Below are positions 1 through 64,000 of a DNA stretch of 64,000 nucleotides, one piece after another. The position numbers and the translations under genes were made by a program. The notes below the pieces were generated by a model. It worked only from the letters and a program-made list of their open reading frames with translations, searched no databases and had not been told where the DNA came from. Location of the stretch: IMG/VR virus record IMGVR_UViG_3300045988_103180. One strand, given 5' to 3'. Origin of the DNA: a virus. Position 1 is the stretch's first letter; every line of letters starts with the position of its first letter.

Positions 1-32
1 AAGGAACAAAAGAATTAAAAGGAGAATGGTAA

Positions 33-452
33 ATGGCAGAATCTTATGGTTTAAACTTTAATTTAGCTATGACTACAAATGAGGATGGTGTTGTAGACCT
101 AGGTGTACATGTAACCGATTCTGACGGTCTTGACCTAGACCATAAAGCTAGTGGCAAAGATGCTATGAAGGTTATTGATGAGCTAACTAGTACTCTTACG
201 CGCGAGCTTATGATTGTATCTGATGACCGCAAGCAGAAGAAGGATAAGGAACAGGCTAAAAAGATTAAGAAGGAGCGCGAAGAGCGTGCGGCTAAGCTAG
301 CTGATCTCAAGTCTCAGGCTGAGAAAATCAAGAAGCAGATTGAGGAAATCGAAAAGGACACTAAGGATGCAAAGACTGTCCGCACAAGCCGTCCTTCCTA
401 TGAGTCTCTTCTTGACCAGGATTTTGCTCGTCTACTAAAGCTATTTAGTTAA
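33..452 (+). CDS. hypothetical early protein, K/E-rich coiled-coil C-terminal half
   Basis: 139-aa ORF; AAAGGAG SD about 8 nt before ATG; antisense ORF 44..310 is not protein-like. Confidence 0.7.
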   Translation: MAESYGLNFNLAMTTNEDGVVDLGVHVTDSDGLDLDHKASGKDAMKVIDELTSTLTRELMIVSDDRKQKKDKEQAKKIKKEREERAAKLADLKSQAEKIKKQIEEIEKDTKDAKTVRTSRPSYESLLDQDFARLLKLFS

Positions 453-461
453 AAAAAGTTC

Positions 462-490
462 TTGCCAAGAGCTTTAAGAAGTTATATAAT
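462..490 (+). promoter_or_regulatory. early-class sigma70-type promoter
   Basis: aaaaagttcTTGCCA-17-TATAATata. Confidence 0.7.
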
Positions 491-517
491 ATAGTTAAAG
501 AAAGAGAGGAAGGTATC

Positions 518-868
518 ATGGATTTGTTTGTCAAAGATAAATATTACAATATTGACTCGAAGCGCGACTTGGACGTTTGCTTGAAAGAGAACGGCTTCAA
601 TTATGATGAACTTGAGAATGTGATACTTTCCTATCATGCGGCAGATTATGCGCATGGCGTTGAAGGTCTAATTGGCGATGATTTATACGAGACACAGCAC
701 GCTATCAACTCTGAGTTGAGTGACTTGGAAAACGAGATTAAGAATCTTAATGGTCGTTCGTGCAAGAATAACACTCGTGCGGATATTGCGAATCGACTTA
801 GTGATATTTACGCCAATCTTATGGACTTAAACCTTTCCTGCCAAGTATATGACAGGGATACGCTGTAA
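518..868 (+). CDS. hypothetical early protein
   Basis: 116-aa ORF behind promoter 462..490 and purine-rich SD (agagaggaagg). Confidence 0.7.
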   Translation: MDLFVKDKYYNIDSKRDLDVCLKENGFNYDELENVILSYHAADYAHGVEGLIGDDLYETQHAINSELSDLENEIKNLNGRSCKNNTRADIANRLSDIYANLMDLNLSCQVYDRDTL

Positions 869-878
869 GGAGCTTTTT

Positions 879-1412
879 ATGGGACAAGACATTCATGTTT
901 ATCTTGCTCGCAAGACTAGCGAGTATGCACAGAAGAATGGATGCGAAGAGTATTATCCGGTAGAGTTATTTTCTAAGTATTATAACAATGATGATGATAG
1001 TGTCGTGTATGAATATGCCCAGCCATACAATGGTCGCAATTATGAGCTGTTTTCTTGGCTCATGGATGGCAATGGTCGTGTATATGTAGATGAATCTGCT
1101 TGCCCCGTTGGTCTGTATTTTGACTATGATGGTCTTGTGCCGCAAAAGATTCTTAAAGAATGGGAAGACTGGGAAGAGGGCGGCGCATATGGATATAATG
1201 CTGTTATGCTCTCTGATATTATCAATCATTATAATGCAATTAGTTCTACTAAGTATGCGGTCGATGATATGCTTGGAAGTCATTCCTCTAACAATGAGCT
1301 TAAAGATAGTATCGGTGATTTCATCGAAGACATCAAGCGTTATTGTAGCATTGAAGGAGCATATTATCTAACTCCGCAGGATATTCTTGTTGTCTATTGG
1401 TTTGATAATTAA
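879..1412 (+). CDS. hypothetical early protein
   Basis: ORF 849..1412 trimmed to ATG 879 behind TAAGGAG; internal alternative-frame ORFs rejected. Confidence 0.7.
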   Translation: MGQDIHVYLARKTSEYAQKNGCEEYYPVELFSKYYNNDDDSVVYEYAQPYNGRNYELFSWLMDGNGRVYVDESACPVGLYFDYDGLVPQKILKEWEDWEEGGAYGYNAVMLSDIINHYNAISSTKYAVDDMLGSHSSNNELKDSIGDFIEDIKRYCSIEGAYYLTPQDILVVYWFDN

Positions 1413-1421
1413 AAAAAGTTC

Positions 1422-1451
1422 TTGACAGACTTTATATCAATATGATATAAT
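1422..1451 (+). promoter_or_regulatory. early-class promoter (drives tRNA-Thr/Gln unit)
   Basis: aaaaagttcTTGACA-18-TATAAT. Confidence 0.65.
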
Positions 1452-1585
1452 ATTTTTAGTTACAAAATAAAAGTTCTGGACAAAAAGTTATAATTTTTGT
1501 TGCGCAACTTTTATATTGTAATAGTGGTGTTAGAGCCTGCAAGATTTCTAGAGTATTGCAGGCTCATTTTCTTTTAACATTCTGA

Positions 1586-1658
1586 GCTGCCGTAGCTCAA
1601 CTGGCAGAGCAGCTGATTTGTAATCAGCAGGTTGTAGATTCGATTTCTATCGGCAGCT
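1586..1658 (+). tRNA. tRNA-Thr (UGU)
   Basis: Cloverleaf GCTGCCG/CGGCAGC, D GCTC..GAGC, anticodon loop TTTGTAA, T arm GTAGA-TTCGATT-TCTAT. Confidence 0.85.
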
Positions 1659-1775
1659 CAGAGTGCTAATCTTAGACACTCTCCAAGTGGTAGTAGACCG
1701 AGCTTTGAACTCGCCTGTACTACCCCAAGTCAATTTTAGCGGTTTGGACAGTCGCTATATAAATTTGTCCATTTT

Positions 1776-1848
1776 TGGCTCTTCTTCTAACGGAATAGGA
1801 AAGTGCGCTCTGACCGCATTAATGAAAGTTCGAGTCTTTCAGAGCCAG
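1776..1848 (+). tRNA. tRNA-Gln (CUG)
   Basis: Acceptor TGGCTCT/AGAGCCA (U1-A72), anticodon arm GTGCG-CTCTGAC-CGCAT, T arm GAAAG-TTCGAGT-CTTTC. Confidence 0.75.
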
Positions 1849-1866
1849 CCTAGTTAAAAAAATTAC

Positions 1867-1895
1867 TTGACAAATACCAAGTAATTTTATATAAT
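1867..1895 (+). promoter_or_regulatory. early-class promoter (drives permuted tRNA-like RNA 1)
   Basis: TTGACA-17-TATAATata. Confidence 0.7.
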
Positions 1896-1902
1896 ATAGT
1901 TA

Positions 1903-2370
1903 ACAAATCGTGATGGTGAAGGTTCAGGTTCGACTCCTGCCGCTGTCCGACAAGGACGGCGTAGTTTCAATTGGTGAGAATAGCACCTAGCGATTGTGTT
2001 ATATCCAATGCTTGGGGAGAGGTTATCGCTGCAAGGTAAATGTCTCCCGACTTCTATAATCTTTTGCAGGGATTATAGATTAAAGGGTTGGCGGTTTTCC
2101 CAGTTTGAAACCGTCCACGTGATTATATTATCTTGCTTGCAAGATTTTATATATGCCGGCTCTGTAGCCGTAGACAATGCGGGCCAGCGCATACTTGAAA
2201 AGAAGCGCCTAGGGGAAGAGGAATCTGGTATATTTTGGTAGTTTTCAAACCTCTGCAGATGTGAAAACTACTACTTTAATTGCGGGTGGGAGGTCAGTAT
2301 CTCACGGAGTCTCATAAGCTCTGTTAAGTTTCGGCAGCAGAAACACCTCGCGACCAATTTTTGTTATAAA
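1903..2370 (+). ncRNA. ORF-free structured transcript starting with a circularly permuted, loop-capped tRNA-like module (1906..1995)
   Basis: Begins just after promoter 1867..1895. Order is T arm, acceptor hairpin with GACAA loop, D arm. Followed by a series of 7-11 bp hairpins up to the next promoter. Only ORF present (1996..2241) lacks an SD. Confidence 0.6.
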
Positions 2371-2377
2371 AAATTAT

Positions 2378-2407
2378 TTGACAAATAGTTGAATAATTTG
2401 ATATAAT
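2378..2407 (+). promoter_or_regulatory. early-class promoter
   Basis: TTGACA-18-TATAATata. Confidence 0.65.
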
Positions 2408-2569
2408 ATATCTAGAAGGAAAGGGAAAAAGGATAGTCAACAGTACCGTCAACAAACCAGTGACCCTGCGGCTTATTGCCAACACCCAGAAGTGTAATGC
2501 TTAGTACGCTGTTAGGTTTGACCATTTGTTTTCTTCTAGTGTAGTAAACCAAGAGAAAGGTAAGAAAGT

Positions 2570-2710
2570 ATGGCACAGTCAATCGAGACGATGGAACAGC
2601 GTTATCAGATGCTACTTAACCGCAAAGGTAAGAACTCAGAAAATGTAGGCATCATGCGCAAGCTACGCCGCAAGATTAACAAGGCAAAGCAGGGTGTCAT
2701 TCTTTCCTAA
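2570..2710 (+). CDS. small basic protein (46 aa)
   Basis: Hand-translated MAQSIETMEQ...; preceded by the conserved leader aaccaagagaaagg; below ORF-track cutoff. Confidence 0.5.
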   Translation: MAQSIETMEQRYQMLLNRKGKNSENVGIMRKLRRKINKAKQGVILS

Positions 2711-2725
2711 TTAAGTTTATTTATT

Positions 2726-2821
2726 ATGCGTGATGAGGGTTCAGTTACTTCGTGAAGATTTTATGGGATATTTTAAATGCGGTACGCTGCATTTGTTAGT
2801 CTGACCCCAATTTTTCCGCAT
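2726..2821 (+). ncRNA. R-family structured RNA element, copy R0
   Basis: P1 ATGCG/CGCAT, TGATGAG, P2 GGGTTCAG/CTGACCC, loop starts TTACTTC, 3' tract ATTTTTC. Confidence 0.5.
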
Positions 2822-2829
2822 ATTTTTTC

Positions 2830-2862
2830 TTGACTTCTGGTCTATGTATATTATGATATAAT
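2830..2862 (+). promoter_or_regulatory. early-class promoter (irregular spacing)
   Basis: tttttcTTGACT ... TATAATata; -35/-10 spacing looks too long, so the true -35 is uncertain. Confidence 0.45.
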
Positions 2863-2893
2863 ATACATAGACCAAGAGAGAAAGAGGTTTGTT

Positions 2894-3049
2894 ATGAAGC
2901 AGTTCGTCATTTGTCGTGAAAAGACCTGCGGTATCTATTCAATTCGTGTCAACACTGATTGTTCTACTGTTCGTTTTGAGATAATCAAAGATTTCGACAC
3001 GTTTGAAGATGCAGACAACTACCTTCATAATATTCTTCTATATAAGTAA
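2894..3049 (+). CDS. small protein (51 aa)
   Basis: Hand-translated MKQFVICREK...; leader accaagagagaaagagg plus promoter 2830..2862. Confidence 0.5.
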   Translation: MKQFVICREKTCGIYSIRVNTDCSTVRFEIIKDFDTFEDADNYLHNILLYK

Positions 3050-3059
3050 TTCATTCTAT

Positions 3060-3128
3060 TGGAGTGTAATTCAGTTGGTAGAATGTTGTTAACTCAACGT
3101 GTCGCAGGTTCGAGTCCTGTCACTTCAA
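3060..3128 (+). tRNA. tRNA-like gene with non-canonical anticodon arm (identity undetermined)
   Basis: Normal acceptor, D (ATTC..GAAT) and T (GCAGG-TTCGAGT-CCTGT) arms, but anticodon arm is GTTG-TTAACT-CAAC (4 bp, 6-nt loop); 69 nt. Confidence 0.5.
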
Positions 3129-3157
3129 TAGAACAAAACGTGGCTTATCTACCCTGC

Positions 3158-3229
3158 TGGAGTGTAGCTCAATGGTAGAGCCTGCGGCTGTTAACCGCAT
3201 TGTTGTAGGTTCGAGTCCTACCATTCCAG
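3158..3229 (+). tRNA. tRNA-Asn (GUU)
   Basis: TGGAGTG/CATTCCA, D GCTC..GAGC, TGCGG-CTGTTAA-CCGCA, GTAGG-TTCGAGT-CCTAC. Confidence 0.85.
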
Positions 3230-3280
3230 CAGAGTAGATAGCTACTCAATTTATCCAAAAGTAGAAAAGGAGCTTTGTAA

Positions 3281-3727
3281 ATGTCGTATCCTTATAAGGA
3301 TGAAGTATTGGCAACTAAATATGCTTATATTCCCGATGATGCGGCCAATGCTCCCGCTCGCAAAAAGAAAAAGACAGTGAAGAAAGCCAATCATAAGCAC
3401 GCTTACGATAAGAGTATTGTTATCAATTACTTTGATAAGTACGCTGGCACATGGACTTATGCCTATAGGAATGTTTGTACTATTTGCGGTCGTATCGGTG
3501 ATTTTGTTGATAATGAGGGAATTATCAAAAAGACTTTCCCGCATGTCAAGCCTAGCTGGTTTGGTTTTGCTGTTTCTTTTGGATATAACGATGAATTTGC
3601 TGAATTTACCGAGTGGTCAAAGACTTGGTATCCTCTGATTATTTGGAAAGACTATCAGCCTTTGGATGACAAGTTTATTCCAGACGAGTTTTTTGATATG
3701 CTTGGGATTCAGAAACAAACCAATTAA
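3281..3727 (+). CDS. hypothetical protein
   Basis: 148-aa ORF; AAAAGGAG SD; sits between two tRNA pairs. Confidence 0.7.
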   Translation: MSYPYKDEVLATKYAYIPDDAANAPARKKKKTVKKANHKHAYDKSIVINYFDKYAGTWTYAYRNVCTICGRIGDFVDNEGIIKKTFPHVKPSWFGFAVSFGYNDEFAEFTEWSKTWYPLIIWKDYQPLDDKFIPDEFFDMLGIQKQTN

Positions 3728-3731
3728 AGAT

Positions 3732-3825
3732 GCGCCGGCACTCCGATTGGCCTTGAGAGCGGGGACTCAAAATCCTTTGGCGGTAACCATTCCGCATGTC
3801 GGTCCGAATCCGACCCGGCGTACCA
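3732..3825 (+). tRNA. tRNA-Leu (CAA), type II, CCA encoded
   Basis: GCGCCGG/CCGGCGT, anticodon loop CTCAAAA, long variable arm GCGG..CCGC, GTCGG-TCCGAAT-CCGAC, ACCA. Confidence 0.8.
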
Positions 3826-3827
3826 TT

Positions 3828-3912
3828 GCCGCAGTATTCCTTTAAAGACGAGGGGAAGACTGTAAATCTTCTGTCTATGACTGGCTAGGAGCGTTACCTA
3901 GATGCGGCACCA
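3828..3912 (+). tRNA. tRNA-Tyr (GUA)-like, type II, CCA encoded, atypical T-loop
   Basis: GAAGA-CTGTAAA-TCTTC anticodon arm, 13-nt variable arm; T arm CTAGG-AGCGTTA-CCTAG lacks TTC; 7:66 mismatch. Confidence 0.6.
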
Positions 3913-3923
3913 ATGTTTATTAA

Positions 3924-3993
3924 ATGCGTGATTAAGATTCAGTTACTTCGTATGGGCTTATGTATTGTAACACTGAATCTAACTTTTCCGCAT
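3924..3993 (+). ncRNA. R-family element, copy R1
   Basis: P1 ATGCG/CGCAT, TGATTA, P2 AGATTCAGT/ACTGAATCT, TACTTCG loop start, CTTTTC. Confidence 0.5.
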
Positions 3994-4009
3994 TTATTTG
4001 TTTACCATA

Positions 4010-4113
4010 ATGCGTGATAATAAATCAGTTACTTCATTCTGGAAAAATGCGCTTGCAGGTTCGACTCCTGCTCTGTATCGGTATACATTTTACTGATTTA
4101 GCCTTTTCCGCAT
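4010..4113 (+). ncRNA. R-family element, copy R2 (carries an inserted T-arm GCAGG-TTCGACT-CCTGC)
   Basis: P1 ATGCG/CGCAT, TGATAAT, P2 AAATCAGT/ACTGATTT, TACTTCA, CCTTTTC. Confidence 0.5.
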
Positions 4114-4130
4114 TTACTTTATTAAAGTAG

Positions 4131-4212
4131 GCGATACGTGATAACGTTTCAGATACTTCAAATCTCCATTCTGAGCTGATTACTCAAACTGAAACACCTA
4201 TTTCCGTATCGC
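4131..4212 (+). ncRNA. R-family element, copy R3
   Basis: P1 GCGATACG/CGTATCGC, TGATAAC, P2 GTTTCAG/CTGAAAC, ATACTTCA, CTATTTC. Confidence 0.45.
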
Positions 4213-4223
4213 TTTCTCTTGTG

Positions 4224-4333
4224 CGGCAAGTGATTAGTAAAGAGTTACTTCGTTATATGATATGTTTAAATAAGAGCAACTTTCACTAGAAAGAGGCAAC
4301 CCCACCTATACTCTTTACACTTTTTCCTTACCG
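4224..4333 (+). ncRNA. R-family element, copy R4
   Basis: P1 CGGCAAG/CTTACCG (1 mismatch), TGATTAG, P2 TAAAGAGT/ACTCTTTA, TACTTCG, CTTTTTC. Confidence 0.4.
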
Positions 4334-4387
4334 TTATTTGTAAACCCCTTTCTCGCCTATATAGTGTGCGAGCTATATAGACACAAA

Positions 4388-4464
4388 TGTGCGTGATTAT
4401 TATTCAGTTACTTCATATAGCAATTTTTATGACCATCCAACACTGAATAAACTTTTTCCGCACA
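4388..4464 (+). ncRNA. R-family element, copy R5
   Basis: P1 TGTGCG/CGCACA, TGATTAT, P2 TATTCAGT/ACTGAATA, TACTTCA, CTTTTTC. Confidence 0.5.
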
Positions 4465-4477
4465 CATTGATATTTTA

Positions 4478-4505
4478 TAGGGACTCTTTTGAGTCCCTAT
4501 TTTTT
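4478..4505 (+). terminator. rho-independent terminator
   Basis: TAGGGACTC-TTTT-GAGTCCCTA + T-run. Confidence 0.75.
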
Positions 4506-4506
4506 G

Positions 4507-4536
4507 TTGACTATTGGCTATATATTATGCTATAAT
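4507..4536 (+). promoter_or_regulatory. early-class promoter
   Basis: TTGACT-18-TATAATata. Confidence 0.65.
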
Positions 4537-4563
4537 ATATTTAAGAAATCGAAAGGAGATTCA

Positions 4564-5100
4564 ATGAGCATCTTTGTAGTCAGTGACACTCATTTTTCGC
4601 ATCAGAATATTATCAATTATTGTGAGAAGTCGCGTGCTTTTAATACGGTTGATGACATGAACGAAGACATCATCGAAAGGTGGAATTCCGTTGTATCTCC
4701 TGATGATACTATCTATCATCTTGGTGATTGCTTCATGGGACCGCTTGAGACTGTAGCTAAATATGGTTCTCATCTCAATGGAAAGGTTCATGTGATTCCC
4801 GGCAATCATGATACCAAGAAACGCATTGCTGAAATGGAAAAGCTCGGCTGGATTATTGAAAACAAGGTATCTTGTCTTGATTACAATGATGTCAGTTTCA
4901 TTATGATTCACGAGCGCCCCGAGGAAATGCGTGGAGACAGCGCCAATGTCATTCTATACGGTCATGTTCATGATGCGGCTCCCAAGGGCCTTGTTGATTG
5001 GACATATCATGTAGGTGTTGACACTAATAATCTTACTCCTGTTAATATTCATGACATTTGGCTCGATGTCCAGCAGAAGAAGATTGAGCTTGGAGAGTAA
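4564..5100 (+). CDS. calcineurin-like metallophosphoesterase
   Basis: Motifs SDTHF (DxH), LGDCF (GD), PGNHD (GNHD), YGHVH (GHxH); ORF trimmed to ATG 4564 behind AAAGGAG. Confidence 0.85.
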   Translation: MSIFVVSDTHFSHQNIINYCEKSRAFNTVDDMNEDIIERWNSVVSPDDTIYHLGDCFMGPLETVAKYGSHLNGKVHVIPGNHDTKKRIAEMEKLGWIIENKVSCLDYNDVSFIMIHERPEEMRGDSANVILYGHVHDAAPKGLVDWTYHVGVDTNNLTPVNIHDIWLDVQQKKIELGE

Positions 5101-5101
5101 A

Positions 5102-5296
5102 ATGGAAGTCAAGCATAAGGTCCAGCGTATCTGCGGCAATTGCAGATTTTACAAAAATTGCAGTTGCTATCGCTTTCCTCCAAATGTAATTATTGACCCA
5201 ACAGATTATAATATCTATACAGTACATCCTTCACCGCAAAGTGGAGATAGGTGCGGTGAATGGGCAATTCATCCTAAATTGGAGAAATATGAGTGA
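5102..5296 (+). CDS. small Cys-rich protein (CGNC motif)
   Basis: ORF 5015..5296 trimmed to ATG 5102 next to upstream stop; CGNCRFYKNCSC motif, paralog-like to 5631..5804. Confidence 0.55.
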   Translation: MEVKHKVQRICGNCRFYKNCSCYRFPPNVIIDPTDYNIYTVHPSPQSGDRCGEWAIHPKLEKYE

Positions 5297-5561
5297 AATG
5301 TGTAGTATGCACCTTAATAAAATGACTGCTATGATTCTTGATTTCATTGTGTACCTTAGTCAGCAGAAAGATATTGAGAAGATTGTAGATAAACTTAAAA
5401 AGGTTGACCGTGCTGTTTTCCATGACCTTGTTGTAAATGCTATGGAAAAGAATCCTTCTCATACTAGCACTTATTGTGCTGAGCAGTTATGGAACATGGC
5501 TCCACTTACATCTTTAGCTCTCTTGGATTGGCTTAATAATTTCAACGAATTTTATGCCTAA
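5289..5561 (+). CDS. hypothetical protein
   Basis: ORF 5193..5561 trimmed to ATG 5289 behind GGAGAAAT; overlaps upstream stop. Confidence 0.55.
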   Translation: MSEMCSMHLNKMTAMILDFIVYLSQQKDIEKIVDKLKKVDRAVFHDLVVNAMEKNPSHTSTYCAEQLWNMAPLTSLALLDWLNNFNEFYA

Positions 5562-5568
5562 TTTTTTC

Positions 5569-5598
5569 TTGACTTTTGGTTAAAAGATATGCTATAAT
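5569..5598 (+). promoter_or_regulatory. early-class promoter
   Basis: tttttcTTGACT-18-TATAATata plus conserved leader. Confidence 0.7.
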
Positions 5599-5630
5599 AT
5601 AGTTAAAGAAACCAAGAGAAAGAAGAAATA

Positions 5631-5804
5631 ATGGTTGAAGCGACTAATATATGCGGTAATTGCAAATATTATGAGTCTACAGACCTTTGGTATCTAGGCA
5701 TTTGCCGCAAGCATTTAATTGATGACGAACCTGACAAGGTATGCGTTAATGATTGGATGTGCAATGATGGAGAGTATGACGAAGAGGAATACAATGGAGA
5801 TTAG
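5631..5804 (+). CDS. small Cys-rich protein (CGNC motif, 57 aa)
   Basis: Hand-translated MVEATNICGNCKYYES...; conserved promoter/leader 5569..5630. Confidence 0.5.
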   Translation: MVEATNICGNCKYYESTDLWYLGICRKHLIDDEPDKVCVNDWMCNDGEYDEEEYNGD

Positions 5805-5955
5805 TAAATCTGACCGTGACACATACTTTGACCTGCTTTATGATATGTACGATGCCGACTTGGTTGATGTTGCTTTAGAGACTCTTGGCGAGAATGAGCT
5901 GCTTGATGGCATTCCTGCTATGCTTAAAGACTATTATTTTGACGAAGATTGCTAA
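5794..5955 (+). CDS. small acidic protein (53 aa)
   Basis: ORF 5719..5955 trimmed to ATG 5794; stop abuts the next start codon. Confidence 0.45.
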   Translation: MEISKSDRDTYFDLLYDMYDADLVDVALETLGENELLDGIPAMLKDYYFDEDC

Positions 5956-6855
5956 ATGAAAGTAGCGGTTATGAATTTTAAGACTTTTGAAGGAAATTCT
6001 GGCGATATATGGAAGTATGTCTTTACGAAAGAAGATATGGTCGCCGAAGCGGTTCTATATAAATATAATAGTTACTACGATAGAACTGTAATTTGTTGCA
6101 GCGTTATGAGTGGTTGTCCTGTTGGATGTCTCTTTTGCGGCACTGGTTCTAAATTTGTTAGGAATCTTACTGCTGATGAAATTGTAGATCAGATTGTAAC
6201 CGTCTTAACTAATAAAGGTTTAATTAATGACATTAATGAAAAGTGTAAAAAATTACAGTTTATGTTTATGAGCATGGGTGAGCCTATGTTAAATTGGGTA
6301 GAAGTTGAAAAAGCAATTGTCAATCTTCATAAAAAGTTTAGTAATGCTCAGTTACTACTTTCGACTATTGGCTGTGATAATGATGAAACTTTTGCAAAGA
6401 TGATTGCTCTATCTAAGAAGATAGATAAAATTGGTTTGCAATTTTCTATTCATAAGTCCAATGACGCAGAGCGGAATGTGTTAATTCCATTCAAGAAGAA
6501 AATGAATCTTCAAAAGATTAGGGATGTTGGAACTGTTTGGTGGAAAGAAACCGGTAGGCATCCATTCTTAAACTACTGCATTGATGGAACGAATAATGAA
6601 GATAAGAACTTTAAAGAACTTACAGACCTGTTTTCTCCTGTAATCTTTAATTTTACTTTTAGTGTAGTTTGCGCATCTGATGAAACTATGAAAGATGCTG
6701 CGTTTAGAAACTTAGATGTTATTAAGAAGTTTCAGGATAAGTTCTTAGAAAAGGGTTATAATGTAAGGACATTTGACCCAGCTGGTCAAGATGATATTGG
6801 TGGTGGGTGCGGCCAGCTTTGGTATGTTCAGAAGTGGCTAAAGTCTCACCAATAG
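5956..6855 (+). CDS. radical SAM RNA methyltransferase, RlmN/Cfr family (N-terminally short)
   Basis: CCSVMSGCPVGCLFC (CX3CX2C plus a Cys 7 residues upstream as in RlmN), MSMGEPMLN, LSTIG, C-terminal DDIGGGCGQL as in RlmN ..DIxAACGQL. Confidence 0.85.
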   Translation: MKVAVMNFKTFEGNSGDIWKYVFTKEDMVAEAVLYKYNSYYDRTVICCSVMSGCPVGCLFCGTGSKFVRNLTADEIVDQIVTVLTNKGLINDINEKCKKLQFMFMSMGEPMLNWVEVEKAIVNLHKKFSNAQLLLSTIGCDNDETFAKMIALSKKIDKIGLQFSIHKSNDAERNVLIPFKKKMNLQKIRDVGTVWWKETGRHPFLNYCIDGTNNEDKNFKELTDLFSPVIFNFTFSVVCASDETMKDAAFRNLDVIKKFQDKFLEKGYNVRTFDPAGQDDIGGGCGQLWYVQKWLKSHQ

Positions 6856-6876
6856 TTTAAAAGCAGTTACAGTAAT

Positions 6877-6948
6877 GCGAAATTCGTACAACGGTTAGGA
6901 CATCCTGCTTATAACGGGAAGACGAAAGTTCAACTCTTTCATTTCGTA
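6877..6948 (+). tRNA. tRNA-Ile (UAU)
   Basis: GCGAAAT/ATTTCGT, TCCTG-CTTATAA-CGGGA, GAAAG-TTCAACT-CTTTC. Confidence 0.75.
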
Positions 6949-6963
6949 CCTCTAACTTTTTTC

Positions 6964-6993
6964 TTGACAATTGCATATTGAATATGATATAAT
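6964..6993 (+). promoter_or_regulatory. early-class promoter (drives permuted tRNA-like RNA 2, tRNA array and radical SAM gene)
   Basis: tttttcTTGACA-18-TATAATata. Confidence 0.7.
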
Positions 6994-6998
6994 ATAGT

Positions 6999-7213
6999 TA
7001 TCAAGTCGAGCATAGAGCAGATGTGGGTTCGACTCCCATCCTTGCCCGACAAGGGCGAGGTAGTTTAATTGGTTAAATACGGTTCTTACGTTCGACTAGA
7101 TATATAGAAAATATAGGAAATAGCTTAACCCTATATTTTCAACTTCTAAAGCCTAGCTAGCTTTAGATTAAAAGGTTCGCAACTATCCTTAAAATGGTTG
7201 CCACTAGTGACGG
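6999..7213 (+). ncRNA. second circularly permuted tRNA-like module (6999..7102) plus two long hairpins, leading the tRNA array
   Basis: Same architecture and same GACAA cap as 1906..1995; closing stem TATC-A-AGTCGA / TCGACT-A-GATA; hairpins 7107..7139 and 7146..7168. Confidence 0.6.
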
Positions 7214-7214
7214 T

Positions 7215-7286
7215 GTGTTAGTAGTTTAACTGGCAGAATTGCAAGGTGACGTTCTTGAGATTGGAGTTCGAATCTCCACTAGCGCA
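7215..7286 (+). tRNA. tRNA-like gene with non-canonical anticodon arm (identity undetermined)
   Basis: GTGTTAG/CTAGCGC, T arm TGGAG-TTCGAAT-CTCCA, but anticodon arm CAAG(G)-TGACGT-(T)CTTG gives a 6- or 8-nt loop. Confidence 0.5.
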
Positions 7287-7293
7287 CGAAAAT

Positions 7294-7365
7294 TTCTCTA
7301 TGGTGTAATTGGCAGCACAACGGATTTTGGTTCCGTTAGTTTATGTTCGAGTCATAATAGAGAAG
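7294..7365 (+). tRNA. tRNA-Gln (UUG)
   Basis: TTCTCTA/TAGAGAA (U1-A72), ACGGA-TTTTGGT-TCCGT, TTATG-TTCGAGT-CATAA. Confidence 0.8.
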
Positions 7366-7372
7366 CCAACAT

Positions 7373-7445
7373 GTCCATGTAGCTCAGTAGGTAGAGCAGC
7401 AGACTGAAAATCTGCGTGTCGGTAGTTCAATTCTACCCGTGGACA
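7373..7445 (+). tRNA. tRNA-Phe (GAA)
   Basis: GTCCATG/CGTGGAC, GCAGA-CTGAAAA-TCTGC, GGTAG-TTCAATT-CTACC. Confidence 0.85.
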
Positions 7446-7453
7446 CCTTATAT

Positions 7454-7526
<73 letters not shown>

Positions 7527-7541
7527 CCTTTAGTTTTCTTT

Positions 7542-7615
7542 GGCAGTGTAGCTTAGATGGTTAGAGCGCACGGCTCATACCCGTGAGGTCATTAGTTCAA
7601 ATCTAATCACTGTCA
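7542..7615 (+). tRNA. tRNA-Met or Ile2 (CAU), elongator type
   Basis: GGCAGTG/CACTGTC (G1-C72), CACGG-CTCATAC-CCGTG, ATTAG-TTCAAAT-CTAAT. Confidence 0.8.
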
Positions 7616-7623
7616 CCTTATAT

Positions 7624-7708
7624 GCGGCTATGGCGGAAGTGGCAGACGCGCTAGCTTTAGGTACTAGTGGGGAAACCCATGCAGGTTCGATTCCTGCTAG
7701 CCGCACCA
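7624..7708 (+). tRNA. tRNA-Leu (UAG), type II, CCA encoded
   Basis: GCGGCTA/TAGCCGC, anticodon loop TTTAGGT, variable arm TGGG-GAAA-CCCA, GCAGG-TTCGATT-CCTGC, ACCA. Confidence 0.75.
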
Positions 7709-7723
7709 AGTATTTTGTTTTGA

Positions 7724-8500
7724 ATGGATGTAATTATGTGTAATTATATTGACCACATTGATGCTGTTATTACTCATTATTGTAATTTTAACTGTCCTTT
7801 TTGTATTGATAAATTTAAAACAAATATTAAGAATCCTCAGAATGAATTTAATAAAGAATATTTTAATGATTTTTTAAATTCTTTAAATAAAAAAGAAAGT
7901 TCTGGCGATATTAAGATTAATTCTAATCGTGAGGTTCTATTTTTGGGTGGTGAACCAACAACTGTTGGTTTTAATTTACTGAAGGATTATGCTAATATTG
8001 TTAGTCGTAATGGTTTTCATCCAATTATATCAACTAATGGTGTTGATAAAAACACAATTAAAAAGATTCTTCCATATTTCGATTGGGTACAGGTAACGGC
8101 TCATAGCAAGAAAGAGATTGATGAATGGCGTACGTATAATACGTATGGGAATATCAATCTTAAAATTGCTGGAGATAGTCATTTTACGTATGATAAGTTA
8201 AATTATTTAATTGATAATTGTAAAGATTTTACTCGTCGTAGCGTATCCATGTATTTTACAAAAGATTTTGTTGAATTATGTAAAGATAAAGAAATTTGGA
8301 ATCTTTTAGATTCTTTAAATAATTGGAAAACCAATGGAAGTTACGAGTATGCTTTTTATAAAGATGTTCGTATTAAGAAATGTATACATGGATTAACAAA
8401 TATTATTGATGAACCCACTGTCCCAAAGATTTATGATAAGAAATATAATAAAACATGGGATAATGAAGAATTAGATGATTATTTAAATCTATTTATATAG
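7724..8500 (+). CDS. radical SAM domain protein, substrate unknown
   Basis: HYCNFNCPFC (CX3CX2C) and LFLGGEPT motifs; very AT-rich; directly follows the tRNA array; start 7724 or 7736. Confidence 0.75.
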   Translation: MDVIMCNYIDHIDAVITHYCNFNCPFCIDKFKTNIKNPQNEFNKEYFNDFLNSLNKKESSGDIKINSNREVLFLGGEPTTVGFNLLKDYANIVSRNGFHPIISTNGVDKNTIKKILPYFDWVQVTAHSKKEIDEWRTYNTYGNINLKIAGDSHFTYDKLNYLIDNCKDFTRRSVSMYFTKDFVELCKDKEIWNLLDSLNNWKTNGSYEYAFYKDVRIKKCIHGLTNIIDEPTVPKIYDKKYNKTWDNEELDDYLNLFI

Positions 8501-8502
8501 TT

Positions 8503-9250
8503 TAAGACAGTATTAAATACAGAATAATGATAACTCGCAGCGCTTCTTTATAGCGAAACTTGACAGAGAGAGGTTTAATACTGTTTATAATGGGGGCATG
8601 GATATAGTCATGATGTAGCTAGATTCTCATGGATGATGACAGCTTAACCAATTCTGGTTCGAGTCCAGGCGTGTCTTAGCTTAGACGGAAAATAAGCAGC
8701 CATGTGTTTATGATTATGTTATTTTGCAAAAGACATGTAGTGTAATTGGCAACACGCCCTACTTTCGGAGTAGATAACCAGCGGGGAGCTGGGTTTGCCT
8801 GCTAAGCAAAACGTGCTTATTATAAGCATTCGGGTCGGAACCGAATTACTCCGCCATATAATACCTGCCCCTATTGGCAGTGGTTTTTAAGATTTTCCCG
8901 AAAAAAATCTTTTGCGGTAGAATAGGCAACGCCGCACAGCTATTCGAGAGGATAGCGAGCCTTCTCGCTAGGAGATAAGCGAGTGCTTTCACGGAGTAAT
9001 TGGTGAGCTGAAACACCGTAAAAACAGACCCTCTGGATGCGCCGTGAATACGCATCCTGCTTTGGCTAATCAACTGGTCCAGCGACTAGGCCCGCCTAGA
9101 AAGCGGTGCGTTCCCAAGAGGGAATGGAGGGCAGCACTTCGGTTAGCCGCCATAAGGAAGCAGAACCGGACCAGTGTTCGGACTCGCCTCGAAAGCGATG
9201 TGTCCCGCGAGGGATGGGTAGCGTCAACTCCTGCTTCTGCCATATATTAC
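8503..9250 (+). ncRNA. large GC-rich structured non-coding region (unclassified)
   Basis: About 750 nt with no credible CDS between radical-SAM stop and terminator 9252..9289. Many GC helices, GNRA-type loops, duplicated two-hairpin module. Contains tRNA-like pieces. Confidence 0.55.
8767..8856 (+). tRNA. tRNA-Ser (GCU)-like element embedded in a larger structured RNA, CCA encoded
   Basis: GGAGTAG/TTACTCC+G+CCA, TTTGC-CTGCTAA-GCAAA, 6-7 bp variable arm; atypical D arm (CCAGC-GGGGA-GCTGG) and T-loop GTCGGAA. Confidence 0.45.
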
Positions 9251-9251
9251 G

Positions 9252-9289
9252 TAGGGTAACTTCTTTTATAGAAGTTACCCTATTTTTTT
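9252..9289 (+). terminator. rho-independent terminator closing the tRNA/radical-SAM/large-RNA unit
   Basis: TAGGGTAACTTC-TTTTATA-GAAGTTACCCTA + T7. Confidence 0.8.
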
Positions 9290-9290
9290 A

Positions 9291-9320
9291 TTGACATACA
9301 GCAATTCAAAATGATATAAT
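9291..9320 (+). promoter_or_regulatory. early-class promoter
   Basis: TTGACA-18-TATAATata plus leader. Confidence 0.7.
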
Positions 9321-9354
9321 ATATTTAAAGAAAAGCCAAGAGAAAGGTTATCTC

Positions 9355-9708
9355 ATGAGCAACACCGATGATATGCTTTATGAACAGTGTAAGTGTATTT
9401 CAGAAGAACTTGATGAACTTGTAGACAAATATAATAATTCTGATGACTGCGATGAATTCATAGAATATTTTGACGATAACTATGGAATTGACTATATATG
9501 GCGTATGGGTGTAGGCCTTATCGGTGTGCGCGTTCTTGTTGCTTTTGGTGGCCCCAATATCTATATTGATACTTTTGATGGCGTTGTCCGTGGCTACTGG
9601 GGCAGCACGCAGTCCTATCCTTTGCATTATAATGTAGTTGATACTCTCAATGACTATTTTGAGGATTGCGCGGCAGAAAATATTTATTTTGATAGTCATC
9701 GTAATTAA
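9355..9708 (+). CDS. hypothetical acidic protein
   Basis: 117-aa ORF behind promoter 9291..9320 and conserved leader. Confidence 0.7.
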   Translation: MSNTDDMLYEQCKCISEELDELVDKYNNSDDCDEFIEYFDDNYGIDYIWRMGVGLIGVRVLVAFGGPNIYIDTFDGVVRGYWGSTQSYPLHYNVVDTLNDYFEDCAAENIYFDSHRN

Positions 9709-9712
9709 TATC

Positions 9713-9741
9713 TTGATTATTGGCTTTATATCTAGTATAAT
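9713..9741 (+). promoter_or_regulatory. early-class promoter
   Basis: TTGATT-17-TATAATata plus leader. Confidence 0.65.
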
Positions 9742-9775
9742 ATATTTAAAGAAAGCTAAGAGAAAGAAATATAAG

Positions 9776-10150
9776 ATGCCTACTTTCATTTGTACTGTGT
9801 GTCAAAATAGAATTAAAGAACATGGCAGCAATGTCGATTGTGGATATTATAACGATACTCGTCAGATGATTGAAGACACGACAAAGTTATATGATAAAAG
9901 TTTTCTTTGTCCGCATTTTTGTCACGTTAGGTATCACAATATAGGTGTATGTAAATCAAAGAAAAAATACGCTAACAGATATGATGCGTTATGTGCGGCT
10001 AAGATGATATTCGTCAATAGCTCAAAAACCTTGCGTCCATATAAGTGCAAGATGTGCAAGTTTTGGCATTTAACGCATCAGTATAATAGCAATTATAATC
10101 CAGAAAAAGAGTACGATAAAGCTAGAAAAGCAAACCGCTTGTATGATTAG
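9776..10150 (+). CDS. Cys/His-rich zinc-finger-like protein
   Basis: ORF trimmed to ATG 9776 behind leader agctaagagaaag; CxxC pairs and YKCKMCKFWHLTH. Confidence 0.65.
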   Translation: MPTFICTVCQNRIKEHGSNVDCGYYNDTRQMIEDTTKLYDKSFLCPHFCHVRYHNIGVCKSKKKYANRYDALCAAKMIFVNSSKTLRPYKCKMCKFWHLTHQYNSNYNPEKEYDKARKANRLYD

Positions 10151-10159
10151 GAGATAAAT

Positions 10160-10639
10160 ATGGCTAATCTTTATATTCTTGCAGGTATCCCAGGCTGCGG
10201 CAAGTCGTTTTGGGCGCATGAGCATAGCGCTGAACTTGATGCCAAGATTGTTTCGCGTGATTATATCCGCTTTGAGTATATGGCAAATGACCCTGATTTT
10301 CTTCCTTCTATGGATTACTTTAAGTATGAGAGTGACGTTATTAAGGATTTCTATAGTCAGATTAACGACAATCTTTGCAATGATATTAATGTTATTGCAG
10401 ATGCTACTCATATCTCTTGGAAGTCGCTTCGCAAGACCGTTGAGAATTGCGGCAAGAACGCCGATAAGATTATTCTTGTATACTTCAATCGTGGCCTTGA
10501 CATTGCTTTACCGCAGAATGCTAAGCGCGGAGATGTTGAACATGTACCCGAGGATGTTATCAAGCGCATGTGGGCTGGTCGTTATATGCCTGCTCGCGCT
10601 AAAGCCAAGGGTCTTGTAGGCGAGTATATGATTGTATAG
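10160..10639 (+). CDS. P-loop polynucleotide 5'-kinase-like protein (T4 Pnk kinase-domain type)
   Basis: GIPGCGKSFWA Walker A, SRDYIR, ADATH, QNAKRGDVEHVPEDVIKRMW parallel the T4 Pnk kinase domain (recalled from memory). Confidence 0.75.
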   Translation: MANLYILAGIPGCGKSFWAHEHSAELDAKIVSRDYIRFEYMANDPDFLPSMDYFKYESDVIKDFYSQINDNLCNDINVIADATHISWKSLRKTVENCGKNADKIILVYFNRGLDIALPQNAKRGDVEHVPEDVIKRMWAGRYMPARAKAKGLVGEYMIV

Positions 10640-10645
10640 GTGAAT

Positions 10646-10861
10646 ATGAAAAAAGATACCGTATATGTTTTTAAGCAGATTTTAGATGCTATCCAAGAGC
10701 AAGAAATATCTAGTTCATCTATTGGTTTTGAATATTGCGTATATGAAATGCCGCAAAAAGAATGCGAAGATATATGTATAATCTTGCAGAAACTTGGGTA
10801 TAATGCAATTATAGGACATAGACTCGGAAGTGAGTCTACAATTACAGTGATGAAAGAGTAG
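10646..10861 (+). CDS. hypothetical protein
   Basis: ORF trimmed to ATG 10646 behind AGGTG. Confidence 0.55.
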   Translation: MKKDTVYVFKQILDAIQEQEISSSSIGFEYCVYEMPQKECEDICIILQKLGYNAIIGHRLGSESTITVMKE

Positions 10862-10863
10862 AT

Positions 10864-11175
10864 ATGTGTACATTTGATTATCCAGAACATTATAATTATC
10901 TTACAAAAGACCAGCAGGAGAGCGTTCTAAGCTGGTTCAATACCACGAAAGACATTGAGCGCAGTATTATCAGCACTTCTGTAAAGAGCAAGTCTGAACG
11001 TGAGCTAAAGGCTTTCTCTGAGAACCGTGAACGTTATGAGACGCAGCTTCGCGGAGCACAGTCAATTTTGCGTTCAATGGGCGTCTTTGTTGAATACAAT
11101 TGGCCGGGCCATGAGCATGAGTATTTTCTAGCTACTGCGGCAGATGCCGAGCGTTATCGCAAGGAGCATGAATAA
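10864..11175 (+). CDS. hypothetical protein
   Basis: 103-aa ORF, tightly packed in operon. Confidence 0.65.
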   Translation: MCTFDYPEHYNYLTKDQQESVLSWFNTTKDIERSIISTSVKSKSERELKAFSENRERYETQLRGAQSILRSMGVFVEYNWPGHEHEYFLATAADAERYRKEHE

Positions 11176-11369
11176 TGGCCGCATGTATTCATGGAGACGT
11201 ATGCCGTGCATGGATGCGACAGACAGGCAGTATTGCACCATTGCGTGCATCTTGTCCTAATTGTCCTTGGTTTGAGCCTAAGTATCGCCCTTGTGATACT
11301 TGGTTTAATAGAGATTGTATGCGCGATTGGCAAGGTCGCCCAGTCGTAACTTGTCGCGCGATGATTTAG
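11175..11369 (+). CDS. small Cys-rich protein
   Basis: 64-aa ORF, start overlaps upstream stop (ATAATG). Confidence 0.55.
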   Translation: MAACIHGDVCRAWMRQTGSIAPLRASCPNCPWFEPKYRPCDTWFNRDCMRDWQGRPVVTCRAMI

Positions 11370-11380
11370 AAAGGTATTTT

Positions 11381-11656
11381 ATGATTGCTAATGATGCCCG
11401 CACAATGGTATATGATACTCTTTATAAGTATGATTATGACATTCCCCAAGAGTTAGAAGATAAAATCAATGAAGAGATTATTGCTGCGGCAGAGCGTATG
11501 AAGTTTCGTTGTAAGGTCGAGCTTTTCCCCTGTGATGATGAACGAGCGCAGGATGTAGAATTTCGCCGCAGTATTGTTGTGTATTATCATAGTTTAGGTT
11601 ATAATTGTTACGTGACACCTTGTAACGGTCATTTTGTTTTAGTAGTGGAGTGGTAA
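11381..11656 (+). CDS. hypothetical protein
   Basis: ORF 11315..11656 trimmed to ATG 11381 behind GAAAGG. Confidence 0.6.
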   Translation: MIANDARTMVYDTLYKYDYDIPQELEDKINEEIIAAAERMKFRCKVELFPCDDERAQDVEFRRSIVVYYHSLGYNCYVTPCNGHFVLVVEW

Positions 11657-11658
11657 AT

Positions 11659-11949
11659 ATGTTTTTTGTTATGATGGACTGGTTTGAAGATGGTGTTGAT
11701 TCCTATCGTGGAATGAAGGTAATTCCTATTCTAGATAGTGATGCAGATATTGCACTTTTCCTCGCACATGATATTGCCTACAATATGGACGCTTGGGAAG
11801 AGTATGAGAAGCCGCACGATGTATATGTATTCCATAGTGATAACGGTATCTTCGATGAAGAAGATAACTTTGTATGTTCTTACTTAGATTGCGATAAATT
11901 CACCAAATGCGGCGAACGCAAGTTTAATGGACGAATTCCTAAGTACTAA
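11659..11949 (+). CDS. hypothetical protein
   Basis: ORF trimmed to ATG 11659; terminator 11953..11979 follows. Confidence 0.6.
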   Translation: MFFVMMDWFEDGVDSYRGMKVIPILDSDADIALFLAHDIAYNMDAWEEYEKPHDVYVFHSDNGIFDEEDNFVCSYLDCDKFTKCGERKFNGRIPKY

Positions 11950-11952
11950 TGG

Positions 11953-11979
11953 TAGGGCTAGAAATAGCCCTATTTTTTT
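11953..11979 (+). terminator. rho-independent terminator
   Basis: TAGGGCTA-GAAA-TAGCCCTA + T7. Confidence 0.75.
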
Positions 11980-11980
11980 C

Positions 11981-12009
11981 TTGTAGTAAGCCATATAAAA
12001 TGATATAAT
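11981..12009 (+). promoter_or_regulatory. early-class promoter
   Basis: TTGTAG-17-TATAATata. Confidence 0.6.
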
Positions 12010-12041
12010 ATATTTAAGAAATGAAGCAGAAAGGATTTTAT

Positions 12042-12974
12042 ATGGCTTCTGAGTTTGGTTTTCGCCCATGCAAGATTGAAGATTTGAAAGGACAACCAAA
12101 AGTCCAAAAGATGCTGCAAATCTATATTAAGGCGGCACAGATTAAGAAGGAATCTTTCCCGCATACGATTATCACAGGCCAGTCTGGTTGCGGCAAGACC
12201 GCTACGGCTAATGTAATCGCACACGAGCTTGGATATGGGTTTAAGGCTTTCTCTGGCCCTGCGATTAATGATAAGAAGGTAATTGACGAGATTCTTCTTA
12301 ATCTTAAAGAGAATGACGTGCTCTTTATCGACGAAATTCATAGAATTAGCCAAAGATTGCAAGAGTCTCTATATTTTGCAATGGAGCAGTTCCAAGCAGA
12401 TGTTGTAGTGGACGGAGTGGCGACAAGGGTGAGCTTGCCGCATTTTACTCTTATTGCCGCAACTAATCTTTATGGTGGTCTTAACGATGCGCTTTTGAAC
12501 CGTTTCCCTATTCAAATTAAATTAGCCGCATATTCTAAAGCTGATATGGCATCTATCGTAGAGAAGATTTGTCAAGAGAAGAAAATTAAGATTGATGAAG
12601 AGAGTGTCTATAAGATTGCGGCAACTACTCGCGGTATTCCACGCAATGCCAACTCTTATGTAGCCCGTGTATATGATTTTGCATTGGTGATGAATGATGG
12701 TGTAATCAATCCTGAAATTGTTGATGAAGCCCTATATGTGATGGGAATTAATAAGTTTGGTCTTAATCAAGATGATATGGATTATATGAATTTCCTTAAC
12801 AGTAATACTCGTGCTGTAGGTGTGGATACAATTTGTCTTACTCTTGGCATGGATAAAGATACTGTGCAAACAAAGATTGAGCCTTATCTGCTATCCAAGT
12901 GTTATATTCAAAAGCAGCCGCGTGGTCGTGTCATCACCGATTTAGGTCGTGCAATGATGGAAGAGTGTGAATAA
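12042..12974 (+). CDS. ruvB: RuvB-like AAA+ ATPase (Holliday junction branch migration motor homolog)
   Basis: GQSGCGKT Walker A, VLFIDEIHRI Walker B, FTLIAATN, TRGIPRNAN, C-terminal PRGRVIT; collinear with RuvB over full length. Confidence 0.8.
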   Translation: MASEFGFRPCKIEDLKGQPKVQKMLQIYIKAAQIKKESFPHTIITGQSGCGKTATANVIAHELGYGFKAFSGPAINDKKVIDEILLNLKENDVLFIDEIHRISQRLQESLYFAMEQFQADVVVDGVATRVSLPHFTLIAATNLYGGLNDALLNRFPIQIKLAAYSKADMASIVEKICQEKKIKIDEESVYKIAATTRGIPRNANSYVARVYDFALVMNDGVINPEIVDEALYVMGINKFGLNQDDMDYMNFLNSNTRAVGVDTICLTLGMDKDTVQTKIEPYLLSKCYIQKQPRGRVITDLGRAMMEECE

Positions 12975-13339
12975 TGGACGCAGAAACTATTCAAGAGATT
13001 GCGAATCAACTTGGCATTACAGTTGATGAAGTTACCAAAGAAGCGATTCCCGCTTTTGCTCAATTTGAAATAGGACATAATATTTTCGGAGTTATTATGT
13101 TTGGATGTTTATTTGCGGTAACTTTAGCTTTAACTGTATTTTTTATGAAAAAGGGCATAATTGAAAAAAGAAATGGCGATTTAAATCCAAACTACGATTC
13201 AAGTCTTTATTTTATAATTGGTACTCTCGCTGCACTTTGTGCAACAGTATTTTTTGTTCTTTCGGTTAATGCAATTTCGTCCGTTACTCTTTGGATATAT
13301 TCTCCTTATGGCTCTTTTATTAATTATATCCTTAATTAG
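12974..13339 (+). CDS. membrane protein (paralog A)
   Basis: N-terminus ETIQEIANQLGI.. shared with 13358..13750; hydrophobic segments. Confidence 0.65.
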   Translation: MDAETIQEIANQLGITVDEVTKEAIPAFAQFEIGHNIFGVIMFGCLFAVTLALTVFFMKKGIIEKRNGDLNPNYDSSLYFIIGTLAALCATVFFVLSVNAISSVTLWIYSPYGSFINYILN

Positions 13340-13357
13340 TTAGAAAGAATGTGAACA

Positions 13358-13750
13358 ATGAATACAGAAGTTATTAAAGAAATTGCAAATCAGCTTGGAA
13401 TCGCTGCAAGCGCTGTTACAAAAGACGTAATTCCAGCATATGCTTCATATGTGATTGCGGTATACGCTAGTAGGGTTATCATCCTTGCTATTCTTGCTAT
13501 TGCTCTTTTGGTTGTAGCTCGATTTTGTATGGCTAAAAGTAAGGAATATTCTGACTGGGAGAAATTACCGTTAACAGAGTATCAAAAAAGCTGTGTAAGG
13601 GATAAATATGAAGCTCTCGAAGTTACAAGTTACGTCTGCTATGGCCTAAGTGCAGTTTTCGTTGGTATTGCGGTTATAGCATTTGCCACCGTTATCCCTT
13701 GGATTTTCTCGCCTTATGGTGCCTTTATAAATCTCCTAATGCCGCATTAA
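13358..13750 (+). CDS. membrane protein (paralog B)
   Basis: N-terminus EVIKEIANQLGI.. and C-terminal SPYG.FIN shared with 12974..13339. Confidence 0.65.
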   Translation: MNTEVIKEIANQLGIAASAVTKDVIPAYASYVIAVYASRVIILAILAIALLVVARFCMAKSKEYSDWEKLPLTEYQKSCVRDKYEALEVTSYVCYGLSAVFVGIAVIAFATVIPWIFSPYGAFINLLMPH

Positions 13751-13757
13751 AAAGTTC

Positions 13758-13786
13758 TTGCGTTTCGTTATATATTATTATATAAT
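13758..13786 (+). promoter_or_regulatory. early-class promoter
   Basis: aaaagttcTTGCGT-17-TATAATata. Confidence 0.65.
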
Positions 13787-13816
13787 ATATATAGACCAAG
13801 AGGGAAAGGAAATTAT

Positions 13817-13966
13817 ATGATTGGCTCTATGGTTCTTTATAAGGCTCTATACGGCGATGTATATGGCGTAGTTGTAGATATTCTTTTCTTCTGCGATAGT
13901 CTTGTTATTGTTGACGAAGATGGCGTATTTCATACTGCCAAGCGTGAAGATGTTTACTATCTCTAA
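13817..13966 (+). CDS. small protein (49 aa)
   Basis: Hand-translated MIGSMVLYKALYGDVYG...; promoter 13758..13786 and leader accaagagggaaagg. Confidence 0.45.
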   Translation: MIGSMVLYKALYGDVYGVVVDILFFCDSLVIVDEDGVFHTAKREDVYYL

Positions 13967-13975
13967 GGAGATTAT

Positions 13976-14194
13976 ATGTGCAAGTATTGTAATTTCAAAA
14001 TGAACACCCGCTGGGGCGAGAGCGTTGACTGTACTGATTATGATAATGCCGATTCTGATGTTGGTATGTATATTCATTATTCGGATACAGATAAAGCCTA
14101 CTATCTCATGGGTGAGTATTACGATAAAGGCATTGATAAGCTCGGTTGGTCGCATGAGATTCAGTATTGTCCTTTCTGTGGTCGCAAGCTCTAA
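13976..14194 (+). CDS. zinc-ribbon protein (MCKYC...CPFCGRKL)
   Basis: 72-aa ORF, AAGGAG SD; paralog of 18807..19019. Confidence 0.65.
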   Translation: MCKYCNFKMNTRWGESVDCTDYDNADSDVGMYIHYSDTDKAYYLMGEYYDKGIDKLGWSHEIQYCPFCGRKL

Positions 14195-14203
14195 GGAGAT
14201 TTA

Positions 14204-14530
14204 ATGAATTGCAACCTTATATCTAACATTTTGTCGGCTTTGGATACCATCGCATATAATGAGGGTTGGCTGATTGGTGAGTATAACGGCGAAACGCGCA
14301 GCACTTTTTACTATCGTGGTATCAAGTTCACAGTGGTAGGTCGTAAACAAGTACCTGTCTATTTCGATATTTATTGTGAATATCAAAATGGAAAGGATGT
14401 GACCTATAGCAAGATTGGCCGCACATATCTAGGTGAGAAGGGCGTGATGGGAGAAAGTCCAGTGCAGAACTTCGCAGTTATGCTCTTCTGTGATATGGTA
14501 AAGGAATCAAAAATCCTTACTATTTTCTAG
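14204..14530 (+). CDS. hypothetical protein
   Basis: 108-aa ORF, AAGGAG SD. Confidence 0.65.
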   Translation: MNCNLISNILSALDTIAYNEGWLIGEYNGETRSTFYYRGIKFTVVGRKQVPVYFDIYCEYQNGKDVTYSKIGRTYLGEKGVMGESPVQNFAVMLFCDMVKESKILTIF

Positions 14531-14559
14531 TTGACCTACGTTCTTTGATATTATATAAT
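14531..14559 (+). promoter_or_regulatory. early-class promoter
   Basis: TTGACC-17-TATAATatt. Confidence 0.65.
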
Positions 14560-14593
14560 ATTATTAAAGAAAGCCAAGAGAAAGAAGAAAGAT

Positions 14594-14872
14594 ATGCGTT
14601 ACATTGTCGAATGTGAACTTAATCGTTTTCAAGCATGGTCTGGCGGCAAGACTTGGTTGGAAGAGTTGATTAACCATCCAAAGGCTTACGATTATATCGT
14701 TGACCTGATTGAACTCAAAGATTTGTGTTATGACGGCGAGCTTAGTACTGAGACTGAAATTAACGATTACCTTTGGTTCTATATGCAGCAAGATTTGCGG
14801 GAAGCAGGCTTTCTGAATGAGAACGATGAATGGATTGAGAACACGGACGAGGAAGAGGACAAAGATGCTTAA
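14594..14872 (+). CDS. hypothetical acidic protein
   Basis: 92-aa ORF behind promoter 14531..14559 and conserved leader. Confidence 0.7.
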   Translation: MRYIVECELNRFQAWSGGKTWLEELINHPKAYDYIVDLIELKDLCYDGELSTETEINDYLWFYMQQDLREAGFLNENDEWIENTDEEEDKDA

Positions 14873-15026
14873 GCTGTCTGTTGGAGATTATGTCACCTAT
14901 ACTGCTCCCGCTGGTATTGTAAGTGTCGTTAAGATTCTGCACTTCAATAGTAACGGAACAGTCCTTGTCAAGTATCTAAATGGCTCTACCGTTTACGTAC
15001 CAGAGAACAAGTTGTCTCTATATTAA
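14865..15026 (+). CDS. small beta-rich protein (53 aa)
   Basis: ORF 14817..15026 trimmed to ATG 14865; terminator follows. Confidence 0.5.
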   Translation: MLKLSVGDYVTYTAPAGIVSVVKILHFNSNGTVLVKYLNGSTVYVPENKLSLY

Positions 15027-15032
15027 TTGTAA

Positions 15033-15060
15033 ACAGGGGCGCAAGCCCCTGTTTTTGTTT
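15033..15060 (+). terminator. rho-independent terminator
   Basis: ACAGGGGC-GCAA-GCCCCTGT + T-run. Confidence 0.8.
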
Positions 15061-15078
15061 TCCAAGAGAGGAAAGAAA

Positions 15079-15414
15079 ATGAAGAGCGCCAAGGTTTTGT
15101 TTGATACCATTTATGGCAAATGTAGCAATGGCGATATGTATAGTTGGAAAGCATGTAAGCCCAAAGAGCATGATAATGTGGTATCATTTGATGTACGGCA
15201 AAAGGTAGACAATCAGCTTCTTTGCTCTTGCGCCATAAGTTGTTTTGAAGAGTATACATATTATAGTCATGATTATCCTATTGGTCGTGTACACTTCTTG
15301 TTTTATGATGGCTGTGATGCATTAGAGCTAAATGTGTCAGATTATAAATGTGAAGTGGGCAGTATCTATATGAATGATATTATCGACATGGCAATTAAGA
15401 TGCTTTACCGATAA
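15079..15414 (+). CDS. hypothetical protein
   Basis: ORF trimmed to ATG 15079 behind leader tccaagagaggaaag. Confidence 0.6.
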   Translation: MKSAKVLFDTIYGKCSNGDMYSWKACKPKEHDNVVSFDVRQKVDNQLLCSCAISCFEEYTYYSHDYPIGRVHFLFYDGCDALELNVSDYKCEVGSIYMNDIIDMAIKMLYR

Positions 15415-15422
15415 TTTTATAC

Positions 15423-15451
15423 TTGCGGCCAGTCTTATATTATTATATAAT
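15423..15451 (+). promoter_or_regulatory. early-class promoter
   Basis: TTGCGG-17-TATAATata. Confidence 0.6.
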
Positions 15452-15483
15452 ATATATAAAGAAAGACAATGAAGGGATAAAAC

Positions 15484-15792
15484 ATGACCCAGAGCAGCAA
15501 GAAGTTTAAGCAGATTATCAACCGGGCTTTCGCTAACGTCAACCATGTAATGCAGATGTGCCACAAAGATGTGGCAATCGCAAGCATGGACGAGCAGACT
15601 TATACTTATTCTTTTGGCGATAAGCATGTGACCGTCACAGCTTGTGTTGCCTGCGATGATTTTGAGTATGTACCGCGATTTACTGTTGCAAAACTCGGCA
15701 GTGATTATGTTAAGGATATAAACGTATATAGTGCGAATTATATGGAAGGTGCGTGTATTTACGCCACTATTTGTGATATGTTTGGAGTGTAA
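15484..15792 (+). CDS. hypothetical protein
   Basis: 102-aa ORF behind promoter 15423..15451. Confidence 0.65.
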   Translation: MTQSSKKFKQIINRAFANVNHVMQMCHKDVAIASMDEQTYTYSFGDKHVTVTACVACDDFEYVPRFTVAKLGSDYVKDINVYSANYMEGACIYATICDMFGV

Positions 15793-15793
15793 G

Positions 15794-16132
15794 ATGAACA
15801 AGTTTATGAATCAGCTTATCCACGATTTTATGTATAAGAATGTTGCCAAGTATTCTTGGCATATCCTTAATATCGTCAAGAAGCAAGAAGATAATCTATA
15901 TGTCCGTGTAGCTTCTGGCCTTTCATATAAGACTGCTGGTTGTAACATTCATATCTATCCTAATGGTGGTAGCTTGGACGATAGCGATTCTGCTGCTTAT
16001 AATTTTGTACTATGTTTTCAAGACGGTGAAGGAGATAGTGCAGGAACTTGTGTAGGAGTTCTAGAAAAAGTAGCGGATGCCGCGCATGTTCTTGACTGTC
16101 TATTGGCCGCGAACGATTTTGATAAGGATTAG
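15794..16132 (+). CDS. hypothetical protein
   Basis: ORF 15731..16132 trimmed to ATG 15794 right after upstream stop. Confidence 0.6.
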   Translation: MNKFMNQLIHDFMYKNVAKYSWHILNIVKKQEDNLYVRVASGLSYKTAGCNIHIYPNGGSLDDSDSAAYNFVLCFQDGEGDSAGTCVGVLEKVADAAHVLDCLLAANDFDKD

Positions 16133-16134
16133 CA

Positions 16135-16542
16135 ATGAGTTATTATCTGACCGATGAAATTGTCAAGAGTTTGACTGAATATGCTGCTAAGATTGAACAG
16201 GCATATCACGAACGTCCTCTTTGTCATTTTGATTGGAAGCCCGCACGTATTTCTGTAGACAAAGTTAATCCAAGCAAGGTACTTTTCGATATGGTCTGGC
16301 TTGATGATGAATCGCTTAAAGGATGTGTATCTGTTGATGACTTGGTGCTTTGTACTGGTTCTAATTTAGATATGCAACATAAGTTAGTTTTTTCTATTTG
16401 GGAGCATGATAACCATCGTATTAACGGTGATTCAACGGCTAAATTTGTTATTCCGTATCATGGCGGCAATGACTGGGACTCTATTGGTCAATATGTCTAT
16501 GGTTTTGTAGATGAAGTTGATACTTTAATGTGTTGTTATTAG
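16135..16542 (+). CDS. hypothetical protein
   Basis: 135-aa ORF, tight operon spacing. Confidence 0.65.
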   Translation: MSYYLTDEIVKSLTEYAAKIEQAYHERPLCHFDWKPARISVDKVNPSKVLFDMVWLDDESLKGCVSVDDLVLCTGSNLDMQHKLVFSIWEHDNHRINGDSTAKFVIPYHGGNDWDSIGQYVYGFVDEVDTLMCCY

Positions 16543-16549
16543 GAGAGCT

Positions 16550-16933
16550 ATGAATGATTCAAATGCTTTAAATATTCTAGAGAAAATCTACAATGCTATT
16601 AAAAAACATAGTCTTGATAGGACTCAATGTTGGACGGTTGGTCATGTAAAGTTTTACAAAAATCGTCTTATTTCGTATTGTACTTTTGATATTCTTGCCA
16701 GCTATAACCAAGAATCTTTTGGTCAGTGTAGCATCACTCTAGTCAATACAGAAACTTCTTTTGATTGTTTGACTGTTTCATTTAAGGCATATAAGGAAAG
16801 TGTCTATGGAGCTGGCAACGTGTATCCTAAAGTTACTTTGCCACTAAGTCGATATGAAGTCACTGACGATGTTTTGGGACGTTATTTTTATCGTTTGATA
16901 CATAATTTATATGCTTTGGCTGTTTTTTATTAG
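16550..16933 (+). CDS. hypothetical protein (paralog pair member 1)
   Basis: AGGAG SD; shares NI.EKIYNA.K...CW.VG..KFYK and LG.YFY.L with 16944..17309. Confidence 0.65.
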   Translation: MNDSNALNILEKIYNAIKKHSLDRTQCWTVGHVKFYKNRLISYCTFDILASYNQESFGQCSITLVNTETSFDCLTVSFKAYKESVYGAGNVYPKVTLPLSRYEVTDDVLGRYFYRLIHNLYALAVFY

Positions 16934-16943
16934 GAGAAAAAGC

Positions 16944-17309
16944 GTGAATATTTTTAAAGAAATCTACAATGCCTTAAAAGTCTATTGTTTTAATACAAAC
17001 AGCGCGTGTTGGGAAGTTGGCGTTATTAAGTTTTATAAAGATGAAGCTGATAATTTTGATACGTCCTGCTCTTTTGAAATTATGTCTAAATATGACAAAG
17101 AACCATTGGGATATTGTAGTATTTTTTTGACTACAAAACCAATGGAAGGCAGCCTTGTTGTTGTATTTAATACTTATAAAGTAAACACGAATGATGTTGT
17201 ATATCCAAGTATTACTTTGCCGCCAAGTCGTTGTGAGTATGATAATGATATACTTGGACATTATTTTTATCTTTTAGTTGACCAGCTATATCATATGACT
17301 GTTTTTTAA
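16944..17309 (+). CDS. hypothetical protein (paralog pair member 2)
   Basis: GTG start behind AGGAG; collinear similarity to 16550..16933. Confidence 0.55.
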   Translation: MNIFKEIYNALKVYCFNTNSACWEVGVIKFYKDEADNFDTSCSFEIMSKYDKEPLGYCSIFLTTKPMEGSLVVVFNTYKVNTNDVVYPSITLPPSRCEYDNDILGHYFYLLVDQLYHMTVF

Positions 17310-17330
17310 ACCGCACGCTTAAAATTTTTC

Positions 17331-17359
17331 TTGCAGATGGTGAAATAATAGTATATAAT
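17331..17359 (+). promoter_or_regulatory. early-class promoter
   Basis: tttttcTTGCAG-17-TATAATata. Confidence 0.65.
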
Positions 17360-17389
17360 ATAAGTATACCAAGAGGGAAAGGAAAGTAT

Positions 17390-17548
17390 ATGAAGCGCAA
17401 TGATTACGTACAATATCTTAACCCCTATACTCGCAAGTTCATTATCTGCCAGATTGAAGAGATTTATGGCGATGGTCATGTTCTTCTATATGCGGTTGAT
17501 ACGAACGAAGCGTTTCTGGTCAACACTTGGGAACTTTTGTCTTATTAA
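17390..17548 (+). CDS. small protein (52 aa)
   Basis: Hand-translated MKRNDYVQYLNPYTRKF...; promoter 17331..17359 plus conserved leader. Confidence 0.5.
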   Translation: MKRNDYVQYLNPYTRKFIICQIEEIYGDGHVLLYAVDTNEAFLVNTWELLSY

Positions 17549-17558
17549 GGAATATTTT

Positions 17559-17816
17559 ATGATTTCACCCTATGAAGTTAAAGATAGACAGCATAATCAA
17601 AGTTATAATGACCCCTTTGAGCTTAAAATTGATAAAGGACTAACATATAGCTCTGGGACCGATTCTTGTAGTGTAAGTTTTGTCTTTTCAGAAGTTTCTG
17701 CTGACAAGATGAAAACTTTAACAAAATATATAGACAATGGTTATAAAGTTACTATGAAGCCGCGTTTTTATAATGGCGAAACAAAAATCTATATTACTAT
17801 TGTTTATAAGTTTTAA
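17559..17816 (+). CDS. hypothetical protein (triplet paralog 1)
   Basis: ORF trimmed to ATG 17559; N-terminus MISPYEVK.. resembles the next two genes. Confidence 0.6.
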   Translation: MISPYEVKDRQHNQSYNDPFELKIDKGLTYSSGTDSCSVSFVFSEVSADKMKTLTKYIDNGYKVTMKPRFYNGETKIYITIVYKF

Positions 17817-17845
17817 CAAATAATTTTTCTATTAAGGAGTCAACA

Positions 17846-18127
17846 ATGATTACACCAAACGAAGTAAAAAGAAAGTCTATTCAAAACTCCGACCCTGAGA
17901 ATTATTCTCATACTCTTGAAGTGAGGATTGATGACGCTCTTAGGTATGACCCATGCAAGAATCGTGTGCATTGTGACCTTGCTCTTAGTTGTCTTACCAC
18001 TTACAGCATTAATACTCTTTTTAAATATATTGACGCTGGATATGATGTTATGATTAGCAATGAATCTAATGAGAATAATGATATAACATTGACTATTTAT
18101 CACTATTTCAATAATAGGGATAATTAA
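17846..18127 (+). CDS. hypothetical protein (triplet paralog 2)
   Basis: AAGGAG SD; MITPNEVKRK.. and KYIDAGY shared motifs. Confidence 0.65.
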   Translation: MITPNEVKRKSIQNSDPENYSHTLEVRIDDALRYDPCKNRVHCDLALSCLTTYSINTLFKYIDAGYDVMISNESNENNDITLTIYHYFNNRDN

Positions 18128-18399
18128 TGATTCAGCCTTTGGAGTTTAAACGCGAGTATCTTCATAATAATCCGCACTCAGAGATAGATGTTGGTCTTGA
18201 AACCATGATTGATGCGGCTCTCAAATATGACCCTTTCAGCAATGTCACTTATTGTACTTTATTTCGTCCTGCCTTGAATGGTTGTGATATGAAAGTCCTT
18301 GCCAAGTATGCTGAAGCTGGATATAGCATTGCAATTCAAACTGCGCATCATTGTGATGATACCGATGATGTAGAAGTGACCGTTTGTTATTATTACTAG
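18127..18399 (+). CDS. hypothetical protein (triplet paralog 3)
   Basis: MIQPLEFKRE.., DAALKYDP and KYAEAGY shared with 17846..18127. Confidence 0.65.
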   Translation: MIQPLEFKREYLHNNPHSEIDVGLETMIDAALKYDPFSNVTYCTLFRPALNGCDMKVLAKYAEAGYSIAIQTAHHCDDTDDVEVTVCYYY

Positions 18400-18406
18400 A
18401 GGCAAT

Positions 18407-18730
18407 ATGAATATTTTGACCAATTGTGAAACCAATGTCTTTTTTAAATTTTTCCTTAAAAAGACAATTTTTATGCCGTCGACTCAGTTTCAGTGGTGTT
18501 CAGTCTACGAAGGTTGCGACAAACGCACTGTCAAAGACATTAATAAAGCGATTGATTTATTAAATAAATATCATTTTTTCGCATATTGTCGCATTAGGCC
18601 CACAAGACCCTTTTGGGAACGTTGTAGTGTTATGGTCGTTGTGTGCGTTCCAGCAGACCGTGCAAAGTGGTGGCAAGATTGCGGTCAAGTACTTTATCAA
18701 CGGTTATTCTATCCTATTATTCGTCATTAG
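18407..18730 (+). CDS. hypothetical protein
   Basis: 107-aa ORF; weak SD (gagg); start uncertain. Confidence 0.5.
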   Translation: MNILTNCETNVFFKFFLKKTIFMPSTQFQWCSVYEGCDKRTVKDINKAIDLLNKYHFFAYCRIRPTRPFWERCSVMVVVCVPADRAKWWQDCGQVLYQRLFYPIIRH

Positions 18731-18743
18731 TCTAAAAAAGTTC

Positions 18744-18772
18744 TTGCATCTTGCCTGAAATTGTTATATAAT
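18744..18772 (+). promoter_or_regulatory. early-class promoter
   Basis: aaaaagttcTTGCAT-17-TATAATata. Confidence 0.65.
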
Positions 18773-18806
18773 ATAATTAAAGAAACCAAGAGAAAGAAGT
18801 TCTTCT

Positions 18807-19019
18807 ATGTGCAAGTATTGTGAGTACCCTGCCGGTGTTCGATTTGGCGCAAACATGCTTGATGATGAATATTCTGAGGGCGAGGGCTATTCTATCACCA
18901 TTTGCGATGTTTACAAAAATCCGCAACGCAAATTCATTTGCATTGAGGACGAAGATGGCGAATCGGCTGCTAGCTCGATTGATATTAACTTTTGCCCCAT
19001 CTGCGGTAGAAAACTGTAA
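18807..19019 (+). CDS. zinc-ribbon protein (MCKYC...CPICGRKL)
   Basis: Promoter 18744..18772 and conserved leader; paralog of 13976..14194. Confidence 0.65.
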   Translation: MCKYCEYPAGVRFGANMLDDEYSEGEGYSITICDVYKNPQRKFICIEDEDGESAASSIDINFCPICGRKL

Positions 19020-19045
19020 CAGACCAATAGAGTAGAAAAAAATAC

Positions 19046-19074
19046 TTGCAGTTCATCTTTCATTATTATATAAT
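19046..19074 (+). promoter_or_regulatory. early-class promoter
   Basis: TTGCAG-17-TATAATata. Confidence 0.65.
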
Positions 19075-19115
19075 ATAATTAAAGAAAAGCAAGAGGAAAA
19101 GAAAGGTTTTCCAAT

Positions 19116-19316
19116 ATGGCTAAGTACATGAAGGCTAACATCATCTTCAACAAGTTCTACGAGGGCGATGGTCGTTTCTGCGGCATCGAGTATACTGAGT
19201 GCATGTTCAAGAGTCTTGAGCAGCTTAACCGTATCATGGCCGAGGTTGCCGCTAAGAACCTTCGTGAGCACCATCTTGTCTATGAGGGCTATGTCGGCAG
19301 CATTGAAAACCTTTAA
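19116..19316 (+). CDS. hypothetical protein
   Basis: 66-aa ORF behind promoter 19046..19074; C-ending codons unlike neighbours. Confidence 0.65.
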   Translation: MAKYMKANIIFNKFYEGDGRFCGIEYTECMFKSLEQLNRIMAEVAAKNLREHHLVYEGYVGSIENL

Positions 19317-19350
19317 TCTGATATATTAGTTATCCAAGAGAGGAATTAGA

Positions 19351-19773
19351 ATGGGCTTGATTTATCTTTCTTTCAAGAATATGGTCGAGGATGATGCAAA
19401 AAACTTTATTGTTGCCAACTTCGAAGACGGCACTTATGATGGTGATACGGACTGGAGCGAAGTCTTTGATGATATGTATGATTCTGATGATGTAACCGGC
19501 AATGCTTCGCTTGCTGGGCATCCTGATTGTTTCCTCGTGTCGTATGCGCCCGACTATGAGAAGATTGCGTTTATGTTCGCCGATGAAGATATTCGTGAGA
19601 CACTTGAGGATACGTATGGTGACGAGGTGCCTTGGTATGAGTTCGTTGGGCATGGTCAGGATGGTATCACTAAGTTTGATACATGGATTCGTATCGCAAT
19701 GCTGTGTGAGCTGAACGATGACCTTTATAAGTATTTTGAGCAGGTCCAGAAGAACTTTGGCAAGGAGAACTAG
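19351..19773 (+). CDS. hypothetical acidic protein
   Basis: 140-aa ORF; leader tccaagagagg. Confidence 0.65.
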   Translation: MGLIYLSFKNMVEDDAKNFIVANFEDGTYDGDTDWSEVFDDMYDSDDVTGNASLAGHPDCFLVSYAPDYEKIAFMFADEDIRETLEDTYGDEVPWYEFVGHGQDGITKFDTWIRIAMLCELNDDLYKYFEQVQKNFGKEN

Positions 19774-19774
19774 T

Positions 19775-20440
19775 ATGCTTGGTATTGATAAAACTACGGT
19801 ATCTGATAGTGTGATGTACAAGGATGCTAGTATCCAACATCAAGTGTATAATGCAAATGAGATTGCACGTGCCGCACACTCACTTGCGGTTACGAATGCT
19901 AAGTTTCTGAGTAAATTTAACTATGGTACCGATGGTAATGACCGCATTGTTGATATGGAACTGTCTGACGATTTGCTTGAGAGCCTTTATGATGCGCTTG
20001 TGGATGGACATGAGAAACTAGTCCAAGAAAAGAAAAAGCGTGATGAAAAGGTTCGCCGCAAATTCAATGAGTCTCAGGTTAATCAGATTAAGCGCGTCAA
20101 ATACGATAATCCTTGGACTATCGTGTGGTGGCGTGACGGTCAGGTTACTCGCTCTAAGTGTGCGGAAAATGATGTGTGGAGCGAGTCCGTAGGCTTTAAT
20201 ACGTGTGTTTCCAAACATTATTTTCAGACTGCTGGCGCATATAACAAAGTTTTGAAAACATATTGTACCGATGTACACAACGATAAAGTCACCAGTTGGC
20301 AAGATGGTTACGATACTGGCTATGAAGATGGTCGTGAAGATGGCTACTATGAAGGTCATGAAGATGGTTACGATGAAGGTTTCGAGGACGGCCAAAACTA
20401 TGAGCGCCAAGAGCGAAAAGAAATGAATTTTGAAGACTAG
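19775..20440 (+). CDS. hypothetical protein with acidic DG(Y/F)(D/E)EG repeats at C-terminus
   Basis: ORF 19718..20440 trimmed to ATG 19775 behind AAGGAG; terminator follows. Confidence 0.65.
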   Translation: MLGIDKTTVSDSVMYKDASIQHQVYNANEIARAAHSLAVTNAKFLSKFNYGTDGNDRIVDMELSDDLLESLYDALVDGHEKLVQEKKKRDEKVRRKFNESQVNQIKRVKYDNPWTIVWWRDGQVTRSKCAENDVWSESVGFNTCVSKHYFQTAGAYNKVLKTYCTDVHNDKVTSWQDGYDTGYEDGREDGYYEGHEDGYDEGFEDGQNYERQERKEMNFED

Positions 20441-20451
20441 ATTGGCCGCGC

Positions 20452-20484
20452 AAGGAGAGTAGAGAAATCTATTCTCCTTTTTCT
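20452..20484 (+). terminator. rho-independent terminator
   Basis: AAGGAGA..TCTCCTT hairpin + T-run. Confidence 0.6.
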
Positions 20485-20496
20485 ATTGGAGGTTAT

Positions 20497-20658
20497 ATGG
20501 ATTATATCTATAAAGACATTTTAGATGCCCTTAATACCACTGATGATACAGATAGTATTGCTGATTACGTCAATAAAATTGAAAGCGGCAGTGGCGAAAC
20601 TTTCTATGATTGGCTCGACAATGTGATTGATGTATTGGACGATGAAGATTATGATTAA
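20497..20658 (+). CDS. small acidic protein (53 aa)
   Basis: Hand-translated MDYIYKDILDAL...; GGAGG SD. Confidence 0.5.
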   Translation: MDYIYKDILDALNTTDDTDSIADYVNKIESGSGETFYDWLDNVIDVLDDEDYD

Positions 20659-20773
20659 TGAAGTGTTAGGAGTTGTCTGTCTTGTTTGTGCAATCGTTGG
20701 AGTATGCGCTGTCCTGTCTTTTATATTCTCCTGCTGGGGACATGATAATGACATTGGCGACATTGATTGGTAG
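20651..20773 (+). CDS. small single-pass membrane protein (40 aa)
   Basis: Hand-translated MINEVLGVVCLVCAIVGVCAVLSF...; start overlaps upstream stop (ATGATTAA). Confidence 0.4.
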   Translation: MINEVLGVVCLVCAIVGVCAVLSFIFSCWGHDNDIGDIDW

Positions 20774-20906
20774 TTCTCCTATGAGCCTGTTTATTTTCAC
20801 TGTCCTATGTGTTATTGGCTTTATCGTTGGTATCTGTATGATTCTGTATGCGGCAAGGGAGACTGCGTTTCTTGTGCGTGAGGTAATCCAAGAGAAGAAA
20901 GAATAA
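20742..20906 (+). CDS. small membrane protein (54 aa)
   Basis: ORF 20673..20906 trimmed to ATG 20742; hydrophobic core FIFTVLCVIGFIVGICMILY. Confidence 0.4.
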   Translation: MIMTLATLIGSSPMSLFIFTVLCVIGFIVGICMILYAARETAFLVREVIQEKKE

Positions 20907-20930
20907 GTCATTAGCCGCATAAGTTTTTTC

Positions 20931-20959
20931 TTGTAGTCTGTCTAATAATGTTATATAAT
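20931..20959 (+). promoter_or_regulatory. early-class promoter
   Basis: tttttcTTGTAG-17-TATAATatt. Confidence 0.6.
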
Positions 20960-20991
20960 ATTATTAAAGAAAGGCAAGGAAAGGATTTCAA

Positions 20992-21282
20992 ATGACCAAT
21001 AAGTATGATAACTTTCGTCTTAATGTTATTCTTGACCGTATTAAGGATAAGAATATTCTTACAAAGACTGCTGATGTTATTTGTCGTATGCGTGAAAATG
21101 TAGATTGCCCTAATTTTTTCTACATTCCTGCTGACTGTGTGAGCGATATGGATTATGTGATTGCGGCCATCAATTATATTATCACATCTTTTGGCTATAA
21201 GGCACATTGGGATTGTCTTAGTTATGCCAAGGTTGGCGGCAAGTATTGTATTCATCTGTTTCTTGAGGAAATTGACCTATAA
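20992..21282 (+). CDS. hypothetical protein
   Basis: 96-aa ORF behind promoter 20931..20959. Confidence 0.65.
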   Translation: MTNKYDNFRLNVILDRIKDKNILTKTADVICRMRENVDCPNFFYIPADCVSDMDYVIAAINYIITSFGYKAHWDCLSYAKVGGKYCIHLFLEEIDL

Positions 21283-21289
21283 AAAGTTC

Positions 21290-21318
21290 TTGCTGGCTGC
21301 TCTATAATATTATATAAT
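21290..21318 (+). promoter_or_regulatory. early-class promoter
   Basis: aaaagttcTTGCTG-17-TATAATata. Confidence 0.6.
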
Positions 21319-21374
21319 ATATATAGAGAAAGGGAGAGGACAAGATAAAGTTTTCTAAGAGAAGGAGAAAGTAT

Positions 21375-21701
21375 ATGACTAAGGTTGAGACGATTCTTGC
21401 ACAGGTTGACGGTCTTCTGGATGCGGCATATGAGGTTGTCAATGGCCGCAAGCTCTGGAAGGAAGTTACTCCTTTGGTGAATATTGCTGCCGAGATGCTT
21501 CTTGAAGAGCGCAAGGACTATTATGCTGGTTGCGCCTATTGGGTTTCCTGCTATGGTACTGAAAAGGAAATGCTCGATGCTAAGAATACCCTTGAGGACC
21601 TTGGCCTGTGCGTCTGTGATTACTACTGGGATGATGCTGACGAGTATGATGCTGCTGGTGGTCATTTGAGCGTCTATTGGACTGTCAACGACTGGGACTA
21701 G
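21375..21701 (+). CDS. hypothetical acidic protein
   Basis: 108-aa ORF; promoter 21290..21318; GAAGGAG SD. Confidence 0.65.
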   Translation: MTKVETILAQVDGLLDAAYEVVNGRKLWKEVTPLVNIAAEMLLEERKDYYAGCAYWVSCYGTEKEMLDAKNTLEDLGLCVCDYYWDDADEYDAAGGHLSVYWTVNDWD

Positions 21702-21709
21702 GAGCGCAT

Positions 21710-22048
21710 ATGTTATTGAGCAATGAGAAGTATGCAAAGGAAAATGTTTATTGGACTTTGGACTTCGTGCTATCTGCGAATTATTATATTTATCAGTGTG
21801 CCGCAAAGCAAGTTGAAATTCTTGCGGCTAATAAGGATACATGCAATGATACTGAGTTGCCTACTATGTATGACCTGATTGATGATGCTTTGGCTACTGG
21901 TGCAGACGAAGAGGGCGAGTGTTATAATTGTTGGGGTGTGACTGACAACTATAATACTGATTTTGCTTTTGGTTGTATAATAGTTGAAGAAGATGGCAAG
22001 ACTATCCTTAATGGTATTGATTGGATTGATGGAATATCTGGTAGGTGA
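21710..22048 (+). CDS. hypothetical protein
   Basis: ORF 21677..22048 trimmed to ATG 21710 behind AGGAG. Confidence 0.6.
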   Translation: MLLSNEKYAKENVYWTLDFVLSANYYIYQCAAKQVEILAANKDTCNDTELPTMYDLIDDALATGADEEGECYNCWGVTDNYNTDFAFGCIIVEEDGKTILNGIDWIDGISGR

Positions 22049-22364
22049 TAATGTGTATCCGATATGGATAGATAGTAGAAGCAAAGACGATGGGCCAATG
22101 ATTGATTGGCAGTTTAAAATTATGGATTATGTGTATGACATGCTTGAAGGCCTGCCATATGGGACTGCTGCTATTATCAGCAAAGAAGAGCTTCACAAGC
22201 ATGTATGCCCTGAACGTGAAATCTGGTGTCCTTTTGGCAGTAGGCGCTTTTGGCCTATACCTGAGATGTTAGAGTTATGCGGCATAAAGGTCAATAGTAA
22301 TTGGAAGTCCACAATGGACACTTGGGGATATTTTGTAGCTATGAAAGGGCGTAGTGATGAATAA
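22029..22364 (+). CDS. hypothetical protein
   Basis: ORF 21984..22364 trimmed to ATG 22029; start uncertain. Confidence 0.5.
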   Translation: MEYLVGDNVYPIWIDSRSKDDGPMIDWQFKIMDYVYDMLEGLPYGTAAIISKEELHKHVCPEREIWCPFGSRRFWPIPEMLELCGIKVNSNWKSTMDTWGYFVAMKGRSDE

Positions 22365-22887
22365 TATACATAGTTTTGTTGATGATATGGCACAAGAGAT
22401 ATATAAAAATTTGGATAGGCCGCATAATCAGAATTGTGTCATAAGGGTTGCAAATGAGGATATGACTCTTCAAGAATGTCGTGCAGTTGTTTTACATTTT
22501 CAGAAAAAGGGTTTTGAAGCTACTTGGTATCAAAAAGATGATAAAAAGCCTATCATTGTAGTATCTTGGGGCTTGCCATTTGATATTGATGAAATTGATA
22601 CTATGTATAAAACTGGAATTCAATTGGTCAATGAGCCTTATAAAGTTGTACATCTGCTAGCAGAGTATATTCATTATGTTTATCTTTGTTCTTATAAGGA
22701 TATTTGCGTTATTCCTCTTGAGCGTTTAGATTATATTGCCGGTGATTATTTGACTTATAAAACATTTATAGACGCTCTTCAAGAAGCGGAAGAGAGTTAT
22801 TCATTAAAGATTTATACGGGTACTCTTGATGATGAAGATTGGGAATCTGAGTATATTTGTATCCAAAAGAAGGAACGAAATGGATAA
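22354..22887 (+). CDS. hypothetical protein
   Basis: 177-aa ORF overlapping upstream stop. Confidence 0.65.
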   Translation: MMNNIHSFVDDMAQEIYKNLDRPHNQNCVIRVANEDMTLQECRAVVLHFQKKGFEATWYQKDDKKPIIVVSWGLPFDIDEIDTMYKTGIQLVNEPYKVVHLLAEYIHYVYLCSYKDICVIPLERLDYIAGDYLTYKTFIDALQEAEESYSLKIYTGTLDDEDWESEYICIQKKERNG

Positions 22888-23131
22888 AATAGAAGAGTAT
22901 CGGTATAAACTCTTTGATTACATATATGAAGAGTTTGAAGGTGCGCCGCGAGGATTTTGTTGTATGTTTTCTGTTGAAGAGATTTATGAAGATATTGGTA
23001 TTTCTTGGCCTTATATCCGTTCAGCGCTTTCTTGCGCAATAAAAAATCTGGAGCAATGCGGCATACATATTTATGATAATTATTGTGATACAATTACTAG
23101 GGGCTATTTTCTAGCCAAGAAAATTAAATAG
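22880..23131 (+). CDS. hypothetical protein
   Basis: ORF 22826..23131 trimmed to ATG 22880 behind AAGGAA; terminator follows. Confidence 0.55.
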   Translation: MDKIEEYRYKLFDYIYEEFEGAPRGFCCMFSVEEIYEDIGISWPYIRSALSCAIKNLEQCGIHIYDNYCDTITRGYFLAKKIK

Positions 23132-23138
23132 TGTGGTA

Positions 23139-23175
23139 AAAGACCTGCGGCCTATGGCCGTGGGTCTTTTCTTTT
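23139..23175 (+). terminator. rho-independent terminator
   Basis: AAAGACCTGCGGCC-TAT-GGCCGTGGGTCTTT + T-run. Confidence 0.75.
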
Positions 23176-23177
23176 AC

Positions 23178-23206
23178 TTGACAAAATAGACGAAGTATGT
23201 TATACT
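23178..23206 (+). promoter_or_regulatory. promoter reading into the iteron region
   Basis: TTGACA-17-TATACT; no ORF before the iterons. Confidence 0.55.
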
Positions 23207-23334
23207 GTAGATGTGGTACAGTATCTTGGTGTCCGTGTGAAGTGTGCTTACGCGTTTTTGCGTATTAACTGACTAATGGCGCAAGTGCGCGGTAAATTAT
23301 CTTTAACGGACGAGACGGATTGGCAAATGACAAA

Positions 23335-23583
23335 ACCGCAGGTATTTTGGTGGGTATTTTTTTACTTTCGGAGTGATTAAAAAATGCACACCAGTATCAA
23401 AATGATTAAAAAATACACACCAGTCATTATTTCCGCAGGTACTTTGGTGGGTATTTTTTAATTTTAAATTTTTAGCGAAGTGAAAGGAGCGATTGGAAAG
23501 TTAAAAAATGCACACCAGTTAAGATAAAAAAGTGAAAAAATGCACACCAGTCCCTTCAAAATTGTTAAAAAATGCACACCCCT
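23335..23583. repeat. iteron array (putative origin of replication)
   Basis: TTAAAAAATGCACACCAGT-type direct repeats at 23377, 23406, 23501, 23533, 23565. Two degenerate inverted copies at 23335..23363 and 23434..23461. AT-rich tract 23583..23620 follows. Confidence 0.7.
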
Positions 23584-23651
23584 AATAAATTATATAATAA
23601 ATTATTTTAATAAATAATATGTCGTATACGTGTGTGCAAGGAAGGAGAAAT

Positions 23652-24503
23652 ATGACAGATAAAGAAGAAAGCCACAAAGCGCCCAAGCTGAGTTTTAGCG
23701 TAGACCCTGAGAAGTTAGAGAACAAAAATTGTGACTACAATGCGATGGGCAGTCTTATGTTGGATACTAAGTTGGAAAAAGACAATACTAGGATTCTATC
23801 TATGAAGGACAGTCGAGCGAGATTGAAAAGTGTAGGATTGACGAACTATCAGATTAGAAATGTCATGAGTTGTTTTGAATCATTGGATGTTATCAAGATA
23901 AATGGTATGAACGTTATCGTGCAGCCAGTGGAAGGACAGTATGTTACCATCCCCGTGGATACTGTTAGATTTTGTCTCAGTGCGTTAAGTGCGGATTGTT
24001 TCAAGACGTATTGCTATCTTAAAAGGTGGTATCAACTTCACGAAGCATTCTTTAAGGGCGGCGAGAACTATTTCTTTTCCCGCACTGAGATTTTGAAAGC
24101 TCTTGGATATTACAAGGATGCGAGAAATATTCGCAGAGTAGACGAATTCCTTATCGTACTTAGGGATGTCGGCCTTATCGAGTATGCGGAGAAGGCTGTA
24201 TACCGTAAGGGAAAGAAAGGTCTTTATACTGAATTGTATAAGGTAAATGACTATGCACGTGCGCAAAAGGAATCTATCGAGAATACGCTGAGAGAAATGA
24301 AAGTCTATACTGATTTAGGGTATATGAATTTGCAAGAGATTAGAGAGCATTATTTGTCGATGGATGAAGAGAGGGGAGATACTTGGCTAAAATTTGTCGC
24401 AAGGTTTGCAGACCGTGCTAAAGATAAAGATAAGGTGAATGCTATACTTGCTCTTTCCAATAAGAAGTTAGAGCTTGGTAATTTCTGTGATGATATAAAA
24501 TAA
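23652..24503 (+). CDS. putative origin-binding / replication initiator protein
   Basis: ORF trimmed to ATG 23652 behind GGAAGGAG; immediately downstream of iterons and an AT-rich tract; function is from context only. Confidence 0.6.
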   Translation: MTDKEESHKAPKLSFSVDPEKLENKNCDYNAMGSLMLDTKLEKDNTRILSMKDSRARLKSVGLTNYQIRNVMSCFESLDVIKINGMNVIVQPVEGQYVTIPVDTVRFCLSALSADCFKTYCYLKRWYQLHEAFFKGGENYFFSRTEILKALGYYKDARNIRRVDEFLIVLRDVGLIEYAEKAVYRKGKKGLYTELYKVNDYARAQKESIENTLREMKVYTDLGYMNLQEIREHYLSMDEERGDTWLKFVARFADRAKDKDKVNAILALSNKKLELGNFCDDIK

Positions 24504-24781
24504 CTCGTGTTTTGCACTCGTTTAGAAATGACGTATGTTTGATTATGAATAGTGTCTGAAAGCTGGAGAGAAAGCCCATATAGGGTTAAAAATGATTACA
24601 CTGCCTAATTCATTGAAGTGCGCATTTTACCAGTTCAGCAAACCAATGTCAAGAAAAAAATTTTTTAGCACAACCTTTTTAATTTTCGATTCCAATTACA
24701 AAAACGAATTTCATTTCCAAATGAAAACGATTTCCATTTCGCTTTTCATTTTCAAAACCAAAATTCATCTTGAAAAAGTTC

Positions 24782-24810
24782 TTGCGGTCAGTGAAAACTT
24801 ATAGTATAAT
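24782..24810 (+). promoter_or_regulatory. early-class promoter
   Basis: aaaaagttcTTGCGG-17-TATAATata. Confidence 0.65.
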
Positions 24811-24872
24811 ATAATTAAAGAAAGGGAGGGGATAAGAAACCTCCCGTGGGTTCCAAGAGAAAGAAGATTAAC

Positions 24873-25208
24873 ATGACCCAGTTCGAGATTTACAACACTA
24901 TCAAGTCTGCCATGTCTGACAACGCCGAGGTGGTTGAGTTCTGCGATAAGCAGCTTGCGGCTATCGAGCGCAAGCGCGCCAAGGATGCTGAGAAGTCCGC
25001 AGAGAAGCAGGCTTTCCTTGACGAGATTTACGCAGCTCTCAAGTCTTTTGACGAGCAGGCGGGAGCCACCTCTAAGGCCGTAGCCATGCACATGGGCGAG
25101 GATGTCAGCTCCCGCAAGGTCGCAGCCAACATGCGTTTCCTCGTTGAGGATGGTCGTGCCGAGAAGGTGGCGGTGAACAGCAAGACCTTCACGTACAAGG
25201 CTCTGTAG
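24873..25208 (+). CDS. hypothetical protein, possible winged-helix C-terminus
   Basis: ORF trimmed to ATG 24873; promoter 24782..24810; GC-rich codons unlike the upstream genes. Confidence 0.65.
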   Translation: MTQFEIYNTIKSAMSDNAEVVEFCDKQLAAIERKRAKDAEKSAEKQAFLDEIYAALKSFDEQAGATSKAVAMHMGEDVSSRKVAANMRFLVEDGRAEKVAVNSKTFTYKAL

Positions 25209-25319
25209 CGAAATATTTAATAGGTAGGGTCTACTTATTAGAGTTTTTAATTAGAAGGGCCGTGGAGTCCATTTGATGAGACTCCCGGCCTATTCCAAGA
25301 GATAGAAGGAAGTAAGCCT

Positions 25320-25691
25320 ATGCGGCACACCTACTATGATATGAAAGGTAACGAGCATACCATAGAGATTCCTAACGAGTATATCGAGTCCAAGAGACAG
25401 CAGGCAATACTCAAGGCAAGCGCGGCCAACCTCTATCTGCTAGAGCATGGCATCGAGTATGACGCAGCATACAGGCCTGATACAGACAAGAAGGAGAAGA
25501 AAGTGTCTGAAAAGCAATTGATTATGAATTCCATTGCGGACGCACTGGGAGAGCTTACCATGACCACCAGTGACTGGGAGGATTCCCCACACGGTATCGA
25601 GGTCGGCGATGATGGTAAAATCCGATTCATTCTCAATTCCAAGACGTATGAGATGTCTATGGTATGCAAGCGTAAGCCCAAGGCAAAATAA
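25320..25691 (+). CDS. hypothetical protein
   Basis: 123-aa ORF behind leader ttccaagagatagaagg. Confidence 0.65.
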   Translation: MRHTYYDMKGNEHTIEIPNEYIESKRQQAILKASAANLYLLEHGIEYDAAYRPDTDKKEKKVSEKQLIMNSIADALGELTMTTSDWEDSPHGIEVGDDGKIRFILNSKTYEMSMVCKRKPKAK

Positions 25692-25826
25692 GATTGATTT
25701 TCAAATGCGGCCAAAATTTTTGGGCAGGAAAGTGTAATTTACACTTTAATAAAAACATATATTAAAAAAACACTTTTTAAATGTAACTAATTTAGTCACA
25801 TTTCCGCATTGATTTTCACTTACAAA

Positions 25827-25852
25827 AAGCGTGTGCCGCACGCTTCTTTTTC
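25827..25852 (+). terminator. rho-independent terminator
   Basis: AAGCGTG-TGCCG-CACGCTT + T-run. Confidence 0.65.
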
Positions 25853-26017
25853 TTCTGTCTCTTGGTTTATGTGAACCTATTTTATGACGCGCAAGCGCGC
25901 CTTTGGCGATTGATTCTCACTTTCTATTGGCTCTAGAAGTCACACAGGGGTACGCAAAAATGATTAAAATTCATTTTAGAACGCTCTCTTGGTAGGTGCC
26001 AGTTCTGTCCCTTCTCG

Positions 26018-26054
26018 CCATATAGGCGGGGAGGGATTTTTTTTATTTAATTTT
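26018..26054 (+). terminator. rho-independent terminator in ORF-free region
   Basis: TCCCTTCTCGCC-ATATA-GGCGGGGAGGGA + T8. Confidence 0.6.
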
Positions 26055-26186
26055 ATGATTGACTTTCGTTTTAGGATTTTGAGAGCGCTATGGCGCAGGC
26101 CCCCAAAATCTACATAAATTCGCCATATACGCGAACGGCGGCGGCAGGTCCAAATATGGTATTATTGTATAGTGTTCCTTTATTAT

Positions 26187-26215
26187 ATTATACCATACAA
26201 TTCCCTATTTGTCAA
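26187..26215 (-). promoter_or_regulatory. minus-strand promoter reading into an ORF-free region
   Basis: minus strand TTGACA-17-TATAAT. Confidence 0.55.
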
Positions 26216-26477
26216 GACTCTTCACAGAACCAACACGGAATCTCCACAAATAATAGTTAGGTACCTCACAATGATTCGGAGTTAACCTAGGGTAACACTT
26301 GCTCGGGTCGCTCTGTACCTAACTTAATTTTTTTCACGTGTGCGGCCCTGTAATAGCCCTAGAACGGGCGATAGCCAAAAGTGCCTAGGAACGCAAGGGC
26401 ATAGGCCGCAAGGCCGTTAAAACGCGTTTCAGGCGCTCAGTTTTTTGTATAAAAGTTGTGTTTTTGCTTGAAAAATC

Positions 26478-26507
26478 TTGACAATAAGGTACCTAATCGT
26501 GTAAAAT
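26478..26507 (+). promoter_or_regulatory. island plus-strand promoter with no downstream gene
   Basis: TTGACA-18-TAAAAT then CCAACTATGG box (26512..26521); transcript would end at terminator 26625..26658. Confidence 0.55.
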
Positions 26508-26624
26508 CGACCCAACTATGGAATTTCTGTGAATTTTTTTTAAAATATCTTGATTTTTCCGCTCATTTGTGCTAGGCAAGGAGATCTTTTTCCTACCTTT
26601 TCAGTAGGAATTAAACGCAAAATA

Positions 26625-26658
26625 AAGCGCCCTACTTTTAAAGTAGAGCGCTTTTATT
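26625..26658. terminator. bidirectional terminator hairpin
   Basis: AAGCGC(C)CTAC-TTTTAAA-GTAG(A)GCGCTT flanked by A-run and T-run. Confidence 0.6.
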
Positions 26659-26666
26659 TAATTGTG

Positions 26667-26930
26667 TTATTTTATTGTAAATTGCGTTATGAGCGCTTGC
26701 GCGCATTGCGTGAGCGTTTCGGCGTTTTCCGTTTCGCCACTTGCGTAGGCGTTGCCCGCCAAATGCGTGAGGTCGTGTACTATCTTATGAATCTCGGTAG
26801 GTAGCAAAACTACCTTGCCGCTTTTCATCGCGTTTAGGTGGTGGGCTTGCAAGTCGTGCCCTAGCTTGCGGAGTTCCGTATCGGGCAAGTTTCCGAATAC
26901 CTCAATTAATGCCGCGCGTCTGTAATCCAT
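26667..26930 (-). CDS. small AHH-motif (HNH/EndoVII-superfamily-like) nuclease-domain protein
   Basis: 87 aa; LQAHHLNAMKSGKVVLLPTEIHKIVHD fits the AHH..N/G..LP..H...H pattern; AAGGA SD. Confidence 0.5.
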   Translation of the reverse strand: MDYRRAALIEVFGNLPDTELRKLGHDLQAHHLNAMKSGKVVLLPTEIHKIVHDLTHLAGNAYASGETENAETLTQCAQALITQFTIK

Positions 26931-27005
26931 CGGCTAGCCGTCCTTATGCTGTGCTATAGGTGCAAGGGTAAGGTGGGCGGGGTTTGCTCCGCCCACCCTA
27001 GGCGA

Positions 27006-27437
27006 CTACGCTACGATGGCATAGGCCATCTTGTTTCCGATGGGTGCAACCTTGGTAGCGCGCTTATCGAGCATGAGCAACCCGACAATTTTTGCGGCCT
27101 TGGGCGCAGACGTTACCACGCTCGGGAACTCTGCCATAACCTCGGCGAGCGTGAATGGCTCGCCGTTCGCGTGAGCTGCCGCGAGCTTTTCGGCTGTTGC
27201 ACGGTTTTCAAGCGCCGTCTTGCTCGGCGCTTTGGGCTTGGCTGCGTTCTCCTTGAGCACATGGTACTTATGCGAAACCTTGCGGTCAAAGTTCTCGACA
27301 GTATGAACGTCTGCCTTATAGGTATCGCCAAGAACCTCACGAATGAGGTCATCGGTCACGCCCTTGGTGCCGCCTTTGGCAAGGACCGCGAACATCTGGT
27401 AGTCGGTGAACTGAAACTTGGTGCGAGTGGTAGCCAT
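27006..27437 (-). CDS. hypothetical protein
   Basis: 143 aa; island promoter 27517..27545 and leader GGGGTTAGCTATG; overlapping + ORF 26946..27443 is Cys/Arg junk. Confidence 0.7.
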   Translation of the reverse strand: MATTRTKFQFTDYQMFAVLAKGGTKGVTDDLIREVLGDTYKADVHTVENFDRKVSHKYHVLKENAAKPKAPSKTALENRATAEKLAAAHANGEPFTLAEVMAEFPSVVTSAPKAAKIVGLLMLDKRATKVAPIGNKMAYAIVA

Positions 27438-27516
27438 AGCTAACCCCTATCCGTCCCCGAGACGCGAGCGAGCCGCCGTTCGGCTCTTTTTTCTCTGTCC
27501 CCTTTGGACAACTATT

Positions 27517-27545
27517 ACTTTACTATTGCATAGACTTTTTGGCAA
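27517..27545 (-). promoter_or_regulatory. island minus-strand promoter (gene 27006..27437)
   Basis: minus strand TTGCCA-17-TAAAGT followed by AGTTGTCCAAAGG leader box. Confidence 0.55.
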
Positions 27546-27797
27546 GAACTATTTTAAAAAATATGGAGGAATCATGGAAACCCCAGGTAGATGGCCTAGT
27601 TTTTTCAGATTCTCAAAATATTTTGGCCCCAACCTCGGGGCTACGGTTGTTTAAACAAGTGCATTTGAAATATTTCAAAACTTAAAACGCTTCAATCGGC
27701 GTTACCCTAGGCTAACTTTAAAGCGTTTTAATTATTGAAGCGTTTCAATCGGGATTTGTGAAGGAAATATGTTTTCAAAAAAATCTGAAAATAATGC

Positions 27798-27826
27798 TTG
27801 ACAAAACCATTCTGGCGTGATAAAAT
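27798..27826 (+). promoter_or_regulatory. island plus-strand promoter with no downstream gene
   Basis: TTGACA-17-TAAAAT then CCATAAATGG hairpin. Confidence 0.55.
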
Positions 27827-27852
27827 TTTTTGCGCCATAAATGGCGTCTTGG

Positions 27853-27874
27853 ATAGTTTACCTAGGTAAACTAT
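27853..27874. promoter_or_regulatory. 22-bp perfect palindrome ATAGTTTACCTAGGTAAACTAT (operator-like)
   Basis: Perfect dyad; related half-palindromic copies GTT(T)ACCnTAGsTAAC at 26281, 27701, 27908, 29452. Confidence 0.5.
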
Positions 27875-27883
27875 TTTAATTAG

Positions 27884-27895
27884 TTAGGTACCTAA
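27884..27895. promoter_or_regulatory. 12-bp perfect palindrome TTAGGTACCTAA (operator-like, multi-copy)
   Basis: Further full or partial copies at 26257..26268, 26315..26322, 26485..26496, 27941..27949, 29470..29480. Confidence 0.5.
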
Positions 27896-28106
27896 CAATG
27901 ATTCACGGTTTACCATAGCTAACTTCTTGCCGGATAATGCGGTACCTAAATAAAAAAATATCGCCATAGCGGCCATGAGACGCGTTTTAAGGTGCCATTA
28001 GGCCAAAGTCCTTATTTTAATAAAGGGGTTTGCCGCACGCCCTAGAGCGCTAGAATCGCTTTTGCTCATAGTAAAAGAAAAGGGAGCCGTTAGGCTCCCC
28101 ATTCGT

Positions 28107-28820
28107 CTAAAGGTCAAGTGTTTTAAATGCCGCGCTTGCGTCTCGCCAACCTTGACCACGCGAACCGTGGCGCGTCTTTTTGTGCTTTGCCTTTGCCGCA
28201 AGCAAAATAGCTGCCTCAATACGTGCGTCTGAAAGCGCGGTGTGGTCCTCGGTAAAGTCGTGTTCACTGTTGATAAAGCGGTACACGCTTTCCGCACTAG
28301 TTGACGGGTTTCCGCTAGGCGTGAACGCTCCCGTTGCTACGCAATACTTTAGATAGCGCTTAGAGCTGGTAATGTTGCTTGCGTAGTCCCAAACGTCTTT
28401 AAGTCGTAGTTTAAAGGGCATGAACCACGTAGCGAAACCGTTTGAATACGTGCGCAACGTGTTGTTTAGCGCTATCTCGTCAAATCGACAATTGTACGCC
28501 CACGCGCTTTTAACGTTGCACTCTTTACAATCAGCTTTGAACGTGCGCCAAACCTCATTAAAAGACGATTCGACCCACTCACCCGTTTTAATTCCCTCAA
28601 GATAGGTAGGGATTTTATCGGCGTAGTAGGCGCTTTTCATGAGGTCAATTTGATAAAACGTATCAGTGACCACAAACGAACGCTCACGAATAGCGTTATT
28701 GTCGTTGTCGCGGATAGTATAGCCAAAGTCGTAAACCAAAGACGTCTCGGGGTGCGCCTTGTTATCCTTGTGGTTGACGGTTGGAGCGGTTTCACAATCC
28801 AAAACACAGAAGTTAGCCAT
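28107..28820 (-). CDS. DEDDh 3'-5' exonuclease (DnaQ-like fold)
   Basis: Exo motifs VLDCET, YNCRFDE, HTALSDARIEA (H-x4-D); start trimmed to ATG 28820 behind GAAAGG. Confidence 0.8.
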   Translation of the reverse strand: MANFCVLDCETAPTVNHKDNKAHPETSLVYDFGYTIRDNDNNAIRERSFVVTDTFYQIDLMKSAYYADKIPTYLEGIKTGEWVESSFNEVWRTFKADCKECNVKSAWAYNCRFDEIALNNTLRTYSNGFATWFMPFKLRLKDVWDYASNITSSKRYLKYCVATGAFTPSGNPSTSAESVYRFINSEHDFTEDHTALSDARIEAAILLAAKAKHKKTRHGSRGQGWRDASAAFKTLDL

Positions 28821-28895
28821 TTCAATACCTTTCAACTAGGCTTAACTTATTACACTAACTAGTATAGCGTTTTTTGTTGTTGCGTCAACCGTTTA

Positions 28896-29393
28896 TTATT
28901 CTACATATTTCCAACAAAAACCGTAGGCGTTATCTCTTCTGCCTTTGCAAGCGGCTGTAATGTTACAATGCCCGTCACGTTTGCCCAACCATCTTTCAGC
29001 GTCCGCAACACCACCAAAACGTTTAAGCGGTTGTTTTGTTTCTTTATCTAACATTAAAACAGGAACCGCTAACGTAATACCAATTCGTTTGTTTCTAGTA
29101 CCATAATTTGAATTTAAATAAGGCGTTGACCATTCAAGATTAGAAACGTCATTATTTTTTGGGTTTTCGTCTAAATGGTTGATTTGTTCCCAATGGTTTG
29201 GATTAGGTATAAACATTGTGGCTACTAATTTGTGCAATCGCCAATAATGCTTTTCACCATGCACACTTAGGACAATAGAGTAATATCCCTTTTTGTCTAA
29301 TTTTGGTTTCATAAAATCATTTATATTTTTGGAATAAACTCTACCATCTGAATAAATAATATAATTGTGGTTATCAGGGTATTCTTTTGTCAT
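28896..29393 (-). CDS. HNH homing endonuclease (NUMOD4 / HNH_3-type)
   Basis: YIIYSDGRVYS, HKLVATMFIPNP, INHLDENPKNNDVSNLEWSTP..N, C-terminal GFCWKY; more AT-rich than flanks. Confidence 0.8.
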   Translation of the reverse strand: MTKEYPDNHNYIIYSDGRVYSKNINDFMKPKLDKKGYYSIVLSVHGEKHYWRLHKLVATMFIPNPNHWEQINHLDENPKNNDVSNLEWSTPYLNSNYGTRNKRIGITLAVPVLMLDKETKQPLKRFGGVADAERWLGKRDGHCNITAACKGRRDNAYGFCWKYVE

Positions 29394-29659
29394 TACTATA
29401 ATATCCTCCTTTCGTTAAGTATAGTATAGCATAAAAATATAAAATTGTCAAGTTTACCTTAGCTAACTCAAGGTACCTAACTGTAGAGAACGTGTCGCCG
29501 TTTGCGTAGCAAACGCCGGGGTCGGCGCATTCTGCGCCAACACCGAAGTCATAATGAGTAGGCTATGTTCGGTGCCATTGTCCTCCCGACCAAGGTTAGT
29601 ATAGCACTTTCAGGACGTGCAGCACGCGAAAAAAAGAAAAAGTTTTTTTAATTTTTCTC

Positions 29660-29688
29660 TTGCTTTTGGTTGTGTATTGTGGTAAAAT
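29660..29688 (+). promoter_or_regulatory. island plus-strand promoter with no downstream gene
   Basis: TTGCTT-17-TAAAAT then CCAACTATGG (29694..29703) and terminator 29713..29736. Confidence 0.5.
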
Positions 29689-29734
29689 CGCCGCCAACTA
29701 TGGCGTAATGGAAAAGGCACCTTAGTAGGTGCCT

Positions 29735-29881
29735 TTACATTAAAGCGTAGTTAAAGTACATAAAGAAGAGAAGAATAACGCCCCAATCAGTAATACCTAG
29801 AAATAATAAAACCAAACCAACGCAACCAATCGCAACAAGCGCCCACTTGATAGCGTTGTACGTCTTTACTGTTACTTTCAT
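29735..29881 (-). CDS. small membrane protein (48 aa)
   Basis: Hand-translated MKVTVKTYNAIKWALVAIGCVGLVLLFLGI...; AGGTG SD; downstream of palindrome 29894..29913. Confidence 0.45.
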   Translation of the reverse strand: MKVTVKTYNAIKWALVAIGCVGLVLLFLGITDWGVILLFFMYFNYALM

Positions 29882-29893
29882 TTGTCACCTACC

Positions 29894-29913
29894 AATGTTT
29901 CACGTGAAACATT
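29894..29913. promoter_or_regulatory. 20-bp perfect palindrome AATGTTTCACGTGAAACATT
   Basis: Perfect dyad upstream of minus-strand small ORF 29735..29881; second copy with 14-bp core at 32320..32333. Confidence 0.5.
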
Positions 29914-29938
29914 AGGGGAGCGTTGCCGCTCCCCAGCT

Positions 29939-30421
29939 CTATTCTAGCTCTTGGATAATAAGAGATTCTAGCGCGTCTAGCAAAGTAGTTTCGTCTTTAA
30001 TACGTACCGCCTTACCGCTTGACGTATCACGTTGCCATGCGTGGACGTTACCACTTTCATCGTCAAATAAAATGCCGCCCTTGTAGTTTGATACGCGCCA
30101 CTTGTTAGTGCCATGTTTGACCACGTGGACGTTATTCAAGTCGATAGCAGGGTAGTATTTGCGCAACCATGCGCGTTTATTCTTGCGTACCGCGCTATCA
30201 AATTGCTTAGTAGTCTTGCCTTTTGCCAACCAACTAACGACCTCGACCGCATAGCCGTAGCCCTGTAAAGCGGCAAGCAAACCGTTTAGCTTCTTGTAGT
30301 CTCCTAAAGGCTTAGCGATTAGGTAAGGCGCGGCGTTTTCTGCTTGCAACATAGGCAACCACCCGTTGACGTTGTAAAAATCACAAAGAGTGCCGTCCAA
30401 ATCTAAAACAATTGCTTTCAT
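29939..30421 (-). CDS. HAD-superfamily phosphatase (5'-nucleotidase-like)
   Basis: Motif I LDLDGTL, motif IV FDDE; 160 aa. Confidence 0.7.
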   Translation of the reverse strand: MKAIVLDLDGTLCDFYNVNGWLPMLQAENAAPYLIAKPLGDYKKLNGLLAALQGYGYAVEVVSWLAKGKTTKQFDSAVRKNKRAWLRKYYPAIDLNNVHVVKHGTNKWRVSNYKGGILFDDESGNVHAWQRDTSSGKAVRIKDETTLLDALESLIIQELE

Positions 30422-30546
30422 TATTCCACTTTCAAAGAGTGGGTAGGGCTTGCGCCCTACCCTTTGACTAACTAAAGACGCTTACCCTTACAAACGTACT
30501 CAAGATTAACGTTGTAGTCGAACTCTTCGCCCAACTCACGCACACG

Positions 30547-30711
30547 CTAAACGGAACTGTCAAGCTCTTTAGAATCTTCGCCACAATCCATGCGGGCAGC
30601 AACGATAGCAGCGGCGAGATTTTGCTCGCTATCAGCTTCAACGATAAAGTTATCGTAATCGTCAAGCGGATAGTCCGCGTCAATACCGTTAACAGAAACG
30701 AAATACAACAT
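30547..30711 (-). CDS. small acidic protein (54 aa) ending at an in-frame TAG
   Basis: Hand-translated MLYFVSVNGIDADYPLDDYDNF...; GGAG SD; track ORF 30468..30716 is in another frame and not protein-like. Confidence 0.4.
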   Translation of the reverse strand: MLYFVSVNGIDADYPLDDYDNFIVEADSEQNLAAAIVAARMDCGEDSKELDSSV

Positions 30712-30766
30712 AACAAACTCCAATTCTAAAGGCGGGCGGGGAATACCCCGCCCTAGCTATCAGAAA

Positions 30767-31240
30767 CTAACGCGCCTTGTAAACATAAAGAACGTTAGTA
30801 CCGTTCGACTTGAACACCATCGTATCCACCTCAAAGACCTTAGCCTTAATCAGACGGTCGAAGAACTCTTTGAGAGTGTTGCGCGTATCTTTATTATCAA
30901 GCGTAACATAGGTGTTACCGCTATACCAATCACGAACCTTGTTAGTTTTGATAGCTCCAGAACGACCGCACAAATCGGAGAACGTGAACCATTCATCACG
31001 GTTTGCATTGAGAAACGCAACAAGCAGGTCAAGAGCATCCGCATGAGCATCGCTAATTTCGGTAGGCGCGGTACCAACCAAACCAGAAGTACCAACCGCC
31101 GCACGGTAAAGTGCATCGAAAGCCTCGTCTGAAAGCTCAACGCCCGTGGCAAGTACGCGCGTCTTGGTGGTGTTGTACTTGTCGGTGTGAGCCTGAGCCG
31201 CGAGACCGAGAGCCTTGTTGTAATTCTGAGCGTTAGACAT
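30767..31240 (-). CDS. hypothetical protein
   Basis: Start trimmed to ATG 31240 behind GGAGTTAGCAATG leader; island promoter 31315..31343. Confidence 0.7.
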   Translation of the reverse strand: MSNAQNYNKALGLAAQAHTDKYNTTKTRVLATGVELSDEAFDALYRAAVGTSGLVGTAPTEISDAHADALDLLVAFLNANRDEWFTFSDLCGRSGAIKTNKVRDWYSGNTYVTLDNKDTRNTLKEFFDRLIKAKVFEVDTMVFKSNGTNVLYVYKAR

Positions 31241-31314
31241 TGCTAACTCCATTCTATCCCCGTTCGGGCGTGTAACTACCTGTTACTCTTACGCCCTCGC
31301 CTTTGGACAACTAT

Positions 31315-31343
31315 TATTATGCGGTAAGTTGCCTAGTTTGGCA
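31315..31343 (-). promoter_or_regulatory. island minus-strand promoter (gene 30767..31240)
   Basis: minus strand TTGCCA-17-CATAAT followed by AGTTGTCCAAAGG leader box. Confidence 0.55.
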
Positions 31344-31610
31344 AGTATCAATTTGCCGCACACAATTCCTCCATAAGTCTCCTGGTCTAACCCTTTAGTG
31401 TAACATAAGTCAAGTGAAAAGTCAAACCGTGAGAGCGTGAATGCGCGAATACACAGAAAAAACAACTCTATCAAGTTGTGACCACTAATTCATAATTTTT
31501 TGCCCTTGCAAGCCCACAGAATCGCCTACAAGGTGCCATTTGGTAAAATGCCTACGCGCATAGGTACGACCAAAAGAGCCAAAATAAAAGGCTCCCACGG
31601 GAGCCTTTAG

Positions 31611-31793
31611 TTAATGCGCCAAAGCGACAAATACCACGTTGCCGCCCTCGTCTACGACCGCGCACGTTGTACGTTCGCATTCAGCTATCGCTCGCGCCCT
31701 TGCCTTATGCGCCGCAAGTGAAGCGCTCGAATCGTAGCCCGTACATTTGTCAATGCTAAAATCTTTGGCATTGTCACGCTTGAGGTAGTACAT
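31611..31793 (-). CDS. hypothetical small protein
   Basis: 60 aa; leader caagagaagggatag; terminator 31587..31608 downstream. Confidence 0.5.
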   Translation of the reverse strand: MYYLKRDNAKDFSIDKCTGYDSSASLAAHKARARAIAECERTTCAVVDEGGNVVFVALAH

Positions 31794-31896
31794 TATTCTA
31801 TCCCTTCTCTTGATTTACGACCTAAGTATAACACCTTTGCACGCGATAGCGCCCGACAATCTTAAAAAGTTTTTTCATGTTTTTTCAGATTGACGC

Positions 31897-31925
31897 TTGA
31901 CAGAAAAATCGCCCTATCCTATTAT
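31897..31925 (+). promoter_or_regulatory. island plus-strand promoter with no downstream gene
   Basis: TTGACA-17-TATTAT; terminator 31979..32005 about 55 nt downstream. Confidence 0.5.
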
Positions 31926-32002
31926 TATTATTAAGCTAGAGGACTGTGCATTTTTTGAGTTAGTTGGTCAAAGAAAAACCCACCCTTGCGGGTGGGCTTC
32001 TT

Positions 32003-32116
32003 TTATTCGTCCTCGTCCTCAAGATAGAAGTCGCACGGCTCGTCAGGATAGTAGGCTTCAAGCTCGTCAATGTAGTCAGAGAAGTACGGGCTGTTGGGGT
32101 TCATGGTTTCAAACAT
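32003..32116 (-). CDS. very small acidic protein (37 aa)
   Basis: Hand-translated MFETMNPNSPYFSDYIDELEAYYPDEPCDFYLEDEDE; promoter 32155..32182, AAAGGA SD. Confidence 0.35.
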   Translation of the reverse strand: MFETMNPNSPYFSDYIDELEAYYPDEPCDFYLEDEDE

Positions 32117-32154
32117 TGCAAGTCCTTTCTGTTCCTTGCTTGCTTACAGCTATT

Positions 32155-32182
32155 ATTATACACGCTTTGCGTGTGAGCGCAA
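32155..32182 (-). promoter_or_regulatory. island minus-strand promoter (small ORF 32003..32116)
   Basis: minus strand TTGCGC-16-TATAAT. Confidence 0.5.
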
Positions 32183-32249
32183 GCGAAAAACCTAACTATT
32201 TTGGGATAAAATTATTTTTATTTTTCTCAAGTTTTTTTCGATTTAACGC

Positions 32250-32278
32250 TTGACAAACGTTTTGCGCTCGTGTATAAT
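32250..32278 (+). promoter_or_regulatory. island plus-strand promoter with no credible downstream gene
   Basis: TTGACA-17-TATAAT then CCAACTATGG (32286..32295), palindrome 32320..32333 and terminator 32411..32444. Confidence 0.55.
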
Positions 32279-32410
32279 TTTGAACCCAACTATGGGCTTT
32301 TGGTTTGGCGCTTCTTAACGTTTCACGTGAAACATTCGCCGCACGTGTGAATGTGTTAACCATGAGACAAAAGATAAAGCACTTGCGGCAAATGCTTAAT
32401 AGATAATAAT

Positions 32411-32444
32411 AAAGGCGTTACCTTTTTGTTTGGGTAACGCCTTT
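32411..32444. terminator. bidirectional terminator hairpin
   Basis: AAAGGCGTTACC-loop-GGTAACGCCTTT. Confidence 0.6.
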
Positions 32445-32448
32445 AGTT

Positions 32449-32754
32449 TTATTTACAAAGCAAACGTGTAAACGCTACCTCGAAGATGTAGTGAACAATT
32501 GCATCCAGCTCTTTATCAGAAATATAATACTGGTCACTTAGAAACATTTTAGAGTCGATGCCACGCTCTTTCATGAGTTTATCACTATAATACCAACCAA
32601 AATAGAACTTTAACGCTGCCCACAAGTCACCTCTAATGGTACTAGCGTTTTGGCTATAGTCGTGCTTATAGACTGCCGCAGCTACATACATGGCATCTTC
32701 AAAAGTAAAAGAAACTTCTTTGCGACCAACCGTGGTAATAGTAAAGTCGTGCAT
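32449..32754 (-). CDS. hypothetical protein
   Basis: Start trimmed to ATG 32754 behind ccaagagaagggtccaaag. Confidence 0.6.
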   Translation of the reverse strand: MHDFTITTVGRKEVSFTFEDAMYVAAAVYKHDYSQNASTIRGDLWAALKFYFGWYYSDKLMKERGIDSKMFLSDQYYISDKELDAIVHYIFEVAFTRLLCK

Positions 32755-32942
32755 CTTTGGACCCTTCTCTTGGTTGCTTTCCTTACTGAAAGTATAACAC
32801 TTTGACCGCATGGGTGCAATTAAAAAGTTTGATTATTTATGTTGATATTAACATTTGCGTCTCTTGGATTGTGGAGCAATACCTAATCGCGCATAGCAAA
32901 AAGGCGCTACACCTTTACAAGTGTAACGCCTTATTCTTTGGT

Positions 32943-33236
32943 CTACTGGATTATAACGTTTATCTTGTCAAGTATCTCAAGTGTGAGAAACTTTTCATCC
33001 TCGGCATTAACGCATGTATAATCTACTTCTTTACCTACAAATACATCATTTGCCAAACGGTTTACAAGATAGAACTCTAGCTCGCAATTAGCAATACCGT
33101 AAATATCGCTAGCAGTGTAGCGCCGGAATTGTTTGCTAACATAGTTTGTGACCTTCTTTGCAACATCAGCAAGGTCATTATCTGGAATGCTAAAGCGGTA
33201 ACCGTTCTCAAGGTAAATAGTATGCACGAAACTCAT
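32943..33236 (-). CDS. hypothetical protein
   Basis: 97 aa; leader ccaatagaaaggttgcaatt. Confidence 0.65.
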   Translation of the reverse strand: MSFVHTIYLENGYRFSIPDNDLADVAKKVTNYVSKQFRRYTASDIYGIANCELEFYLVNRLANDVFVGKEVDYTCVNAEDEKFLTLEILDKINVIIQ

Positions 33237-33569
33237 AATTGCAACCTTTCTATTGGTCGGTCGGTTTTCTTGGCTCTAAGTGTAACACAATGAAACGTTA
33301 TAGGCAATTGGGAATTGTAGGCCGTGGGCGATATAGGCCAAAATCACGAGATTTTTGCCACATGGACGCGTGGCAAGGCAAAGTCCCAACCACGGAATTA
33401 CCGACACCCCGAACGCTTATTCGATGTTGATACGTCAACAACCGAACGCCTGTTCGGGTCCAGGTGGCTAGCACTTTTTTCTTGTGTTGTCAAGCCAGAT
33501 TCATCAATTCATCAAAAAAACATAATTTAAGTTAGTGGGATCACCTTCCTGTGTTTTTGGTTGCCATAT

Positions 33570-33597
33570 CTAAAAAAACGGACCGGGGTTTTAACCC
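33570..33597 (-). terminator. terminator for 33611..33916
   Basis: GGACCGGGG-TTTTAA-CCCCGGTCC with A7 on the plus strand (T7 on minus). Confidence 0.7.
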
Positions 33598-33610
33598 CGG
33601 TCCATGTTGG

Positions 33611-33916
33611 TTATCTGTCTATGCGAGCAATGTCTAACCCGGCATCTGCTAGCCCGTCAACGTATGACGTGAGGTCGCGGACGGCCTCATAATATGCCGG
33701 CTCTTGCATCCCCCGACCTAGATACCAGCCGTTGCGTAGGTCATGTAGCAGGTCGCGCGGGTCTTCATAGGTGTCGTCATAAACTTCAGCGCGCTCATTG
33801 TTCACCAGCTGTACCAACAATGTAAACTCAGCAACGCCGTCACGAACGCGCGAGATGATACAAAAACGCTGTACGTAGTTGGTTAGCTTGACGCTGTCAT
33901 AGTTCATGAAATACAT
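33611..33916 (-). CDS. hypothetical protein (GC-rich gene)
   Basis: 101 aa; GGAGGG SD; promoter 33972..34000; terminator 33570..33597. Confidence 0.65.
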   Translation of the reverse strand: MYFMNYDSVKLTNYVQRFCIISRVRDGVAEFTLLVQLVNNERAEVYDDTYEDPRDLLHDLRNGWYLGRGMQEPAYYEAVRDLTSYVDGLADAGLDIARIDR

Positions 33917-33971
33917 CTGGCCCTCCAGACCCTTGGCGTACGGGCGACCCTATGCCCCCGCTACGCTGTTT

Positions 33972-34000
33972 AGTATAAGTTAAAACTCGTCTGCTGTCTA
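33972..34000 (-). promoter_or_regulatory. island minus-strand promoter (gene 33611..33916)
   Basis: minus strand TAGACA-17-TATACT. Confidence 0.5.
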
Positions 34001-34013
34001 GCTAGATTATCTA

Positions 34014-34042
34014 TTGCATCTAAAAAAGTTTTGTCTTATACT
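34014..34042 (+). promoter_or_regulatory. island promoter for 34088..34727
   Basis: TTGCAT-17-TATACT, divergent with 33972..34000. Confidence 0.55.
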
Positions 34043-34087
34043 ATCCATGTCGGGCAATACCGCCCGCCTGTTTGTTTGGAGTTAGCA

Positions 34088-34327
34088 ATGGAGTTCAAGC
34101 ACGCTAATACAGGTGAAGTTATCATCGCTGCCCTGCTGGTTATTGTCATCGCCCTGCTTGCCGTTGTGCTGGCGTCAATCCCGCGCCCGCATACGTGCGG
34201 CAGGTGCGGCGCTCAGGCGTACGACGTGTACACCGTCCACGCAGACACAGACGATGGTTTGCTAGACGTGTGTCCCACGTGCTACGCAGAAGCCCGCATT
34301 AATGATTATCAGCTTGGCATCGAGTAG
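34088..34327 (+). CDS. small membrane-anchored zinc-ribbon protein
   Basis: Trimmed to ATG 34088 behind GGAGTTAGCAATG; TM IIAALLVIVIALLAVVLA then CGRCG...CPTC. Confidence 0.6.
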   Translation: MEFKHANTGEVIIAALLVIVIALLAVVLASIPRPHTCGRCGAQAYDVYTVHADTDDGLLDVCPTCYAEARINDYQLGIE

Positions 34328-34358
34328 TTAGTAATCATTCCTAAAAAGGAGTTTTAAA

Positions 34359-34727
34359 ATGAAAAAGTCAACCGTTCGCCTGCTCGCCCGTTCCGCTCGC
34401 CCTGTATGCATCGCTCGCACGTCCACCAACGCAGGCCACATTTTAGCCGTCTGTGCTGCCGCTCATGGTGACGTTTTGACGCTCAAGGCCACTAGGGACG
34501 GGCAGGCCGTCCGCGCGCTTTCAGTGGCGTTTGAGGGCCGTAAACCTGTTACTGATAGCGCTGTGTCCGCTATCGCCGCGCGTCTAGTTAACGACCTCGA
34601 AGGTTACGACCGTGACGCCATGGAGACGTTCGCGGACGCGCTTGTAAGCGGTTGGGAGTTCGACTACAGCGCGCACGTGGGCGCGGCGCTCGACCGAATC
34701 GCGGCGGCTAGACTGCTGACGCGCTAG
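34359..34727 (+). CDS. hypothetical protein (Ala/Arg-rich, GC-rich gene)
   Basis: 122 aa; AAAAGGAG SD; followed by the C10/G8 hairpin. Confidence 0.6.
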   Translation: MKKSTVRLLARSARPVCIARTSTNAGHILAVCAAAHGDVLTLKATRDGQAVRALSVAFEGRKPVTDSAVSAIAARLVNDLEGYDRDAMETFADALVSGWEFDYSAHVGAALDRIAAARLLTR

Positions 34728-34735
34728 TGGGTCAG

Positions 34736-34757
34736 CCCCCCCCCCATAAGGGGGGGG
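34736..34757 (+). terminator. C10-ATAA-G8 homopolymer hairpin
   Basis: Run of 10 C, ATAA, run of 8 G immediately after the stop of 34359..34727; no T-run. Confidence 0.4.
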
Positions 34758-34976
34758 TGTTTCCGGCGTTGCCATGTTTTTTTCCATGGTACGCCCCGTC
34801 CTGCACAAATTACCGACCTCAGTTATTTTTTGAAATACCATAATACGACTTTGCGCTAAGCTCCGTATTATGAGGATTTTCGCAGACCGCAATAAACCTA
34901 TCACTTTCCTCTTCATTCTCTCTATTGGCCTTCTTGACATTTCCGATTACGGCATTAAAAAATTTTCACGAAATTA

Positions 34977-35005
34977 TTGAAAAGCACTGAATCTTTTGCT
35001 ATAAT
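34977..35005 (+). promoter_or_regulatory. early-class promoter driving an ORF-less transcript
   Basis: TTGAAA-17-TATAATata. Confidence 0.6.
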
Positions 35006-35011
35006 ATATAC

Positions 35012-35340
35012 AAAACTAACTATAGCGCCGTTCCCAGTCGGCTTAGGAGCTATCCTAAATCAAAAAACCCCAATGAGGTGAATAACTGGGTTTTAAACGT
35101 TGCAGATTTATTCTGTCGTGAGAAGTATGGATGTACCCTCACTTGCAGCAGAATGTTTCTGTAACCAAGCGGTCTTGCGTTGGTTTATTAGTTTACATGA
35201 GACGAACGGTATCTCTGCCGTGCCGCATACAGAGGGGATAGGATACTCTTAGAAAAGTAGCACAACCAATAGGTTCCATGCAAGGGGAGAGTGAGCATGG
35301 GTAATAGTGCGGAATTTTCTATACATCTTTATAGGTACAT
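35012..35340 (+). ncRNA. candidate structured ncRNA upstream of the late module
   Basis: Early-type promoter 34977..35005 followed by over 300 nt with nested helices (ATTCTG..GTGAG/CTCAC..CAGAAT, CCATGC/GCATGG) and no ORF with an SD. Confidence 0.4.
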
Positions 35341-35641
35341 CTCTATAGATTTTAGTTATAGGCGATATGCGATGTCCGTTACTATGTAACGTTCATCGCT
35401 ATAAACTTTCGCTGCGCTCAAGTTTTCCAAGAGAAAAAACAAATAGTATAGTGTTGGCGCCCGCGACATATAGCGGAGCGCCGACCTATAACCGCACAAA
35501 ATAAATGTAATCATTTTAGGCGAACGAGCTTGCGAGTGTAGCCATTTTATGGGCAAAAAACAGTAATTTAATTTGTCGCATCCTTAAATATAATATACAT
35601 AGAAAAATTTTTAAAATATTTAAAATTTTTCCTTGACAGAC

Positions 35642-35670
35642 TTGCTCTTCATGCTCTTTTGTGGTATAAT
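35642..35670 (+). promoter_or_regulatory. promoter of the late/structural gene string
   Basis: TTGCTC-17-TATAATata; a TTGACA lies 9 nt further upstream. Confidence 0.55.
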
Positions 35671-35712
35671 ATAAATGCAATAAAACCGATAGAGAAGGAG
35701 AAGTAAAAAAAT

Positions 35713-36801
35713 ATGGCACTTGATTACACATTGAAGACACAGGAAGAACGACTTGAATGTGTGCGGGAAACCATTGCAACCACTTCTCAAGAGAAATTAG
35801 ATGCAAATTATCTGCGTGTAATGACAGATTATCTGCTTTTTGCCGCAGACAGAAATCAAACCAAAAAGGAAAAGAAAAAAGAACGCAGTATTATTACAAA
35901 GAATAGAGAAGCAACCGTAAACAAACGACAGATTTCTTTGGAGGAAATGGTTGAGAATATGGAAAATGGCGAGGATGGCATCTATGCGCTCGTCAACAAT
36001 GATAAAAATCAAATACTAGACAATAAAGATAGTATCTCAGAAGAAGACCTAGAGAATATTCCTGGTATGCGGGAATTCGATTCAATTATCACATCACTCA
36101 AACGACAATTTCTTTCTGCTACTGGAAAGCAACGTTATTATCTGAAAAAACAAATTATCGAGACATATCAGCAGATGTACCTGTTAAAACAGTCTGTCAA
36201 GGGCTGGCCTGCCAAGTCAAAGGTTTCAGCACAGCTAAAGAACATGGCACATATGGACTTATCTGAGAAAATTTATTTCGATTCACGTGGATACCCAGTA
36301 TCTAATGGAGTTATCTCGTTGTTCAATCCAGTTCATATTTCATTCCTACTTACATACTATTCATCAATTAAACAGGAGTGCTATACTGACCTCAATTGCG
36401 ATATGCACTGGGAGCTTTTAGACTTTGAGAATTTAATTGAACAGACATTTAAATCTAAAGACCAAACAACCGCTATGTTATATGACCTTTTGATATGGAA
36501 GATTGACGGCAAATCAAACGACGAGATATGCGGCATGATGGAGAAGGAGTATGGCGTTTCGCATACCGCGCAATATTTCTCAACGCTATGGCGCAAAAAG
36601 ATTCCAAAGATGATTGCGGAACAGGCTCAAAAGAATTATGTTATGTGGTATTACACAAATGTGGAATATGGGCAATGGAAAAAATGCGGCAAATGCGGAA
36701 AGACCAAATTGGCACATCCTTTATTCTTCTCAAAGAATAATTCCGCGAAAGATGGCTTTTATTCTACATGCCGCGAATGCCGCAAATCTAAAAAGAAATA
36801 A
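35713..36801 (+). CDS. hypothetical protein with C-terminal zinc ribbon
   Basis: 362 aa; promoter 35642..35670, GAAGGAG SD; C-terminus CGKCGKTK..F..(17)..CRECRK. Confidence 0.7.
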   Translation: MALDYTLKTQEERLECVRETIATTSQEKLDANYLRVMTDYLLFAADRNQTKKEKKKERSIITKNREATVNKRQISLEEMVENMENGEDGIYALVNNDKNQILDNKDSISEEDLENIPGMREFDSIITSLKRQFLSATGKQRYYLKKQIIETYQQMYLLKQSVKGWPAKSKVSAQLKNMAHMDLSEKIYFDSRGYPVSNGVISLFNPVHISFLLTYYSSIKQECYTDLNCDMHWELLDFENLIEQTFKSKDQTTAMLYDLLIWKIDGKSNDEICGMMEKEYGVSHTAQYFSTLWRKKIPKMIAEQAQKNYVMWYYTNVEYGQWKKCGKCGKTKLAHPLFFSKNNSAKDGFYSTCRECRKSKKK

Positions 36802-36863
36802 TATTCTAGCCCACTTCTTCCTTCTATTGGTTGGAGTGGGTTTATTATATAGAAAGGAGATTT

Positions 36864-38378
36864 ATGGCAGACGTACCTATGAAAACATGCGCGAAATGCG
36901 GAAAAACTAAAAAAGAAACTGATTTTTATAAGATACCTAATACAGATGAAAGATGTGACCTTTGCAAGACTTGCTTGACAATGTATATTGATAATCGCCG
37001 CCCAGATACCTTCAAATGGATTTTAAAGAAAATGGACGTTCCGTATATTGAGAAGAAATGGGTTGAACTTGCAAACAAAAGCTACATGAAGAATCCAGCT
37101 ACTTTTGGTCCAATGTCAGTTATCGGAACTTATCTTCGTACTATGAATATGGACCAGTATAATAATTTGAAATATGCTGATTCTGAAAAAATAAATAATG
37201 AGAAATTCCAGCAGGCTAAGAAAGAGCAACAGAACATTAAAGGCACATCCTACGATGAAGAATTTGAAAACAGACTCCTAGAGAGCCTTAAAGCTGGTGA
37301 GATTTCACAAGCTGAATATAATACAATGAGTCGAAAAAGTGTCCTAGACCGTATTAATGAGAAGATGCGGCAAGGCGAGGAAGAGGTTGCTAGCAATCCT
37401 GATAGCGTGCTTGATAACAAGGAACTTGAAGTTCCAGAGAATACAGTTGATTCAGATGAAATCAAAAAAAACGCAGACGTTATCAGTGCGGCTAAAGATG
37501 TTGAGCAGGAGTTTTTAGCAAAAAAAGCTGAGGAAAAAAAGAAAAAAAAGCAACCAAAAGAAGCAGAAGAGTCTGAGCCACAAGTGCTTGACCTTATGCC
37601 TGACGTTGCTTCTTCTCTTGGCGTAAACCCAGTAGAGAATATTAGTAATGCGCCACTAGATATTACTGGTGAAATGCAAAATGACTTTATTCCAGATGTT
37701 GCGCGAATTGATGAAGCGCAAATTACAGAAAGTCTTACAGAAGACGATATTAAATATCTTTCTCTTAAATGGGGTCTTTTATATAAACCATCTGAATGGG
37801 TTAAGATGGAAGAATTATACCGGAAGTATGCGGCGGATTATGAGTTATCTACAGACCGTGAACAAGTATTGAAAAATATCTGTAAGACCGATTTAAAGAT
37901 GAATCAAGCCCTAGACATAGGTGACATTAAGACATTTAAAGACCTACAGGGAGCCAATGACATGTTGCGTAAGTCAGGTAAATTCACTGATAGCCAAAAG
38001 CAGGAAGAGAAGAAGAGAGACATTGACTCGATTGGTGAGCTGGTTGCATTTGTAGAATCTAAAGGTGGAATTATCCCAAGAAAAGATGACCCAATCAATG
38101 TGCCGCAAGACAAGATTGATTTTATCATCAACGATATGAAGAACTATACTGACAATCTCGTAAAGAACGAGCTTGGCCTAGGTAATCTTATTGAGTCTTA
38201 TATTAAGAAACTTGAAGAGAATAAGGCCAAGAGTGTAGACGAAATTATTGCAGAGGGCATCAAAACCGATGAAGATAACGCGGTTACTGATGAAGAAGCT
38301 GCGGACTTCCAGCAATTCCAAATTGAAGAACGCGAGGAAGAAGCTAAGAGATTGGCAGAGCAGTATGGCGCTGAGTAA
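36864..38378 (+). CDS. zinc-ribbon protein with acidic coiled-coil, possible small terminase/DNA-recognition partner
   Basis: Trimmed to ATG 36864 behind AAAGGAG; N-terminus CAKCGKTK..F..CDLCKTC; function guessed from position before the large terminase. Confidence 0.65.
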   Translation: MADVPMKTCAKCGKTKKETDFYKIPNTDERCDLCKTCLTMYIDNRRPDTFKWILKKMDVPYIEKKWVELANKSYMKNPATFGPMSVIGTYLRTMNMDQYNNLKYADSEKINNEKFQQAKKEQQNIKGTSYDEEFENRLLESLKAGEISQAEYNTMSRKSVLDRINEKMRQGEEEVASNPDSVLDNKELEVPENTVDSDEIKKNADVISAAKDVEQEFLAKKAEEKKKKKQPKEAEESEPQVLDLMPDVASSLGVNPVENISNAPLDITGEMQNDFIPDVARIDEAQITESLTEDDIKYLSLKWGLLYKPSEWVKMEELYRKYAADYELSTDREQVLKNICKTDLKMNQALDIGDIKTFKDLQGANDMLRKSGKFTDSQKQEEKKRDIDSIGELVAFVESKGGIIPRKDDPINVPQDKIDFIINDMKNYTDNLVKNELGLGNLIESYIKKLEENKAKSVDEIIAEGIKTDEDNAVTDEEAADFQQFQIEEREEEAKRLAEQYGAE

Positions 38379-40146
38379 TTTATTGAAAATTGCGGCCCAT
38401 GATAAAAAAAGCGTTGCCGAGATTGACCCAAAAAAGATTGAGGATAATTTAGATAAATATCAACGTATTATTGCCTATTGGCGTATGTATCCAGATAAAT
38501 TTGTAGATTATATGGCTTCACTCAATCCTAATAATAAGTTTCAATTTTACCCAACTCAGCGTATGATTTTACGTATCAACATGCGATATAGAACCGTCTA
38601 TGAAGTATTTAGTCGAGGATTTTCTAAATCTTTTATGGCTGTTTTGTCTTTAATGGTCAAGGCAATTCTTTATCCAGGTTCTACGTTAATTACAGTAGCA
38701 GATGCTAAAGGTCAGTCAGCAATGATTCTTCAATCAAAGATGCAGGAGATATGTAAGTTAATTCCCGGACTAGCAAGAGAAATTGTTTGGGATACACGAG
38801 GAACCTTGGCAAAGACAAGTCAATCGAAAGATGAAGTAACATACAGTTTCCGCAACGGAAGTACAATTAAGAACGTAAGCATGACTTCTGGTTCTCGTGG
38901 TTTTCGTGCTCAAGCTGTACTTACAGAAGAGGTAGCAACTATTACAGACCAGCAAAAGTACGAAGAAATCATTGCGCCTATGCTCGTTATTTCTAGAAAA
39001 GTCAATGGTAAAGTAGACCCAGATGAAACGTTGAATCAAAACGATATTTACGTTACAAGCGCAGGATTCAAAGGTACTTATGCTTACGACAAACTAATCG
39101 ACGCGCTGTGTCGTATGGTGTCAAGTAATGGGTACGATTCTTTCATTCTAGGAGGCGATTGGAGAGTACCAGTAGTCGAAGGATTACAGCCAGCGAACTA
39201 CATTCAAGCCCAAGAGACAGGCAACTCGATGGACGAGATTGGCTTTGAACGTGAATACGGGTCCGTCTGGTCAGGAACTTTAGACGGTGCGTTCTTCGAC
39301 ATGAATAAGTTTGACAAACACAGGATTATCAATCTTGCCAAGAATGGGTACGACAAGGGACAAAATAGAGACACATTCTATGTTATGGGAGTAGATGTAG
39401 GCCGCCTTAACTGCCCGACAGAAATTGTAATCATTGAATCTTCTCCTGCAAGAACAACAGGCGTTAATGATAAAAAGATAGTGAACATTTTCACTTTATC
39501 TGAATCTCACTTTGAATATCAAGCCATTAGAATTAAGCAATTATTTAATGCGTTCAAATGCGAAGCCATAGTTTTGGATGCGAATGGTTTAGGCGTTGGA
39601 CTGCTTGATTACCTAATTACAGACCAGAACGACCCAGAAACAGACGAGCTTCTTCCTAACATGGGCATTATCAATTTAGACGATATTCCTAACGAGCAAG
39701 ACCGTAAGAATTATAAATCGTTCGAGAATGAAAACACAATCAAAAATGCGATTTGGATGATGAAAGCAAATGCTCCAATGAATACAGAACTGTATTCTTA
39801 CACTCAGACGCAATTGCGCAATGGTAAATTAAAATTTTTAATTGACTCAAATACAGCTAAGAATAAGCTCTTGCAGCAAGCGCAAGGAAAGAAGATGTCA
39901 CCATTACAGCGTCAGGATTATTTGCGGCCATATGTTGCCACGGATATTTTGAAATCACAAATGGCAAATTTGGTACAAGATAATGAAGGTGCAAATATCA
40001 TCCTGAAACAATCTAATAGAAAGATTCTAAAGGATAAAGTGTCTGCTCTAATCTATGGACTCTATTGGTGTAAACGCCAAGAGGATAGGCGAAACCGCCG
40101 CAATTCAAGAGATTTAAGTGGATTTATGTTCTTTACGAAGCATTAG
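38365..40146 (+). CDS. terL: terminase large subunit
   Basis: Trimmed to ATG 38365; SRGFSKSF Walker-A-like, AVLTEEV Walker-B-like, MGVDVGR / VLDANGLG RNaseH-like nuclease motifs; upstream of portal. Confidence 0.8.
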   Translation: MALSNLLKIAAHDKKSVAEIDPKKIEDNLDKYQRIIAYWRMYPDKFVDYMASLNPNNKFQFYPTQRMILRINMRYRTVYEVFSRGFSKSFMAVLSLMVKAILYPGSTLITVADAKGQSAMILQSKMQEICKLIPGLAREIVWDTRGTLAKTSQSKDEVTYSFRNGSTIKNVSMTSGSRGFRAQAVLTEEVATITDQQKYEEIIAPMLVISRKVNGKVDPDETLNQNDIYVTSAGFKGTYAYDKLIDALCRMVSSNGYDSFILGGDWRVPVVEGLQPANYIQAQETGNSMDEIGFEREYGSVWSGTLDGAFFDMNKFDKHRIINLAKNGYDKGQNRDTFYVMGVDVGRLNCPTEIVIIESSPARTTGVNDKKIVNIFTLSESHFEYQAIRIKQLFNAFKCEAIVLDANGLGVGLLDYLITDQNDPETDELLPNMGIINLDDIPNEQDRKNYKSFENENTIKNAIWMMKANAPMNTELYSYTQTQLRNGKLKFLIDSNTAKNKLLQQAQGKKMSPLQRQDYLRPYVATDILKSQMANLVQDNEGANIILKQSNRKILKDKVSALIYGLYWCKRQEDRRNRRNSRDLSGFMFFTKH

Positions 40147-40181
40147 TAGGGTGCGACCAATGCGGTCGTGCCCTATTTTTA
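40146..40181 (+). terminator. rho-independent terminator after terminase
   Basis: TAGGGTGCGACC-AATGC-GGTCGTGCCCTA + T-run. Confidence 0.7.
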
Positions 40182-40273
40182 TATAAAAATTTTTATAAAA
40201 GTTGGGCAAAACTGTATTATTTTATAGAGTGTAATTTTATATGGTATAGTAAGAAATTCCGAAAGGACAAACA

Positions 40274-40630
40274 ATGCGTGATTCTATTGGTGAAATAAAA
40301 ATATATGAAATACTAACAGACGCAGGTTTACCTTTTGAGGAAGAGTATGAATTTGAGGGACTTGTTGGCAAGTCTGGCAGAAATCTTCGTTTTGATTTTT
40401 GCGTATTTGACGATTGCGGAAATATTGACTTCCTTATAGAGTATCAAGGAGCACAGCATTATGTACCTGTTGGAAAATATGGTGGTGGTCGCGCCCTCAA
40501 ATATCAAAAGTATAACGATACATTAAAAAGAAAATTTTGCTTGGAACATAATCTGAAATTAGTTACTATTCCTTATTATGATGAAGGAAGACTAAGTTAT
40601 GATTATATTATGAAAGCAGCAGGATATTAG
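40274..40630 (+). CDS. PD-(D/E)XK-like nuclease fold protein, possible free-standing homing endonuclease
   Basis: 118 aa; FDFCVFD...DFLIEYQGAQH resembles a D..ExQ/K core; own terminator upstream; sits between terminase and portal. Confidence 0.5.
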   Translation: MRDSIGEIKIYEILTDAGLPFEEEYEFEGLVGKSGRNLRFDFCVFDDCGNIDFLIEYQGAQHYVPVGKYGGGRALKYQKYNDTLKRKFCLEHNLKLVTIPYYDEGRLSYDYIMKAAGY

Positions 40631-40640
40631 GAGGTGAGCT

Positions 40641-42242
40641 TTGGCTACCGTTAAAGATAAGAATGAACGCGATTGCCGTATCATTTCAAATGCCAATAGG
40701 CAATCAGGCTCTTTGGCATTTAATAAGATTAAGGTAGGGAACAAAACTCTCTCCAATGACGTTGTTCTTGATATTGGTCAGGTTGTTACAGATAAATATT
40801 CTCGCCGCAAGAAGTACACCAAGGAAGATGTAATCAAGGCTATTGAACAGAATAACCTGAATGAACAGCGTAAAATTTCAAATTATTTTTTTAAGACAAG
40901 CGGTATCTATAGCCGCCTGTGTCGTTATATGGCTTTCCTATTCAAATATGATTGGTTTATTACGCCAATGATATATGATGAAAAATTAAAACAAGATGGT
41001 AAATCTAAAAAGGTAGTTGAAGGTTGGTATAAATCAACACGCTATCTTGAAAATTGTAACCTCAAAAAAGTGTTTGGTGAGATTGCGCTAAAAGTTGTAC
41101 GCACAGGCGCATATTATGGTGTTATTGTACAGCAAAAAGACGCTTGTTTTATTCAAGAATTGCCTATTTCCTATTGCCGCAGCCGTTATCAACTTAACGG
41201 TAATCCTGCGGTTGAATTTAATATGAAATATTTCGATGATGCTTTTTCCGATACTGCGTATCGTTTAAGAGTTCTAAAACTGTGGCCGAAGGAAGTCCAG
41301 AAGGCTTACCTTGCTTATAAGGATGGGAAGTTACCCATTGACTATGCTGGCGATACTAACGGCTGGTTTTTACTTGACCCATCGACAACAGTGAAGTTTA
41401 ATATTACTGGCGGTGACGCGCCACTGTTCATGAGTATTATTCCTAAGCTGTTGGATTTGGAAGACGCGCAGGATTTAGATAAGAAAAAGATGCTTCAACA
41501 GATTTTGAAGATTATTATCCAAAAGATGCCTATTGATAAGAACGGCGATTTAATCTTCGATGTCCAAGAAGCGCAACAGCTCCATACTAACGCGGTTGCC
41601 ATGCTTGGTGACGCTGTTGGAGTTGACGTGTTGACAACGTTCGCGGATGTTGATGTAGCAGACCTTGCGGACAAAGGTAATGTTTCTTCCGTAGACCAGC
41701 TTAATAAAGTTGAACGTTCTGTGTATAACGAAGCTGGCACTGGACAAAACCTTTTTAATGCAGACGGTAATCTTGCATTGGAGAAATCTATTGCAAATGA
41801 TGAAGCTACTATGTCTGACCTTATTTTACAATTTCAGACATTTGCGGAACGTCTGTTGGCACCATTTAACAAGAACAGTAAGCGACTTTATTATCATGTC
41901 GATATTCTGCCAACAACTGTCTATAATTATAAAGACCTATCTAAGCAGTATAAAGATATGACCTCTCTTGGATTCTCCAAGCTCTTGCCGCAAGTTGCTC
42001 TTGGTCAATCTCAGAGTGCAGTGCTTATGACTGCATATTTTGAGAATGATGTTATGTCTTTGAATGAGGTTTTTGTTGCTCCTGCCTTATCTTCTACTAT
42101 GAGTAATAATGGCAATGGAGACACTACAGCGAAGACGAAACAACAGCAGACTCCATCTTCGGGCAATAAGGGCGGTCGCCCTGAAAAACCTGATGACCAA
42201 AAGTCTGACAAAACAATCGCTAATAGAGAAGCGGAAGGATAG
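40641..42242 (+). CDS. portal protein
   Basis: 533 aa, TTG start behind AGGAGGTG; size and position after the terminase; Gly/Lys-rich tail. Confidence 0.7.
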   Translation: MATVKDKNERDCRIISNANRQSGSLAFNKIKVGNKTLSNDVVLDIGQVVTDKYSRRKKYTKEDVIKAIEQNNLNEQRKISNYFFKTSGIYSRLCRYMAFLFKYDWFITPMIYDEKLKQDGKSKKVVEGWYKSTRYLENCNLKKVFGEIALKVVRTGAYYGVIVQQKDACFIQELPISYCRSRYQLNGNPAVEFNMKYFDDAFSDTAYRLRVLKLWPKEVQKAYLAYKDGKLPIDYAGDTNGWFLLDPSTTVKFNITGGDAPLFMSIIPKLLDLEDAQDLDKKKMLQQILKIIIQKMPIDKNGDLIFDVQEAQQLHTNAVAMLGDAVGVDVLTTFADVDVADLADKGNVSSVDQLNKVERSVYNEAGTGQNLFNADGNLALEKSIANDEATMSDLILQFQTFAERLLAPFNKNSKRLYYHVDILPTTVYNYKDLSKQYKDMTSLGFSKLLPQVALGQSQSAVLMTAYFENDVMSLNEVFVAPALSSTMSNNGNGDTTAKTKQQQTPSSGNKGGRPEKPDDQKSDKTIANREAEG

Positions 42243-42248
42243 AATTAA

Positions 42249-43592
42249 ATGCTAAGAAATAGGTCTGTGGCTACAATTGACAGCCCAGAATTCATTAATC
42301 TAGCACCAGATGCTATCAACCCCGGTATTTCTAAATGTGAGATTAAGGTCATGTATCTTGGCAAGAACCGCAACGGCTCTTTTATTGACAAGAACACGGC
42401 CATCCAGATGGCGAACTCATTACCTGCTACACCAATCGTAGCTGCTTATAATGAGAACAAAGAAGACTTTGGTGACCACGGTGAAGTTCTTCACATTGAA
42501 GATGGGGAAATAAAATTCTCTTGCAAGACCGTTCCTTACGGTTTCGTTGCTCCAGACGCAGAAGTTTGGTTCCAAAAGTTCGATGATACGAATGAATTTG
42601 GTGAAACTACTACACGTGAATACATGATGACTACTGGTTATCTATGGACTGGGCAGTATCCTGAATTGGATAAATGTATCAACCAAGGCCAAGGACAGTC
42701 AATGGAAATTGATGACGTTGACGGTCATTGGACAACTGATAGCAACGATGTTGAGTTTTTTATTATAAATGATGCAATCTTTACTAAACTTTGTATCTTG
42801 GGCGATGATGTAGAACCTTGTTTTGAGGGCGCATCTGTCACTAGCCCAGAAGTAAGCGAACATTTCTCTTATAACAAAGAGTTTTCGCATACTTTATTTG
42901 CTATGATGAATGAATTAAAAAGTGCGTTGACAAAAGGAGGGTCTATGCCAAAAGAAAACGTTGAAAGCGTTAAGGTAGAGCCTACTGCCACAGTTGAGAA
43001 AGAAGCTCCTGTGGTAGAAGAGTTTGCCGAAAACGTTGAGACAAATGAAAACGTTGAATCTAGCGAAGACTCCGCCGAAGAAACTTTTGCTAAGGAAGAA
43101 GAGAAGAAAGAAGATAAAAAAGACTCTGATTCCGAAGACAAAGAAGATGAATCAGATGATGATTCTGATGATTCCGATGATAAGGAAGATGAAAAGAAGC
43201 CAGAGAAAAAGCACGAGCTTGAGAATCAGGTTTCTGAACTTTCTGAACAGCTAAAAGAGCTTACCGATAAGTTCACAGCTCTTGAAGCAGAAGCAGAAGA
43301 GCTTCGTAAGTTTAAGGCAGAGCGTATTGATGCCGATAAAGATGCTATGATTGCTAAGTATCATATGCTCTCTGACGAAGACAAAGCGGAAATTATCGCT
43401 GATAAAGATAAATTCACTCTTGGCGAGATTGAAAGCAAGCTCGCTTTACTATATGTCCAGAAGAATGTAAACTTTGATGAAGAGGAAGAAGTAGATTCTA
43501 CACCTCTTACGACATTCTCTTTAGATGATGAAACTATTGCGGAAGATGCTGACCCAATGCTATCTGCTCTCCGCGAAGCACAAAACTATTAA
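42249..43592 (+). CDS. scaffolding protein (possibly with N-terminal protease-like domain)
   Basis: 447 aa; highly acidic E/D/K-rich coiled-coil C-terminal half; between portal and capsid genes. Confidence 0.6.
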   Translation: MLRNRSVATIDSPEFINLAPDAINPGISKCEIKVMYLGKNRNGSFIDKNTAIQMANSLPATPIVAAYNENKEDFGDHGEVLHIEDGEIKFSCKTVPYGFVAPDAEVWFQKFDDTNEFGETTTREYMMTTGYLWTGQYPELDKCINQGQGQSMEIDDVDGHWTTDSNDVEFFIINDAIFTKLCILGDDVEPCFEGASVTSPEVSEHFSYNKEFSHTLFAMMNELKSALTKGGSMPKENVESVKVEPTATVEKEAPVVEEFAENVETNENVESSEDSAEETFAKEEEKKEDKKDSDSEDKEDESDDDSDDSDDKEDEKKPEKKHELENQVSELSEQLKELTDKFTALEAEAEELRKFKAERIDADKDAMIAKYHMLSDEDKAEIIADKDKFTLGEIESKLALLYVQKNVNFDEEEEVDSTPLTTFSLDDETIAEDADPMLSALREAQNY

Positions 43593-43605
43593 ATAGGAGG
43601 ATTAA

Positions 43606-44130
43606 ATGGCTCTACATGTAGACCGCGCTGATACTAAAATTCAGCTTACTGGTCACGACAATTTTGCTGTTGTCGAACCTAACCACCTCTCTGCTCCCCG
43701 CAGTGGTGGCGTTTATGGTCAGCTCCCCGCTGATGATTCTATTACAATGCTTGAACAGGGCACTTTCGTTAAGTACGATTATGCCGCTGGCAAGATTAAC
43801 TTCACTGGTGAAGGCCCTTGGATGATGGTCTTCAATGAAGAAAAGCCCTATGACGAGCGCAAGCAGATGCACCGTGACTACGCCATGAAGAAGTCTGACT
43901 TCTATGATGGCATTATGACACCTCGTGTTTTCCGCATGTATGCTGGTGATATTTTTACTACAAATAATGTCAAGGCTGACGATTATGACCTCGGTGACGT
44001 TCTCGTCCCCGGCACCAATGGTGTTCTTGAGAAGGGCGCTAAGGGCGAAGGTCTAGCCGTCAAGGTTGCTAAGCTCACCACCATGCCCGATGGTCAGCCC
44101 GGCCTTAAACTACAAGTCATTGCTGAATAA
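43606..44130 (+). CDS. head-associated structural protein
   Basis: 174 aa; AGGAGG SD; immediately before the capsid gene. Confidence 0.6.
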   Translation: MALHVDRADTKIQLTGHDNFAVVEPNHLSAPRSGGVYGQLPADDSITMLEQGTFVKYDYAAGKINFTGEGPWMMVFNEEKPYDERKQMHRDYAMKKSDFYDGIMTPRVFRMYAGDIFTTNNVKADDYDLGDVLVPGTNGVLEKGAKGEGLAVKVAKLTTMPDGQPGLKLQVIAE

Positions 44131-44149
44131 GAAAGGAGTAAGATAGATA

Positions 44150-45196
44150 ATGGAACTAATGAAATTTGACGAACTTAAAAAGCTCGCTCGTGCCGCTACC
44201 AAGAATGCTCCCCTTACTTTTTCAGTAAATGGCAACGAGGAATCATTTGACGTTGATACCGTTAATCGTACTCTTCGTGAACAGTTCAATCTACTTGCTG
44301 GCGATTATCGTCTCTTCCGTCGTAACGAGGTCGCTGTCTATGAACTAATTGAAAACACAGTTGACGAGATTCTTCCCGTCAAGGTTATGCAGCAATTTGA
44401 GCAGTTTGCTGATGTTCAGACAATTGCTCAGGGCGATAAGGCCGTCTTCAAGCTCCGCATTACTGAAGCTGCTCGTAAGCGTGCCAAGGCTTTCGTAACT
44501 CGTGTTGGCCTTGCTGGTCGTTACGAGACAATGATGCTTGATGGTAAGGAACTAGAAGTCGCTACTAGCGCTATCGGCTATGCTATCCGCATTGGCTTTG
44601 AGGAATTCCTTGATGGTCGTTATTCATTCGCAGACTTCACCAATATCATGCTTGAAGGTGTTGATGAATATATCTACGCTGAAATCCTAAAGGCTCTGAC
44701 CCAGACTGTCGAACAGCTTCCAACTGCTAACAAGTATGTCGGTGCTGGTTTTGACGAGACTAAGATGGATGAACTACTTGCTATTTCCGATGCTTATGGT
44801 AACGGCACTTCTACCATCTATTGTACTCGTGAGTTCGCTTCTACTATGAAGCCTGCTTCTGCTGACTGGGCTTCTGATTCTATGAAGGAAGAGCTTTTCC
44901 GCAAGGGCTTTTTCGCTGATTATAAGGGCCACCCTGTAATTATCCTCCAGCAGTCTATGGTTGATGAAACCAATGCTGAGAAGGTTGTTGACCCATCTCA
45001 GGCTTATATCTTCGCTTCTGTTGGTGAAAAGCCTGTCAAGATTGTCTTCGAGGGTCAAACTGCCGTTCGTACCGTTTCTGATAATGACGATTGGTCAACC
45101 GACCTCCAAACTTACAAGAAGTTTGGTGTTGCTGTATTCTCTAATCCTTCTATCTGCTCTTATCAGAACACAGCACTAAAAAAAGCAACTCGCTAA
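44150..45196 (+). CDS. major capsid protein candidate
   Basis: 348 aa; AAAGGAG SD; biased C-ending codons suggest high expression; position after scaffold. Confidence 0.7.
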   Translation: MELMKFDELKKLARAATKNAPLTFSVNGNEESFDVDTVNRTLREQFNLLAGDYRLFRRNEVAVYELIENTVDEILPVKVMQQFEQFADVQTIAQGDKAVFKLRITEAARKRAKAFVTRVGLAGRYETMMLDGKELEVATSAIGYAIRIGFEEFLDGRYSFADFTNIMLEGVDEYIYAEILKALTQTVEQLPTANKYVGAGFDETKMDELLAISDAYGNGTSTIYCTREFASTMKPASADWASDSMKEELFRKGFFADYKGHPVIILQQSMVDETNAEKVVDPSQAYIFASVGEKPVKIVFEGQTAVRTVSDNDDWSTDLQTYKKFGVAVFSNPSICSYQNTALKKATR

Positions 45197-45207
45197 ACCC
45201 AACGCCA

Positions 45208-46110
45208 ATGCCTGACCCAGAACCTCCCACACCTGGGAAAGACGAGGTAAATGCTGGCGATTATGATACTGTCTCAGAAGCAATCGCAAATGTTCCCGCT
45301 GGTGGCACACTGTTTGTACCTGCGGGAACCGCTGCAATCGAAGAGCCTGTAACTTTTAATAATGACATTACTGTTAAGGGTAATGGTGTAACCTTTGAAA
45401 AACCAGTAGTGGTTTCAGATGCAGCAGTTATATTTGATAATGTTAAACTAGTAGCTACTGGCGCAGATGCTAATGACAAGACACTTGCCGTCAAGGTTAA
45501 CGGTACGAAGCCTTTCACGCTAAAGAATAGTGAAATTTCAGGTACTACCCGCACTGCACTATCTGTCATGACTTCTGGCAAGATTGTATTTGAGAACAAT
45601 GTATTCGATGCTGGCGATAAGAATATTTACAATATGGTTGAGTTTAGCATCAGCAATGCACGTGATATTGCGGATGTCACCTTTAAGAACAATACGTTCA
45701 AAGGCAAGCTAAAGAATAATGGTGTAAGCCTTTATAATCTTGCTGAAGGTGCTACTATAAATTTTGTGGGCAACGTGTTTGAAGATATTGATGTAAGCAA
45801 TAATCCCGTCCGTCTGAGCAATCCCAAGAATGTTTCCGCTATCTTTAACTTTAAAGATACCACATATTCATTCAATAGCGATACTCCAAGCGCTGATGGT
45901 TATACTGCTTTCATGCTGTTACAGGATTATTCCAAAGCTGGCAACAAGCAAGACTTCTCTAAGTTTACAATCAATTTCGACAACCTTGTTCGTGGCTCTA
46001 AGAAGCTCATGGAGAAGGGTGAAGGAATGGATAAGGTATATTATGTATATGCTGACACTCAGGGAATACTTGCTGATGGAGTTAACGACCCCGTTGTTAA
46101 TTTCAAATAA
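45208..46110 (+). CDS. beta-helix-repeat protein (head fibre/decoration or glycan-binding candidate)
   Basis: 300 aa with repeated ..V.F.NN.F.. strands; terminator 46121..46150 follows; no obvious SD. Confidence 0.55.
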   Translation: MPDPEPPTPGKDEVNAGDYDTVSEAIANVPAGGTLFVPAGTAAIEEPVTFNNDITVKGNGVTFEKPVVVSDAAVIFDNVKLVATGADANDKTLAVKVNGTKPFTLKNSEISGTTRTALSVMTSGKIVFENNVFDAGDKNIYNMVEFSISNARDIADVTFKNNTFKGKLKNNGVSLYNLAEGATINFVGNVFEDIDVSNNPVRLSNPKNVSAIFNFKDTTYSFNSDTPSADGYTAFMLLQDYSKAGNKQDFSKFTINFDNLVRGSKKLMEKGEGMDKVYYVYADTQGILADGVNDPVVNFK

Positions 46111-46120
46111 TGAATTATTA

Positions 46121-46150
46121 GAAGGGGCGCTTTGCGTCCCTTCTTTTTTT
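46121..46150 (+). terminator. rho-independent terminator after capsid operon
   Basis: GAAGGGGCGC-TTT-GCGTCCCTTC + T7. Confidence 0.75.
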
Positions 46151-46175
46151 AAGATTTAAAAGGAGAAAATATAAT

Positions 46176-46745
46176 ATGAGTAATGAAGTTGAACTAATTA
46201 GCGATGATACACTAGTTCCTATCCGCAGTATTGTAAACTGCCAAACTGGGTACATTCTTCCTTCTTCTGGTCGTTCGCGCCGCCTTATGCCTGATGTTAC
46301 TATGCGTGTTACAGCAGGCGAACTGCGCGAGCTGTTTTTCAGCCCCGGCGGTTCAATTCTTTTACAGAACTACATCAATGTAGGCAATAAGTCACTTGCC
46401 GCAGAATTTGGTGTTCCGTATGATGCAATTGAATATGATTGGACAGAAGCAGATGTAAAGAAGTGTCTGACCGAAGATGAAATTGATGTTCTTCTGGACG
46501 CTCTTGATTTTGCGCCACAGGGCATTATTGAGACTCTTAAAGATGATGCAATTAAACTTGAAATTAATGACCGTGCTAAGATTAAGGCCATTGCGGATAA
46601 AACAGGTGTCGATATTGATGCCGCTATTAAGAATAATCATGCTTATGATAATAGTGATACCAATGTTGCTGATAAACCACGTCAACGCCGAGTTCAAAAA
46701 GATGCCGAACCGCGTAAGCGCCGCGTTAAGGCAACTACCGAGTAA
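46176..46745 (+). CDS. virion-module protein
   Basis: 189 aa, AAAGGAG SD. Confidence 0.65.
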   Translation: MSNEVELISDDTLVPIRSIVNCQTGYILPSSGRSRRLMPDVTMRVTAGELRELFFSPGGSILLQNYINVGNKSLAAEFGVPYDAIEYDWTEADVKKCLTEDEIDVLLDALDFAPQGIIETLKDDAIKLEINDRAKIKAIADKTGVDIDAAIKNNHAYDNSDTNVADKPRQRRVQKDAEPRKRRVKATTE

Positions 46746-46771
46746 TATAAAATAAGTAGGAGGTTTGCTCA

Positions 46772-47281
46772 ATGCCACAAGATATAGATATTGATAAAGA
46801 TATGGAAGTCATACCTCCAACTTCTTTTCAGGAGATGTATGAATTTTTCCTAGCGGGCGTTACCGATGATATGTTTATGGAACTCACAAAAGAGGATACT
46901 GAAAAGCTGCTTGAAGAAATTTTGGTTGCGGCAGTTCCTAAATTTGAGTTCCCGCATTGGGCGCACCCATTTACTTTAGATTATGAAAATAAATGTTTCT
47001 CTACTTGCCTTACAGTAGAGGAAAAAATTATCATCCGTTATTATATGATTGCGGAATGGATTAGTTACCAACTTGCTACAGTGGACCTTATTCGTCAGAA
47101 GTATTCAAGTTCAGACTTTTCATTTACGTCTCAGGCTAATCATATGCGTTCACTTATCACGATGAAACAGGAGTATGAGCAGAAAGCGTTTCACGCTCAA
47201 AGAATCTATTGTCGCAGATATGTTGATAATAAAGGCCATGTTCGCTCTTCTTTTGGCATGATTATGGAACCAGTGAAGTAA
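46772..47281 (+). CDS. head-tail joining module protein
   Basis: 169 aa, AGGAGG SD; position-based. Confidence 0.6.
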   Translation: MPQDIDIDKDMEVIPPTSFQEMYEFFLAGVTDDMFMELTKEDTEKLLEEILVAAVPKFEFPHWAHPFTLDYENKCFSTCLTVEEKIIIRYYMIAEWISYQLATVDLIRQKYSSSDFSFTSQANHMRSLITMKQEYEQKAFHAQRIYCRRYVDNKGHVRSSFGMIMEPVK

Positions 47282-47282
47282 A

Positions 47283-47603
47283 ATGGCTTTAATGGTAATA
47301 GATGATAGGATTCTAGACTATCAGGTAGAAAATGTTAAGGATAGTCTAGAACGCATCACAAATCAAATTTTTAAACTTCTACCTACATTTGAAGATGGTA
47401 AAGATTGGATTAAGCCATTAGATACTTTAGTTGTTGAGATTACAGGTATGACTCTTGTAACTCCTAATGTGCCGAAACTTTATCAACTCGTATATAAGCT
47501 GCAAGGCATAAAAGAACAAGGAAAAGATATTGAATTTATGCTTTTTCGCCGCATGATTTTTGAAGCCTGTAATATCGCTAACGATGTTAGGGAGAGCCTA
47601 TGA
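47283..47603 (+). CDS. head-tail joining module protein
   Basis: 106 aa, translationally coupled. Confidence 0.6.
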   Translation: MALMVIDDRILDYQVENVKDSLERITNQIFKLLPTFEDGKDWIKPLDTLVVEITGMTLVTPNVPKLYQLVYKLQGIKEQGKDIEFMLFRRMIFEACNIANDVRESL

Positions 47604-48736
47604 GCATTCAAACATTAGGCGCTCGTCTTCAATGGCTTGGCGGCGATAATATGGGAAGAATTAATCAGTCTAAATATATGTCTTTTCAAGCGGCTTTGAA
47701 AAATGACTATAATAAGAGAATGATTAAATTCAATAATCAGTCTTGGCCTTGTCTTATTAATTCCATGTCAGGAGGTTTGAAGGCTGATTACGATAAGAAG
47801 TATATCTCTGTCGATTTTAAGAGTGGTCTAAAAGCTGGTGAAACTTTTGAGCTTTTAGATAGTGGAACTCATTGGATGGTATATTTGCCAGTAATTACAG
47901 AGACAGCTTATTTGCGGTCTGAAATTATTCGTTGTGATTATACGCTTAATGTAAATGGTCAAGAATATTGGATTTTTTTTAGGGGGCCTGTAGAAACAGA
48001 CCTTCGCTGGTTTATTAAAAACAGTATTAATATCAATGAGCTTAACTTGTCTGGTCGTATCTATATTAAAAATGATGAAAATACTAGGGACTTTTTTCAT
48101 CGTTTTACGCATATCAAACTTGCTGGACATACATGGGAAGTACAAGTTACAGATTCGATTACAGTACCTGGCATTTTAGAGCTTGAAATTCAAGAGTATT
48201 ATGATAATAGCATCGCAGAACTGCCCAGTATTCTCAAAGACGAGACTACACCAATCAATGTTATTAGCGGTGCGACAACGGCTAAACAAGATACTATTGT
48301 TGGATATGCTATCTCAAATGAAGCATATGACCCAAAGATTCATTGGGAAGTCAAGAATAATCCAAGAGTAAAAATACTTGAGGAATATGAGAATGGCCGC
48401 ATGTGTAAAGTTAAAGTATATGCTGGTGCGGTAAAAACATTTGATATTTGTTATGGTAATTTCTTCCAGACAGTAATTGTCGAATGGCAGAAGCCTTTAA
48501 TTCAAGGGCCGCGAGAGGTTTATCCTTATGATATTCATACCTACTGGATTAAGAAACTTCCAGAAGGTGAAAGAGTCGCATTTTCTATTGATGATGAATC
48601 TATGGCTAAGATTGTAGATTCCAATAATGATTCTTGCAAAGTGGAAATTGTATCTGGCAAGAAAGGTAAATTTGTAATTCATGCGGTATATGGTGATGTT
48701 GAGACAGATTTACCAGTTAAGATTAAATCGTTATAA
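47600..48736 (+). CDS. virion structural protein
   Basis: 378 aa, start overlaps upstream stop. Confidence 0.65.
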   Translation: MSIQTLGARLQWLGGDNMGRINQSKYMSFQAALKNDYNKRMIKFNNQSWPCLINSMSGGLKADYDKKYISVDFKSGLKAGETFELLDSGTHWMVYLPVITETAYLRSEIIRCDYTLNVNGQEYWIFFRGPVETDLRWFIKNSININELNLSGRIYIKNDENTRDFFHRFTHIKLAGHTWEVQVTDSITVPGILELEIQEYYDNSIAELPSILKDETTPINVISGATTAKQDTIVGYAISNEAYDPKIHWEVKNNPRVKILEEYENGRMCKVKVYAGAVKTFDICYGNFFQTVIVEWQKPLIQGPREVYPYDIHTYWIKKLPEGERVAFSIDDESMAKIVDSNNDSCKVEIVSGKKGKFVIHAVYGDVETDLPVKIKSL

Positions 48737-48750
48737 GGATTGGAGGTTAC

Positions 48751-49362
48751 ATGAAACACGTTGCTTCTAATATCTTACGAACTAATTATAAGTCTACTTT
48801 TCTTTCTCATGCAGAAGACCAAGAAACCATTTGGCGAAAACTTTTTGTTGAAAGTAGGCCTTACAGCGATATGCTGAAAAAGTTACTTATTATTAATACG
48901 CCTGATTGTCTTGATAGGACACAAGACCAATATCAGCGTAAGATTGAACAATATACTATTAAAGATCTACATGATAATCAATATATCAAGGCTACTCCCA
49001 AGCTCTCTTTTGGAGAACATGAAGAAGTTAAATCTTATATCATGTTAGACTTTGATGATTTTTCTCCTTCTGAGAATCCTCGCTATCGCAATTGCGTTAT
49101 TAGCTTCACGATTATCTCACAACTTGACTATTGGGAACTAGATGACTATCAGTTACGTCCTTGGATGATTGCTGGATATGTAGATGGTATTATGAATGAT
49201 ACTCGTCTATCTGGTATAGGTAAGCTACAATTCTTAGGTGCGCAACAGCTTGTTTTAAATGAATATTTAGGTGGCGTAATGCTACGATACTCAGCTAGCC
49301 ATAGTGAAGCCGATGATTCACAGAATATTGATAATACTAAGCCTGCGCCGCAAGATTTATAA
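48751..49362 (+). CDS. virion structural protein
   Basis: 203 aa, GGAGG SD. Confidence 0.65.
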   Translation: MKHVASNILRTNYKSTFLSHAEDQETIWRKLFVESRPYSDMLKKLLIINTPDCLDRTQDQYQRKIEQYTIKDLHDNQYIKATPKLSFGEHEEVKSYIMLDFDDFSPSENPRYRNCVISFTIISQLDYWELDDYQLRPWMIAGYVDGIMNDTRLSGIGKLQFLGAQQLVLNEYLGGVMLRYSASHSEADDSQNIDNTKPAPQDL

Positions 49363-49374
49363 AGCTGGTGCAGC

Positions 49375-50145
49375 ATGTCAGAGTTACAAGGAGATTTAGG
49401 TAAATATCTTTCTGGAATGCCAGTGACGGTTACGGGAGCAAATGTTGCTATCTCGCAACCGTCTATTAAAGATATTTGTGCTTTTGGTGAAGATTCGTTT
49501 CTTATGTCAATTGAACTTTTTGTCAAGGCGAAAGAACTTGCCGCAGAAATGAAAAACGTGGGCAAAAGTCAATTAGGATATATGGACGATTTTCAAATAT
49601 TATTAGTAATCATCCAACAGGACGAAAACACGAAAAGAAATGTAGATAACCTTTTCGGTCTTATTTTTCCTGATTATATAATTGAATATGACGCTGGGTG
49701 TATCAACTTTAGAGTACAGGAGAATGGACCGATAGTAGGGCAACTCAATCCTATGAATTTTGAAAATTTCAGAATTACATTGAAAGAATTATTTTTGCCA
49801 GTAGGCACTGATAAGTATGAAGAAGAATTTAATCCTGCTAATGATGCAGCTGCCGAAATTGCGGCGAAACTTCAACGTGGTCGAGAAATACGAAATCAGA
49901 TAAAGAGCGATAAGGATAAGAAGAAAGCCAATAGTATCTTTGGCAACTATGTTTCTGCTCTTTCTATTGGCTTGGCAATTGATATTAATGTCATATATAA
50001 CTATACTCCATTTCAGCTGTTTGACAGTATTAAGAGGTATACGATTAAGATGGCATATGATTTATATCAGAAAGTTGCTACTACTCCTATGATGGACGTT
50101 AGTAAGATGGACGAACCTGATAATTGGATGGACGGTATTTATTGA
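49375..50145 (+). CDS. virion structural protein
   Basis: 256 aa. Confidence 0.65.
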   Translation: MSELQGDLGKYLSGMPVTVTGANVAISQPSIKDICAFGEDSFLMSIELFVKAKELAAEMKNVGKSQLGYMDDFQILLVIIQQDENTKRNVDNLFGLIFPDYIIEYDAGCINFRVQENGPIVGQLNPMNFENFRITLKELFLPVGTDKYEEEFNPANDAAAEIAAKLQRGREIRNQIKSDKDKKKANSIFGNYVSALSIGLAIDINVIYNYTPFQLFDSIKRYTIKMAYDLYQKVATTPMMDVSKMDEPDNWMDGIY

Positions 50146-50252
50146 GTATAATCGTGGTTTTGCCGCGTTATATAATAGACATAGAAATTAGCGCGTTATG
50201 TTTCTATGACTAAGGAAAATGTATACAAATTCCTAAATGTAAGGAGAAATCT

Positions 50253-51326
50253 ATGAATAGATTTGGCGTGCGAGAAATCTGCGATGTAGTCTTCAAGCCT
50301 CTTACATCCGTAGACCTCGGTGGCCAGCACTTCGATGCTGGTCAGCCTATGCTTTATATTGACACCGCCAAGACTTCTAGCCTTGAAGGTGCTGCTACCA
50401 CTGTTTATGCACAAGGTGGCAAAGGTAATCCTCGTCTAATCGCCTGGGATGGTGAGAAGACTCTTACCTTGACTCTTGAGGATTCTCTAATGAGTCCTAC
50501 CAGTTTTGCCATGCTTTCTGGTGCTGGCCTAGTACATGGCAAGAAGACTGGTGAAAATAAGACTCCTATCTATGTCCATGCTACATATGATATGGTTGCT
50601 GAAACTTCTGATGATAAAATTATCGCTAAGCTAACTGATGAAGACCGTAATGGTGCAACTATCATCGTTACAAAAGAAGCTCCTATCTATCCTGTTACTC
50701 TTGATAGTGCTGGCGCTCAAGCTAATTATCTTTCTGCTGTTACCGACAAGCAGGTTTTTGTTATTAATGATGGCAAGACCCTGACTGCTGCTACTCTTGG
50801 TGACCATGGTGAAATTGAAGCCGAAGGTAAGACAATTGCTTTCCAGCTTGCTGCCGATGAACCCGGCGATAGCAAGCAGGATGCCGCTGTAAAGGCTGGT
50901 GACACTGTCCGCATTGACTGTTATGAGGTTCATTACGATGAAGCCTATGAGATGCAGATTGATGCTGAGAACTTCGCTGGTTACTACTATATCGAAGCGT
51001 CTACCCTCTTCCGTGATGAAGAGACTGGCGTAGACCTTCCTGCTGAATTTATCATTCCTCGTGGTAAAATCCAGAGTAACTTTACGTTCTCTATGGCTAA
51101 TAATGGTGACCCGTCAACATTTACATTTACTATTGACTGTATGCCTGCCTACACAAAATTCAACAAAAAGAAGAAGGTTATGGCTACGCTACAGGTTGTT
51201 GACAAGACTGATACAACTCACAACTATAAGAATAAGGATGTTCTTGGTCACGATGGTCGTACAAAGGATTCCGATGTAGATAGTTGGTATTCTAAGTCTG
51301 TCTTCTCCGAAACAGCGGGGGAATAA
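50253..51326 (+). CDS. major tail (tube) protein candidate
   Basis: 357 aa, AAGGAG SD, highly biased codons; upstream of chaperone-like gene and tape measure; see frameshift finding. Confidence 0.65.
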   Translation: MNRFGVREICDVVFKPLTSVDLGGQHFDAGQPMLYIDTAKTSSLEGAATTVYAQGGKGNPRLIAWDGEKTLTLTLEDSLMSPTSFAMLSGAGLVHGKKTGENKTPIYVHATYDMVAETSDDKIIAKLTDEDRNGATIIVTKEAPIYPVTLDSAGAQANYLSAVTDKQVFVINDGKTLTAATLGDHGEIEAEGKTIAFQLAADEPGDSKQDAAVKAGDTVRIDCYEVHYDEAYEMQIDAENFAGYYYIEASTLFRDEETGVDLPAEFIIPRGKIQSNFTFSMANNGDPSTFTFTIDCMPAYTKFNKKKKVMATLQVVDKTDTTHNYKNKDVLGHDGRTKDSDVDSWYSKSVFSETAGE

Positions 51327-51470
51327 AAGCCGCAACGTCAACTGAATCTGCGGCTAACAAACAGTATTCAGACGTAACTGCTAATGCAGTTGATTCAACT
51401 ACTAAGACTTTTGTAGATGAAACTATTCCCAGTGTTTCTAAGCTAAAGAAGTCTGTAGCTAAATAAGCTA

Positions 51471-51506
51471 AAGGGTGTTCCTTAACTGGGACACCCTTTT
51501 TCTTTT
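51471..51506 (+). terminator. rho-independent terminator after tail tube region
   Basis: AAGGGTGT..ACACCCTT + T-run; lies after the out-of-frame extension, not after the tube stop codon. Confidence 0.7.
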
Positions 51507-51565
51507 TAAATAGCAATAATATATATTGCTATTGCAATATATACTAATGTTATTTAGGAGGTAAT

Positions 51566-53092
51566 ATGAGCAATTTCAATTGGCGTGCCATTCAAGCGTA
51601 TAATGGCGGTAAAGAATATCTTGCTTATACTATTGCCAGAGGACAAGCCGATATTGACGATGACACGATGCATCGTATTATGAAACGTCAAGTAAGTACA
51701 TTTACTCAAAGATTTAATCAAGTAAATGCGGCCAGTGGTAAAAAATATACTGGTAGACAGATTAAATCTATGATGGATAACTGGGTTTCAAATGGTGGTA
51801 TAATAGGTCAAAATATTGATGCGGCAATGAAAAACATTGCAAACTTTGATAACAAAGGTATTGCTAAATCATATAGTACGTCTGGTGATATTTTTGTCGA
51901 TGGTGTCAGTTTGGCAAATGTAGGTGCTGCATTTAGTTCGTCTGTGCAAGGTTGTTTGACCCATGTATCCAGTATTACTACAGCAGTCAATGAAGCTGTT
52001 AATAATATTATCTGGACACTTGCATCTAATTATGAATACTTAGTTGCTGCGCGTCTAGTTGACGCATACTATACGAGCGGAAATGTCCCATCAGACCTAC
52101 AGGGCATTCCAACAGATGCGAGCATTAGTGCGGGAATGGTCAAGGAGTCTGAAACGAAAATTGTTCTTGCAATGGAGAAAGTACGAGAAAATTTAGATAT
52201 TCTTGCTTCTCTTGGTGATGGTGGCAGTGCTGATATTCAGAATAGCTTTCAATCTGCCGCAGATTCTATTGCAGCCGCTTTTAACTCTATTGGCGGTACA
52301 GTTCATGAAATGGCAGAAGCACATGCAATTAATGTTGCCGCAAATGAAGGTCAACAGCTTATTATGGAAAATGATGAAAAGATAAAGCAGATGGTATCTG
52401 CCGCAGATGGTAAATTTTATTCTAATTGGACAGCCCAACAGATAACAGATACTCTTGAAGGTAAAGAATCCAAGGAAGATGTTCATATTTATTGGAATAA
52501 AGGTGGCATTGTTCTTGAATTTGGTGGTAATATTAAATTACGTGAAAGCGCGCCCTTTCAAGGTAGTGGCCCAGGCTCGCGCGCTCTTGGAGTTGAAGGA
52601 TTTGTCGCTAGAAGTATGACATATCAGCAGTTAGCCAAAAAATTAAATGCCTTTGCGCCCGGTGCTGGTCAGTATGGATATAGCCTTGTCGGTGCTCTTG
52701 GTACTACTGTTAATGCTATGGACTGGTACAATATCAGGCAGGCGGCTGGCGCTTTGAGTCTTGTAGATGCTATCGCTGGTAGTGGTATTCAAGGAGACTA
52801 TTCAACCTTGCTTATTGTAAATAATAAGATATTTTCAATTTATGATATTCTTAGAAAGATTTATGATAATTCAGATACTATTTTGAAGTATGGTGGTAGC
52901 AAATATTATCTTGTTGAAGGTTTTGACTTAGGTACTTTAAGAAGTAAAGTTATGCCGTCACAGACAGGAGATAATGTTTTCCGTATGGCGTTAAATCGTA
53001 ATAAACTTGCCTACAAGGTATTGAATAATACTAAGATTAGTATCACACTTAATATGGGTCATTTATTTACGCCAGATATTTTTAAATCTTAG
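51566..53092 (+). CDS. tail-module protein of unknown role
   Basis: 508 aa, AGGAGG SD. Confidence 0.65.
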   Translation: MSNFNWRAIQAYNGGKEYLAYTIARGQADIDDDTMHRIMKRQVSTFTQRFNQVNAASGKKYTGRQIKSMMDNWVSNGGIIGQNIDAAMKNIANFDNKGIAKSYSTSGDIFVDGVSLANVGAAFSSSVQGCLTHVSSITTAVNEAVNNIIWTLASNYEYLVAARLVDAYYTSGNVPSDLQGIPTDASISAGMVKESETKIVLAMEKVRENLDILASLGDGGSADIQNSFQSAADSIAAAFNSIGGTVHEMAEAHAINVAANEGQQLIMENDEKIKQMVSAADGKFYSNWTAQQITDTLEGKESKEDVHIYWNKGGIVLEFGGNIKLRESAPFQGSGPGSRALGVEGFVARSMTYQQLAKKLNAFAPGAGQYGYSLVGALGTTVNAMDWYNIRQAAGALSLVDAIAGSGIQGDYSTLLIVNNKIFSIYDILRKIYDNSDTILKYGGSKYYLVEGFDLGTLRSKVMPSQTGDNVFRMALNRNKLAYKVLNNTKISITLNMGHLFTPDIFKS

Positions 53093-53157
53093 TTGACATT
53101 GTTTTAAAAGTATGGTATAATATAACCATATAGGTATAGAGATAAAAGGAGATTTTT

Positions 53158-53808
53158 ATGGCAATTCTTTTTGAAACAGAGACAGCTAAAAAGCTGACCT
53201 CGCAAGACATGTATGATATTATTCATTTTGCAGCACAGTCTGCTGAGGATAATGGCTTCGTCAACCAGTTTGTTTTTGAACGTGCGCTATATGCGTATGC
53301 GGCAATTATTTTATATCCTGACCGTAAGGAAGAGCTTGGCCGCATTGTTTCAGATAATATTCTAGATGCTTGGGATGCTCTTTTGACTGATGGTACTATC
53401 GCAGATATGAATGAAAACTTTGCGGTAGATATGGATGCTCTTGGTCGAATTGGCAGTGTATGGCTTGATGATTATATTAAATATCTACAATCTGCTCGTG
53501 GTATTTTCTCTACGTTTCAAACTTTTAGTGGCGATATTGTAGAGTCTACAGTAAATCGTTTTAAAGATGCTTTTAGTGAAAACGATGCACAGACTGTTCT
53601 TGATATTGTAGATAAATGGGGCATGAATAATACTCCAAAAGATGAAAGTAAATTAAAGGAAAAAGTCAAAGTCAAGGCTATGGCAACCCCTGAACAGGTT
53701 AATGATGCGATTAATGCCGCCACCGACTATCTTGCTTCTGTGCCAACAAAAAATGATGAGATTAAAGAAGATAGCGAGCAAGAGGACGGTCCTCTATTCG
53801 AGCTTTAG
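53158..53808 (+). CDS. tail assembly chaperone-like protein
   Basis: 216 aa, acidic C-terminus, directly before the tape measure; position-based. Confidence 0.5.
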   Translation: MAILFETETAKKLTSQDMYDIIHFAAQSAEDNGFVNQFVFERALYAYAAIILYPDRKEELGRIVSDNILDAWDALLTDGTIADMNENFAVDMDALGRIGSVWLDDYIKYLQSARGIFSTFQTFSGDIVESTVNRFKDAFSENDAQTVLDIVDKWGMNNTPKDESKLKEKVKVKAMATPEQVNDAINAATDYLASVPTKNDEIKEDSEQEDGPLFEL

Positions 53809-53830
53809 TACAAAATTCAATAATTATTAT

Positions 53831-53864
53831 GAGCCTACTTTTATATAAAGTAGGCTCTTTTTTT
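53831..53864 (+). terminator. strong rho-independent terminator directly upstream of the tape measure gene
   Basis: GAGCCTACTTT-TATAT-AAAGTAGGCTC + T7. Confidence 0.75.
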
Positions 53865-53936
53865 ATGCCTATATTAACGTTAATAAAGATATAAAAGGAG
53901 GTACGATTGTGAATCGTACAGATAGATTTAAGGTAG

Positions 53937-56900
53937 GTGATTACCATTAGTAAATATTCAAATACTATTGAGTATAATCTACGAACTACATTAGACCGCT
54001 CTGGTTTGACTCAATTGCAGACTGAGCTTAATAAAGTTTCTGTTCAATTGAAAGAAATGCAATCTCAGAGGTTGCTTGACCCCTCTCAAGTAGATTCGTC
54101 AATCAGCACAATCAACAAATTTAAAAGTGCATTGAATTCTAGCTTCAATTCAAAAATTGGTATGCTTGATATGTCAAAATTTGTTGGACAATTGCAAGAA
54201 AGTAAAGTATCTTTAAATAGCTTGCAGAATTCTTTTGCTTTAACTGGTAATACTGGCAAGGCTGCATTTGCTGGTGTATTAGGACAGCTTGGTAAAATTG
54301 ATACCGGCATTAAAAGTACAAGCTCTATGGTTGACAAAATCTTTAACACAATGGGTAATACTGTGCGCTGGGGCATTATGTCAAGCGCTTTTAATGGTGT
54401 AACTGATTCCATTCGTCAATCAGTTGAATATGCAAAAGACCTTGATGATTCGTTGACACAGATTATGCTTGTTACTGATTATTCGCGTGATTCGATGGTT
54501 CAGTATGCAAAACAAGCTAATGAAGCTGCTAAGGCTCTTGGTTCTACGACTGTTGCTATGACAAACGCTTCTCTGGTCTATAGTCAGCAAGGCTTTGACT
54601 TGAATAAGTCTCAACAACTTGCTGAAATGTCAACTAAATTAGCAAATGCTTCTCAGCAAGATACTTCTACAACGTCAGACCAAATCACAGCATATATGAA
54701 TGCTTATGGTCTTGATGATAATATTGATAAACTTAATGCGGCACTAGATTCTTGGGCCAATGTAGCAAATATTTCTGCTGCTGACGTTGGAGAACTTGCA
54801 GAAGCATCACAGAAAGCTGCATCAGCAGCAGCTACTCTTGGAGTTTCTACAGACCAACTTAACGCCCAAATTGCAACTATTGAATCTGTTACCCGAGAAG
54901 CCCCAGAACAAATTGGTAACGGTTTAAAGACACTTTACGCACGCTTTTCAGACCTATCAATGGGTAAAACCCTAGATGATGGAGTAGACTTAGGAAAAGT
55001 AACTTCTACGCTAGATAAAATTGGTGTACAGGTTTTAGACGGCGATGGAAAAATGCGTGGCGTTGGCAATATCATGGAAGACTTAATGAAAGTTTGGGAT
55101 TCTATTGATTCTACACAAAAAGCTGCCGTAGGCCAAACACTTGCTGGTAAATTCCAACTTACACGTTTTGAAGCATTGATGAACCGTGCAGATTTATATA
55201 AGCAATATAAAGCTGGTTCTGAAAATGCTAATGGTACACTTGATGTAATGAATGAGAAGTATGTTGATTCATTACAGGGAAAATTAAATAAATTACAAAC
55301 TACCTTTGAAGGTATTATAAATAGCCTTGGTGATTCTTCTGATTTTTATGGATTCATTGATGGATTATCTACTGCATTAGATTTAATGCAGAAATTGGTT
55401 GATTCTATTGGCGGTGGTTCTGCTGCGCTAACTTTACTTGGTGCTACTGCTACTAAAGTATTTAGTACAACCATGTCTCGTGGTATTGCTTCTATGATAC
55501 AAAACCATCAGGTTAATAAAACTCGTAAAGTGAATGCGCAGACGAGACAGCAAAAATTGCAGGAAATGGGCTATAATCATATTGAAGAAAATGAATCTAC
55601 AAAGCCCATTATGGATTTTGTCAATACCGGTATTAAATATCAACCAGACATGAATGAAGGTCAGGCTAAAGAATATAATAGTATTCTTGACAGTTTAGTT
55701 ACATCTGTGCAAAAAGTAACTACAGAAGAAGATAAGATGCGTGAAGCTGTTGAAGCTACTAACATTGCTATGAGAGCAGCCTTAGAGACTTCTTTTGATT
55801 ATCTAGAACTTACGAGAGACGAGAATGGCGTTTTACAAATTAAGCCAACCGATGTATATGACATAGCGATTAGAAATAGTCAAGATAAATTAGGCAAGCT
55901 GGGCACTAATGAGTTGAAGCAAATTACTGGAGAACAGGCACTTAAAAGTGGTGCTTATAGTGCTAATCTAACTAGAAACCTAAGTACAATAAAAGCTGCA
56001 AAAGCAGAAGACGCAACAGCTGGTACTAAGACACGGGCAACTGCTGCTATGCAGACAGCGTTTGACAGGGGTAAAAGTCTAGTAAAAGAGTTTATGGGTA
56101 CTGATAACATCTGGGACGATCGGTTCAATGAATATGAAGAAAAAATTGAAGACCTCAGAAACCCAATTCAGCAGTTAATTGTTAGTCTAAGAGAGCTTTC
56201 AAAAGTTATTAATGAAGATAATTATAATTTTGATGCAGCGATTGAGACATTGGGAAAAGTACAGAACGCAGCAAACGGAGCAGCCGAAGCAGCTGACGTT
56301 GCTACAAAACAGCAAAATGCAACTCGTAAAGAAGACAGAGTGCCGTTATCTAATGTTGGAGAAGCAGCACAGCAAAATAATAAAATGCAAGCTGCGCAAG
56401 AAGAGCTGAAAACTGCGCAAGGCCGTGGTGAAGGCTTCAACGAAGGTATGGATTTACAAAATGATATTCAGCAAATTGTTCAAGCAACTTCTGCTATTGG
56501 TCAACTTGGTTTTGCTTGGCAATCTTTCCAGAATTTAGGCTCTATCTGGGCGAATGCAGATTTAACAGACGGTGAAAAATTAGAATCAACCTTTTTAAAT
56601 CTAACTATGGTTTTACCGAATATTATATCTGGCATTACTATGCTTTCTGATGCGTTAAAAGCCCTTGATGGTTCAAAAGCAATGTCTTCTTTGCTAGATA
56701 TTTTTAATGGTATTAGTTCTTCTATTACTAATATGACAAGTATTCAAAATACCTCACATGTTTTTGAATATGTTAATGATGAATTAACATATTTGGATGA
56801 TGGAGCGCAAATTGCATCTGAGGGTATTGAAGGTTTGTCAGCAGCATTTGCGAGCGGTTCTTCTGCTGGAACTGGTTTTGGTAGTGTAATTACCAGTCTT

Positions 56901-59900
56901 CTTAGTTCAATTAATCCAGTTACCCTTGCGCTTACAGTAGCAGCTGTTGCTATTGGTGGATTAACATTTGCCATGAAGAAACATGCAGAAGAAGAGCAAG
57001 AACGCATAGACACCATTAGGGATAATGCAGAGCAAGCTAGAAAAGATTCAGAATCTATTAAGGATTTAACATCTTCTTTTGATGATTTATATTCACAATA
57101 TCAAGATGGAGCTGATAATTCTGATGCCCTTTCTTCTGCTGCTAAAAATATAAATGATGTTATTGATGACCAGTCTTTAAAGGTTGCAGCAGCTTCTGGC
57201 AATTGGAAAGAATATGCTAACAGTTTAAGAAAAGCACAGGTCGCACAACTTAATCAACAAAATAAAGATTTATGGGCTGAACGAAATGAAGACGCTTCTG
57301 CCGCCAATGATAGCTTTAATCGTATTGATTTTAAAGAGATAAAAACAAAAGGTACTTATAAAGATATTACTTCTGGCAATGCCGCTGCAACAACTGGCAT
57401 TGGTAAAATGATTAAAGCATATGGAAAAGATTTTTCTGATTTATATTTTAATAATTCGACTGGTACTGTTTCAGTAGATAAAAAGCTGAATGATGAAGAA
57501 GCCTATAAAGAGCTAGAAGCATTTTTAACTACTTATAATCAGCATCAAGAAGAATTTTTATCAAAACTTTCTGCTAATGATAAAGACCGTATAGAAAAAT
57601 TCGTGGCATCTGCTAAAGAGCAAGTTAATAATGAAAGTGTCCAGTCTGTTCGCACGAATGACCAAACTCTTGGAGCTAATTATGCTGAAATATACAAAGA
57701 TGATAAATCTTTTAAATATCAGGAAGGTCAGACGATTGAACAGTATACCAATACTGTTAAGCAAGCTCTTAAAGAACAAGGAATAAATGCTTCATCAACT
57801 TTACTTGACGCTTTCGTACAAGGCATGATGCAAGGTGATAGTGATTCAAGCAAACAACTTGCTGCTGAGCAAGTTAAAGAAACTTCTCAAAATACTTTTG
57901 AAGACAATATTAAAAATAATTGGGAATCAAGTAAATTATCATTTAATACAGATCAATTAGCTAAGAATCCTCAATCAATGGATATGACCGAGGGGCTAGA
58001 TTTTTCAAAATATAGTAAAGAAATTTCATCTACAATAGCTCAAGCGGCTATAAACCAAGTTAATGAATCTTCTTTAAGTGACGAAGATAAGCAAAAGCTA
58101 TTATCTAGTATAGACTGGTCAAACAGTATTTCAGATATTTTAGCAACTATTACAGAAGCGGTTGATACTGGAGATGTAGAAACAGCTTTGAAAAATAATA
58201 CAGGCAAAAAACATAGCAATGGAGAGCTTGCTGCGGGATATGAGGATAATACTGATTTAACCAAACATCTTGAAGATGAATATGACGTTTCTAATGATGT
58301 AATAGATACTTATAAGCAACAGATGGAAGCTACAACTGATTTAGGAAAAACTAAACAGGAATTAGCTGATGAAGTCAAAAAAACAACAGACGAATTTGGT
58401 TCTGAATCAAAAGAAGCTAAGCAAGCACAGCGTAATTTAGATAATTATAATGACTCTGCTGATGATACAGCTGCAAAAACAATACAAACCCAAAAAGGCC
58501 TTGATAAATTATCCGAATCTTTTGAAGATAACTATAAAATTTTAAAGAGTGGAGATAAAACTACTTTATCATATGTTCAAGCATTGACCGAAACAAAAGA
58601 TGCTTTGGCAGATGTTTTAAATACTTCTTCTGAAAATATCTCTAATGATTTTGTAGAATCGCATTTAAACGAAATCAACCAATTAGCAAATGGAGATTTA
58701 TCTGCTCTCGATTCATTAAGAGAAGCAGCCGCACAAGATTATGTTGTTAAAATCTCTCAAGAAGGAAATCTGACCCCAGAAAATTTGGAATGGCTTAAAA
58801 ATCAAATCACTCAAATTTCTGGTATGAGCATTGATGTTGGTTCTTCATTAAATGACCAAGGTTTTATTGATGGATTAAACGATATGCTTGATGCTGGTAC
58901 AATGACTGTTGACCAAGTAAATTCTTTATTTGGTATGATGGGATATGACCCAACTATTACTTGGAAAACTGAACGCAAACCAGTGTTTGATTTAAGTAAA
59001 TATTCCATTAAGCTACCAGACCCACTTGGTGAAATTAATCTACCAAATATTAAAATTATGGGTGACGTATCTGTTCCGCAAATTAGTGGTGGCTCTAATA
59101 CAAAAGGTAAAAATGCCCCAACAAAAGTTGGTGGCGGTAGTGGCTCATATTCTGGGCACGGTTTATCAGCTCCATCAGGAGGCGGCGGCTCTAAAGGTGG
59201 AGGCGGCGGAGGCGGCGGCGGAAGTGGCTCCGGTTCATCTTACACTGCAAAAGAAAAAAAAGAAATTGACAACGAAGTTGATTTGTATGAGCGCGTCAAT
59301 ACAATTCTTGAAAAAGTAAATAGCCAATATGAACAGCTAAACAAAGAGCGAGATAGACTTACTGGTAAAAAATTAGCTGAAAATATTGCTAAAGAGACAG
59401 CTTTATTGGAACGTCAAATTGCCGTTCAAAAAGAAAAGCAAAAGATACAGGATAAAGAAGCCGCAGACCTACGTAACGAACTTTCATCGTCTTTTGGCGT
59501 ACAATTTGATTCAGAAGGATATATTGCCAATTATGCAGACGTATATAATCAATTAGTAAATAAAGTTAATGAACTTGGAGCAAAATATCCAACACTTACT
59601 TCTGATGAACAGGAAAAAGCGCTAGACAAAGAATATGATGCCGCAGAAAAGGCATTAGATAAATTTAACACTAAATATAAGCGATATGATGAATTATTTA
59701 GTGGAGATATGGAAGAAACCAAGAGCACTATTGAAGACCTTAAAGATTCAATCGAAGATTTACGTATCGAAGTTTTAAAGACTCAAGTTGAAGCTCTCGA
59801 TAATCTTAAAGACATTCAAGAAAGTCTCGTTGATTTCGACCGTGCATTTAATCGTGGTATCAAACTAACGCCTTATCAAGAAGCAGCCGATAATGTCGCC

Positions 59901-62480
59901 AAGCTCGGTAAATACTTTGACGTTGCTACTATGAGCGTTGATGAATATTATGATAATCTTATCAAGAAACAAGAGGATGCAGCAAATGCCGCAGGTACAT
60001 CTGACGCATATAAGAAATGGTCAGCAGGTCGCGTAGATGAACTAAAAGCTGCCAAACAGCGTGCGCTCAATGGTGACAAGAGTGTAGACTACTACGGCAC
60101 TGGTTATTTCGATATGTCTATGAAGAATTTAACCGATATTAACGCTCAGATGAAGCAGTTTGAAGAGACTGGTAAATCTGATATTTTCGGTGAGAATTCC
60201 GCAGACCTCTATGACGTAGCTAAGACAGTATATGAACAGGCCGCAGGACTTGCTCAGGACTACTGGTCATTGATTGAAAATCTCCATGATAACGTTATGG
60301 ATATGATTGATGATATTAGCGATAAGATGGATAGGCGTAAAGACCAGTACGAAGCTATTACTGATGAACTTGAGCATTGGCTAGACATCACTGAAATGCT
60401 TCATGGCGAAGAGTCTTACGATGATTTAAATACTATCCTTGGCGCACAGCAGAATAATTACAAAGCACAGCTGAATGAACTAATGCAGCAGCGCGATATT
60501 TGGAAAGATATGCTTGGCTCCATGAAAGAAGGTTCTGAAGAGTGGAATGAAGTATCTGACAAGATTAAAGATGCTACTTCCGATATTAACGACCTTATTC
60601 AGAATTCTTTAGAGAATCTACAGAAGCAGTATTCAAATACAGTTTCAAAGATTACAAAAGCATGGGGAACCAAGGCCGTTGGTACTGACCTTGACTGGAT
60701 GAATACACAGTGGGAGCTAATCAATCGCAATGCTGATTATTATCTCGATGATGTTAATAAATCCTATAATATCCAAAAGCTACAGAGCAAATATCTTAAC
60801 CTCTTAGATGGTTCAAACGACTTAGCTATCCAGCAAAAAATTTCAGCGCAAATGAAAGAGCAGCTTGAATATCTGCGCGATAAGACTAAGCTATCTGAGT
60901 ATGATGTAAACTATGCGAACGCACAGCTTGAAATCTTACAGAAGCAAATTGCGCTTGAAGAAGCTCAGCGTAATAAGTCTCAAATGAAACTTCGCAGGGA
61001 TACTCAGGGTAATTATTCATATGTCTATACAGCGAATGATGATAATGTACGTTCCGCACAATCTGACCTTCTAGATGCACAGAACAACGCATATAATATG
61101 TCTAAAGACCAGATGAAGCAGACTCAGGCAGATTCACTATCTGCGCTACAGGATGCTCAATCTACAGTCAATGACATTTGGAATAATGCTAATCTATCTC
61201 TTGAAGAGAAAACCAAGAGAACGCAAGCAATCATTGATTCGCTCAAGGAATATCTTGCGGGAACCAGCGAACAGCTAAGCATGTCCCAGAAGAACATTAT
61301 CAATGACTTCATCGGCATGTGCGATATGCTAACTGGTGAGAACAAAGATAACCTACAAGACGTATATGACCAGATTGTTAATGGCAGTACAGATGCTTTC
61401 GACCAGATTGATACACGTTGGTCTACTTCTTTGACCTCTTGGTTACAGAATATGGACCAGTTCAAGGCTGATACAGATAAGATGCTTGGCGATTTGACGC
61501 AAGCTGGCAAAGATTATGCGGATGGTACAAAGACTATCGCTGACTTAGCAAAGACTAATTTTGATGATATTTCCAATAGCATTAGCGGTACAACCGATAA
61601 GACAAAAGAACTTGCAGACAGTACAAAAGAATTTGTCAATATCCTTAAAGATGTATCTGGCGAGGTCAAAAAGACCGAATCTACGATGACTGATTATGCC
61701 AATCGTATTACAGATGCTAACAACAATATGCAGGCATTCAAGCAACTTGCTGATGAAACTGCAAACAAGCTGTCTAAGAAGGAACAAGAGAACGCCAATC
61801 TAAGCGAAGCTCTAAAGCAGGCTGAACAAAAGAATTATAACTATGAGCACTATGGCAACGCTAACGGTCCTTCATCTGGCAGCGGTGGCGGTGGAGCTGG
61901 CGCTAATGAAGATACTGCTTGGGGTATTGCCAAGGCAATTTGGACTTATGGCTGGGCTTCTGGCTGGGGCAATGACCCTGTACGTTCTAGCAAGCTGACT
62001 GGCGCATATGGTACTGCTTTTGCCCGCCACGTTCAGGATATTATCAACCAATATTCTAGGTCTGGTAAACTTGTTGATTACGGTTCTATGAAATATAGTT
62101 CTAAGAATCTAATTGGCTATGATACAGGTGGCTATACAGGTTCTTGGTCTGATAAGACCGCAGATGCCAAAAATGGTAAACTTGCCTTCCTACATCAGAA
62201 AGAACTTGTTCTTAATGCTACAGATACACAGAATATTCTTGCGGCAGTTGAATCCGTAAGGTCTTTTGCAGACAGCCTTAAATCTACAAGTCTTACGCAA
62301 TCACTTTCTACTGCTCTTGGAGCGGTAAGTGGCGCGAAAGCAAATAACGCATCCGAGACAATTGACCAAAATGTACATATCACAGCTGAATTCCCAGCTG
62401 CGAACAGTGCGGCAGAAATCGAATCTGCGCTTATGTCACTAAATGATAGGGCAGTTCAATACGCTTATAAGTTCAGATAA
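53937..62480 (+). CDS. tail tape measure protein (2847 aa)
   Basis: Giant coiled-coil-rich ORF with hydrophobic segment (..LTVAAVAIGGLTFAM..), two Gly-rich tracts; GTG start uncertain. Confidence 0.85.
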   Translation: MITISKYSNTIEYNLRTTLDRSGLTQLQTELNKVSVQLKEMQSQRLLDPSQVDSSISTINKFKSALNSSFNSKIGMLDMSKFVGQLQESKVSLNSLQNSFALTGNTGKAAFAGVLGQLGKIDTGIKSTSSMVDKIFNTMGNTVRWGIMSSAFNGVTDSIRQSVEYAKDLDDSLTQIMLVTDYSRDSMVQYAKQANEAAKALGSTTVAMTNASLVYSQQGFDLNKSQQLAEMSTKLANASQQDTSTTSDQITAYMNAYGLDDNIDKLNAALDSWANVANISAADVGELAEASQKAASAAATLGVSTDQLNAQIATIESVTREAPEQIGNGLKTLYARFSDLSMGKTLDDGVDLGKVTSTLDKIGVQVLDGDGKMRGVGNIMEDLMKVWDSIDSTQKAAVGQTLAGKFQLTRFEALMNRADLYKQYKAGSENANGTLDVMNEKYVDSLQGKLNKLQTTFEGIINSLGDSSDFYGFIDGLSTALDLMQKLVDSIGGGSAALTLLGATATKVFSTTMSRGIASMIQNHQVNKTRKVNAQTRQQKLQEMGYNHIEENESTKPIMDFVNTGIKYQPDMNEGQAKEYNSILDSLVTSVQKVTTEEDKMREAVEATNIAMRAALETSFDYLELTRDENGVLQIKPTDVYDIAIRNSQDKLGKLGTNELKQITGEQALKSGAYSANLTRNLSTIKAAKAEDATAGTKTRATAAMQTAFDRGKSLVKEFMGTDNIWDDRFNEYEEKIEDLRNPIQQLIVSLRELSKVINEDNYNFDAAIETLGKVQNAANGAAEAADVATKQQNATRKEDRVPLSNVGEAAQQNNKMQAAQEELKTAQGRGEGFNEGMDLQNDIQQIVQATSAIGQLGFAWQSFQNLGSIWANADLTDGEKLESTFLNLTMVLPNIISGITMLSDALKALDGSKAMSSLLDIFNGISSSITNMTSIQNTSHVFEYVNDELTYLDDGAQIASEGIEGLSAAFASGSSAGTGFGSVITSLLSSINPVTLALTVAAVAIGGLTFAMKKHAEEEQERIDTIRDNAEQARKDSESIKDLTSSFDDLYSQYQDGADNSDALSSAAKNINDVIDDQSLKVAAASGNWKEYANSLRKAQVAQLNQQNKDLWAERNEDASAANDSFNRIDFKEIKTKGTYKDITSGNAAATTGIGKMIKAYGKDFSDLYFNNSTGTVSVDKKLNDEEAYKELEAFLTTYNQHQEEFLSKLSANDKDRIEKFVASAKEQVNNESVQSVRTNDQTLGANYAEIYKDDKSFKYQEGQTIEQYTNTVKQALKEQGINASSTLLDAFVQGMMQGDSDSSKQLAAEQVKETSQNTFEDNIKNNWESSKLSFNTDQLAKNPQSMDMTEGLDFSKYSKEISSTIAQAAINQVNESSLSDEDKQKLLSSIDWSNSISDILATITEAVDTGDVETALKNNTGKKHSNGELAAGYEDNTDLTKHLEDEYDVSNDVIDTYKQQMEATTDLGKTKQELADEVKKTTDEFGSESKEAKQAQRNLDNYNDSADDTAAKTIQTQKGLDKLSESFEDNYKILKSGDKTTLSYVQALTETKDALADVLNTSSENISNDFVESHLNEINQLANGDLSALDSLREAAAQDYVVKISQEGNLTPENLEWLKNQITQISGMSIDVGSSLNDQGFIDGLNDMLDAGTMTVDQVNSLFGMMGYDPTITWKTERKPVFDLSKYSIKLPDPLGEINLPNIKIMGDVSVPQISGGSNTKGKNAPTKVGGGSGSYSGHGLSAPSGGGGSKGGGGGGGGGSGSGSSYTAKEKKEIDNEVDLYERVNTILEKVNSQYEQLNKERDRLTGKKLAENIAKETALLERQIAVQKEKQKIQDKEAADLRNELSSSFGVQFDSEGYIANYADVYNQLVNKVNELGAKYPTLTSDEQEKALDKEYDAAEKALDKFNTKYKRYDELFSGDMEETKSTIEDLKDSIEDLRIEVLKTQVEALDNLKDIQESLVDFDRAFNRGIKLTPYQEAADNVAKLGKYFDVATMSVDEYYDNLIKKQEDAANAAGTSDAYKKWSAGRVDELKAAKQRALNGDKSVDYYGTGYFDMSMKNLTDINAQMKQFEETGKSDIFGENSADLYDVAKTVYEQAAGLAQDYWSLIENLHDNVMDMIDDISDKMDRRKDQYEAITDELEHWLDITEMLHGEESYDDLNTILGAQQNNYKAQLNELMQQRDIWKDMLGSMKEGSEEWNEVSDKIKDATSDINDLIQNSLENLQKQYSNTVSKITKAWGTKAVGTDLDWMNTQWELINRNADYYLDDVNKSYNIQKLQSKYLNLLDGSNDLAIQQKISAQMKEQLEYLRDKTKLSEYDVNYANAQLEILQKQIALEEAQRNKSQMKLRRDTQGNYSYVYTANDDNVRSAQSDLLDAQNNAYNMSKDQMKQTQADSLSALQDAQSTVNDIWNNANLSLEEKTKRTQAIIDSLKEYLAGTSEQLSMSQKNIINDFIGMCDMLTGENKDNLQDVYDQIVNGSTDAFDQIDTRWSTSLTSWLQNMDQFKADTDKMLGDLTQAGKDYADGTKTIADLAKTNFDDISNSISGTTDKTKELADSTKEFVNILKDVSGEVKKTESTMTDYANRITDANNNMQAFKQLADETANKLSKKEQENANLSEALKQAEQKNYNYEHYGNANGPSSGSGGGGAGANEDTAWGIAKAIWTYGWASGWGNDPVRSSKLTGAYGTAFARHVQDIINQYSRSGKLVDYGSMKYSSKNLIGYDTGGYTGSWSDKTADAKNGKLAFLHQKELVLNATDTQNILAAVESVRSFADSLKSTSLTQSLSTALGAVSGAKANNASETIDQNVHITAEFPAANSAAEIESALMSLNDRAVQYAYKFR

Positions 62481-62544
62481 ACATGGGCAAAATTTTATAA
62501 TCGAATATTTGTGGTTTTGATATGTCTTAGAGCATAATTTTATA

Positions 62545-62576
62545 AACGGGAGAACTTTATGTTCTCCCGTTTTTTA
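62545..62576 (+). terminator. rho-independent terminator after tape measure
   Basis: AACGGGAGAAC-TTTAT-GTTCTCCCGTT + T-run. Confidence 0.8.
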
Positions 62577-62599
62577 TTTGGATTGAAAAGGAGTTGACA

Positions 62600-64000
62600 A
62601 TGGCGAATCTACAGGACGTTGTTCTTGAAGCTGTGGATACAATTGTATCCAATAGAATAGAACAGATAGCTACGGATAAAACAGTTACCGCCACTGTCGC
62701 TGGCTGTACTAATTCACTTACAGGAGAATACCTTGTTTCATATAATGGTGGCAAATTAAAAGCATATGCCCAAGAAGGAAACACATATACTCAAGGTCAA
62801 TCAGTGTATGTCCTTATCCCAGAAGGTGATTTCACCAAGAAAAAGAATATCGTAGGTGTTGCGCAGGCAGCAGAAGATGATAACAATATTAGCTTTGTAT
62901 CTTCGGCCATTAGTAATTATAATCTCATTGGCCGCAATTGCCTTAGTGATAAAAATAAAATCACGCCTGCTGGACTTCGTTCTTATAAAAAAGAAGATTA
63001 TAAAGTTCTATATAAGAAAGATGAAGATGTAAGTGGCTCTAAACCTAAGTTTCTATCTATTGACACCCAAGAGTTAGAGAATAATATTAAACAGGCCGAA
63101 GCGGTGCTAATTGAAGCATCTTTCCGCACATCTCTGCCGCGAGAGCACAAACTTACAAAGACTGGCGAGTATGGTATCACTTTTATCTTAGCTTTTAAAG
63201 ATGGAGATGCTACAGACGATAAAGGTCAGGCATTAGTTAAAAAGCTATCGTACACTATTGACAGTAACAGCATGACTGGTTCGCCGCTTCAATATCAAAG
63301 CTATTTTGACCAATATCAGATTTTTCCAGTAGACGTTGAGAATTTCTTATATATCGACCAGATTATTTTCTATTGTAAAGATTTCGTAGAAGCTACCGAC
63401 CCAATTCAATCACAGGATAGACCGATTGGCTGGGGCGATGATATTTTTATTAAAGATGTTGAATTTTATGGCCTTAGAAAAATCAGTGCGGCAAATGGTG
63501 ATTACCAAATGCACCTGTCTATGCCGAAAGGTTCAACTCTTAGAGACTTAACTGAAAACTCTTCTTTAAGCGTTGTCAGCACTCTTCGTCACAAGAATGA
63601 AGACCTTTCAGGCGATGCAATGTTTTACTGGTTCAAAGAAGATGGGCGAGTGACCGCAAGCTCTAAAGATTATAAGATGTACGGTGGAGCTGGTTGGTCT
63701 TATCTTGAAGCCAAAGGTAATAAATATAGCTTTGTTACTACTGGTGCAGAAAATCGTGCCTATGAAAATAAATATATGTGCGTTTGCGTTTATAAAGAAC
63801 AAATGGTTTTAAAGGACTATTTCACGCTATATAATGAAGCAGCAAAACGTGACATTGAAATTATTTCTTCTCTTGGAGTCAGTTTTAGTTTTGACCGTGG
63901 CGAACCTACTTTAACTTGTCTTTTGGATGGTAAATCTTCTGACTTTGAAGCTGGTAAAGCAAATGGGCATCCAGATAATTTCTTTAGATTTGTTTGGTCT
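62600..64000 (+). CDS. distal tail protein (partial, runs off window)
   Basis: Hand-translated MANLQDVVLEAVDTIV... open for 467 codons to the window end; AAAGGAG SD. Confidence 0.7.
   Translation, partial: MANLQDVVLEAVDTIVSNRIEQIATDKTVTATVAGCTNSLTGEYLVSYNGGKLKAYAQEGNTYTQGQSVYVLIPEGDFTKKKNIVGVAQAAEDDNNISFVSSAISNYNLIGRNCLSDKNKITPAGLRSYKKEDYKVLYKKDEDVSGSKPKFLSIDTQELENNIKQAEAVLIEASFRTSLPREHKLTKTGEYGITFILAFKDGDATDDKGQALVKKLSYTIDSNSMTGSPLQYQSYFDQYQIFPVDVENFLYIDQIIFYCKDFVEATDPIQSQDRPIGWGDDIFIKDVEFYGLRKISAANGDYQMHLSMPKGSTLRDLTENSSLSVVSTLRHKNEDLSGDAMFYWFKEDGRVTASSKDYKMYGGAGWSYLEAKGNKYSFVTTGAENRAYENKYMCVCVYKEQMVLKDYFTLYNEAAKRDIEIISSLGVSFSFDRGEPTLTCLLDGKSSDFEAGKANGHPDNFFRFVWS

What the first reader, a model, noticed from the sequence alone, without database searches (positions are those of the whole stretch)
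6999..7213. Second copy of the permuted capped tRNA-like module, heading the main tRNA operon
This locus has the same architecture as 1906..1995 but a different sequence:
- closing stem TATC-A-AGTCGA (6999-7009) / TCGACT-A-GATA (7092-7102);
- T arm GTGGG-TTCGACT-CCCAT (7023-7039);
- 8-bp helix CCTTGCCC/GGGCGAGG with the identical GACAA cap (7040-7060) and a G-U wobble at the same position as in copy 1;
- TA, then D arm GTTT-AATTGGTT-AAAT.

The helices differ in sequence while staying paired, and the loops (TTCGACT, GACAA, AATTGGT) are conserved. That is the signature of a selected RNA structure rather than a tRNA fragment.

It sits directly after promoter 6964..6993. Two perfect hairpins follow (11 bp at 7107..7139, 8 bp at 7146..7168), then seven tRNA/tRNA-like genes and a radical-SAM gene.
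Basis: partly seen in the sequence, partly recalled or inferred. Interest (0 to 1): 0.8.

Follow-up and report, generated by a model that had tools for sequence, protein, structure and literature searches.

The report
Phage Y-RNA-like tRNA mimic
The flagged element is real: it is a circularly permuted, loop-capped tRNA look-alike of the kind already known as bacterial and phage "Y RNA-like" (YrlA) RNAs, and related phages encode the matching Ro60 protein, so it is an unusual new example of a known class rather than a new kind of RNA.

Summary
Window 6998-7102 folds into a four-way junction. The 5' and 3' ends form a bipartite closing stem. Inside it lie a canonical T arm, an 8-bp "acceptor" helix closed by a 5-nt loop, and a D arm.

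Across 24 distinct homologous sequences, 92% of cells pair and 20 of 34 pairs show double-sided changes. Opening the cap and closing the inner stem in silico makes ARAGORN call a tRNA.

This architecture is that of YrlA, the Ro60-bound Y RNA-like tRNA mimic. Rfam YrlA matches full length but below threshold (32 bits against a gathering score of 69).

All 16 related loci that reach the relevant region encode a Ro60/TROVE ortholog (E 1e-20 to Thermus phage phiLo Ro60). They also encode two RNA ligases, a kinase and a phosphoesterase. However, Ro60 lies about 15-20 kb away on the other strand. The YrlA motif GNCGAA(N)G is not met, and a covarying 110-nt three-hairpin 3' domain is added.

The element is accessory. 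The copy at the finding is absent from about half of the relatives, and three relatives lack both copies.

The GACAA cap and the G-U wobble are not conserved, and there are six tRNAs, not seven.

Verdict: a new variant of a known kind, of moderate interest.

The parts
6964..6993 (+). Consensus sigma-70-type promoter (TTGACA-18-TATAAT with an upstream TG). The predicted start lies at about 6999-7001, which is the first bases of the closing stem.
   Evidence: 12 of 12 matches. The start site is inferred from spacing, not measured.
6998..7102 (+). Copy 2 of the permuted, acceptor-capped tRNA-like module (YrlA-like).
- Outer stem P1a: 6999-7002 / 7099-7102
- P1b: 7004-7011 / 7090-7097
- Inner 'anticodon-like' stem P2: 7014-7018 / 7082-7086
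- Variable loop: 7019-7022
- T arm: 7023-7039
- Capped acceptor-like helix: 7040-7060
- U8-A9 equivalents: 7061-7062
- D arm: 7063-7078
   Evidence: Fold. Rfam YrlA 32.4 bits, model positions 1-114 of 114. Covariation. ARAGORN calls a tRNA after de-permutation.
7107..7140 (+). Tail hairpin 1 (11 bp, 12-nt loop).
   Evidence: A hairpin of different sequence sits at the same place in copy 1.
7141..7167 (+). Conserved linker ACTTCTA overlapping tail hairpin 2 (7145-7152 / 7160-7167).
   Evidence: On 20 distinct tails, 100% of cells pair and 3 of 8 pairs show double-sided changes.
7168..7201 (+). Conserved linker TTAAAAGGTT and tail hairpin 3 (7179-7183 / 7197-7201). A possible pseudoknot joins AAGG 7172-7175 to CCTT 7187-7190.
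   Evidence: Stem variants GCAAC/GTTGC, GCAAT/ATTGC and GTAAT/ATTAC all pair. For the pseudoknot, one covarying pair (A-U in copy 2, G-C in copy 1) and two invariant pairs. The pseudoknot is only a possibility.
7215..7708 (+). Six co-oriented tRNA genes that follow with no terminator in between. The first (7215-7287) has an 8-nt anticodon loop. RNase P cleavage at its 5' end would set the 3' end of the module-plus-tail RNA.
   Evidence: The processing step is inferred.
1867..1895 (+). Consensus promoter of copy 1.
   Evidence: 12 of 12 matches.
1900..2125 (+). Copy 1: module 1900-2001 plus a homologous three-hairpin tail 2002-2125.
   Evidence: My covariance model R1 scores it 88.7 bits.
2130..2155 (+). 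Terminator-like hairpin ATCTTG-CTTG-CAAGAT followed by TTTTATATAT. It would end the copy 1 transcript at about 250 nt.
   Evidence: Read from the sequence. The consensus scan did not call it because it has too few G-C pairs, so it is weak.

Best explanation
The element is a phage-encoded Y RNA-like tRNA mimic of the YrlA class. It is transcribed from its own strong promoter. Its first ~105 nt fold into a tRNA L-shape core: T arm, D arm, and an acceptor helix closed by a loop. The anticodon arm is replaced by a long bipartite stem made from the 5' and 3' ends of the module. A 110-nt three-hairpin domain follows.

In copy 2 the RNA is most likely released as a ~215-nt species when RNase P cuts the 5' end of the next tRNA. 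Copy 1 most likely ends at a weak terminator.

The most likely role is as an RNA partner, scaffold or gate for the Ro60 (TROVE) protein that this phage lineage encodes. That protein sits within a phage RNA repair and quality-control kit: Rnl1-type and Rnl2-type ligases, a P-loop kinase, and a metallophosphoesterase. The tRNA-like head and the 3' domain would serve as docking sites for tRNA-recognising or RNA-decay and repair enzymes.

Shown here: the structure, its conservation, the promoter consensus, the resemblance to YrlA, and the presence of Ro60 and repair genes in relatives. Inferred: transcription start, processing, Ro60 binding, and the biological role.
For: Structure:
- MFE fold z = -4.87.
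- 94.6% of cells pair and 15 of 34 pairs have double-sided changes on 10 sequences.
- 92.2% pair and 20 of 34 pairs change on both sides on 24 distinct sequences. Every slid control stays at or below 44% paired.
- The capped helix pairs in 100% of cells, with 6 of 8 pairs covarying.

tRNA identity:
- The sequence carries the equivalents of U8, A14, A15:U48, G18-G19, T-loop UUCGACU and G53-C61.
- De-permuted sequences of both copies are called as tRNAs with an 8-bp acceptor stem.

Class:
- Rfam YrlA aligns full length, E 1.5e-5 locally.
- Reciprocally, my model R1 hits a metagenomic module at 34.6 bits, E 2e-4. That module lies 240 nt upstream of a Pfam-confirmed Ro60 (TROVE plus vWA_Ro60) gene.
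- Another module lies upstream of a divergent Ro60-like ORF.

Partner protein:
- A 478-aa TROVE protein matches PDB 9KOP/9L5Y (phiLo Ro60) at E 1e-20.
- It is present in all 16 related loci that reach the region, including the closest relative of the window, which is 94% identical in nucleotides.
- No other YrlA-like RNA lies next to that gene.

Context:
- Rnl1-type ligase, SpoU methylase and PhoH.
- RNA_ligase PF09414 and AAA_33 kinase.
- Metallophosphoesterase and two radical SAM genes.
- This matches the phage RNA-repair kits with TROVE and a tRNA-like partner described in PMC7824862.
- In a more distant relative the orthologous region holds a complete permuted tRNA-like module on a long stem, scored 31.8 bits by Rfam YrlA.
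Against: - The Rfam score is under half the gathering score. The same model gives 36 bits to a plain tandem-tRNA junction at 3083-3211, so the score alone does not discriminate. Copy 1 gets no YrlA hit at all.
- The Ro60-recognition motif GNCGAA(N)G is not present. Copy 2 has GUCGAGC, which becomes AUCGAGC in most relatives. Copy 1 has AUCGUGA.
- The D and T stem sequences that are near-invariant in YrlA differ here.
- Ro60 is not within 4 kb on the same strand. It is 14.8 and 19.5 kb away on the opposite strand in contig 089790, and it is not in this window.
- Two contigs keep Ro60 but lack both copies.
- A separate six-copy RNA family in the same region could be the real Ro60 partner.
- No expression or binding data exist.
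Confidence: 0.55

Rival explanations
1. Ro60-independent tRNA decoy. The capped tRNA look-alike is made in large amounts early in infection. It soaks up or misdirects host proteins that recognise the tRNA elbow and acceptor region, such as tRNA-targeting defence nucleases or toxins, and so protects the phage's and host's real tRNAs.
For: - The element sits in a variable tRNA and RNA-repair region with Rnl1-type ligase, kinase and phosphoesterase genes, which are typical counter-measures to anticodon nucleases.
- It has a consensus promoter.
- It is accessory and swapped like a cassette together with tRNAs.
- Ro60 is kept in genomes that lack it.
- It has no anticodon loop, so it cannot decode.
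Against: - It lacks the anticodon loop that most known tRNA-directed defence nucleases cut or read.
- The architecture coincides with a class that is known to be bound by Ro60, and a Ro60 gene is conserved in the lineage.
- A decoy role does not explain the conserved closing stem and 3' domain.
Confidence: 0.2
2. Precursor of a two-piece tRNA-like or tmRNA-like RNA. RNase P opens the capped 8-bp acceptor helix, the 3' strand is trimmed and receives CCA, as in Mycobacterium smegmatis YrlA. The resulting split molecule is possibly charged and acts with the ribosome or EF-Tu.
For: - The acceptor-like helix is at least 7 bp, the feature that makes M. smegmatis YrlA an RNase P and CCA-adding substrate.
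- The gene order (stem strand, T arm, acceptor 3' strand, loop, acceptor 5' strand, D arm, stem strand, then hairpins and a possible pseudoknot) is that of permuted tmRNA genes (own knowledge).
- A related metagenomic locus carries such modules next to a true tmRNA.
Against: - ARAGORN, which finds permuted tmRNAs, and Rfam find no tmRNA here.
- There is no G3:U70; the wobble is at pair 5 and is not conserved.
- I found no conserved tag reading frame when reading the tails of the two copies.
- Most copy-1 homologs have a weakened 2+4-bp helix that would be a poor RNase P substrate.
- The helix is 8 bp, not 7.
Confidence: 0.1
3. A cis-acting 5' leader. It would be a stable 5' structure that protects the tRNA operon transcript from 5' exonucleases, or that organises RNase P/Z processing, and is then degraded.
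For: Copy 2 sits between the promoter and six tRNAs with no terminator. It always travels with the odd tRNA-Gln-Phe cassette in relatives.
Against: - Copy 1 has the same module and tail but no downstream tRNAs, and ends in a terminator-like hairpin.
- A simple hairpin would suffice for protection, yet full tRNA tertiary-contact nucleotides are kept.
Confidence: 0.08
4. A decaying remnant of a tandem tRNA duplication, with no function of its own.
For: - Tandem copies of similar tRNAs naturally give a T arm, complementary acceptor strands and a D arm in this order. Such junctions score with both the YrlA model and my model.
- The element is dispensable in relatives.
Against: - Compensatory changes keep all five helices, including the two closing stems that no tandem tRNA has.
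- Two paralogs with little sequence identity outside the loops keep the same layout plus a homologous tail.
- Each has its own 12/12 promoter.
- No flanking tRNA halves are present.
Confidence: 0.04

Closest known systems
YrlA (Y RNA-like A; Rfam RF02553; Chen et al. 2014, PMC4201824; crystal structure, Wang et al. 2018, bioRxiv 10.1101/312249)
   Same: - Order: stem strand, variable loop, T arm, closed acceptor-like stem-loop, UA, D arm, stem strand.
- tRNA tertiary-contact nucleotides, including an A15:U48 Levitt pair.
- The 5' and 3' ends pair into a long interrupted stem in place of the anticodon arm.
- Found in phages that encode Ro60, and linked to RNA-repair genes.
   Different: - Scores 32 bits against a gathering score of 69; copy 1 is not hit.
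- The D stem is GUUU/AAAU and the T stem GUGGG/CCCAU, not the near-invariant GCUC/GAGC and GCGGG/CCCGC.
- GNCGAA(N)G is replaced by GUCGAGC, AUCGAGC or AUCGUGA.
- The Ro60 gene is 15-20 kb away on the other strand, not within 4 kb on the same strand.
- The acceptor-like helix is 8 bp.
- There is an extra 110-nt three-hairpin 3' domain.
- Copy 2 is the leader of a tRNA operon.
Thermus phage phiLo Ro60 with Yrl1/Yrl2 (PMC12135203)
   Same: The phage-encoded Ro60 of this lineage matches phiLo Ro60 at E 1e-20 over 383 residues. Both phages encode more than one Y-like RNA.
   Different: The phiLo Yrls lie directly upstream of the Ro60 gene. They are defined by a stem-bulge-stem with a CGAA motif, and a word search of that paper found no use of 'tRNA-like'. 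Binding is shown for phiLo but not here.
Circularly permuted tRNA genes of red algae and some archaea (Soma et al. 2007, as cited)
   Same: [quoted passage not shown]
   Different: Those precursors carry a real anticodon loop after circularisation and need a splicing endonuclease. Here there is no anticodon loop, and no such enzyme is known in bacteria.
Two-piece (permuted) tmRNA genes
   Same: The permuted order of the tRNA-like domain is the same, and it is followed by hairpins and a possible pseudoknot.
   Different: No tmRNA call by ARAGORN or Rfam. No G3:U70, no tag reading frame, and a full D stem is present.
Stable non-tRNA RNAs in phage tRNA clusters (T4 species 1 and 2 RNAs; own knowledge, not checked here)
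   Same: Small stable RNAs co-transcribed and processed with phage tRNAs.
   Different: I did not compare the sequences or structures. The function of those RNAs is also unknown.

Membership tests
YrlA / bacterial Y RNA | tRNA-like domain in the order T arm, closed acceptor-like stem-loop, D arm, enclosed by a stem formed from the 5' and 3' ends | tested here: met
YrlA / bacterial Y RNA | Nucleotides for tRNA tertiary contacts (U8, A14, R15:Y48, G18G19, T-loop UUCRA, G53:C61) | tested here: met
   Read from the sequence. The D loop is AAUUGGUU, the T loop UUCGACU, and A15 pairs with U48 at the end of variable loop AGAU. The same holds in copy 1.
YrlA / bacterial Y RNA | Score at or above the Rfam gathering threshold (69 bits) | tested here: not met
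   Copy 2 scores 32.4 bits. Copy 1 has no hit at E <= 10. A tandem-tRNA junction scores 36.2 bits.
YrlA / bacterial Y RNA | GNCGAA(N0-1)G motif near the 5' end, the presumed Ro60 contact | tested here: not met
   Copy 2 has GUCGAGC, and the first G is A in 7 of the 10 distinct copy-2 rows in A6. Copy 1 has AUCGUGA. Two metagenomic modules next to a Ro60 or Ro60-like gene carry GGCGAGUG and GUCGAGAG, so a GNCGAG variant may be tolerated, but this is unproven.
YrlA / bacterial Y RNA | Encoded within about 4 kb of a Ro60 (TROVE) gene, on the same strand | tested here: not met
   No TROVE in the window ORFs tested, nor within 10 kb upstream in relatives. In contig 089790, Ro60 is 14.8 kb from copy 1 and 19.5 kb from copy 2, on the opposite strand.
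YrlA / bacterial Y RNA | A Ro60 ortholog in the same genome | tested here: inconclusive
   Met in all 16 related loci that reach the region, including the closest relative at 94% nucleotide identity. The window itself does not cover that part of the genome.
YrlA / bacterial Y RNA | Bound by Ro60 in vivo or in vitro | not testable with these tools
   Needs RIP or EMSA.
Permuted (two-piece) tmRNA | Detection by tmRNA models, a G3:U70 alanine identity pair, and a tag reading frame | tested here: not met
   Searches give no tmRNA. The wobble is at pair 5 and is variable. Reading searches showed no conserved frame.
Circularly permuted tRNA gene | An anticodon loop recoverable after joining the ends | tested here: not met
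   Joining the natural ends gives no tRNA call. A tRNA is called only after an artificial 7-nt loop is inserted.
Tandem-tRNA junction (artefact) | Complete tRNAs on both sides supply the T arm and the D arm | tested here: not met
   No tRNA overlaps 6951-7214 or 1851-3059 in ARAGORN or Rfam.

The most novel reading that the evidence does not exclude
The ~215-250-nt RNAs may be composite phage Y RNAs. The tRNA-like head and the added three-hairpin/pseudoknot tail would tether the phage Ro60 ring to phage RNA-repair enzymes (Rnl1/Rnl2 ligases, kinase, phosphoesterase) or to a host exoribonuclease. Together with the six-copy 'CG|UGAU' stem RNAs nearby, they would form a swappable set of adaptors that direct one Ro60 to different damaged RNAs, such as tRNAs cut by host defence nucleases. 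Production of copy 2 would be coupled to tRNA supply through RNase P.
Probability: 0.15. Interest if true: 0.7.

Novelty: new variant of a known kind. Interest (0 to 1): 0.42.

Why it matters
- Y RNAs are the least understood partners of Ro60, and the function of their tRNA-like domain is still open.
- This lineage of ~140-kb human-gut phages offers a natural experiment. It has a conserved Ro60 and a full RNA-repair kit. Its tRNA-mimic RNAs are unlinked from Ro60, driven by their own strong promoters, embedded in tRNA operons, extended by an extra domain, and present in 0, 1 or 2 copies in otherwise similar genomes.
- The current Rfam YrlA model and the 'within 4 kb of Ro60' search rule would both miss such RNAs. 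Phage Y RNAs may therefore be more common in tRNA arrays than annotated.
- Similar modules also turned up next to ROOL, GOLLD and tmRNA genes.

Tried and rejected
- Near and distant BLAST of the element against deposited phage genomes found nothing beyond a tRNA-Gln match.
- The nearest deposited relative by portal protein, Phage Phass-1, has no tRNAs in its first 50 kb, so I dropped it.
- Exact-protein look-ups for two window proteins were not on record.
- My first DNA patterns mostly returned tandem tRNAs. I filtered them by requiring a hairpin between the T arm and the D arm.
- My first alignment used wrong minus-strand coordinates and was discarded.
- The tmRNA reading was rejected: no model hit, no G3:U70, no tag frame.
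- I first read the common copy-1 variant as having lost the capped helix. The model-based alignment shows a weakened 2+4-bp helix instead.
- The ~100-nt intergenic stretch next to the Ro60 gene is only a terminator plus a promoter.
- My model R1 cannot separate weak true modules from tandem-tRNA junctions below about 30 bits.
- MAFFT does not align tail hairpins 1 and 3 of the two copies in register, so only hairpin 2 and the candidate pseudoknot could be counted jointly.

Full report
**What is in the sequence.**
Window 6998-7102 follows a perfect sigma-70-type promoter (6964-6993).
- a closing stem
- a T arm (GTGGG-TTCGACT-CCCAT)
- an 8-bp helix capped by GACAA
- TA, then a D arm (GTTT-AATTGGTT-AAAT)

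The unconstrained minimum-energy fold reproduces this four-way junction and adds an inner 5-bp stem (7014-7018 / 7082-7086). The z-score is -4.87, and none of 200 shuffles is as stable.

Copy 1 (1900-2001) lies behind another 12/12 promoter and has the same layout with different helix sequences.

The two copies also share a ~110-nt tail of three hairpins joined by conserved linkers (ACTTCTA; TAGATTAAARGGTT). The unit is therefore ~215-235 nt, not ~100 nt.

Copy 2 runs without a terminator into six tRNAs (7215-7708). Copy 1 ends at a weak terminator-like hairpin (2130-2155).

**Is it a selected structure?**
I found homologs in IMG/VR and metagenome contigs of 80-147 kb, at least one of them from a human-gut metagenome.
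- On ten sequences, 94.6% of cells pair, 15 of 34 pairs show changes on both sides, and the capped helix is 100% paired with 6 of 8 pairs covarying.
- On 24 distinct sequences aligned with my covariance model R1, 92.2% pair and 20 of 34 pairs change on both sides. Every slid control stays at or below 44% paired.
- Tail hairpin 2 is 100% paired with three covarying pairs. Hairpin 3 has three fully paired stem variants.
- A pseudoknot between the linker AAGG and CCUU in the hairpin-3 loop is possible, but it rests on one covarying pair.

The cap loop varies: GACAA, GATAA, GATAG, GGCAA, AGTGA, GCAA, and TTATC, which is the reverse complement of GATAA. The G-U wobble is C-G in half of the sequences.

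**Is it a tRNA body?**
The sequence carries the equivalents of U8, A14, A15:U48, G18-G19, the T loop UUCGACU and G53:C61. If the cap is opened and the inner stem is closed with any 7-nt loop, ARAGORN calls a 79-nt tRNA with an 8-bp acceptor stem for both copies. Joining the natural ends does not give a tRNA call. Each module is thus a complete circularly permuted tRNA body that lacks only an anticodon loop.

**What it is like.**
Rfam's YrlA (Y RNA-like) model aligns to 6998-7106 over its whole length, at 32.4 bits (E 1.5e-5 in a local search).

YrlA RNAs are Ro60-bound bacterial and phage RNAs. [quoted passage not shown]

The score is far below the gathering threshold of 69. The same model gives 36 bits to an ordinary tandem-tRNA junction at 3083-3211 and nothing to copy 1. 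The Rfam hit is therefore a lead, not proof.

Independent support came from the metagenome scan.
- Among distant modules with a capped helix, one (L030, 34.6 bits with R1) lies 240 nt upstream of a Pfam-confirmed Ro60 gene (TROVE plus vWA_Ro60), followed by an RlaP RNA-repair gene.
- Another (L102) lies upstream of a divergent Ro60-like ORF.
- Others sit in phage tRNA arrays next to ROOL, GOLLD-like and twister RNAs (L072), or next to a tmRNA (L033).

**Does this phage have Ro60?**
There is none in the window ORFs tested, nor within 10 kb upstream in relatives.

Walking further, all 16 related loci that reach 5 kb beyond the Band-7 gene encode a 478-aa TROVE protein (Pfam E 1.6e-13). It matches the solved Thermus phage phiLo Ro60 at E 1e-20 over residues 15-397, including the DVSGSM metal site.

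The window's closest relative (94% nucleotide identity, contig 089790) has it. There, Ro60 lies 14.8 kb from copy 1 and 19.5 kb from copy 2, on the opposite strand. Many contigs break between the Ro60 arm and the tRNA arm, which may mark a genome terminus.

No YrlA-like RNA lies next to the Ro60 gene itself.

Around these genes are:
- an RNA_ligase (PF09414) gene and an AAA_33 kinase gene
- a T4 Rnl1-type ligase, a SpoU methylase and PhoH
- in the window, a metallophosphoesterase and two radical SAM genes

This is the phage RNA-repair kit with TROVE and a tRNA-like partner that has already been described for large phages.

**What does not fit membership.**
- The GNCGAA(N)G motif is not met. 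Copy 2 has GUCGAGC, or AUCGAGC in most relatives; copy 1 has AUCGUGA.
- The D and T stem sequences differ from the near-invariant YrlA ones.
- The Ro60 gene is not adjacent.
- The element is accessory. Copy 2 is absent from 11 of 22 related loci, together with the odd tRNA-Gln-Phe cassette. Copy 1 is absent from 4, and both are absent from 3. Two of those three demonstrably keep Ro60.
- Most copy-1 homologs have the capped helix weakened to 2+4 bp around a GNCGAG-containing segment.

**A second RNA family bears on the interpretation.**
The same region holds six copies (2722-2824 and five between 3920 and 4466) of another structured repeat. Its layout is an outer stem ending in CG, then UGAU, an 8-bp second stem, an apical part starting UUACUUC, and a 3' UUUUUC loop. 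Both stems covary across 50 distinct versions.

In a more distant relative, the ortholog of the first copy carries a complete permuted tRNA-like module on this stem. Rfam YrlA scores it 31.8 bits.

Copy 1 of the finding shares CG|UGAU at the junction of its two closing stems. These RNAs may be further Y-like RNAs of the same phage, and they could be the main Ro60 partners.

**Conclusion.**
The finding is a real, structurally maintained, probably highly expressed RNA. It works like, and is most simply read as, a divergent YrlA-class Y RNA of a Ro60-encoding phage, with a new 3' domain and an unusual genomic placement.

I give about 0.85 to the structural class and about 0.55 to the Ro60-partner role.

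Rivals are:
- a Ro60-independent tRNA decoy
- an RNase P/CCA-processed split tRNA-like RNA
- a mere operon leader
- a decaying duplication remnant

It is a new variant of a known kind.

Noticed in passing
window 2722-2824, 3920-3996, 4006-4116, 4130-4212, 4222-4334, 4385-4466 (+): Six copies of an unannotated structured RNA-like repeat. Layout: an outer stem ending in CG, then UGAU(NN), an 8-bp second stem ending in CAG, a variable apical part starting UUACUUC, and a 3' loop ~AACUUUUUC. Both stems covary across 50 distinct versions in the window and relatives. There is no Rfam hit. One copy (4006-4116) holds a T-arm-like hairpin. An ortholog in a distant relative (L187 1528-1665) holds a full permuted tRNA-like module. 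These are possibly further Y-like RNAs.
   Followed up: partly
window 7215-7287 (+): A tRNA-like gene with an 8-nt anticodon loop (GUGACGUU; ARAGORN 'anticodon gacg'; Rfam tRNA 35 bits). It is conserved and lies directly after copy 2 in the relatives checked (L022, L152, L160).
   Followed up: no
related loci, e.g. L170 3406-4839 (-), 6810-7742 (-), 9449-9964 (+); L151 5789-6862 (+); window 4489-5100 (+): The lineage carries an RNA-repair-type gene set: Ro60/TROVE, RNA_ligase PF09414, an AAA_33/KTI12-like kinase, a T4 Rnl1-type ligase, a metallophosphoesterase, a SpoU methylase and PhoH. They are spread over both sides of a point where many contigs end.
   Followed up: partly
L072 (OGOP01000791.1) 2889-2992, 5060-5479, 5942-6536, 7022-7086: An unrelated metagenomic tRNA array carries a similar capped permuted module (10-bp cap helix). 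Nearby are a ROOL RNA (310 bits), a GOLLD-like match (107 bits, below threshold) and a twister-P1-like match.
   Followed up: no
L033 2057-2168, 2321-2384, 2469-2872: Two permuted tRNA-like modules (one scored 45.9 bits by Rfam YrlA) sit beside a tRNA and a standard tmRNA gene (153 bits) in a metagenome contig.
   Followed up: no
window 1422-1451, 1867-1895, 2378-2407, 6964-6993, 9291-9320 (+): Five perfect 12/12 sigma-70 consensus promoters lie within the first 10 kb, all on the + strand.
   Followed up: no
window 3083-3211 (+): Rfam YrlA gives 36.2 bits to the junction of two ordinary adjacent tRNAs. This is a false positive of the kind Chen et al. warned about, and it scores higher than the real element.
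   Followed up: yes
L022 8700-9235 and 9236-9275: In one relative, a GIY-YIG-like ORF (judged by eye from the translated sequence, not tested) is inserted between tRNA-Ile and copy 2. The promoter of copy 2 is there replaced by a copy-1-type promoter, which suggests recombination between the two copies.
   Followed up: no
L143 17399-17503: The cap loop reads TTATC, the reverse complement of the GATAA seen in close relatives, on an unchanged stem. This is as if the whole hairpin had been inverted at the DNA level.
   Followed up: no
window 2156-2375 (+): About 220 nt between the copy 1 terminator-like hairpin and the next consensus promoter have no convincing ORF, contain a 10-bp hairpin (GTAGTTTTCA...TGAAAACTAC), and are conserved in L022.
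   Followed up: no
phage record OQ749652.1 (L023): The nearest deposited relative by portal protein (40.7% identity), Phage Phass-1 from human gut, is filed under 'Caudoviricetes code 15 clade'. The window's long ORFs, up to 2847 aa, are open in the standard code.
   Followed up: no

What the first reader, a model, noticed from the sequence alone, without database searches (positions are those of the whole stretch)
8503..9250. About 750 nt of GC-rich, ORF-free, heavily structured RNA between a radical-SAM gene and a strong terminator, with embedded tRNA-like parts
The segment is much more GC-rich (by eye) than its AT-rich surroundings. The three ORFs the track finds in it (8846..9073 minus, 9044..9259 and 9106..9294 plus) lack SDs and look like GC artefacts. 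Visible structure:
- long-range 11-bp pairing ACAGTATTAAA (8507-8517) / TTTAATACTGT (8574-8584);
- a T arm plus acceptor-3' strand (TCTGG-TTCGAGT-CCAGG-CGTGTCT, 8653-8676) lying upstream of its complementary acceptor-5' strand and D arm (AGACATG-TA-GTGT-AATTGGCA-ACAC, 8731-8755), which may be a third permuted module with a ~55-nt cap insertion;
- a CCA-ending tRNA-Ser(GCU)-like fold (8767-8856);
- hairpins GGATGCG/CGCATCC, GCGAG-CCTT-CTCGC and CTAGG-CCCG-CCTAG;
- a duplicated two-hairpin module (9092-9127 and 9184-9217: CGC-CTnGAAA-GCG then TCCC-NNNN-GGGA, one with a GCGA tetraloop);
- a closing helix GGAAGCAG (9156-9163) / CTGCTTCT (9231-9238).

Large ornate phage-borne RNAs next to tRNA genes are known as classes (GOLLD, ROOL). 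I cannot confirm membership from memory.
Basis: partly seen in the sequence, partly recalled or inferred. Interest (0 to 1): 0.75.

Follow-up and report, generated by a model that had tools for sequence, protein, structure and literature searches.

The report
Phage cluster of irregular serine tRNAs
The 750-base GC-rich stretch is not one giant ornate RNA but the tail of a gut-phage tRNA operon, holding three oddly shaped serine tRNAs that standard tools miss, a circularly permuted tRNA look-alike and a ~200-base structured RNA of unknown function.

Summary
Window 8503-9250 is GC-enriched, non-coding and densely structured.

The reading as one GOLLD/ROOL-like giant RNA does not hold. About 50 related contigs, mostly ~140-kb human-gut phages, show a mosaic of modules that come and go independently at the 3' end of a tRNA operon:
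- A covarying 5' hairpin (8503-8590).
- A 171-nt circularly permuted tRNA look-alike (8591-8761). Its order is V hairpin, T arm, closed acceptor arm, D arm, as in bacterial YrlA Y RNAs.
- An irregular 7/5 tRNA-Ser(GCU) (8767-8856).
- A ~200-nt multi-helix RNA ending in a terminator-like hairpin (8865-9063).
- Two tandem tRNASec-shaped '8/4' tRNA-Ser genes, AGA (9064-9152) and CGA (9156-9242), each with G73 and an encoded CCA.
- The strong terminator (9251-9283).

All three tRNAs show strong compensatory covariation. Their T loops are non-canonical, so ARAGORN (default settings) and Rfam miss them.

8/4 tRNASer in phages was described by Mukai et al. (2017). The T-loop variant, the permuted mimic and the 200-nt RNA match no Rfam family. 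Homing-endonuclease-like ORFs at this locus in relatives plausibly explain the mosaicism.

The parts
7724..8500 (+). Context: a radical-SAM ORF embedded in the tRNA array, with tRNAs at 7215-7708 directly upstream.
   Evidence: ORF. Pfam Radical_SAM/Fer4_12. A PHROG radical-SAM family. tRNAs.
8503..8590 (+). Module P: a long irregular hairpin. The outer helix is 8507-8517/8574-8584, with an inner CTC/GAG helix and an apical hairpin GCGCT...AGCG. It is present in about half of the relatives.
   Evidence: Compensatory changes in the outer helix and in the inner CUC/GAG to UUC/GAA helix are seen directly in the sequences. Presence and absence are tabulated. The TTGACA inside it cannot serve the tRNA, because the -10-like TTTATA ends 1-2 nt before tRNA position 1 in relatives.
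8591..8761 (+). Module I: a circularly permuted class-II tRNA look-alike. The closing 'anticodon-stem' helix is TGGGG 8591-8595 / CCCTA 8757-8761.
   Evidence: It is absent from the closest relatives. It is present at 80-96% identity in L029/L082 and 11 human-gut contigs. In the RNAalifold consensus 99.6% of cells pair. Six pairs change on both sides (0 of 500 shuffles reach this). Slid controls give 28-54% paired.
8597..8644 (+). Module I, variable region. Hairpin a is 8597-8612 (CATG/CATG, covarying with CGTG/CACG). Hairpin b has stem 8617-8620/8641-8644 and a conserved 20-nt loop containing GATGATGA.
   Evidence: pairs A-U to G-C, and U-A to C-G to U-G.
8653..8669 (+). Module I, T arm: TCTGG-TTCGAGT-CCAGG, with a canonical T loop.
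   Evidence: Covaries (CTGG/CCAG, CGGG/CCCG, CTAG/CTAG).
8670..8737 (+). Module I, closed 'acceptor' arm. CGTGTCT 8670-8676 pairs with AGACATG 8731-8737. It is capped by a structured ~54-nt extension with apical hairpin ATAAGCA...TGTTTAT.
   Evidence: Helix in the minimum-free-energy fold and in the alifold consensus. The cap helices covary (C-G to U-A at two pairs).
8740..8755 (+). Module I, D arm: GTGT-AATTGGCA-ACAC. It is preceded by T8 A9 (8738-8739) and followed by G26 (8756).
   Evidence: Read directly from the sequence. Changes are one-sided and consistent (U-A / U-G).
8767..8856 (+). Irregular 7/5 tRNA-Ser(GCU). It has a 7-bp acceptor, a 5-bp D stem with a 5-nt loop GGGGA, a 6-bp anticodon stem with one bulge, anticodon GCT at 8801-8803, a long variable arm, T loop GTCGGAA, G73 at 8853 and CCA at 8854-8856.
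   Evidence: Covariation. ARAGORN calls it only at -ps80 and Rfam does not call it. Some relatives carry a canonical tRNA-Ser(GCU) in its place.
8865..8936 (+). Module Y: three hairpins. H0 is 8865-8880. Hp1 is 8889-8911, with loop CCCGAAA resembling a Ser(CGA) anticodon loop but with C33. Hp2 is 8913-8936, with the 12-nt loop AGAATAGGCAAC nearly invariant (one T-to-A change beside it, read in some variants).
   Evidence: It is found in every related locus whose held stretch covers that part of the cluster. H0 and Hp1 covary (U-A to C-G in 11 versus 12 sequences; three pairs in Hp1).
8937..9063 (+). Module X': Hp3 8939-8956 (GAGA loop), Hp4 8957-8988, invariant TTCACGG 8988-8994, Hp5 9002-9017, and hairpin GGATGCG 9035-9041 / CGCATCC 9051-9057 with invariant loop CCGTGAATA, followed by TGCTTT.
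   Evidence: It is absent in L023 and in the L017-type loci, so it is a separate module. Hp4 and the last hairpin covary. In about 14 gut contigs the last hairpin is followed by T5-T8 and then an ORF, with no tRNAs. With Y it can form a five-way junction closed by GTGG 8880-8883 / TCAC 8989-8992.
9064..9152 (+). (8/4) tRNA-Ser(AGA). It has acceptor 9064-9071/9141-9148, AA, a 6-bp D stem with loop CAGC, anticodon loop CTAGAAA (AGA at 9098-9100), a variable arm, a 4-bp T stem with loop GGCAGCA, G73 at 9149 and CCA at 9150-9152.
   Evidence: Covariation. Model R1 scores 98.5 bits. ARAGORN -mt mode calls it Ser(aga). Rfam tRNA and tRNA-Sec models do not hit.
9156..9242 (+). (8/4) tRNA-Ser(CGA). 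It has acceptor GGAAGCAG 9156-9163 / CTGCTTCT 9231-9238, AA, a 6-bp D stem with loop CAGT, anticodon loop CTCGAAA (CGA at 9190-9192), a variable arm with a GCGA loop, a 4-bp T stem with loop AGCGTCA, G73 at 9239 and CCA at 9240-9242.
   Evidence: R1 scores 88.5 bits. Relatives switch the anticodon only to TGA (L020, L022, L031).
9251..9290 (+). Intrinsic terminator closing the operon: a 14-bp stem, a 5-nt loop and T7. A consensus promoter for the next gene follows at 9291-9320.
   Evidence: Conserved in relatives.

Best explanation
**What it is.** Window 8503-9250 is the distal part of a polycistronic tRNA operon of a ~140-kb human-gut phage. Its portal protein is most similar to portals of phages that infect Firmicutes. 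It is not one RNA.

**Transcription and processing (inferred).** The precursor is read from upstream, through the tRNA array at 7215-7708 and the radical-SAM gene, to the terminator at 9251-9283. Host RNase P and 3' trimming enzymes cut it into separate RNAs.

**The three tRNAs.** Three products are serine tRNAs of irregular shape. One is a 7/5 tRNA-Ser(GCU) with a 5-bp D stem. The other two are tRNASec-shaped '8/4' tRNAs with anticodons AGA and CGA.
- Shown: each has a long variable arm, G73 and an encoded CCA.
- Shown: all three cloverleaves are supported by strong covariation.
- Inferred: host SerRS, which recognises the variable arm and G73 rather than the anticodon, charges them with serine.
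- Inferred: together they read AGY, UCU (the commonest Ser codon in this window) and UCG.

**The other modules.** Between the tRNAs lie conserved structured RNAs of unknown role.
- Module I is a circularly permuted tRNA mimic with canonical T and D loops and a closed acceptor arm.
- Module Y+X' is a ~200-nt multi-helix RNA whose last hairpin is terminator-like in many relatives.
- Module P is a 5' hairpin.

**Shuffling.** The modules differ between phages. An inferred cause is homing endonucleases, whose ORFs sit at this locus in relatives.
For: **Modularity**
- Module I is missing in the closest relatives.
- X' is missing in L023.
- X' plus tRNA A are replaced by another unit in L017-type loci.
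- L012 carries an A/B hybrid.
- An ORF with a GIY-YIG-like N-terminal motif (read by eye, not scanned) replaces tRNA B in L029.
- An ORF interrupts a tRNA-Ser in L016.

**8/4 cloverleaf**
- On 10 diverse copies 95.9% of cells pair and 20 of 30 pairs change on both sides. Slid controls give about 40%.
- The window holds exactly two hits to the derived model, at 98.5 and 88.5 bits.
- Distant copies in other phage tRNA arrays (L022, L024, L031) and in a Deltaproteobacteria MAG (L036) keep the architecture.
- The L036 copies also hit Rfam tRNA-Sec at 38 and 35 bits. That is how Mukai et al. found this class.

**tRNA-Ser(GCU)**
- 98.6% of cells pair and 16 of 29 pairs are compensatory.
- It is replaced by a canonical tRNA-Ser(GCU) in several relatives.

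**Signs of a decoding function**
- Anticodon-loop variation is confined to position 34 and always gives a Ser anticodon (AGA, CGA, TGA; GCT).
- The loop keeps U33 and A37.
- The D-loop G and T-loop C that correspond to G19:C56 are invariant.
- No other Ser tRNA is called in the window.
- Ser codon usage in the window is TCT 39%, AGT 20%, TCA 17%, AGC 13%.

**Literature**
- (8/4) tRNASer occurs in bacteriophages and Clostridia, and polycistrons of irregular 7/5 and 8/4 tRNAs exist (PMC5389517).
- T4 precedent: a tRNA operon that also carries a GIY-YIG homing endonuclease and two stable RNAs of unknown function (PMC2330249).
Against: - No expression, processing or aminoacylation data exist.
- The T loops (GGCAGCA, AGCGTCA, GTCGGAA) lack T54, Psi55 and A58.
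- Neither Rfam tRNA nor tRNA-Sec scores the window copies, even at E<=10 on a 193-nt search. Function in translation is therefore not assured.
- A34 in tRNA-Ser is, as far as I recall, unusual for bacteria.
- The promoter was not located.
- The roles of I, Y+X' and P are unknown.
- Most relatives come from a few samples and are closely related. Covariation in I and Y+X' therefore rests on few events.
Confidence: 0.75

Rival explanations
1. The irregular Ser 'tRNAs' and module I are not used in translation. They would be tRNA decoys or mimics that soak up host tRNA-targeting defence nucleases or tRNA-binding enzymes, or they would be regulatory RNAs. Some allo-tRNAs have been suggested to act this way.
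For: - The T loops are non-canonical and standard tRNA models give no hit.
- Module I has no anticodon loop and no free CCA, yet it keeps a canonical T arm and D arm.
- Hp1 of Y resembles a Ser(CGA) anticodon loop but with C33.
- A PNK-like kinase and a phosphoesterase, which suggest RNA repair, lie nearby.
- Mukai et al. found allo-tRNAs that are inactive in translation.
Against: - Anticodons vary only among Ser anticodons.
- G73, CCA, U33, A37 and the G19:C56 equivalents are kept.
- A canonical tRNA-Ser(GCU) substitutes for the irregular one in relatives.
- The set matches the window's Ser codon usage.
Confidence: 0.13
2. Modules I, Y, X' and P are evolutionary debris. They would be fragments and rearranged halves of tRNA genes left by homing-endonuclease-driven recombination, with no function of their own.
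For: - The locus is a recombination hot spot with homing-endonuclease-like ORFs and truncated tRNAs (L016, L029).
- A clearly rearranged unit derived from tRNA A exists in L017-type loci.
- L029 has an extra base in the acceptor-like helix of I.
Against: - I is conserved at 80-96% identity in 13 contigs, and every helix substitution preserves structure.
- Y is found in every related locus whose held stretch covers that part of the cluster and has covarying stems and near-invariant loops.
- X' keeps invariant single-stranded motifs while its linkers vary.
Confidence: 0.07
3. The whole 750 nt is one large ornate RNA of the GOLLD/ROOL kind that happens to embed tRNA-like domains.
For: - As far as I recall, these classes occur in phages near tRNA genes.
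- The segment folds better than shuffles (z = -3.9).
Against: - No GOLLD or ROOL hit at gathering score or at E<=10.
- No helix supported by comparison links the modules.
- The modules are independently lost, replaced and permuted in relatives.
Confidence: 0.02
4. The segment encodes small proteins (ORFs 8846..9073 minus, 9044..9259 plus, 9106..9294 plus).
For: The ORFs exist.
Against: - Substitutions are spread evenly over codon positions.
- Relatives carry frameshifts, stop codons and whole-module losses.
- The same changes are compensatory in RNA helices.
Confidence: 0.01

Closest known systems
(8/4) tRNASer / allo-tRNA (Mukai et al., Nucleic Acids Res 2017, PMC5389517)
   Same: - 8-bp acceptor and 4-bp T stem.
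- tRNASec-like 6-bp D stem with a tetraloop.
- 6-bp anticodon stem and a long variable arm.
- G73 or U73, and serine anticodons.
- Occurrence in phage tRNA clusters, and in polycistrons together with irregular 7/5 tRNAs.
   Different: - The window copies have T loops of the form NGCRNCA instead of TTCRANY.
- They score below detection with the Rfam tRNA-Sec model, which is the model that revealed the class.
- One copy has A34 (anticodon AGA).
- They sit in tandem, 3 nt apart.
tRNASec (Rfam RF01852)
   Same: An acceptor/T branch longer than 7/5 in its acceptor part, a 6-bp D stem with a 4-nt D loop, a long variable arm, G73, and SerRS as the charging enzyme (established knowledge).
   Different: The anticodons are Ser sense anticodons, not UCA. 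The configuration is 8/4, not the bacterial 8/5. There is no Rfam hit. No Sec machinery was looked for.
YrlA, the bacterial Y RNA with a tRNA-like module (Chen et al., RNA 2014, PMC4201824)
   Same: - Module I has the same permuted order: V hairpin, T arm, closed acceptor stem-loop, D arm.
- It has canonical T-loop and D-loop nucleotides.
- It has a 7-bp acceptor-like helix, the feature that made M. smegmatis YrlA a substrate for RNase P and CCA addition.
- YrlA-like RNAs also occur in phages.
   Different: - No Ro60-binding stem or GNCGAAN0-1G motif.
- No TROVE/Ro60 gene among the large ORFs of the window that were scanned.
- The acceptor arm carries a ~54-nt structured cap.
- The element sits inside a tRNA operon, immediately 5' of tRNA-Ser.
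Phage T4 tRNA gene region (species I and II RNAs, segB; PMC2330249)
   Same: One precursor transcript carries tRNAs and stable non-tRNA RNAs of unknown function. It ends at a terminator after the last small RNA. It also carries a GIY-YIG homing endonuclease gene that drives mosaicism between related phages.
   Different: There is no sequence similarity (blastn against GenBank phages finds nothing). The tRNAs here are irregular Ser tRNAs. Homology of the small RNAs was not tested.
GOLLD and ROOL large RNAs
   Same: Phage-borne, next to tRNA genes, GC-rich and highly structured (from memory).
   Different: No covariance-model match. The region is not a single conserved unit.
Two-piece (circularly permuted) tmRNA
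   Same: The T arm and acceptor-3' strand are encoded upstream of the acceptor-5' strand.
   Different: No G3:U70 pair (it is A3-U70). No CCA after the acceptor strand. No tag reading frame. ARAGORN tmRNA search and the Rfam scans are negative.

Membership tests
(8/4) tRNASer / allo-tRNA | A 12-bp acceptor branch split as an 8-bp acceptor stem and a 4-bp T stem. | tested here: met
   The acceptor helix has 8 pairs, 96% paired, with 6 pairs changing on both sides. The T stem has 4 pairs, 100% paired, all 4 covarying.
(8/4) tRNASer / allo-tRNA | A tRNASec-like long D stem with a tetraloop. | tested here: met
   A 6-bp D stem in which all 6 pairs change on both sides. The loops are CAGC and CAGT.
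(8/4) tRNASer / allo-tRNA | A long variable arm and a lengthened anticodon stem. | tested here: met
   A variable arm of 5-6 bp and an anticodon stem of 6 bp with one bulged base.
(8/4) tRNASer / allo-tRNA | Ser identity elements: discriminator G73 or U73. For the tRNASer subgroup, a serine anticodon. | tested here: met
   G9149 and G9239. U73 in L003-type copies of tRNA B. Anticodons AGA and CGA, with TGA in relatives.
(8/4) tRNASer / allo-tRNA | Resemblance to the Rfam tRNA-Sec covariance model, which is the route by which the class was discovered. | tested here: inconclusive
   The window copies give no hit at E<=10. Relatives linked through model R1 (L036, at 71.5 and 45.6 bits) score 35.5 and 38.3 bits with tRNA-Sec.
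(8/4) tRNASer / allo-tRNA | Canonical tRNA elbow nucleotides (T54-Psi55-C56...A58, G18 G19). | tested here: inconclusive
   The G19 and C56 equivalents are invariant in all 10 copies. Positions 54, 55 and 58 are not canonical in the window copies. L024 and L036 have TTCGATT- and TTCGATC-type loops.
(8/4) tRNASer / allo-tRNA | Serylation by SerRS and decoding on the ribosome. | not testable with these tools
   Needs aminoacylation and reporter assays such as those in PMC5389517.
GOLLD / ROOL | A match to the family covariance model. | tested here: not met
   No hit at gathering score on the whole window. No hit at E<=10 on 8350-9400.
GOLLD / ROOL | One contiguous conserved RNA of 500-800 nt. 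| tested here: not met
   The modules are independently present or absent in about 50 related loci.
YrlA (bacterial Y RNA) | A tRNA-like module in the order V, T, acceptor stem-loop, D, with tRNA-like T and D loops. | tested here: met
   Module I, 8591-8761. The family is described.
YrlA (bacterial Y RNA) | A Ro60-binding stem with the GNCGAAN0-1G motif. | tested here: not met
   Reading the window copy by eye shows no such motif or extended stem. The closing helix is only 5 bp.
YrlA (bacterial Y RNA) | Encoded next to a Ro60 (TROVE) gene. | tested here: not met
   Among ORFs of 350 aa or more, five had no Pfam match and four others, scanned with PHROGs only, matched unrelated families. ORF 53937-62480 was not scanned. 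The rest of the ~140-kb genome is not in the window.
Two-piece tmRNA | G3:U70, a CCA end on the acceptor piece, and a tag reading frame; detection by ARAGORN or Rfam. | tested here: not met
   The pair is A3-U70. The acceptor strand is followed by TAGC. ARAGORN tmRNA search is negative. Rfam is negative.
Intrinsic terminator | A GC-containing hairpin followed directly by a U run. | tested here: met
   9251-9283 plus T7. For the X' hairpin (9035-9057) the U run is TGCTTT in the window and T5-T8 in about 14 relatives. The scan does not call it because its loop is 9 nt.

The most novel reading that the evidence does not exclude
Two previously undescribed RNA classes may ride in this phage tRNA operon.

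1. **Module I** would be a Ro-independent, circularly permuted tRNA mimic. Like M. smegmatis YrlA, it would be cut by RNase P at 8730/8731 and perhaps CCA-tailed. It could recruit or titrate enzymes that recognise the tRNA elbow, or host tRNA-targeting defences, for the benefit of the irregular tRNAs that follow.
2. **Module Y+X'** would be a riboswitch-like attenuator. It would consist of a five-way junction closed by GTGG/TCAC. The 3' strand (TTCACGG) can instead pair with CCGTGAA to prevent the terminator hairpin. This would gate read-through into the 8/4 tRNA-Ser genes, or into an SPFH-like gene in other phages.

A linked idea concerns the non-canonical T loops. They may have been selected because they remove the GGTTCRANTCC site recognised by SegB-type GIY-YIG homing endonucleases.
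Probability: 0.2. Interest if true: 0.8.

Novelty: new variant of a known kind. Interest (0 to 1): 0.55.

Why it matters
- **Annotation gap.** Standard annotation gives this phage no serine tRNA. In fact it carries three (GCU, AGA, CGA) in shapes that tRNA finders and Rfam miss, so tRNA complements of gut phages are probably under-counted. The covariance model built here (R1) also recovered 8/4 copies in other phage tRNA arrays and in one bacterial MAG among the loci fetched.
- **Limits of tRNA shape.** tRNASec-shaped tRNAs with altered T loops test how far tRNA architecture can drift while still serving SerRS, EF-Tu and the ribosome. Such scaffolds have been used for genetic-code engineering.
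- **New study material.** The permuted tRNA mimic and the 200-nt terminator-linked RNA are conserved structured RNAs that match no Rfam family. They sit in a locus where natural module swaps already provide a deletion series.
- **Link to selfish elements.** The association with homing endonucleases offers a testable connection between selfish DNA and tRNA sequence evolution.

Tried and rejected
**Searches that found nothing**
- Rfam at gathering score on the whole window, and at E<=10 on 8350-9400, 9058-9250 and 8585-8770, gave only chance-level hits (snoRNA, McaS, Glutamine-II on the wrong strand).
- blastn against GenBank phages with the region found no match. With 5900-12000 it found only tRNA and radical-SAM fragments.
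- ARAGORN at default settings found nothing in the region, and its tmRNA mode found nothing.

**Promoter in module P: rejected.** The -10-like hexamer ends 1-2 nt before tRNA position 1 in relatives.

**Alternative long-range pairings: rejected**
- GGCGGTGGC/GCCGCCGCC works in L017-type loci but fails in the window, where hairpin H0 covaries instead.
- The acceptor reading GGGCATG/CGTGTCT for 8594-8677 (ARAGORN at -ps80) is rejected. The A-to-G and T-to-C changes in relatives are compensatory within hairpin a, not within that helix.

**Other ideas rejected**
- The mini-ORF GTG CTT TCA CGG AGT AAT TGG TGA behind the AGGAG loop of Hp4 is rejected. Its variable positions change amino acids freely and coincide with an unpaired linker.
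- Un-permuting module I in silico and running ARAGORN gave no confident tRNA, probably because of the 57-nt variable region.
- The T-box, RNase P and lysine-riboswitch ideas for Y+X' have no Rfam support.
- Reading the neighbouring kinase as PSTK/KTI12 is rejected in favour of polynucleotide kinase.
- Phass-1, the nearest named phage by portal protein (41% identity), shows no strong 8/4 tRNA hit in the third of its genome that was fetched.

**Noisy scan.** The genome-contig scan returned mostly chance matches. Only L036 was a clear member of the family.
Full report
**1. Observation check**

The segment is real and stands out from its surroundings. GC in 200-nt windows rises to 0.39-0.56 across 8500-9300, against 0.22-0.33 in the flanking genes. 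The window as a whole is 39% GC.

The + strand folds better than shuffles (z = -3.9). The - strand does so less well (z = -2.9).

- Against relatives, substitutions are spread evenly over codon positions (for example 8/9/9).
- Some relatives have frameshifts or stop codons, and others lack the segment entirely.

A 14-bp terminator with a T7 run closes the segment at 9251-9283. A perfect TTGACA-N18-TATAAT promoter for the next gene follows at 9291-9320.

**2. It matches no described RNA family**

Rfam 15 finds only the 11 ordinary tRNAs elsewhere in the window at gathering score. Permissive searches at E<=10 on 8350-9400, 9058-9250 and 8585-8770 give only chance-level hits. There is no match to GOLLD, ROOL, RNase P, tmRNA, group I or II introns, T-box, tRNA or tRNA-Sec. 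ARAGORN at default settings finds nothing there. GenBank phages hold nothing similar by blastn.

**3. Relatives show a mosaic, not one RNA**

Three kinds of search gave about 50 related loci:
- protein-anchored searches of viral contigs;
- pattern scans of viral contigs;
- one metagenome pattern scan.

Most are ~130-147-kb contigs from human-gut assemblies. The portal protein is most similar to those of Firmicute-infecting phages and of the gut phage Phass-1.

Alignments, BLAST maps and a module table show that 8503-9250 falls into modules that come and go independently:
- Module I (8591-8761) is absent from the closest relatives. It is present in 13 other contigs.
- X' (8937-9063) is absent from L023, which keeps both downstream tRNAs.
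- X' plus tRNA A are replaced by a ~60-nt rearranged unit in L017-type loci.
- L012 has a single A/B hybrid.
- About 14 gut contigs lack both 8/4 tRNAs. They have an SPFH-like ORF directly after X'.
- Module P and module I are almost mutually exclusive.
- In L029 an ORF with a GIY-YIG-like N-terminal motif (read by eye, not scanned) replaces tRNA B. In L016 an ORF interrupts a canonical tRNA-Ser after its D arm.

This pattern parallels the T4 tRNA region. There the GIY-YIG endonuclease SegB sits among tRNA genes and drives preferential inheritance of the region (PMC2330249).

**4. The 3' 180 nt are two tRNASec-shaped serine tRNAs**

RNAalifold on the first relatives revealed two tandem domains of identical architecture, each ending in GCCA. 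Each domain has:
- an 8-bp acceptor stem, followed by AA;
- a 6-bp D stem with a 4-nt loop;
- a 6-bp anticodon stem with one bulge, and a 7-nt loop CTNGAAA;
- a long variable arm;
- a 4-bp T stem with a 7-nt loop;
- G73 and CCA.

The two genes are tRNA A at 9064-9152 (anticodon AGA) and tRNA B at 9156-9242 (anticodon CGA).

I aligned ten diverse copies: A and B of several phages, plus distant copies in other phage tRNA arrays (L022, L024, L031). On this alignment 95.9% of cells pair and 20 of 30 pairs change on both sides. When the 3' partners are slid by 1-3 columns, only 37-46% pair.

A covariance model built from this alignment (R1) finds exactly these two sites in the 64-kb window, at 98.5 and 88.5 bits. 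It also finds two copies in a Deltaproteobacteria MAG. Those two also score 38 and 35 bits with Rfam tRNA-Sec.

This is the '(8/4) tRNASer' or allo-tRNA architecture of Mukai et al. They found such tRNAs as tRNASec-like false positives. They reported them in bacteriophages, proteobacteria and rumen Clostridia, and in polycistrons with irregular 7/5 tRNAs (PMC5389517).

The window copies differ in their T loops, which are GGCAGCA and AGCGTCA (family motif NGCRNCA). That explains why tRNA models miss them. The D-loop G and T-loop C equivalent to G19:C56 are nevertheless invariant. L024 and L036 have ordinary TTCGAT-type loops.

**5. The 'CCA-ending tRNA-Ser-like fold' is a third, irregular 7/5 tRNA-Ser(GCU) (8767-8856)**

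Its features are:
- a 7-bp acceptor stem;
- a 5-bp D stem with a 5-nt loop;
- the same bulged 6-bp anticodon stem as in the 8/4 tRNAs;
- a long variable arm;
- a 5-bp T stem with loop GTCGGAA;
- G73 and CCA.

Ten variants give 98.6% of cells paired and 16 of 29 pairs compensatory. Slid controls give 31-40%. ARAGORN reports it only at relaxed thresholds.

Several relatives carry an ordinary tRNA-Ser(GCU) at the same place. This argues that the irregular version does the same job.

Across all copies the anticodon loop varies only at position 34 and always gives a serine anticodon. No other Ser tRNA is called in the window. Ser codon usage in the window is TCT 39%, AGT 20%, TCA 17% and AGC 13%. 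This usage fits a set made of AGA, GCU and CGA.

**6. The 'permuted module' is real and conserved (module I, 8591-8761)**

In the 11 distinct variants that were aligned, the consensus structure is as follows:
- a closing helix, TGGGG 8591-8595 / CCCTA 8757-8761;
- two hairpins, a (8597-8612) and b (stem 8617-8620/8641-8644, with a conserved 20-nt loop);
- a canonical T arm (8653-8669);
- a 7-9-bp helix between CGTGTCT (8670-8676) and AGACATG (8731-8737), capped by a structured ~54-nt arm;
- T8 A9, a canonical D arm (8740-8755) and G26.

In this consensus 99.6% of cells pair. Six pairs carry compensatory changes (0 of 500 shuffles reach this). These six are in hairpins a and b, the T stem and the cap.

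Read as a tRNA, this is a class-II tRNA opened at the anticodon loop and closed at the acceptor end. The order V, T, acceptor stem-loop, D is exactly that of the tRNA-like module of bacterial YrlA Y RNAs. Of those, the M. smegmatis RNA, with its 7-bp acceptor stem, is cut by RNase P and CCA-tailed (PMC4201824).

Several points separate module I from YrlA and from tmRNA:
- It lacks the Ro60-binding motif.
- No TROVE gene was found among the large ORFs scanned in the window.
- It is not a two-piece tmRNA. The third pair is A3-U70, there is no CCA and there is no tag frame.

Module I always lies directly 5' of the tRNA-Ser(GCU) gene, whichever type that gene is.

**7. Module Y+X' (8865-9063)**

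Y consists of hairpins H0, Hp1 and Hp2. It is found in every related locus whose held stretch covers that part of the cluster. X' consists of Hp3, Hp4, Hp5 and a final hairpin.

On 24 variants, H0, Hp1, Hp3, Hp4 and the final hairpin GGATGCG/CGCATCC carry compensatory changes. Several loops and the motifs TTCACGG and CCGTGAATA are invariant, and the Hp2 loop AGAATAGGCAAC is nearly so. Linkers vary.

In about 14 gut contigs the final hairpin is followed by T5-T8 and then by an ORF with no room for a promoter. It therefore behaves as a leaky or regulated terminator. In the window the U run is reduced to TGCTTT and the 8/4 tRNAs follow.

Three alternative pairings are possible:
- GTGG 8880-8883 with TCAC 8989-8992, which closes a five-way junction. 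This is the minimum-free-energy fold, with z = -2.0.
- TTCACGG with CCGTGAA.
- The terminator hairpin.

The last two are iso-energetic in folding: both minimum-free-energy folds are -20.7 kcal/mol. This is the layout of an attenuator or riboswitch. However, the switching helices never vary, so comparison neither supports nor refutes it.

The closest precedent for a non-tRNA stable RNA at the end of a phage tRNA transcript is T4 species I and II RNA.

**8. Module P (8503-8590)**

An inner CTC/GAG helix also covaries. The TTGACA inside P cannot be the promoter of the tRNA, because of the spacing. P is most simply a structured element of the read-through transcript from the radical-SAM gene. Its role is unknown.

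**9. Mechanism proposed**

- Shown: the modular anatomy, the three cloverleaves with Ser identity elements, the conserved structures of I, Y+X' and P, and the terminator.
- Inferred: one precursor transcript is processed by host RNase P and 3' trimming enzymes.
- Inferred: host SerRS, which recognises the variable arm and G73 rather than the anticodon (established knowledge), charges the three tRNAs with serine.
- Inferred: the three tRNAs decode AGY, UCU and UCG during infection.
- Speculative: module I acts as a tRNA-elbow mimic.
- Speculative: Y+X' acts as an attenuator.
- Speculative: the altered T loops escape SegB-like endonucleases that recognise GGTTCRANTCC.

**10. Verdict**

The interpretation as a single GOLLD/ROOL-type RNA is not supported.

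The tRNA part is a new variant of a known kind (8/4 and irregular 7/5 tRNASer). The permuted mimic resembles the YrlA tRNA module but fails the Ro-related membership features. Y+X' has no known family.

Interest is moderate. The region exposes a blind spot of tRNA annotation in gut phages. It also offers two conserved, unclassified structured RNAs, with natural presence/absence variants to work from.

Noticed in passing
window 7215-7287: ARAGORN calls a 'tRNA-???' with a four-base anticodon (gacg). Rfam tRNA scores it at only 35 bits. It may be a tRNA with an 8-nt anticodon loop.
   Followed up: no
window 5956-6855 and 7724-8500: Two radical-SAM ORFs lie inside the tRNA array (Pfam Radical_SAM). 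The first has distant DNA matches to radical-SAM genes of Vibrio phages.
   Followed up: partly
window 10160-10636 and 4489-5100: A polynucleotide-kinase-like P-loop protein (PHROG 505; Pfam AAA_33, weaker KTI12) and a calcineurin-like phosphoesterase flank the tRNA region. This suggests an RNA-repair context.
   Followed up: partly
L029 (= L082), oriented region positions ~900-1545; L016, oriented region positions ~125-535: Homing-endonuclease-like ORFs sit at the locus. One, with a GIY-YIG-like N-terminal motif (read by eye), replaces tRNA B. Another interrupts a canonical tRNA-Ser(GCU) just after its D arm.
   Followed up: partly
L069 2084-3106, and the same arrangement in about 14 gut contigs: A 340-aa ORF follows the X' hairpin and U run directly, in place of the two 8/4 tRNAs. 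By eye it looks SPFH/band-7-like; it was not scanned.
   Followed up: partly
L011 5993-6078; also L018 and L023: An 86-nt class-II tRNA sits at the site where the window has module I. ARAGORN calls it Val(tac) with anticodon loop TGTACAC. It looks like a Tyr-type body with G33.
   Followed up: no
L022 6247-6332; L024 4471-4555 and 2747-2823: Other phage tRNA arrays hold further tRNASec-like genes. The one in L022, a 211-kb viral contig, scores 52 bits with Rfam tRNA-Sec, above the gathering score of 47.
   Followed up: no
L031 4327-4596: A group I intron match at 43.7 bits (E = 3.6e-8), just below the gathering score of 50, in a phage contig that also carries an 8/4 tRNA-Ser(UGA).
   Followed up: no
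window 9251-9340, and other intergenic sites in relatives: The terminator-plus-promoter cassette recurs at 75-81% identity at several other places in related contigs (BLAST hits of query 870-948). It appears to be a repeated intergenic module.
   Followed up: no
L086 (Phage Phass-1, OQ749652.1): The nearest named phage by portal protein (41% identity) is classified in the 'Caudoviricetes code 15 clade' and carries a suppressor tRNA-Sup-CTA. ARAGORN called no suppressor tRNA in the window.
   Followed up: partly
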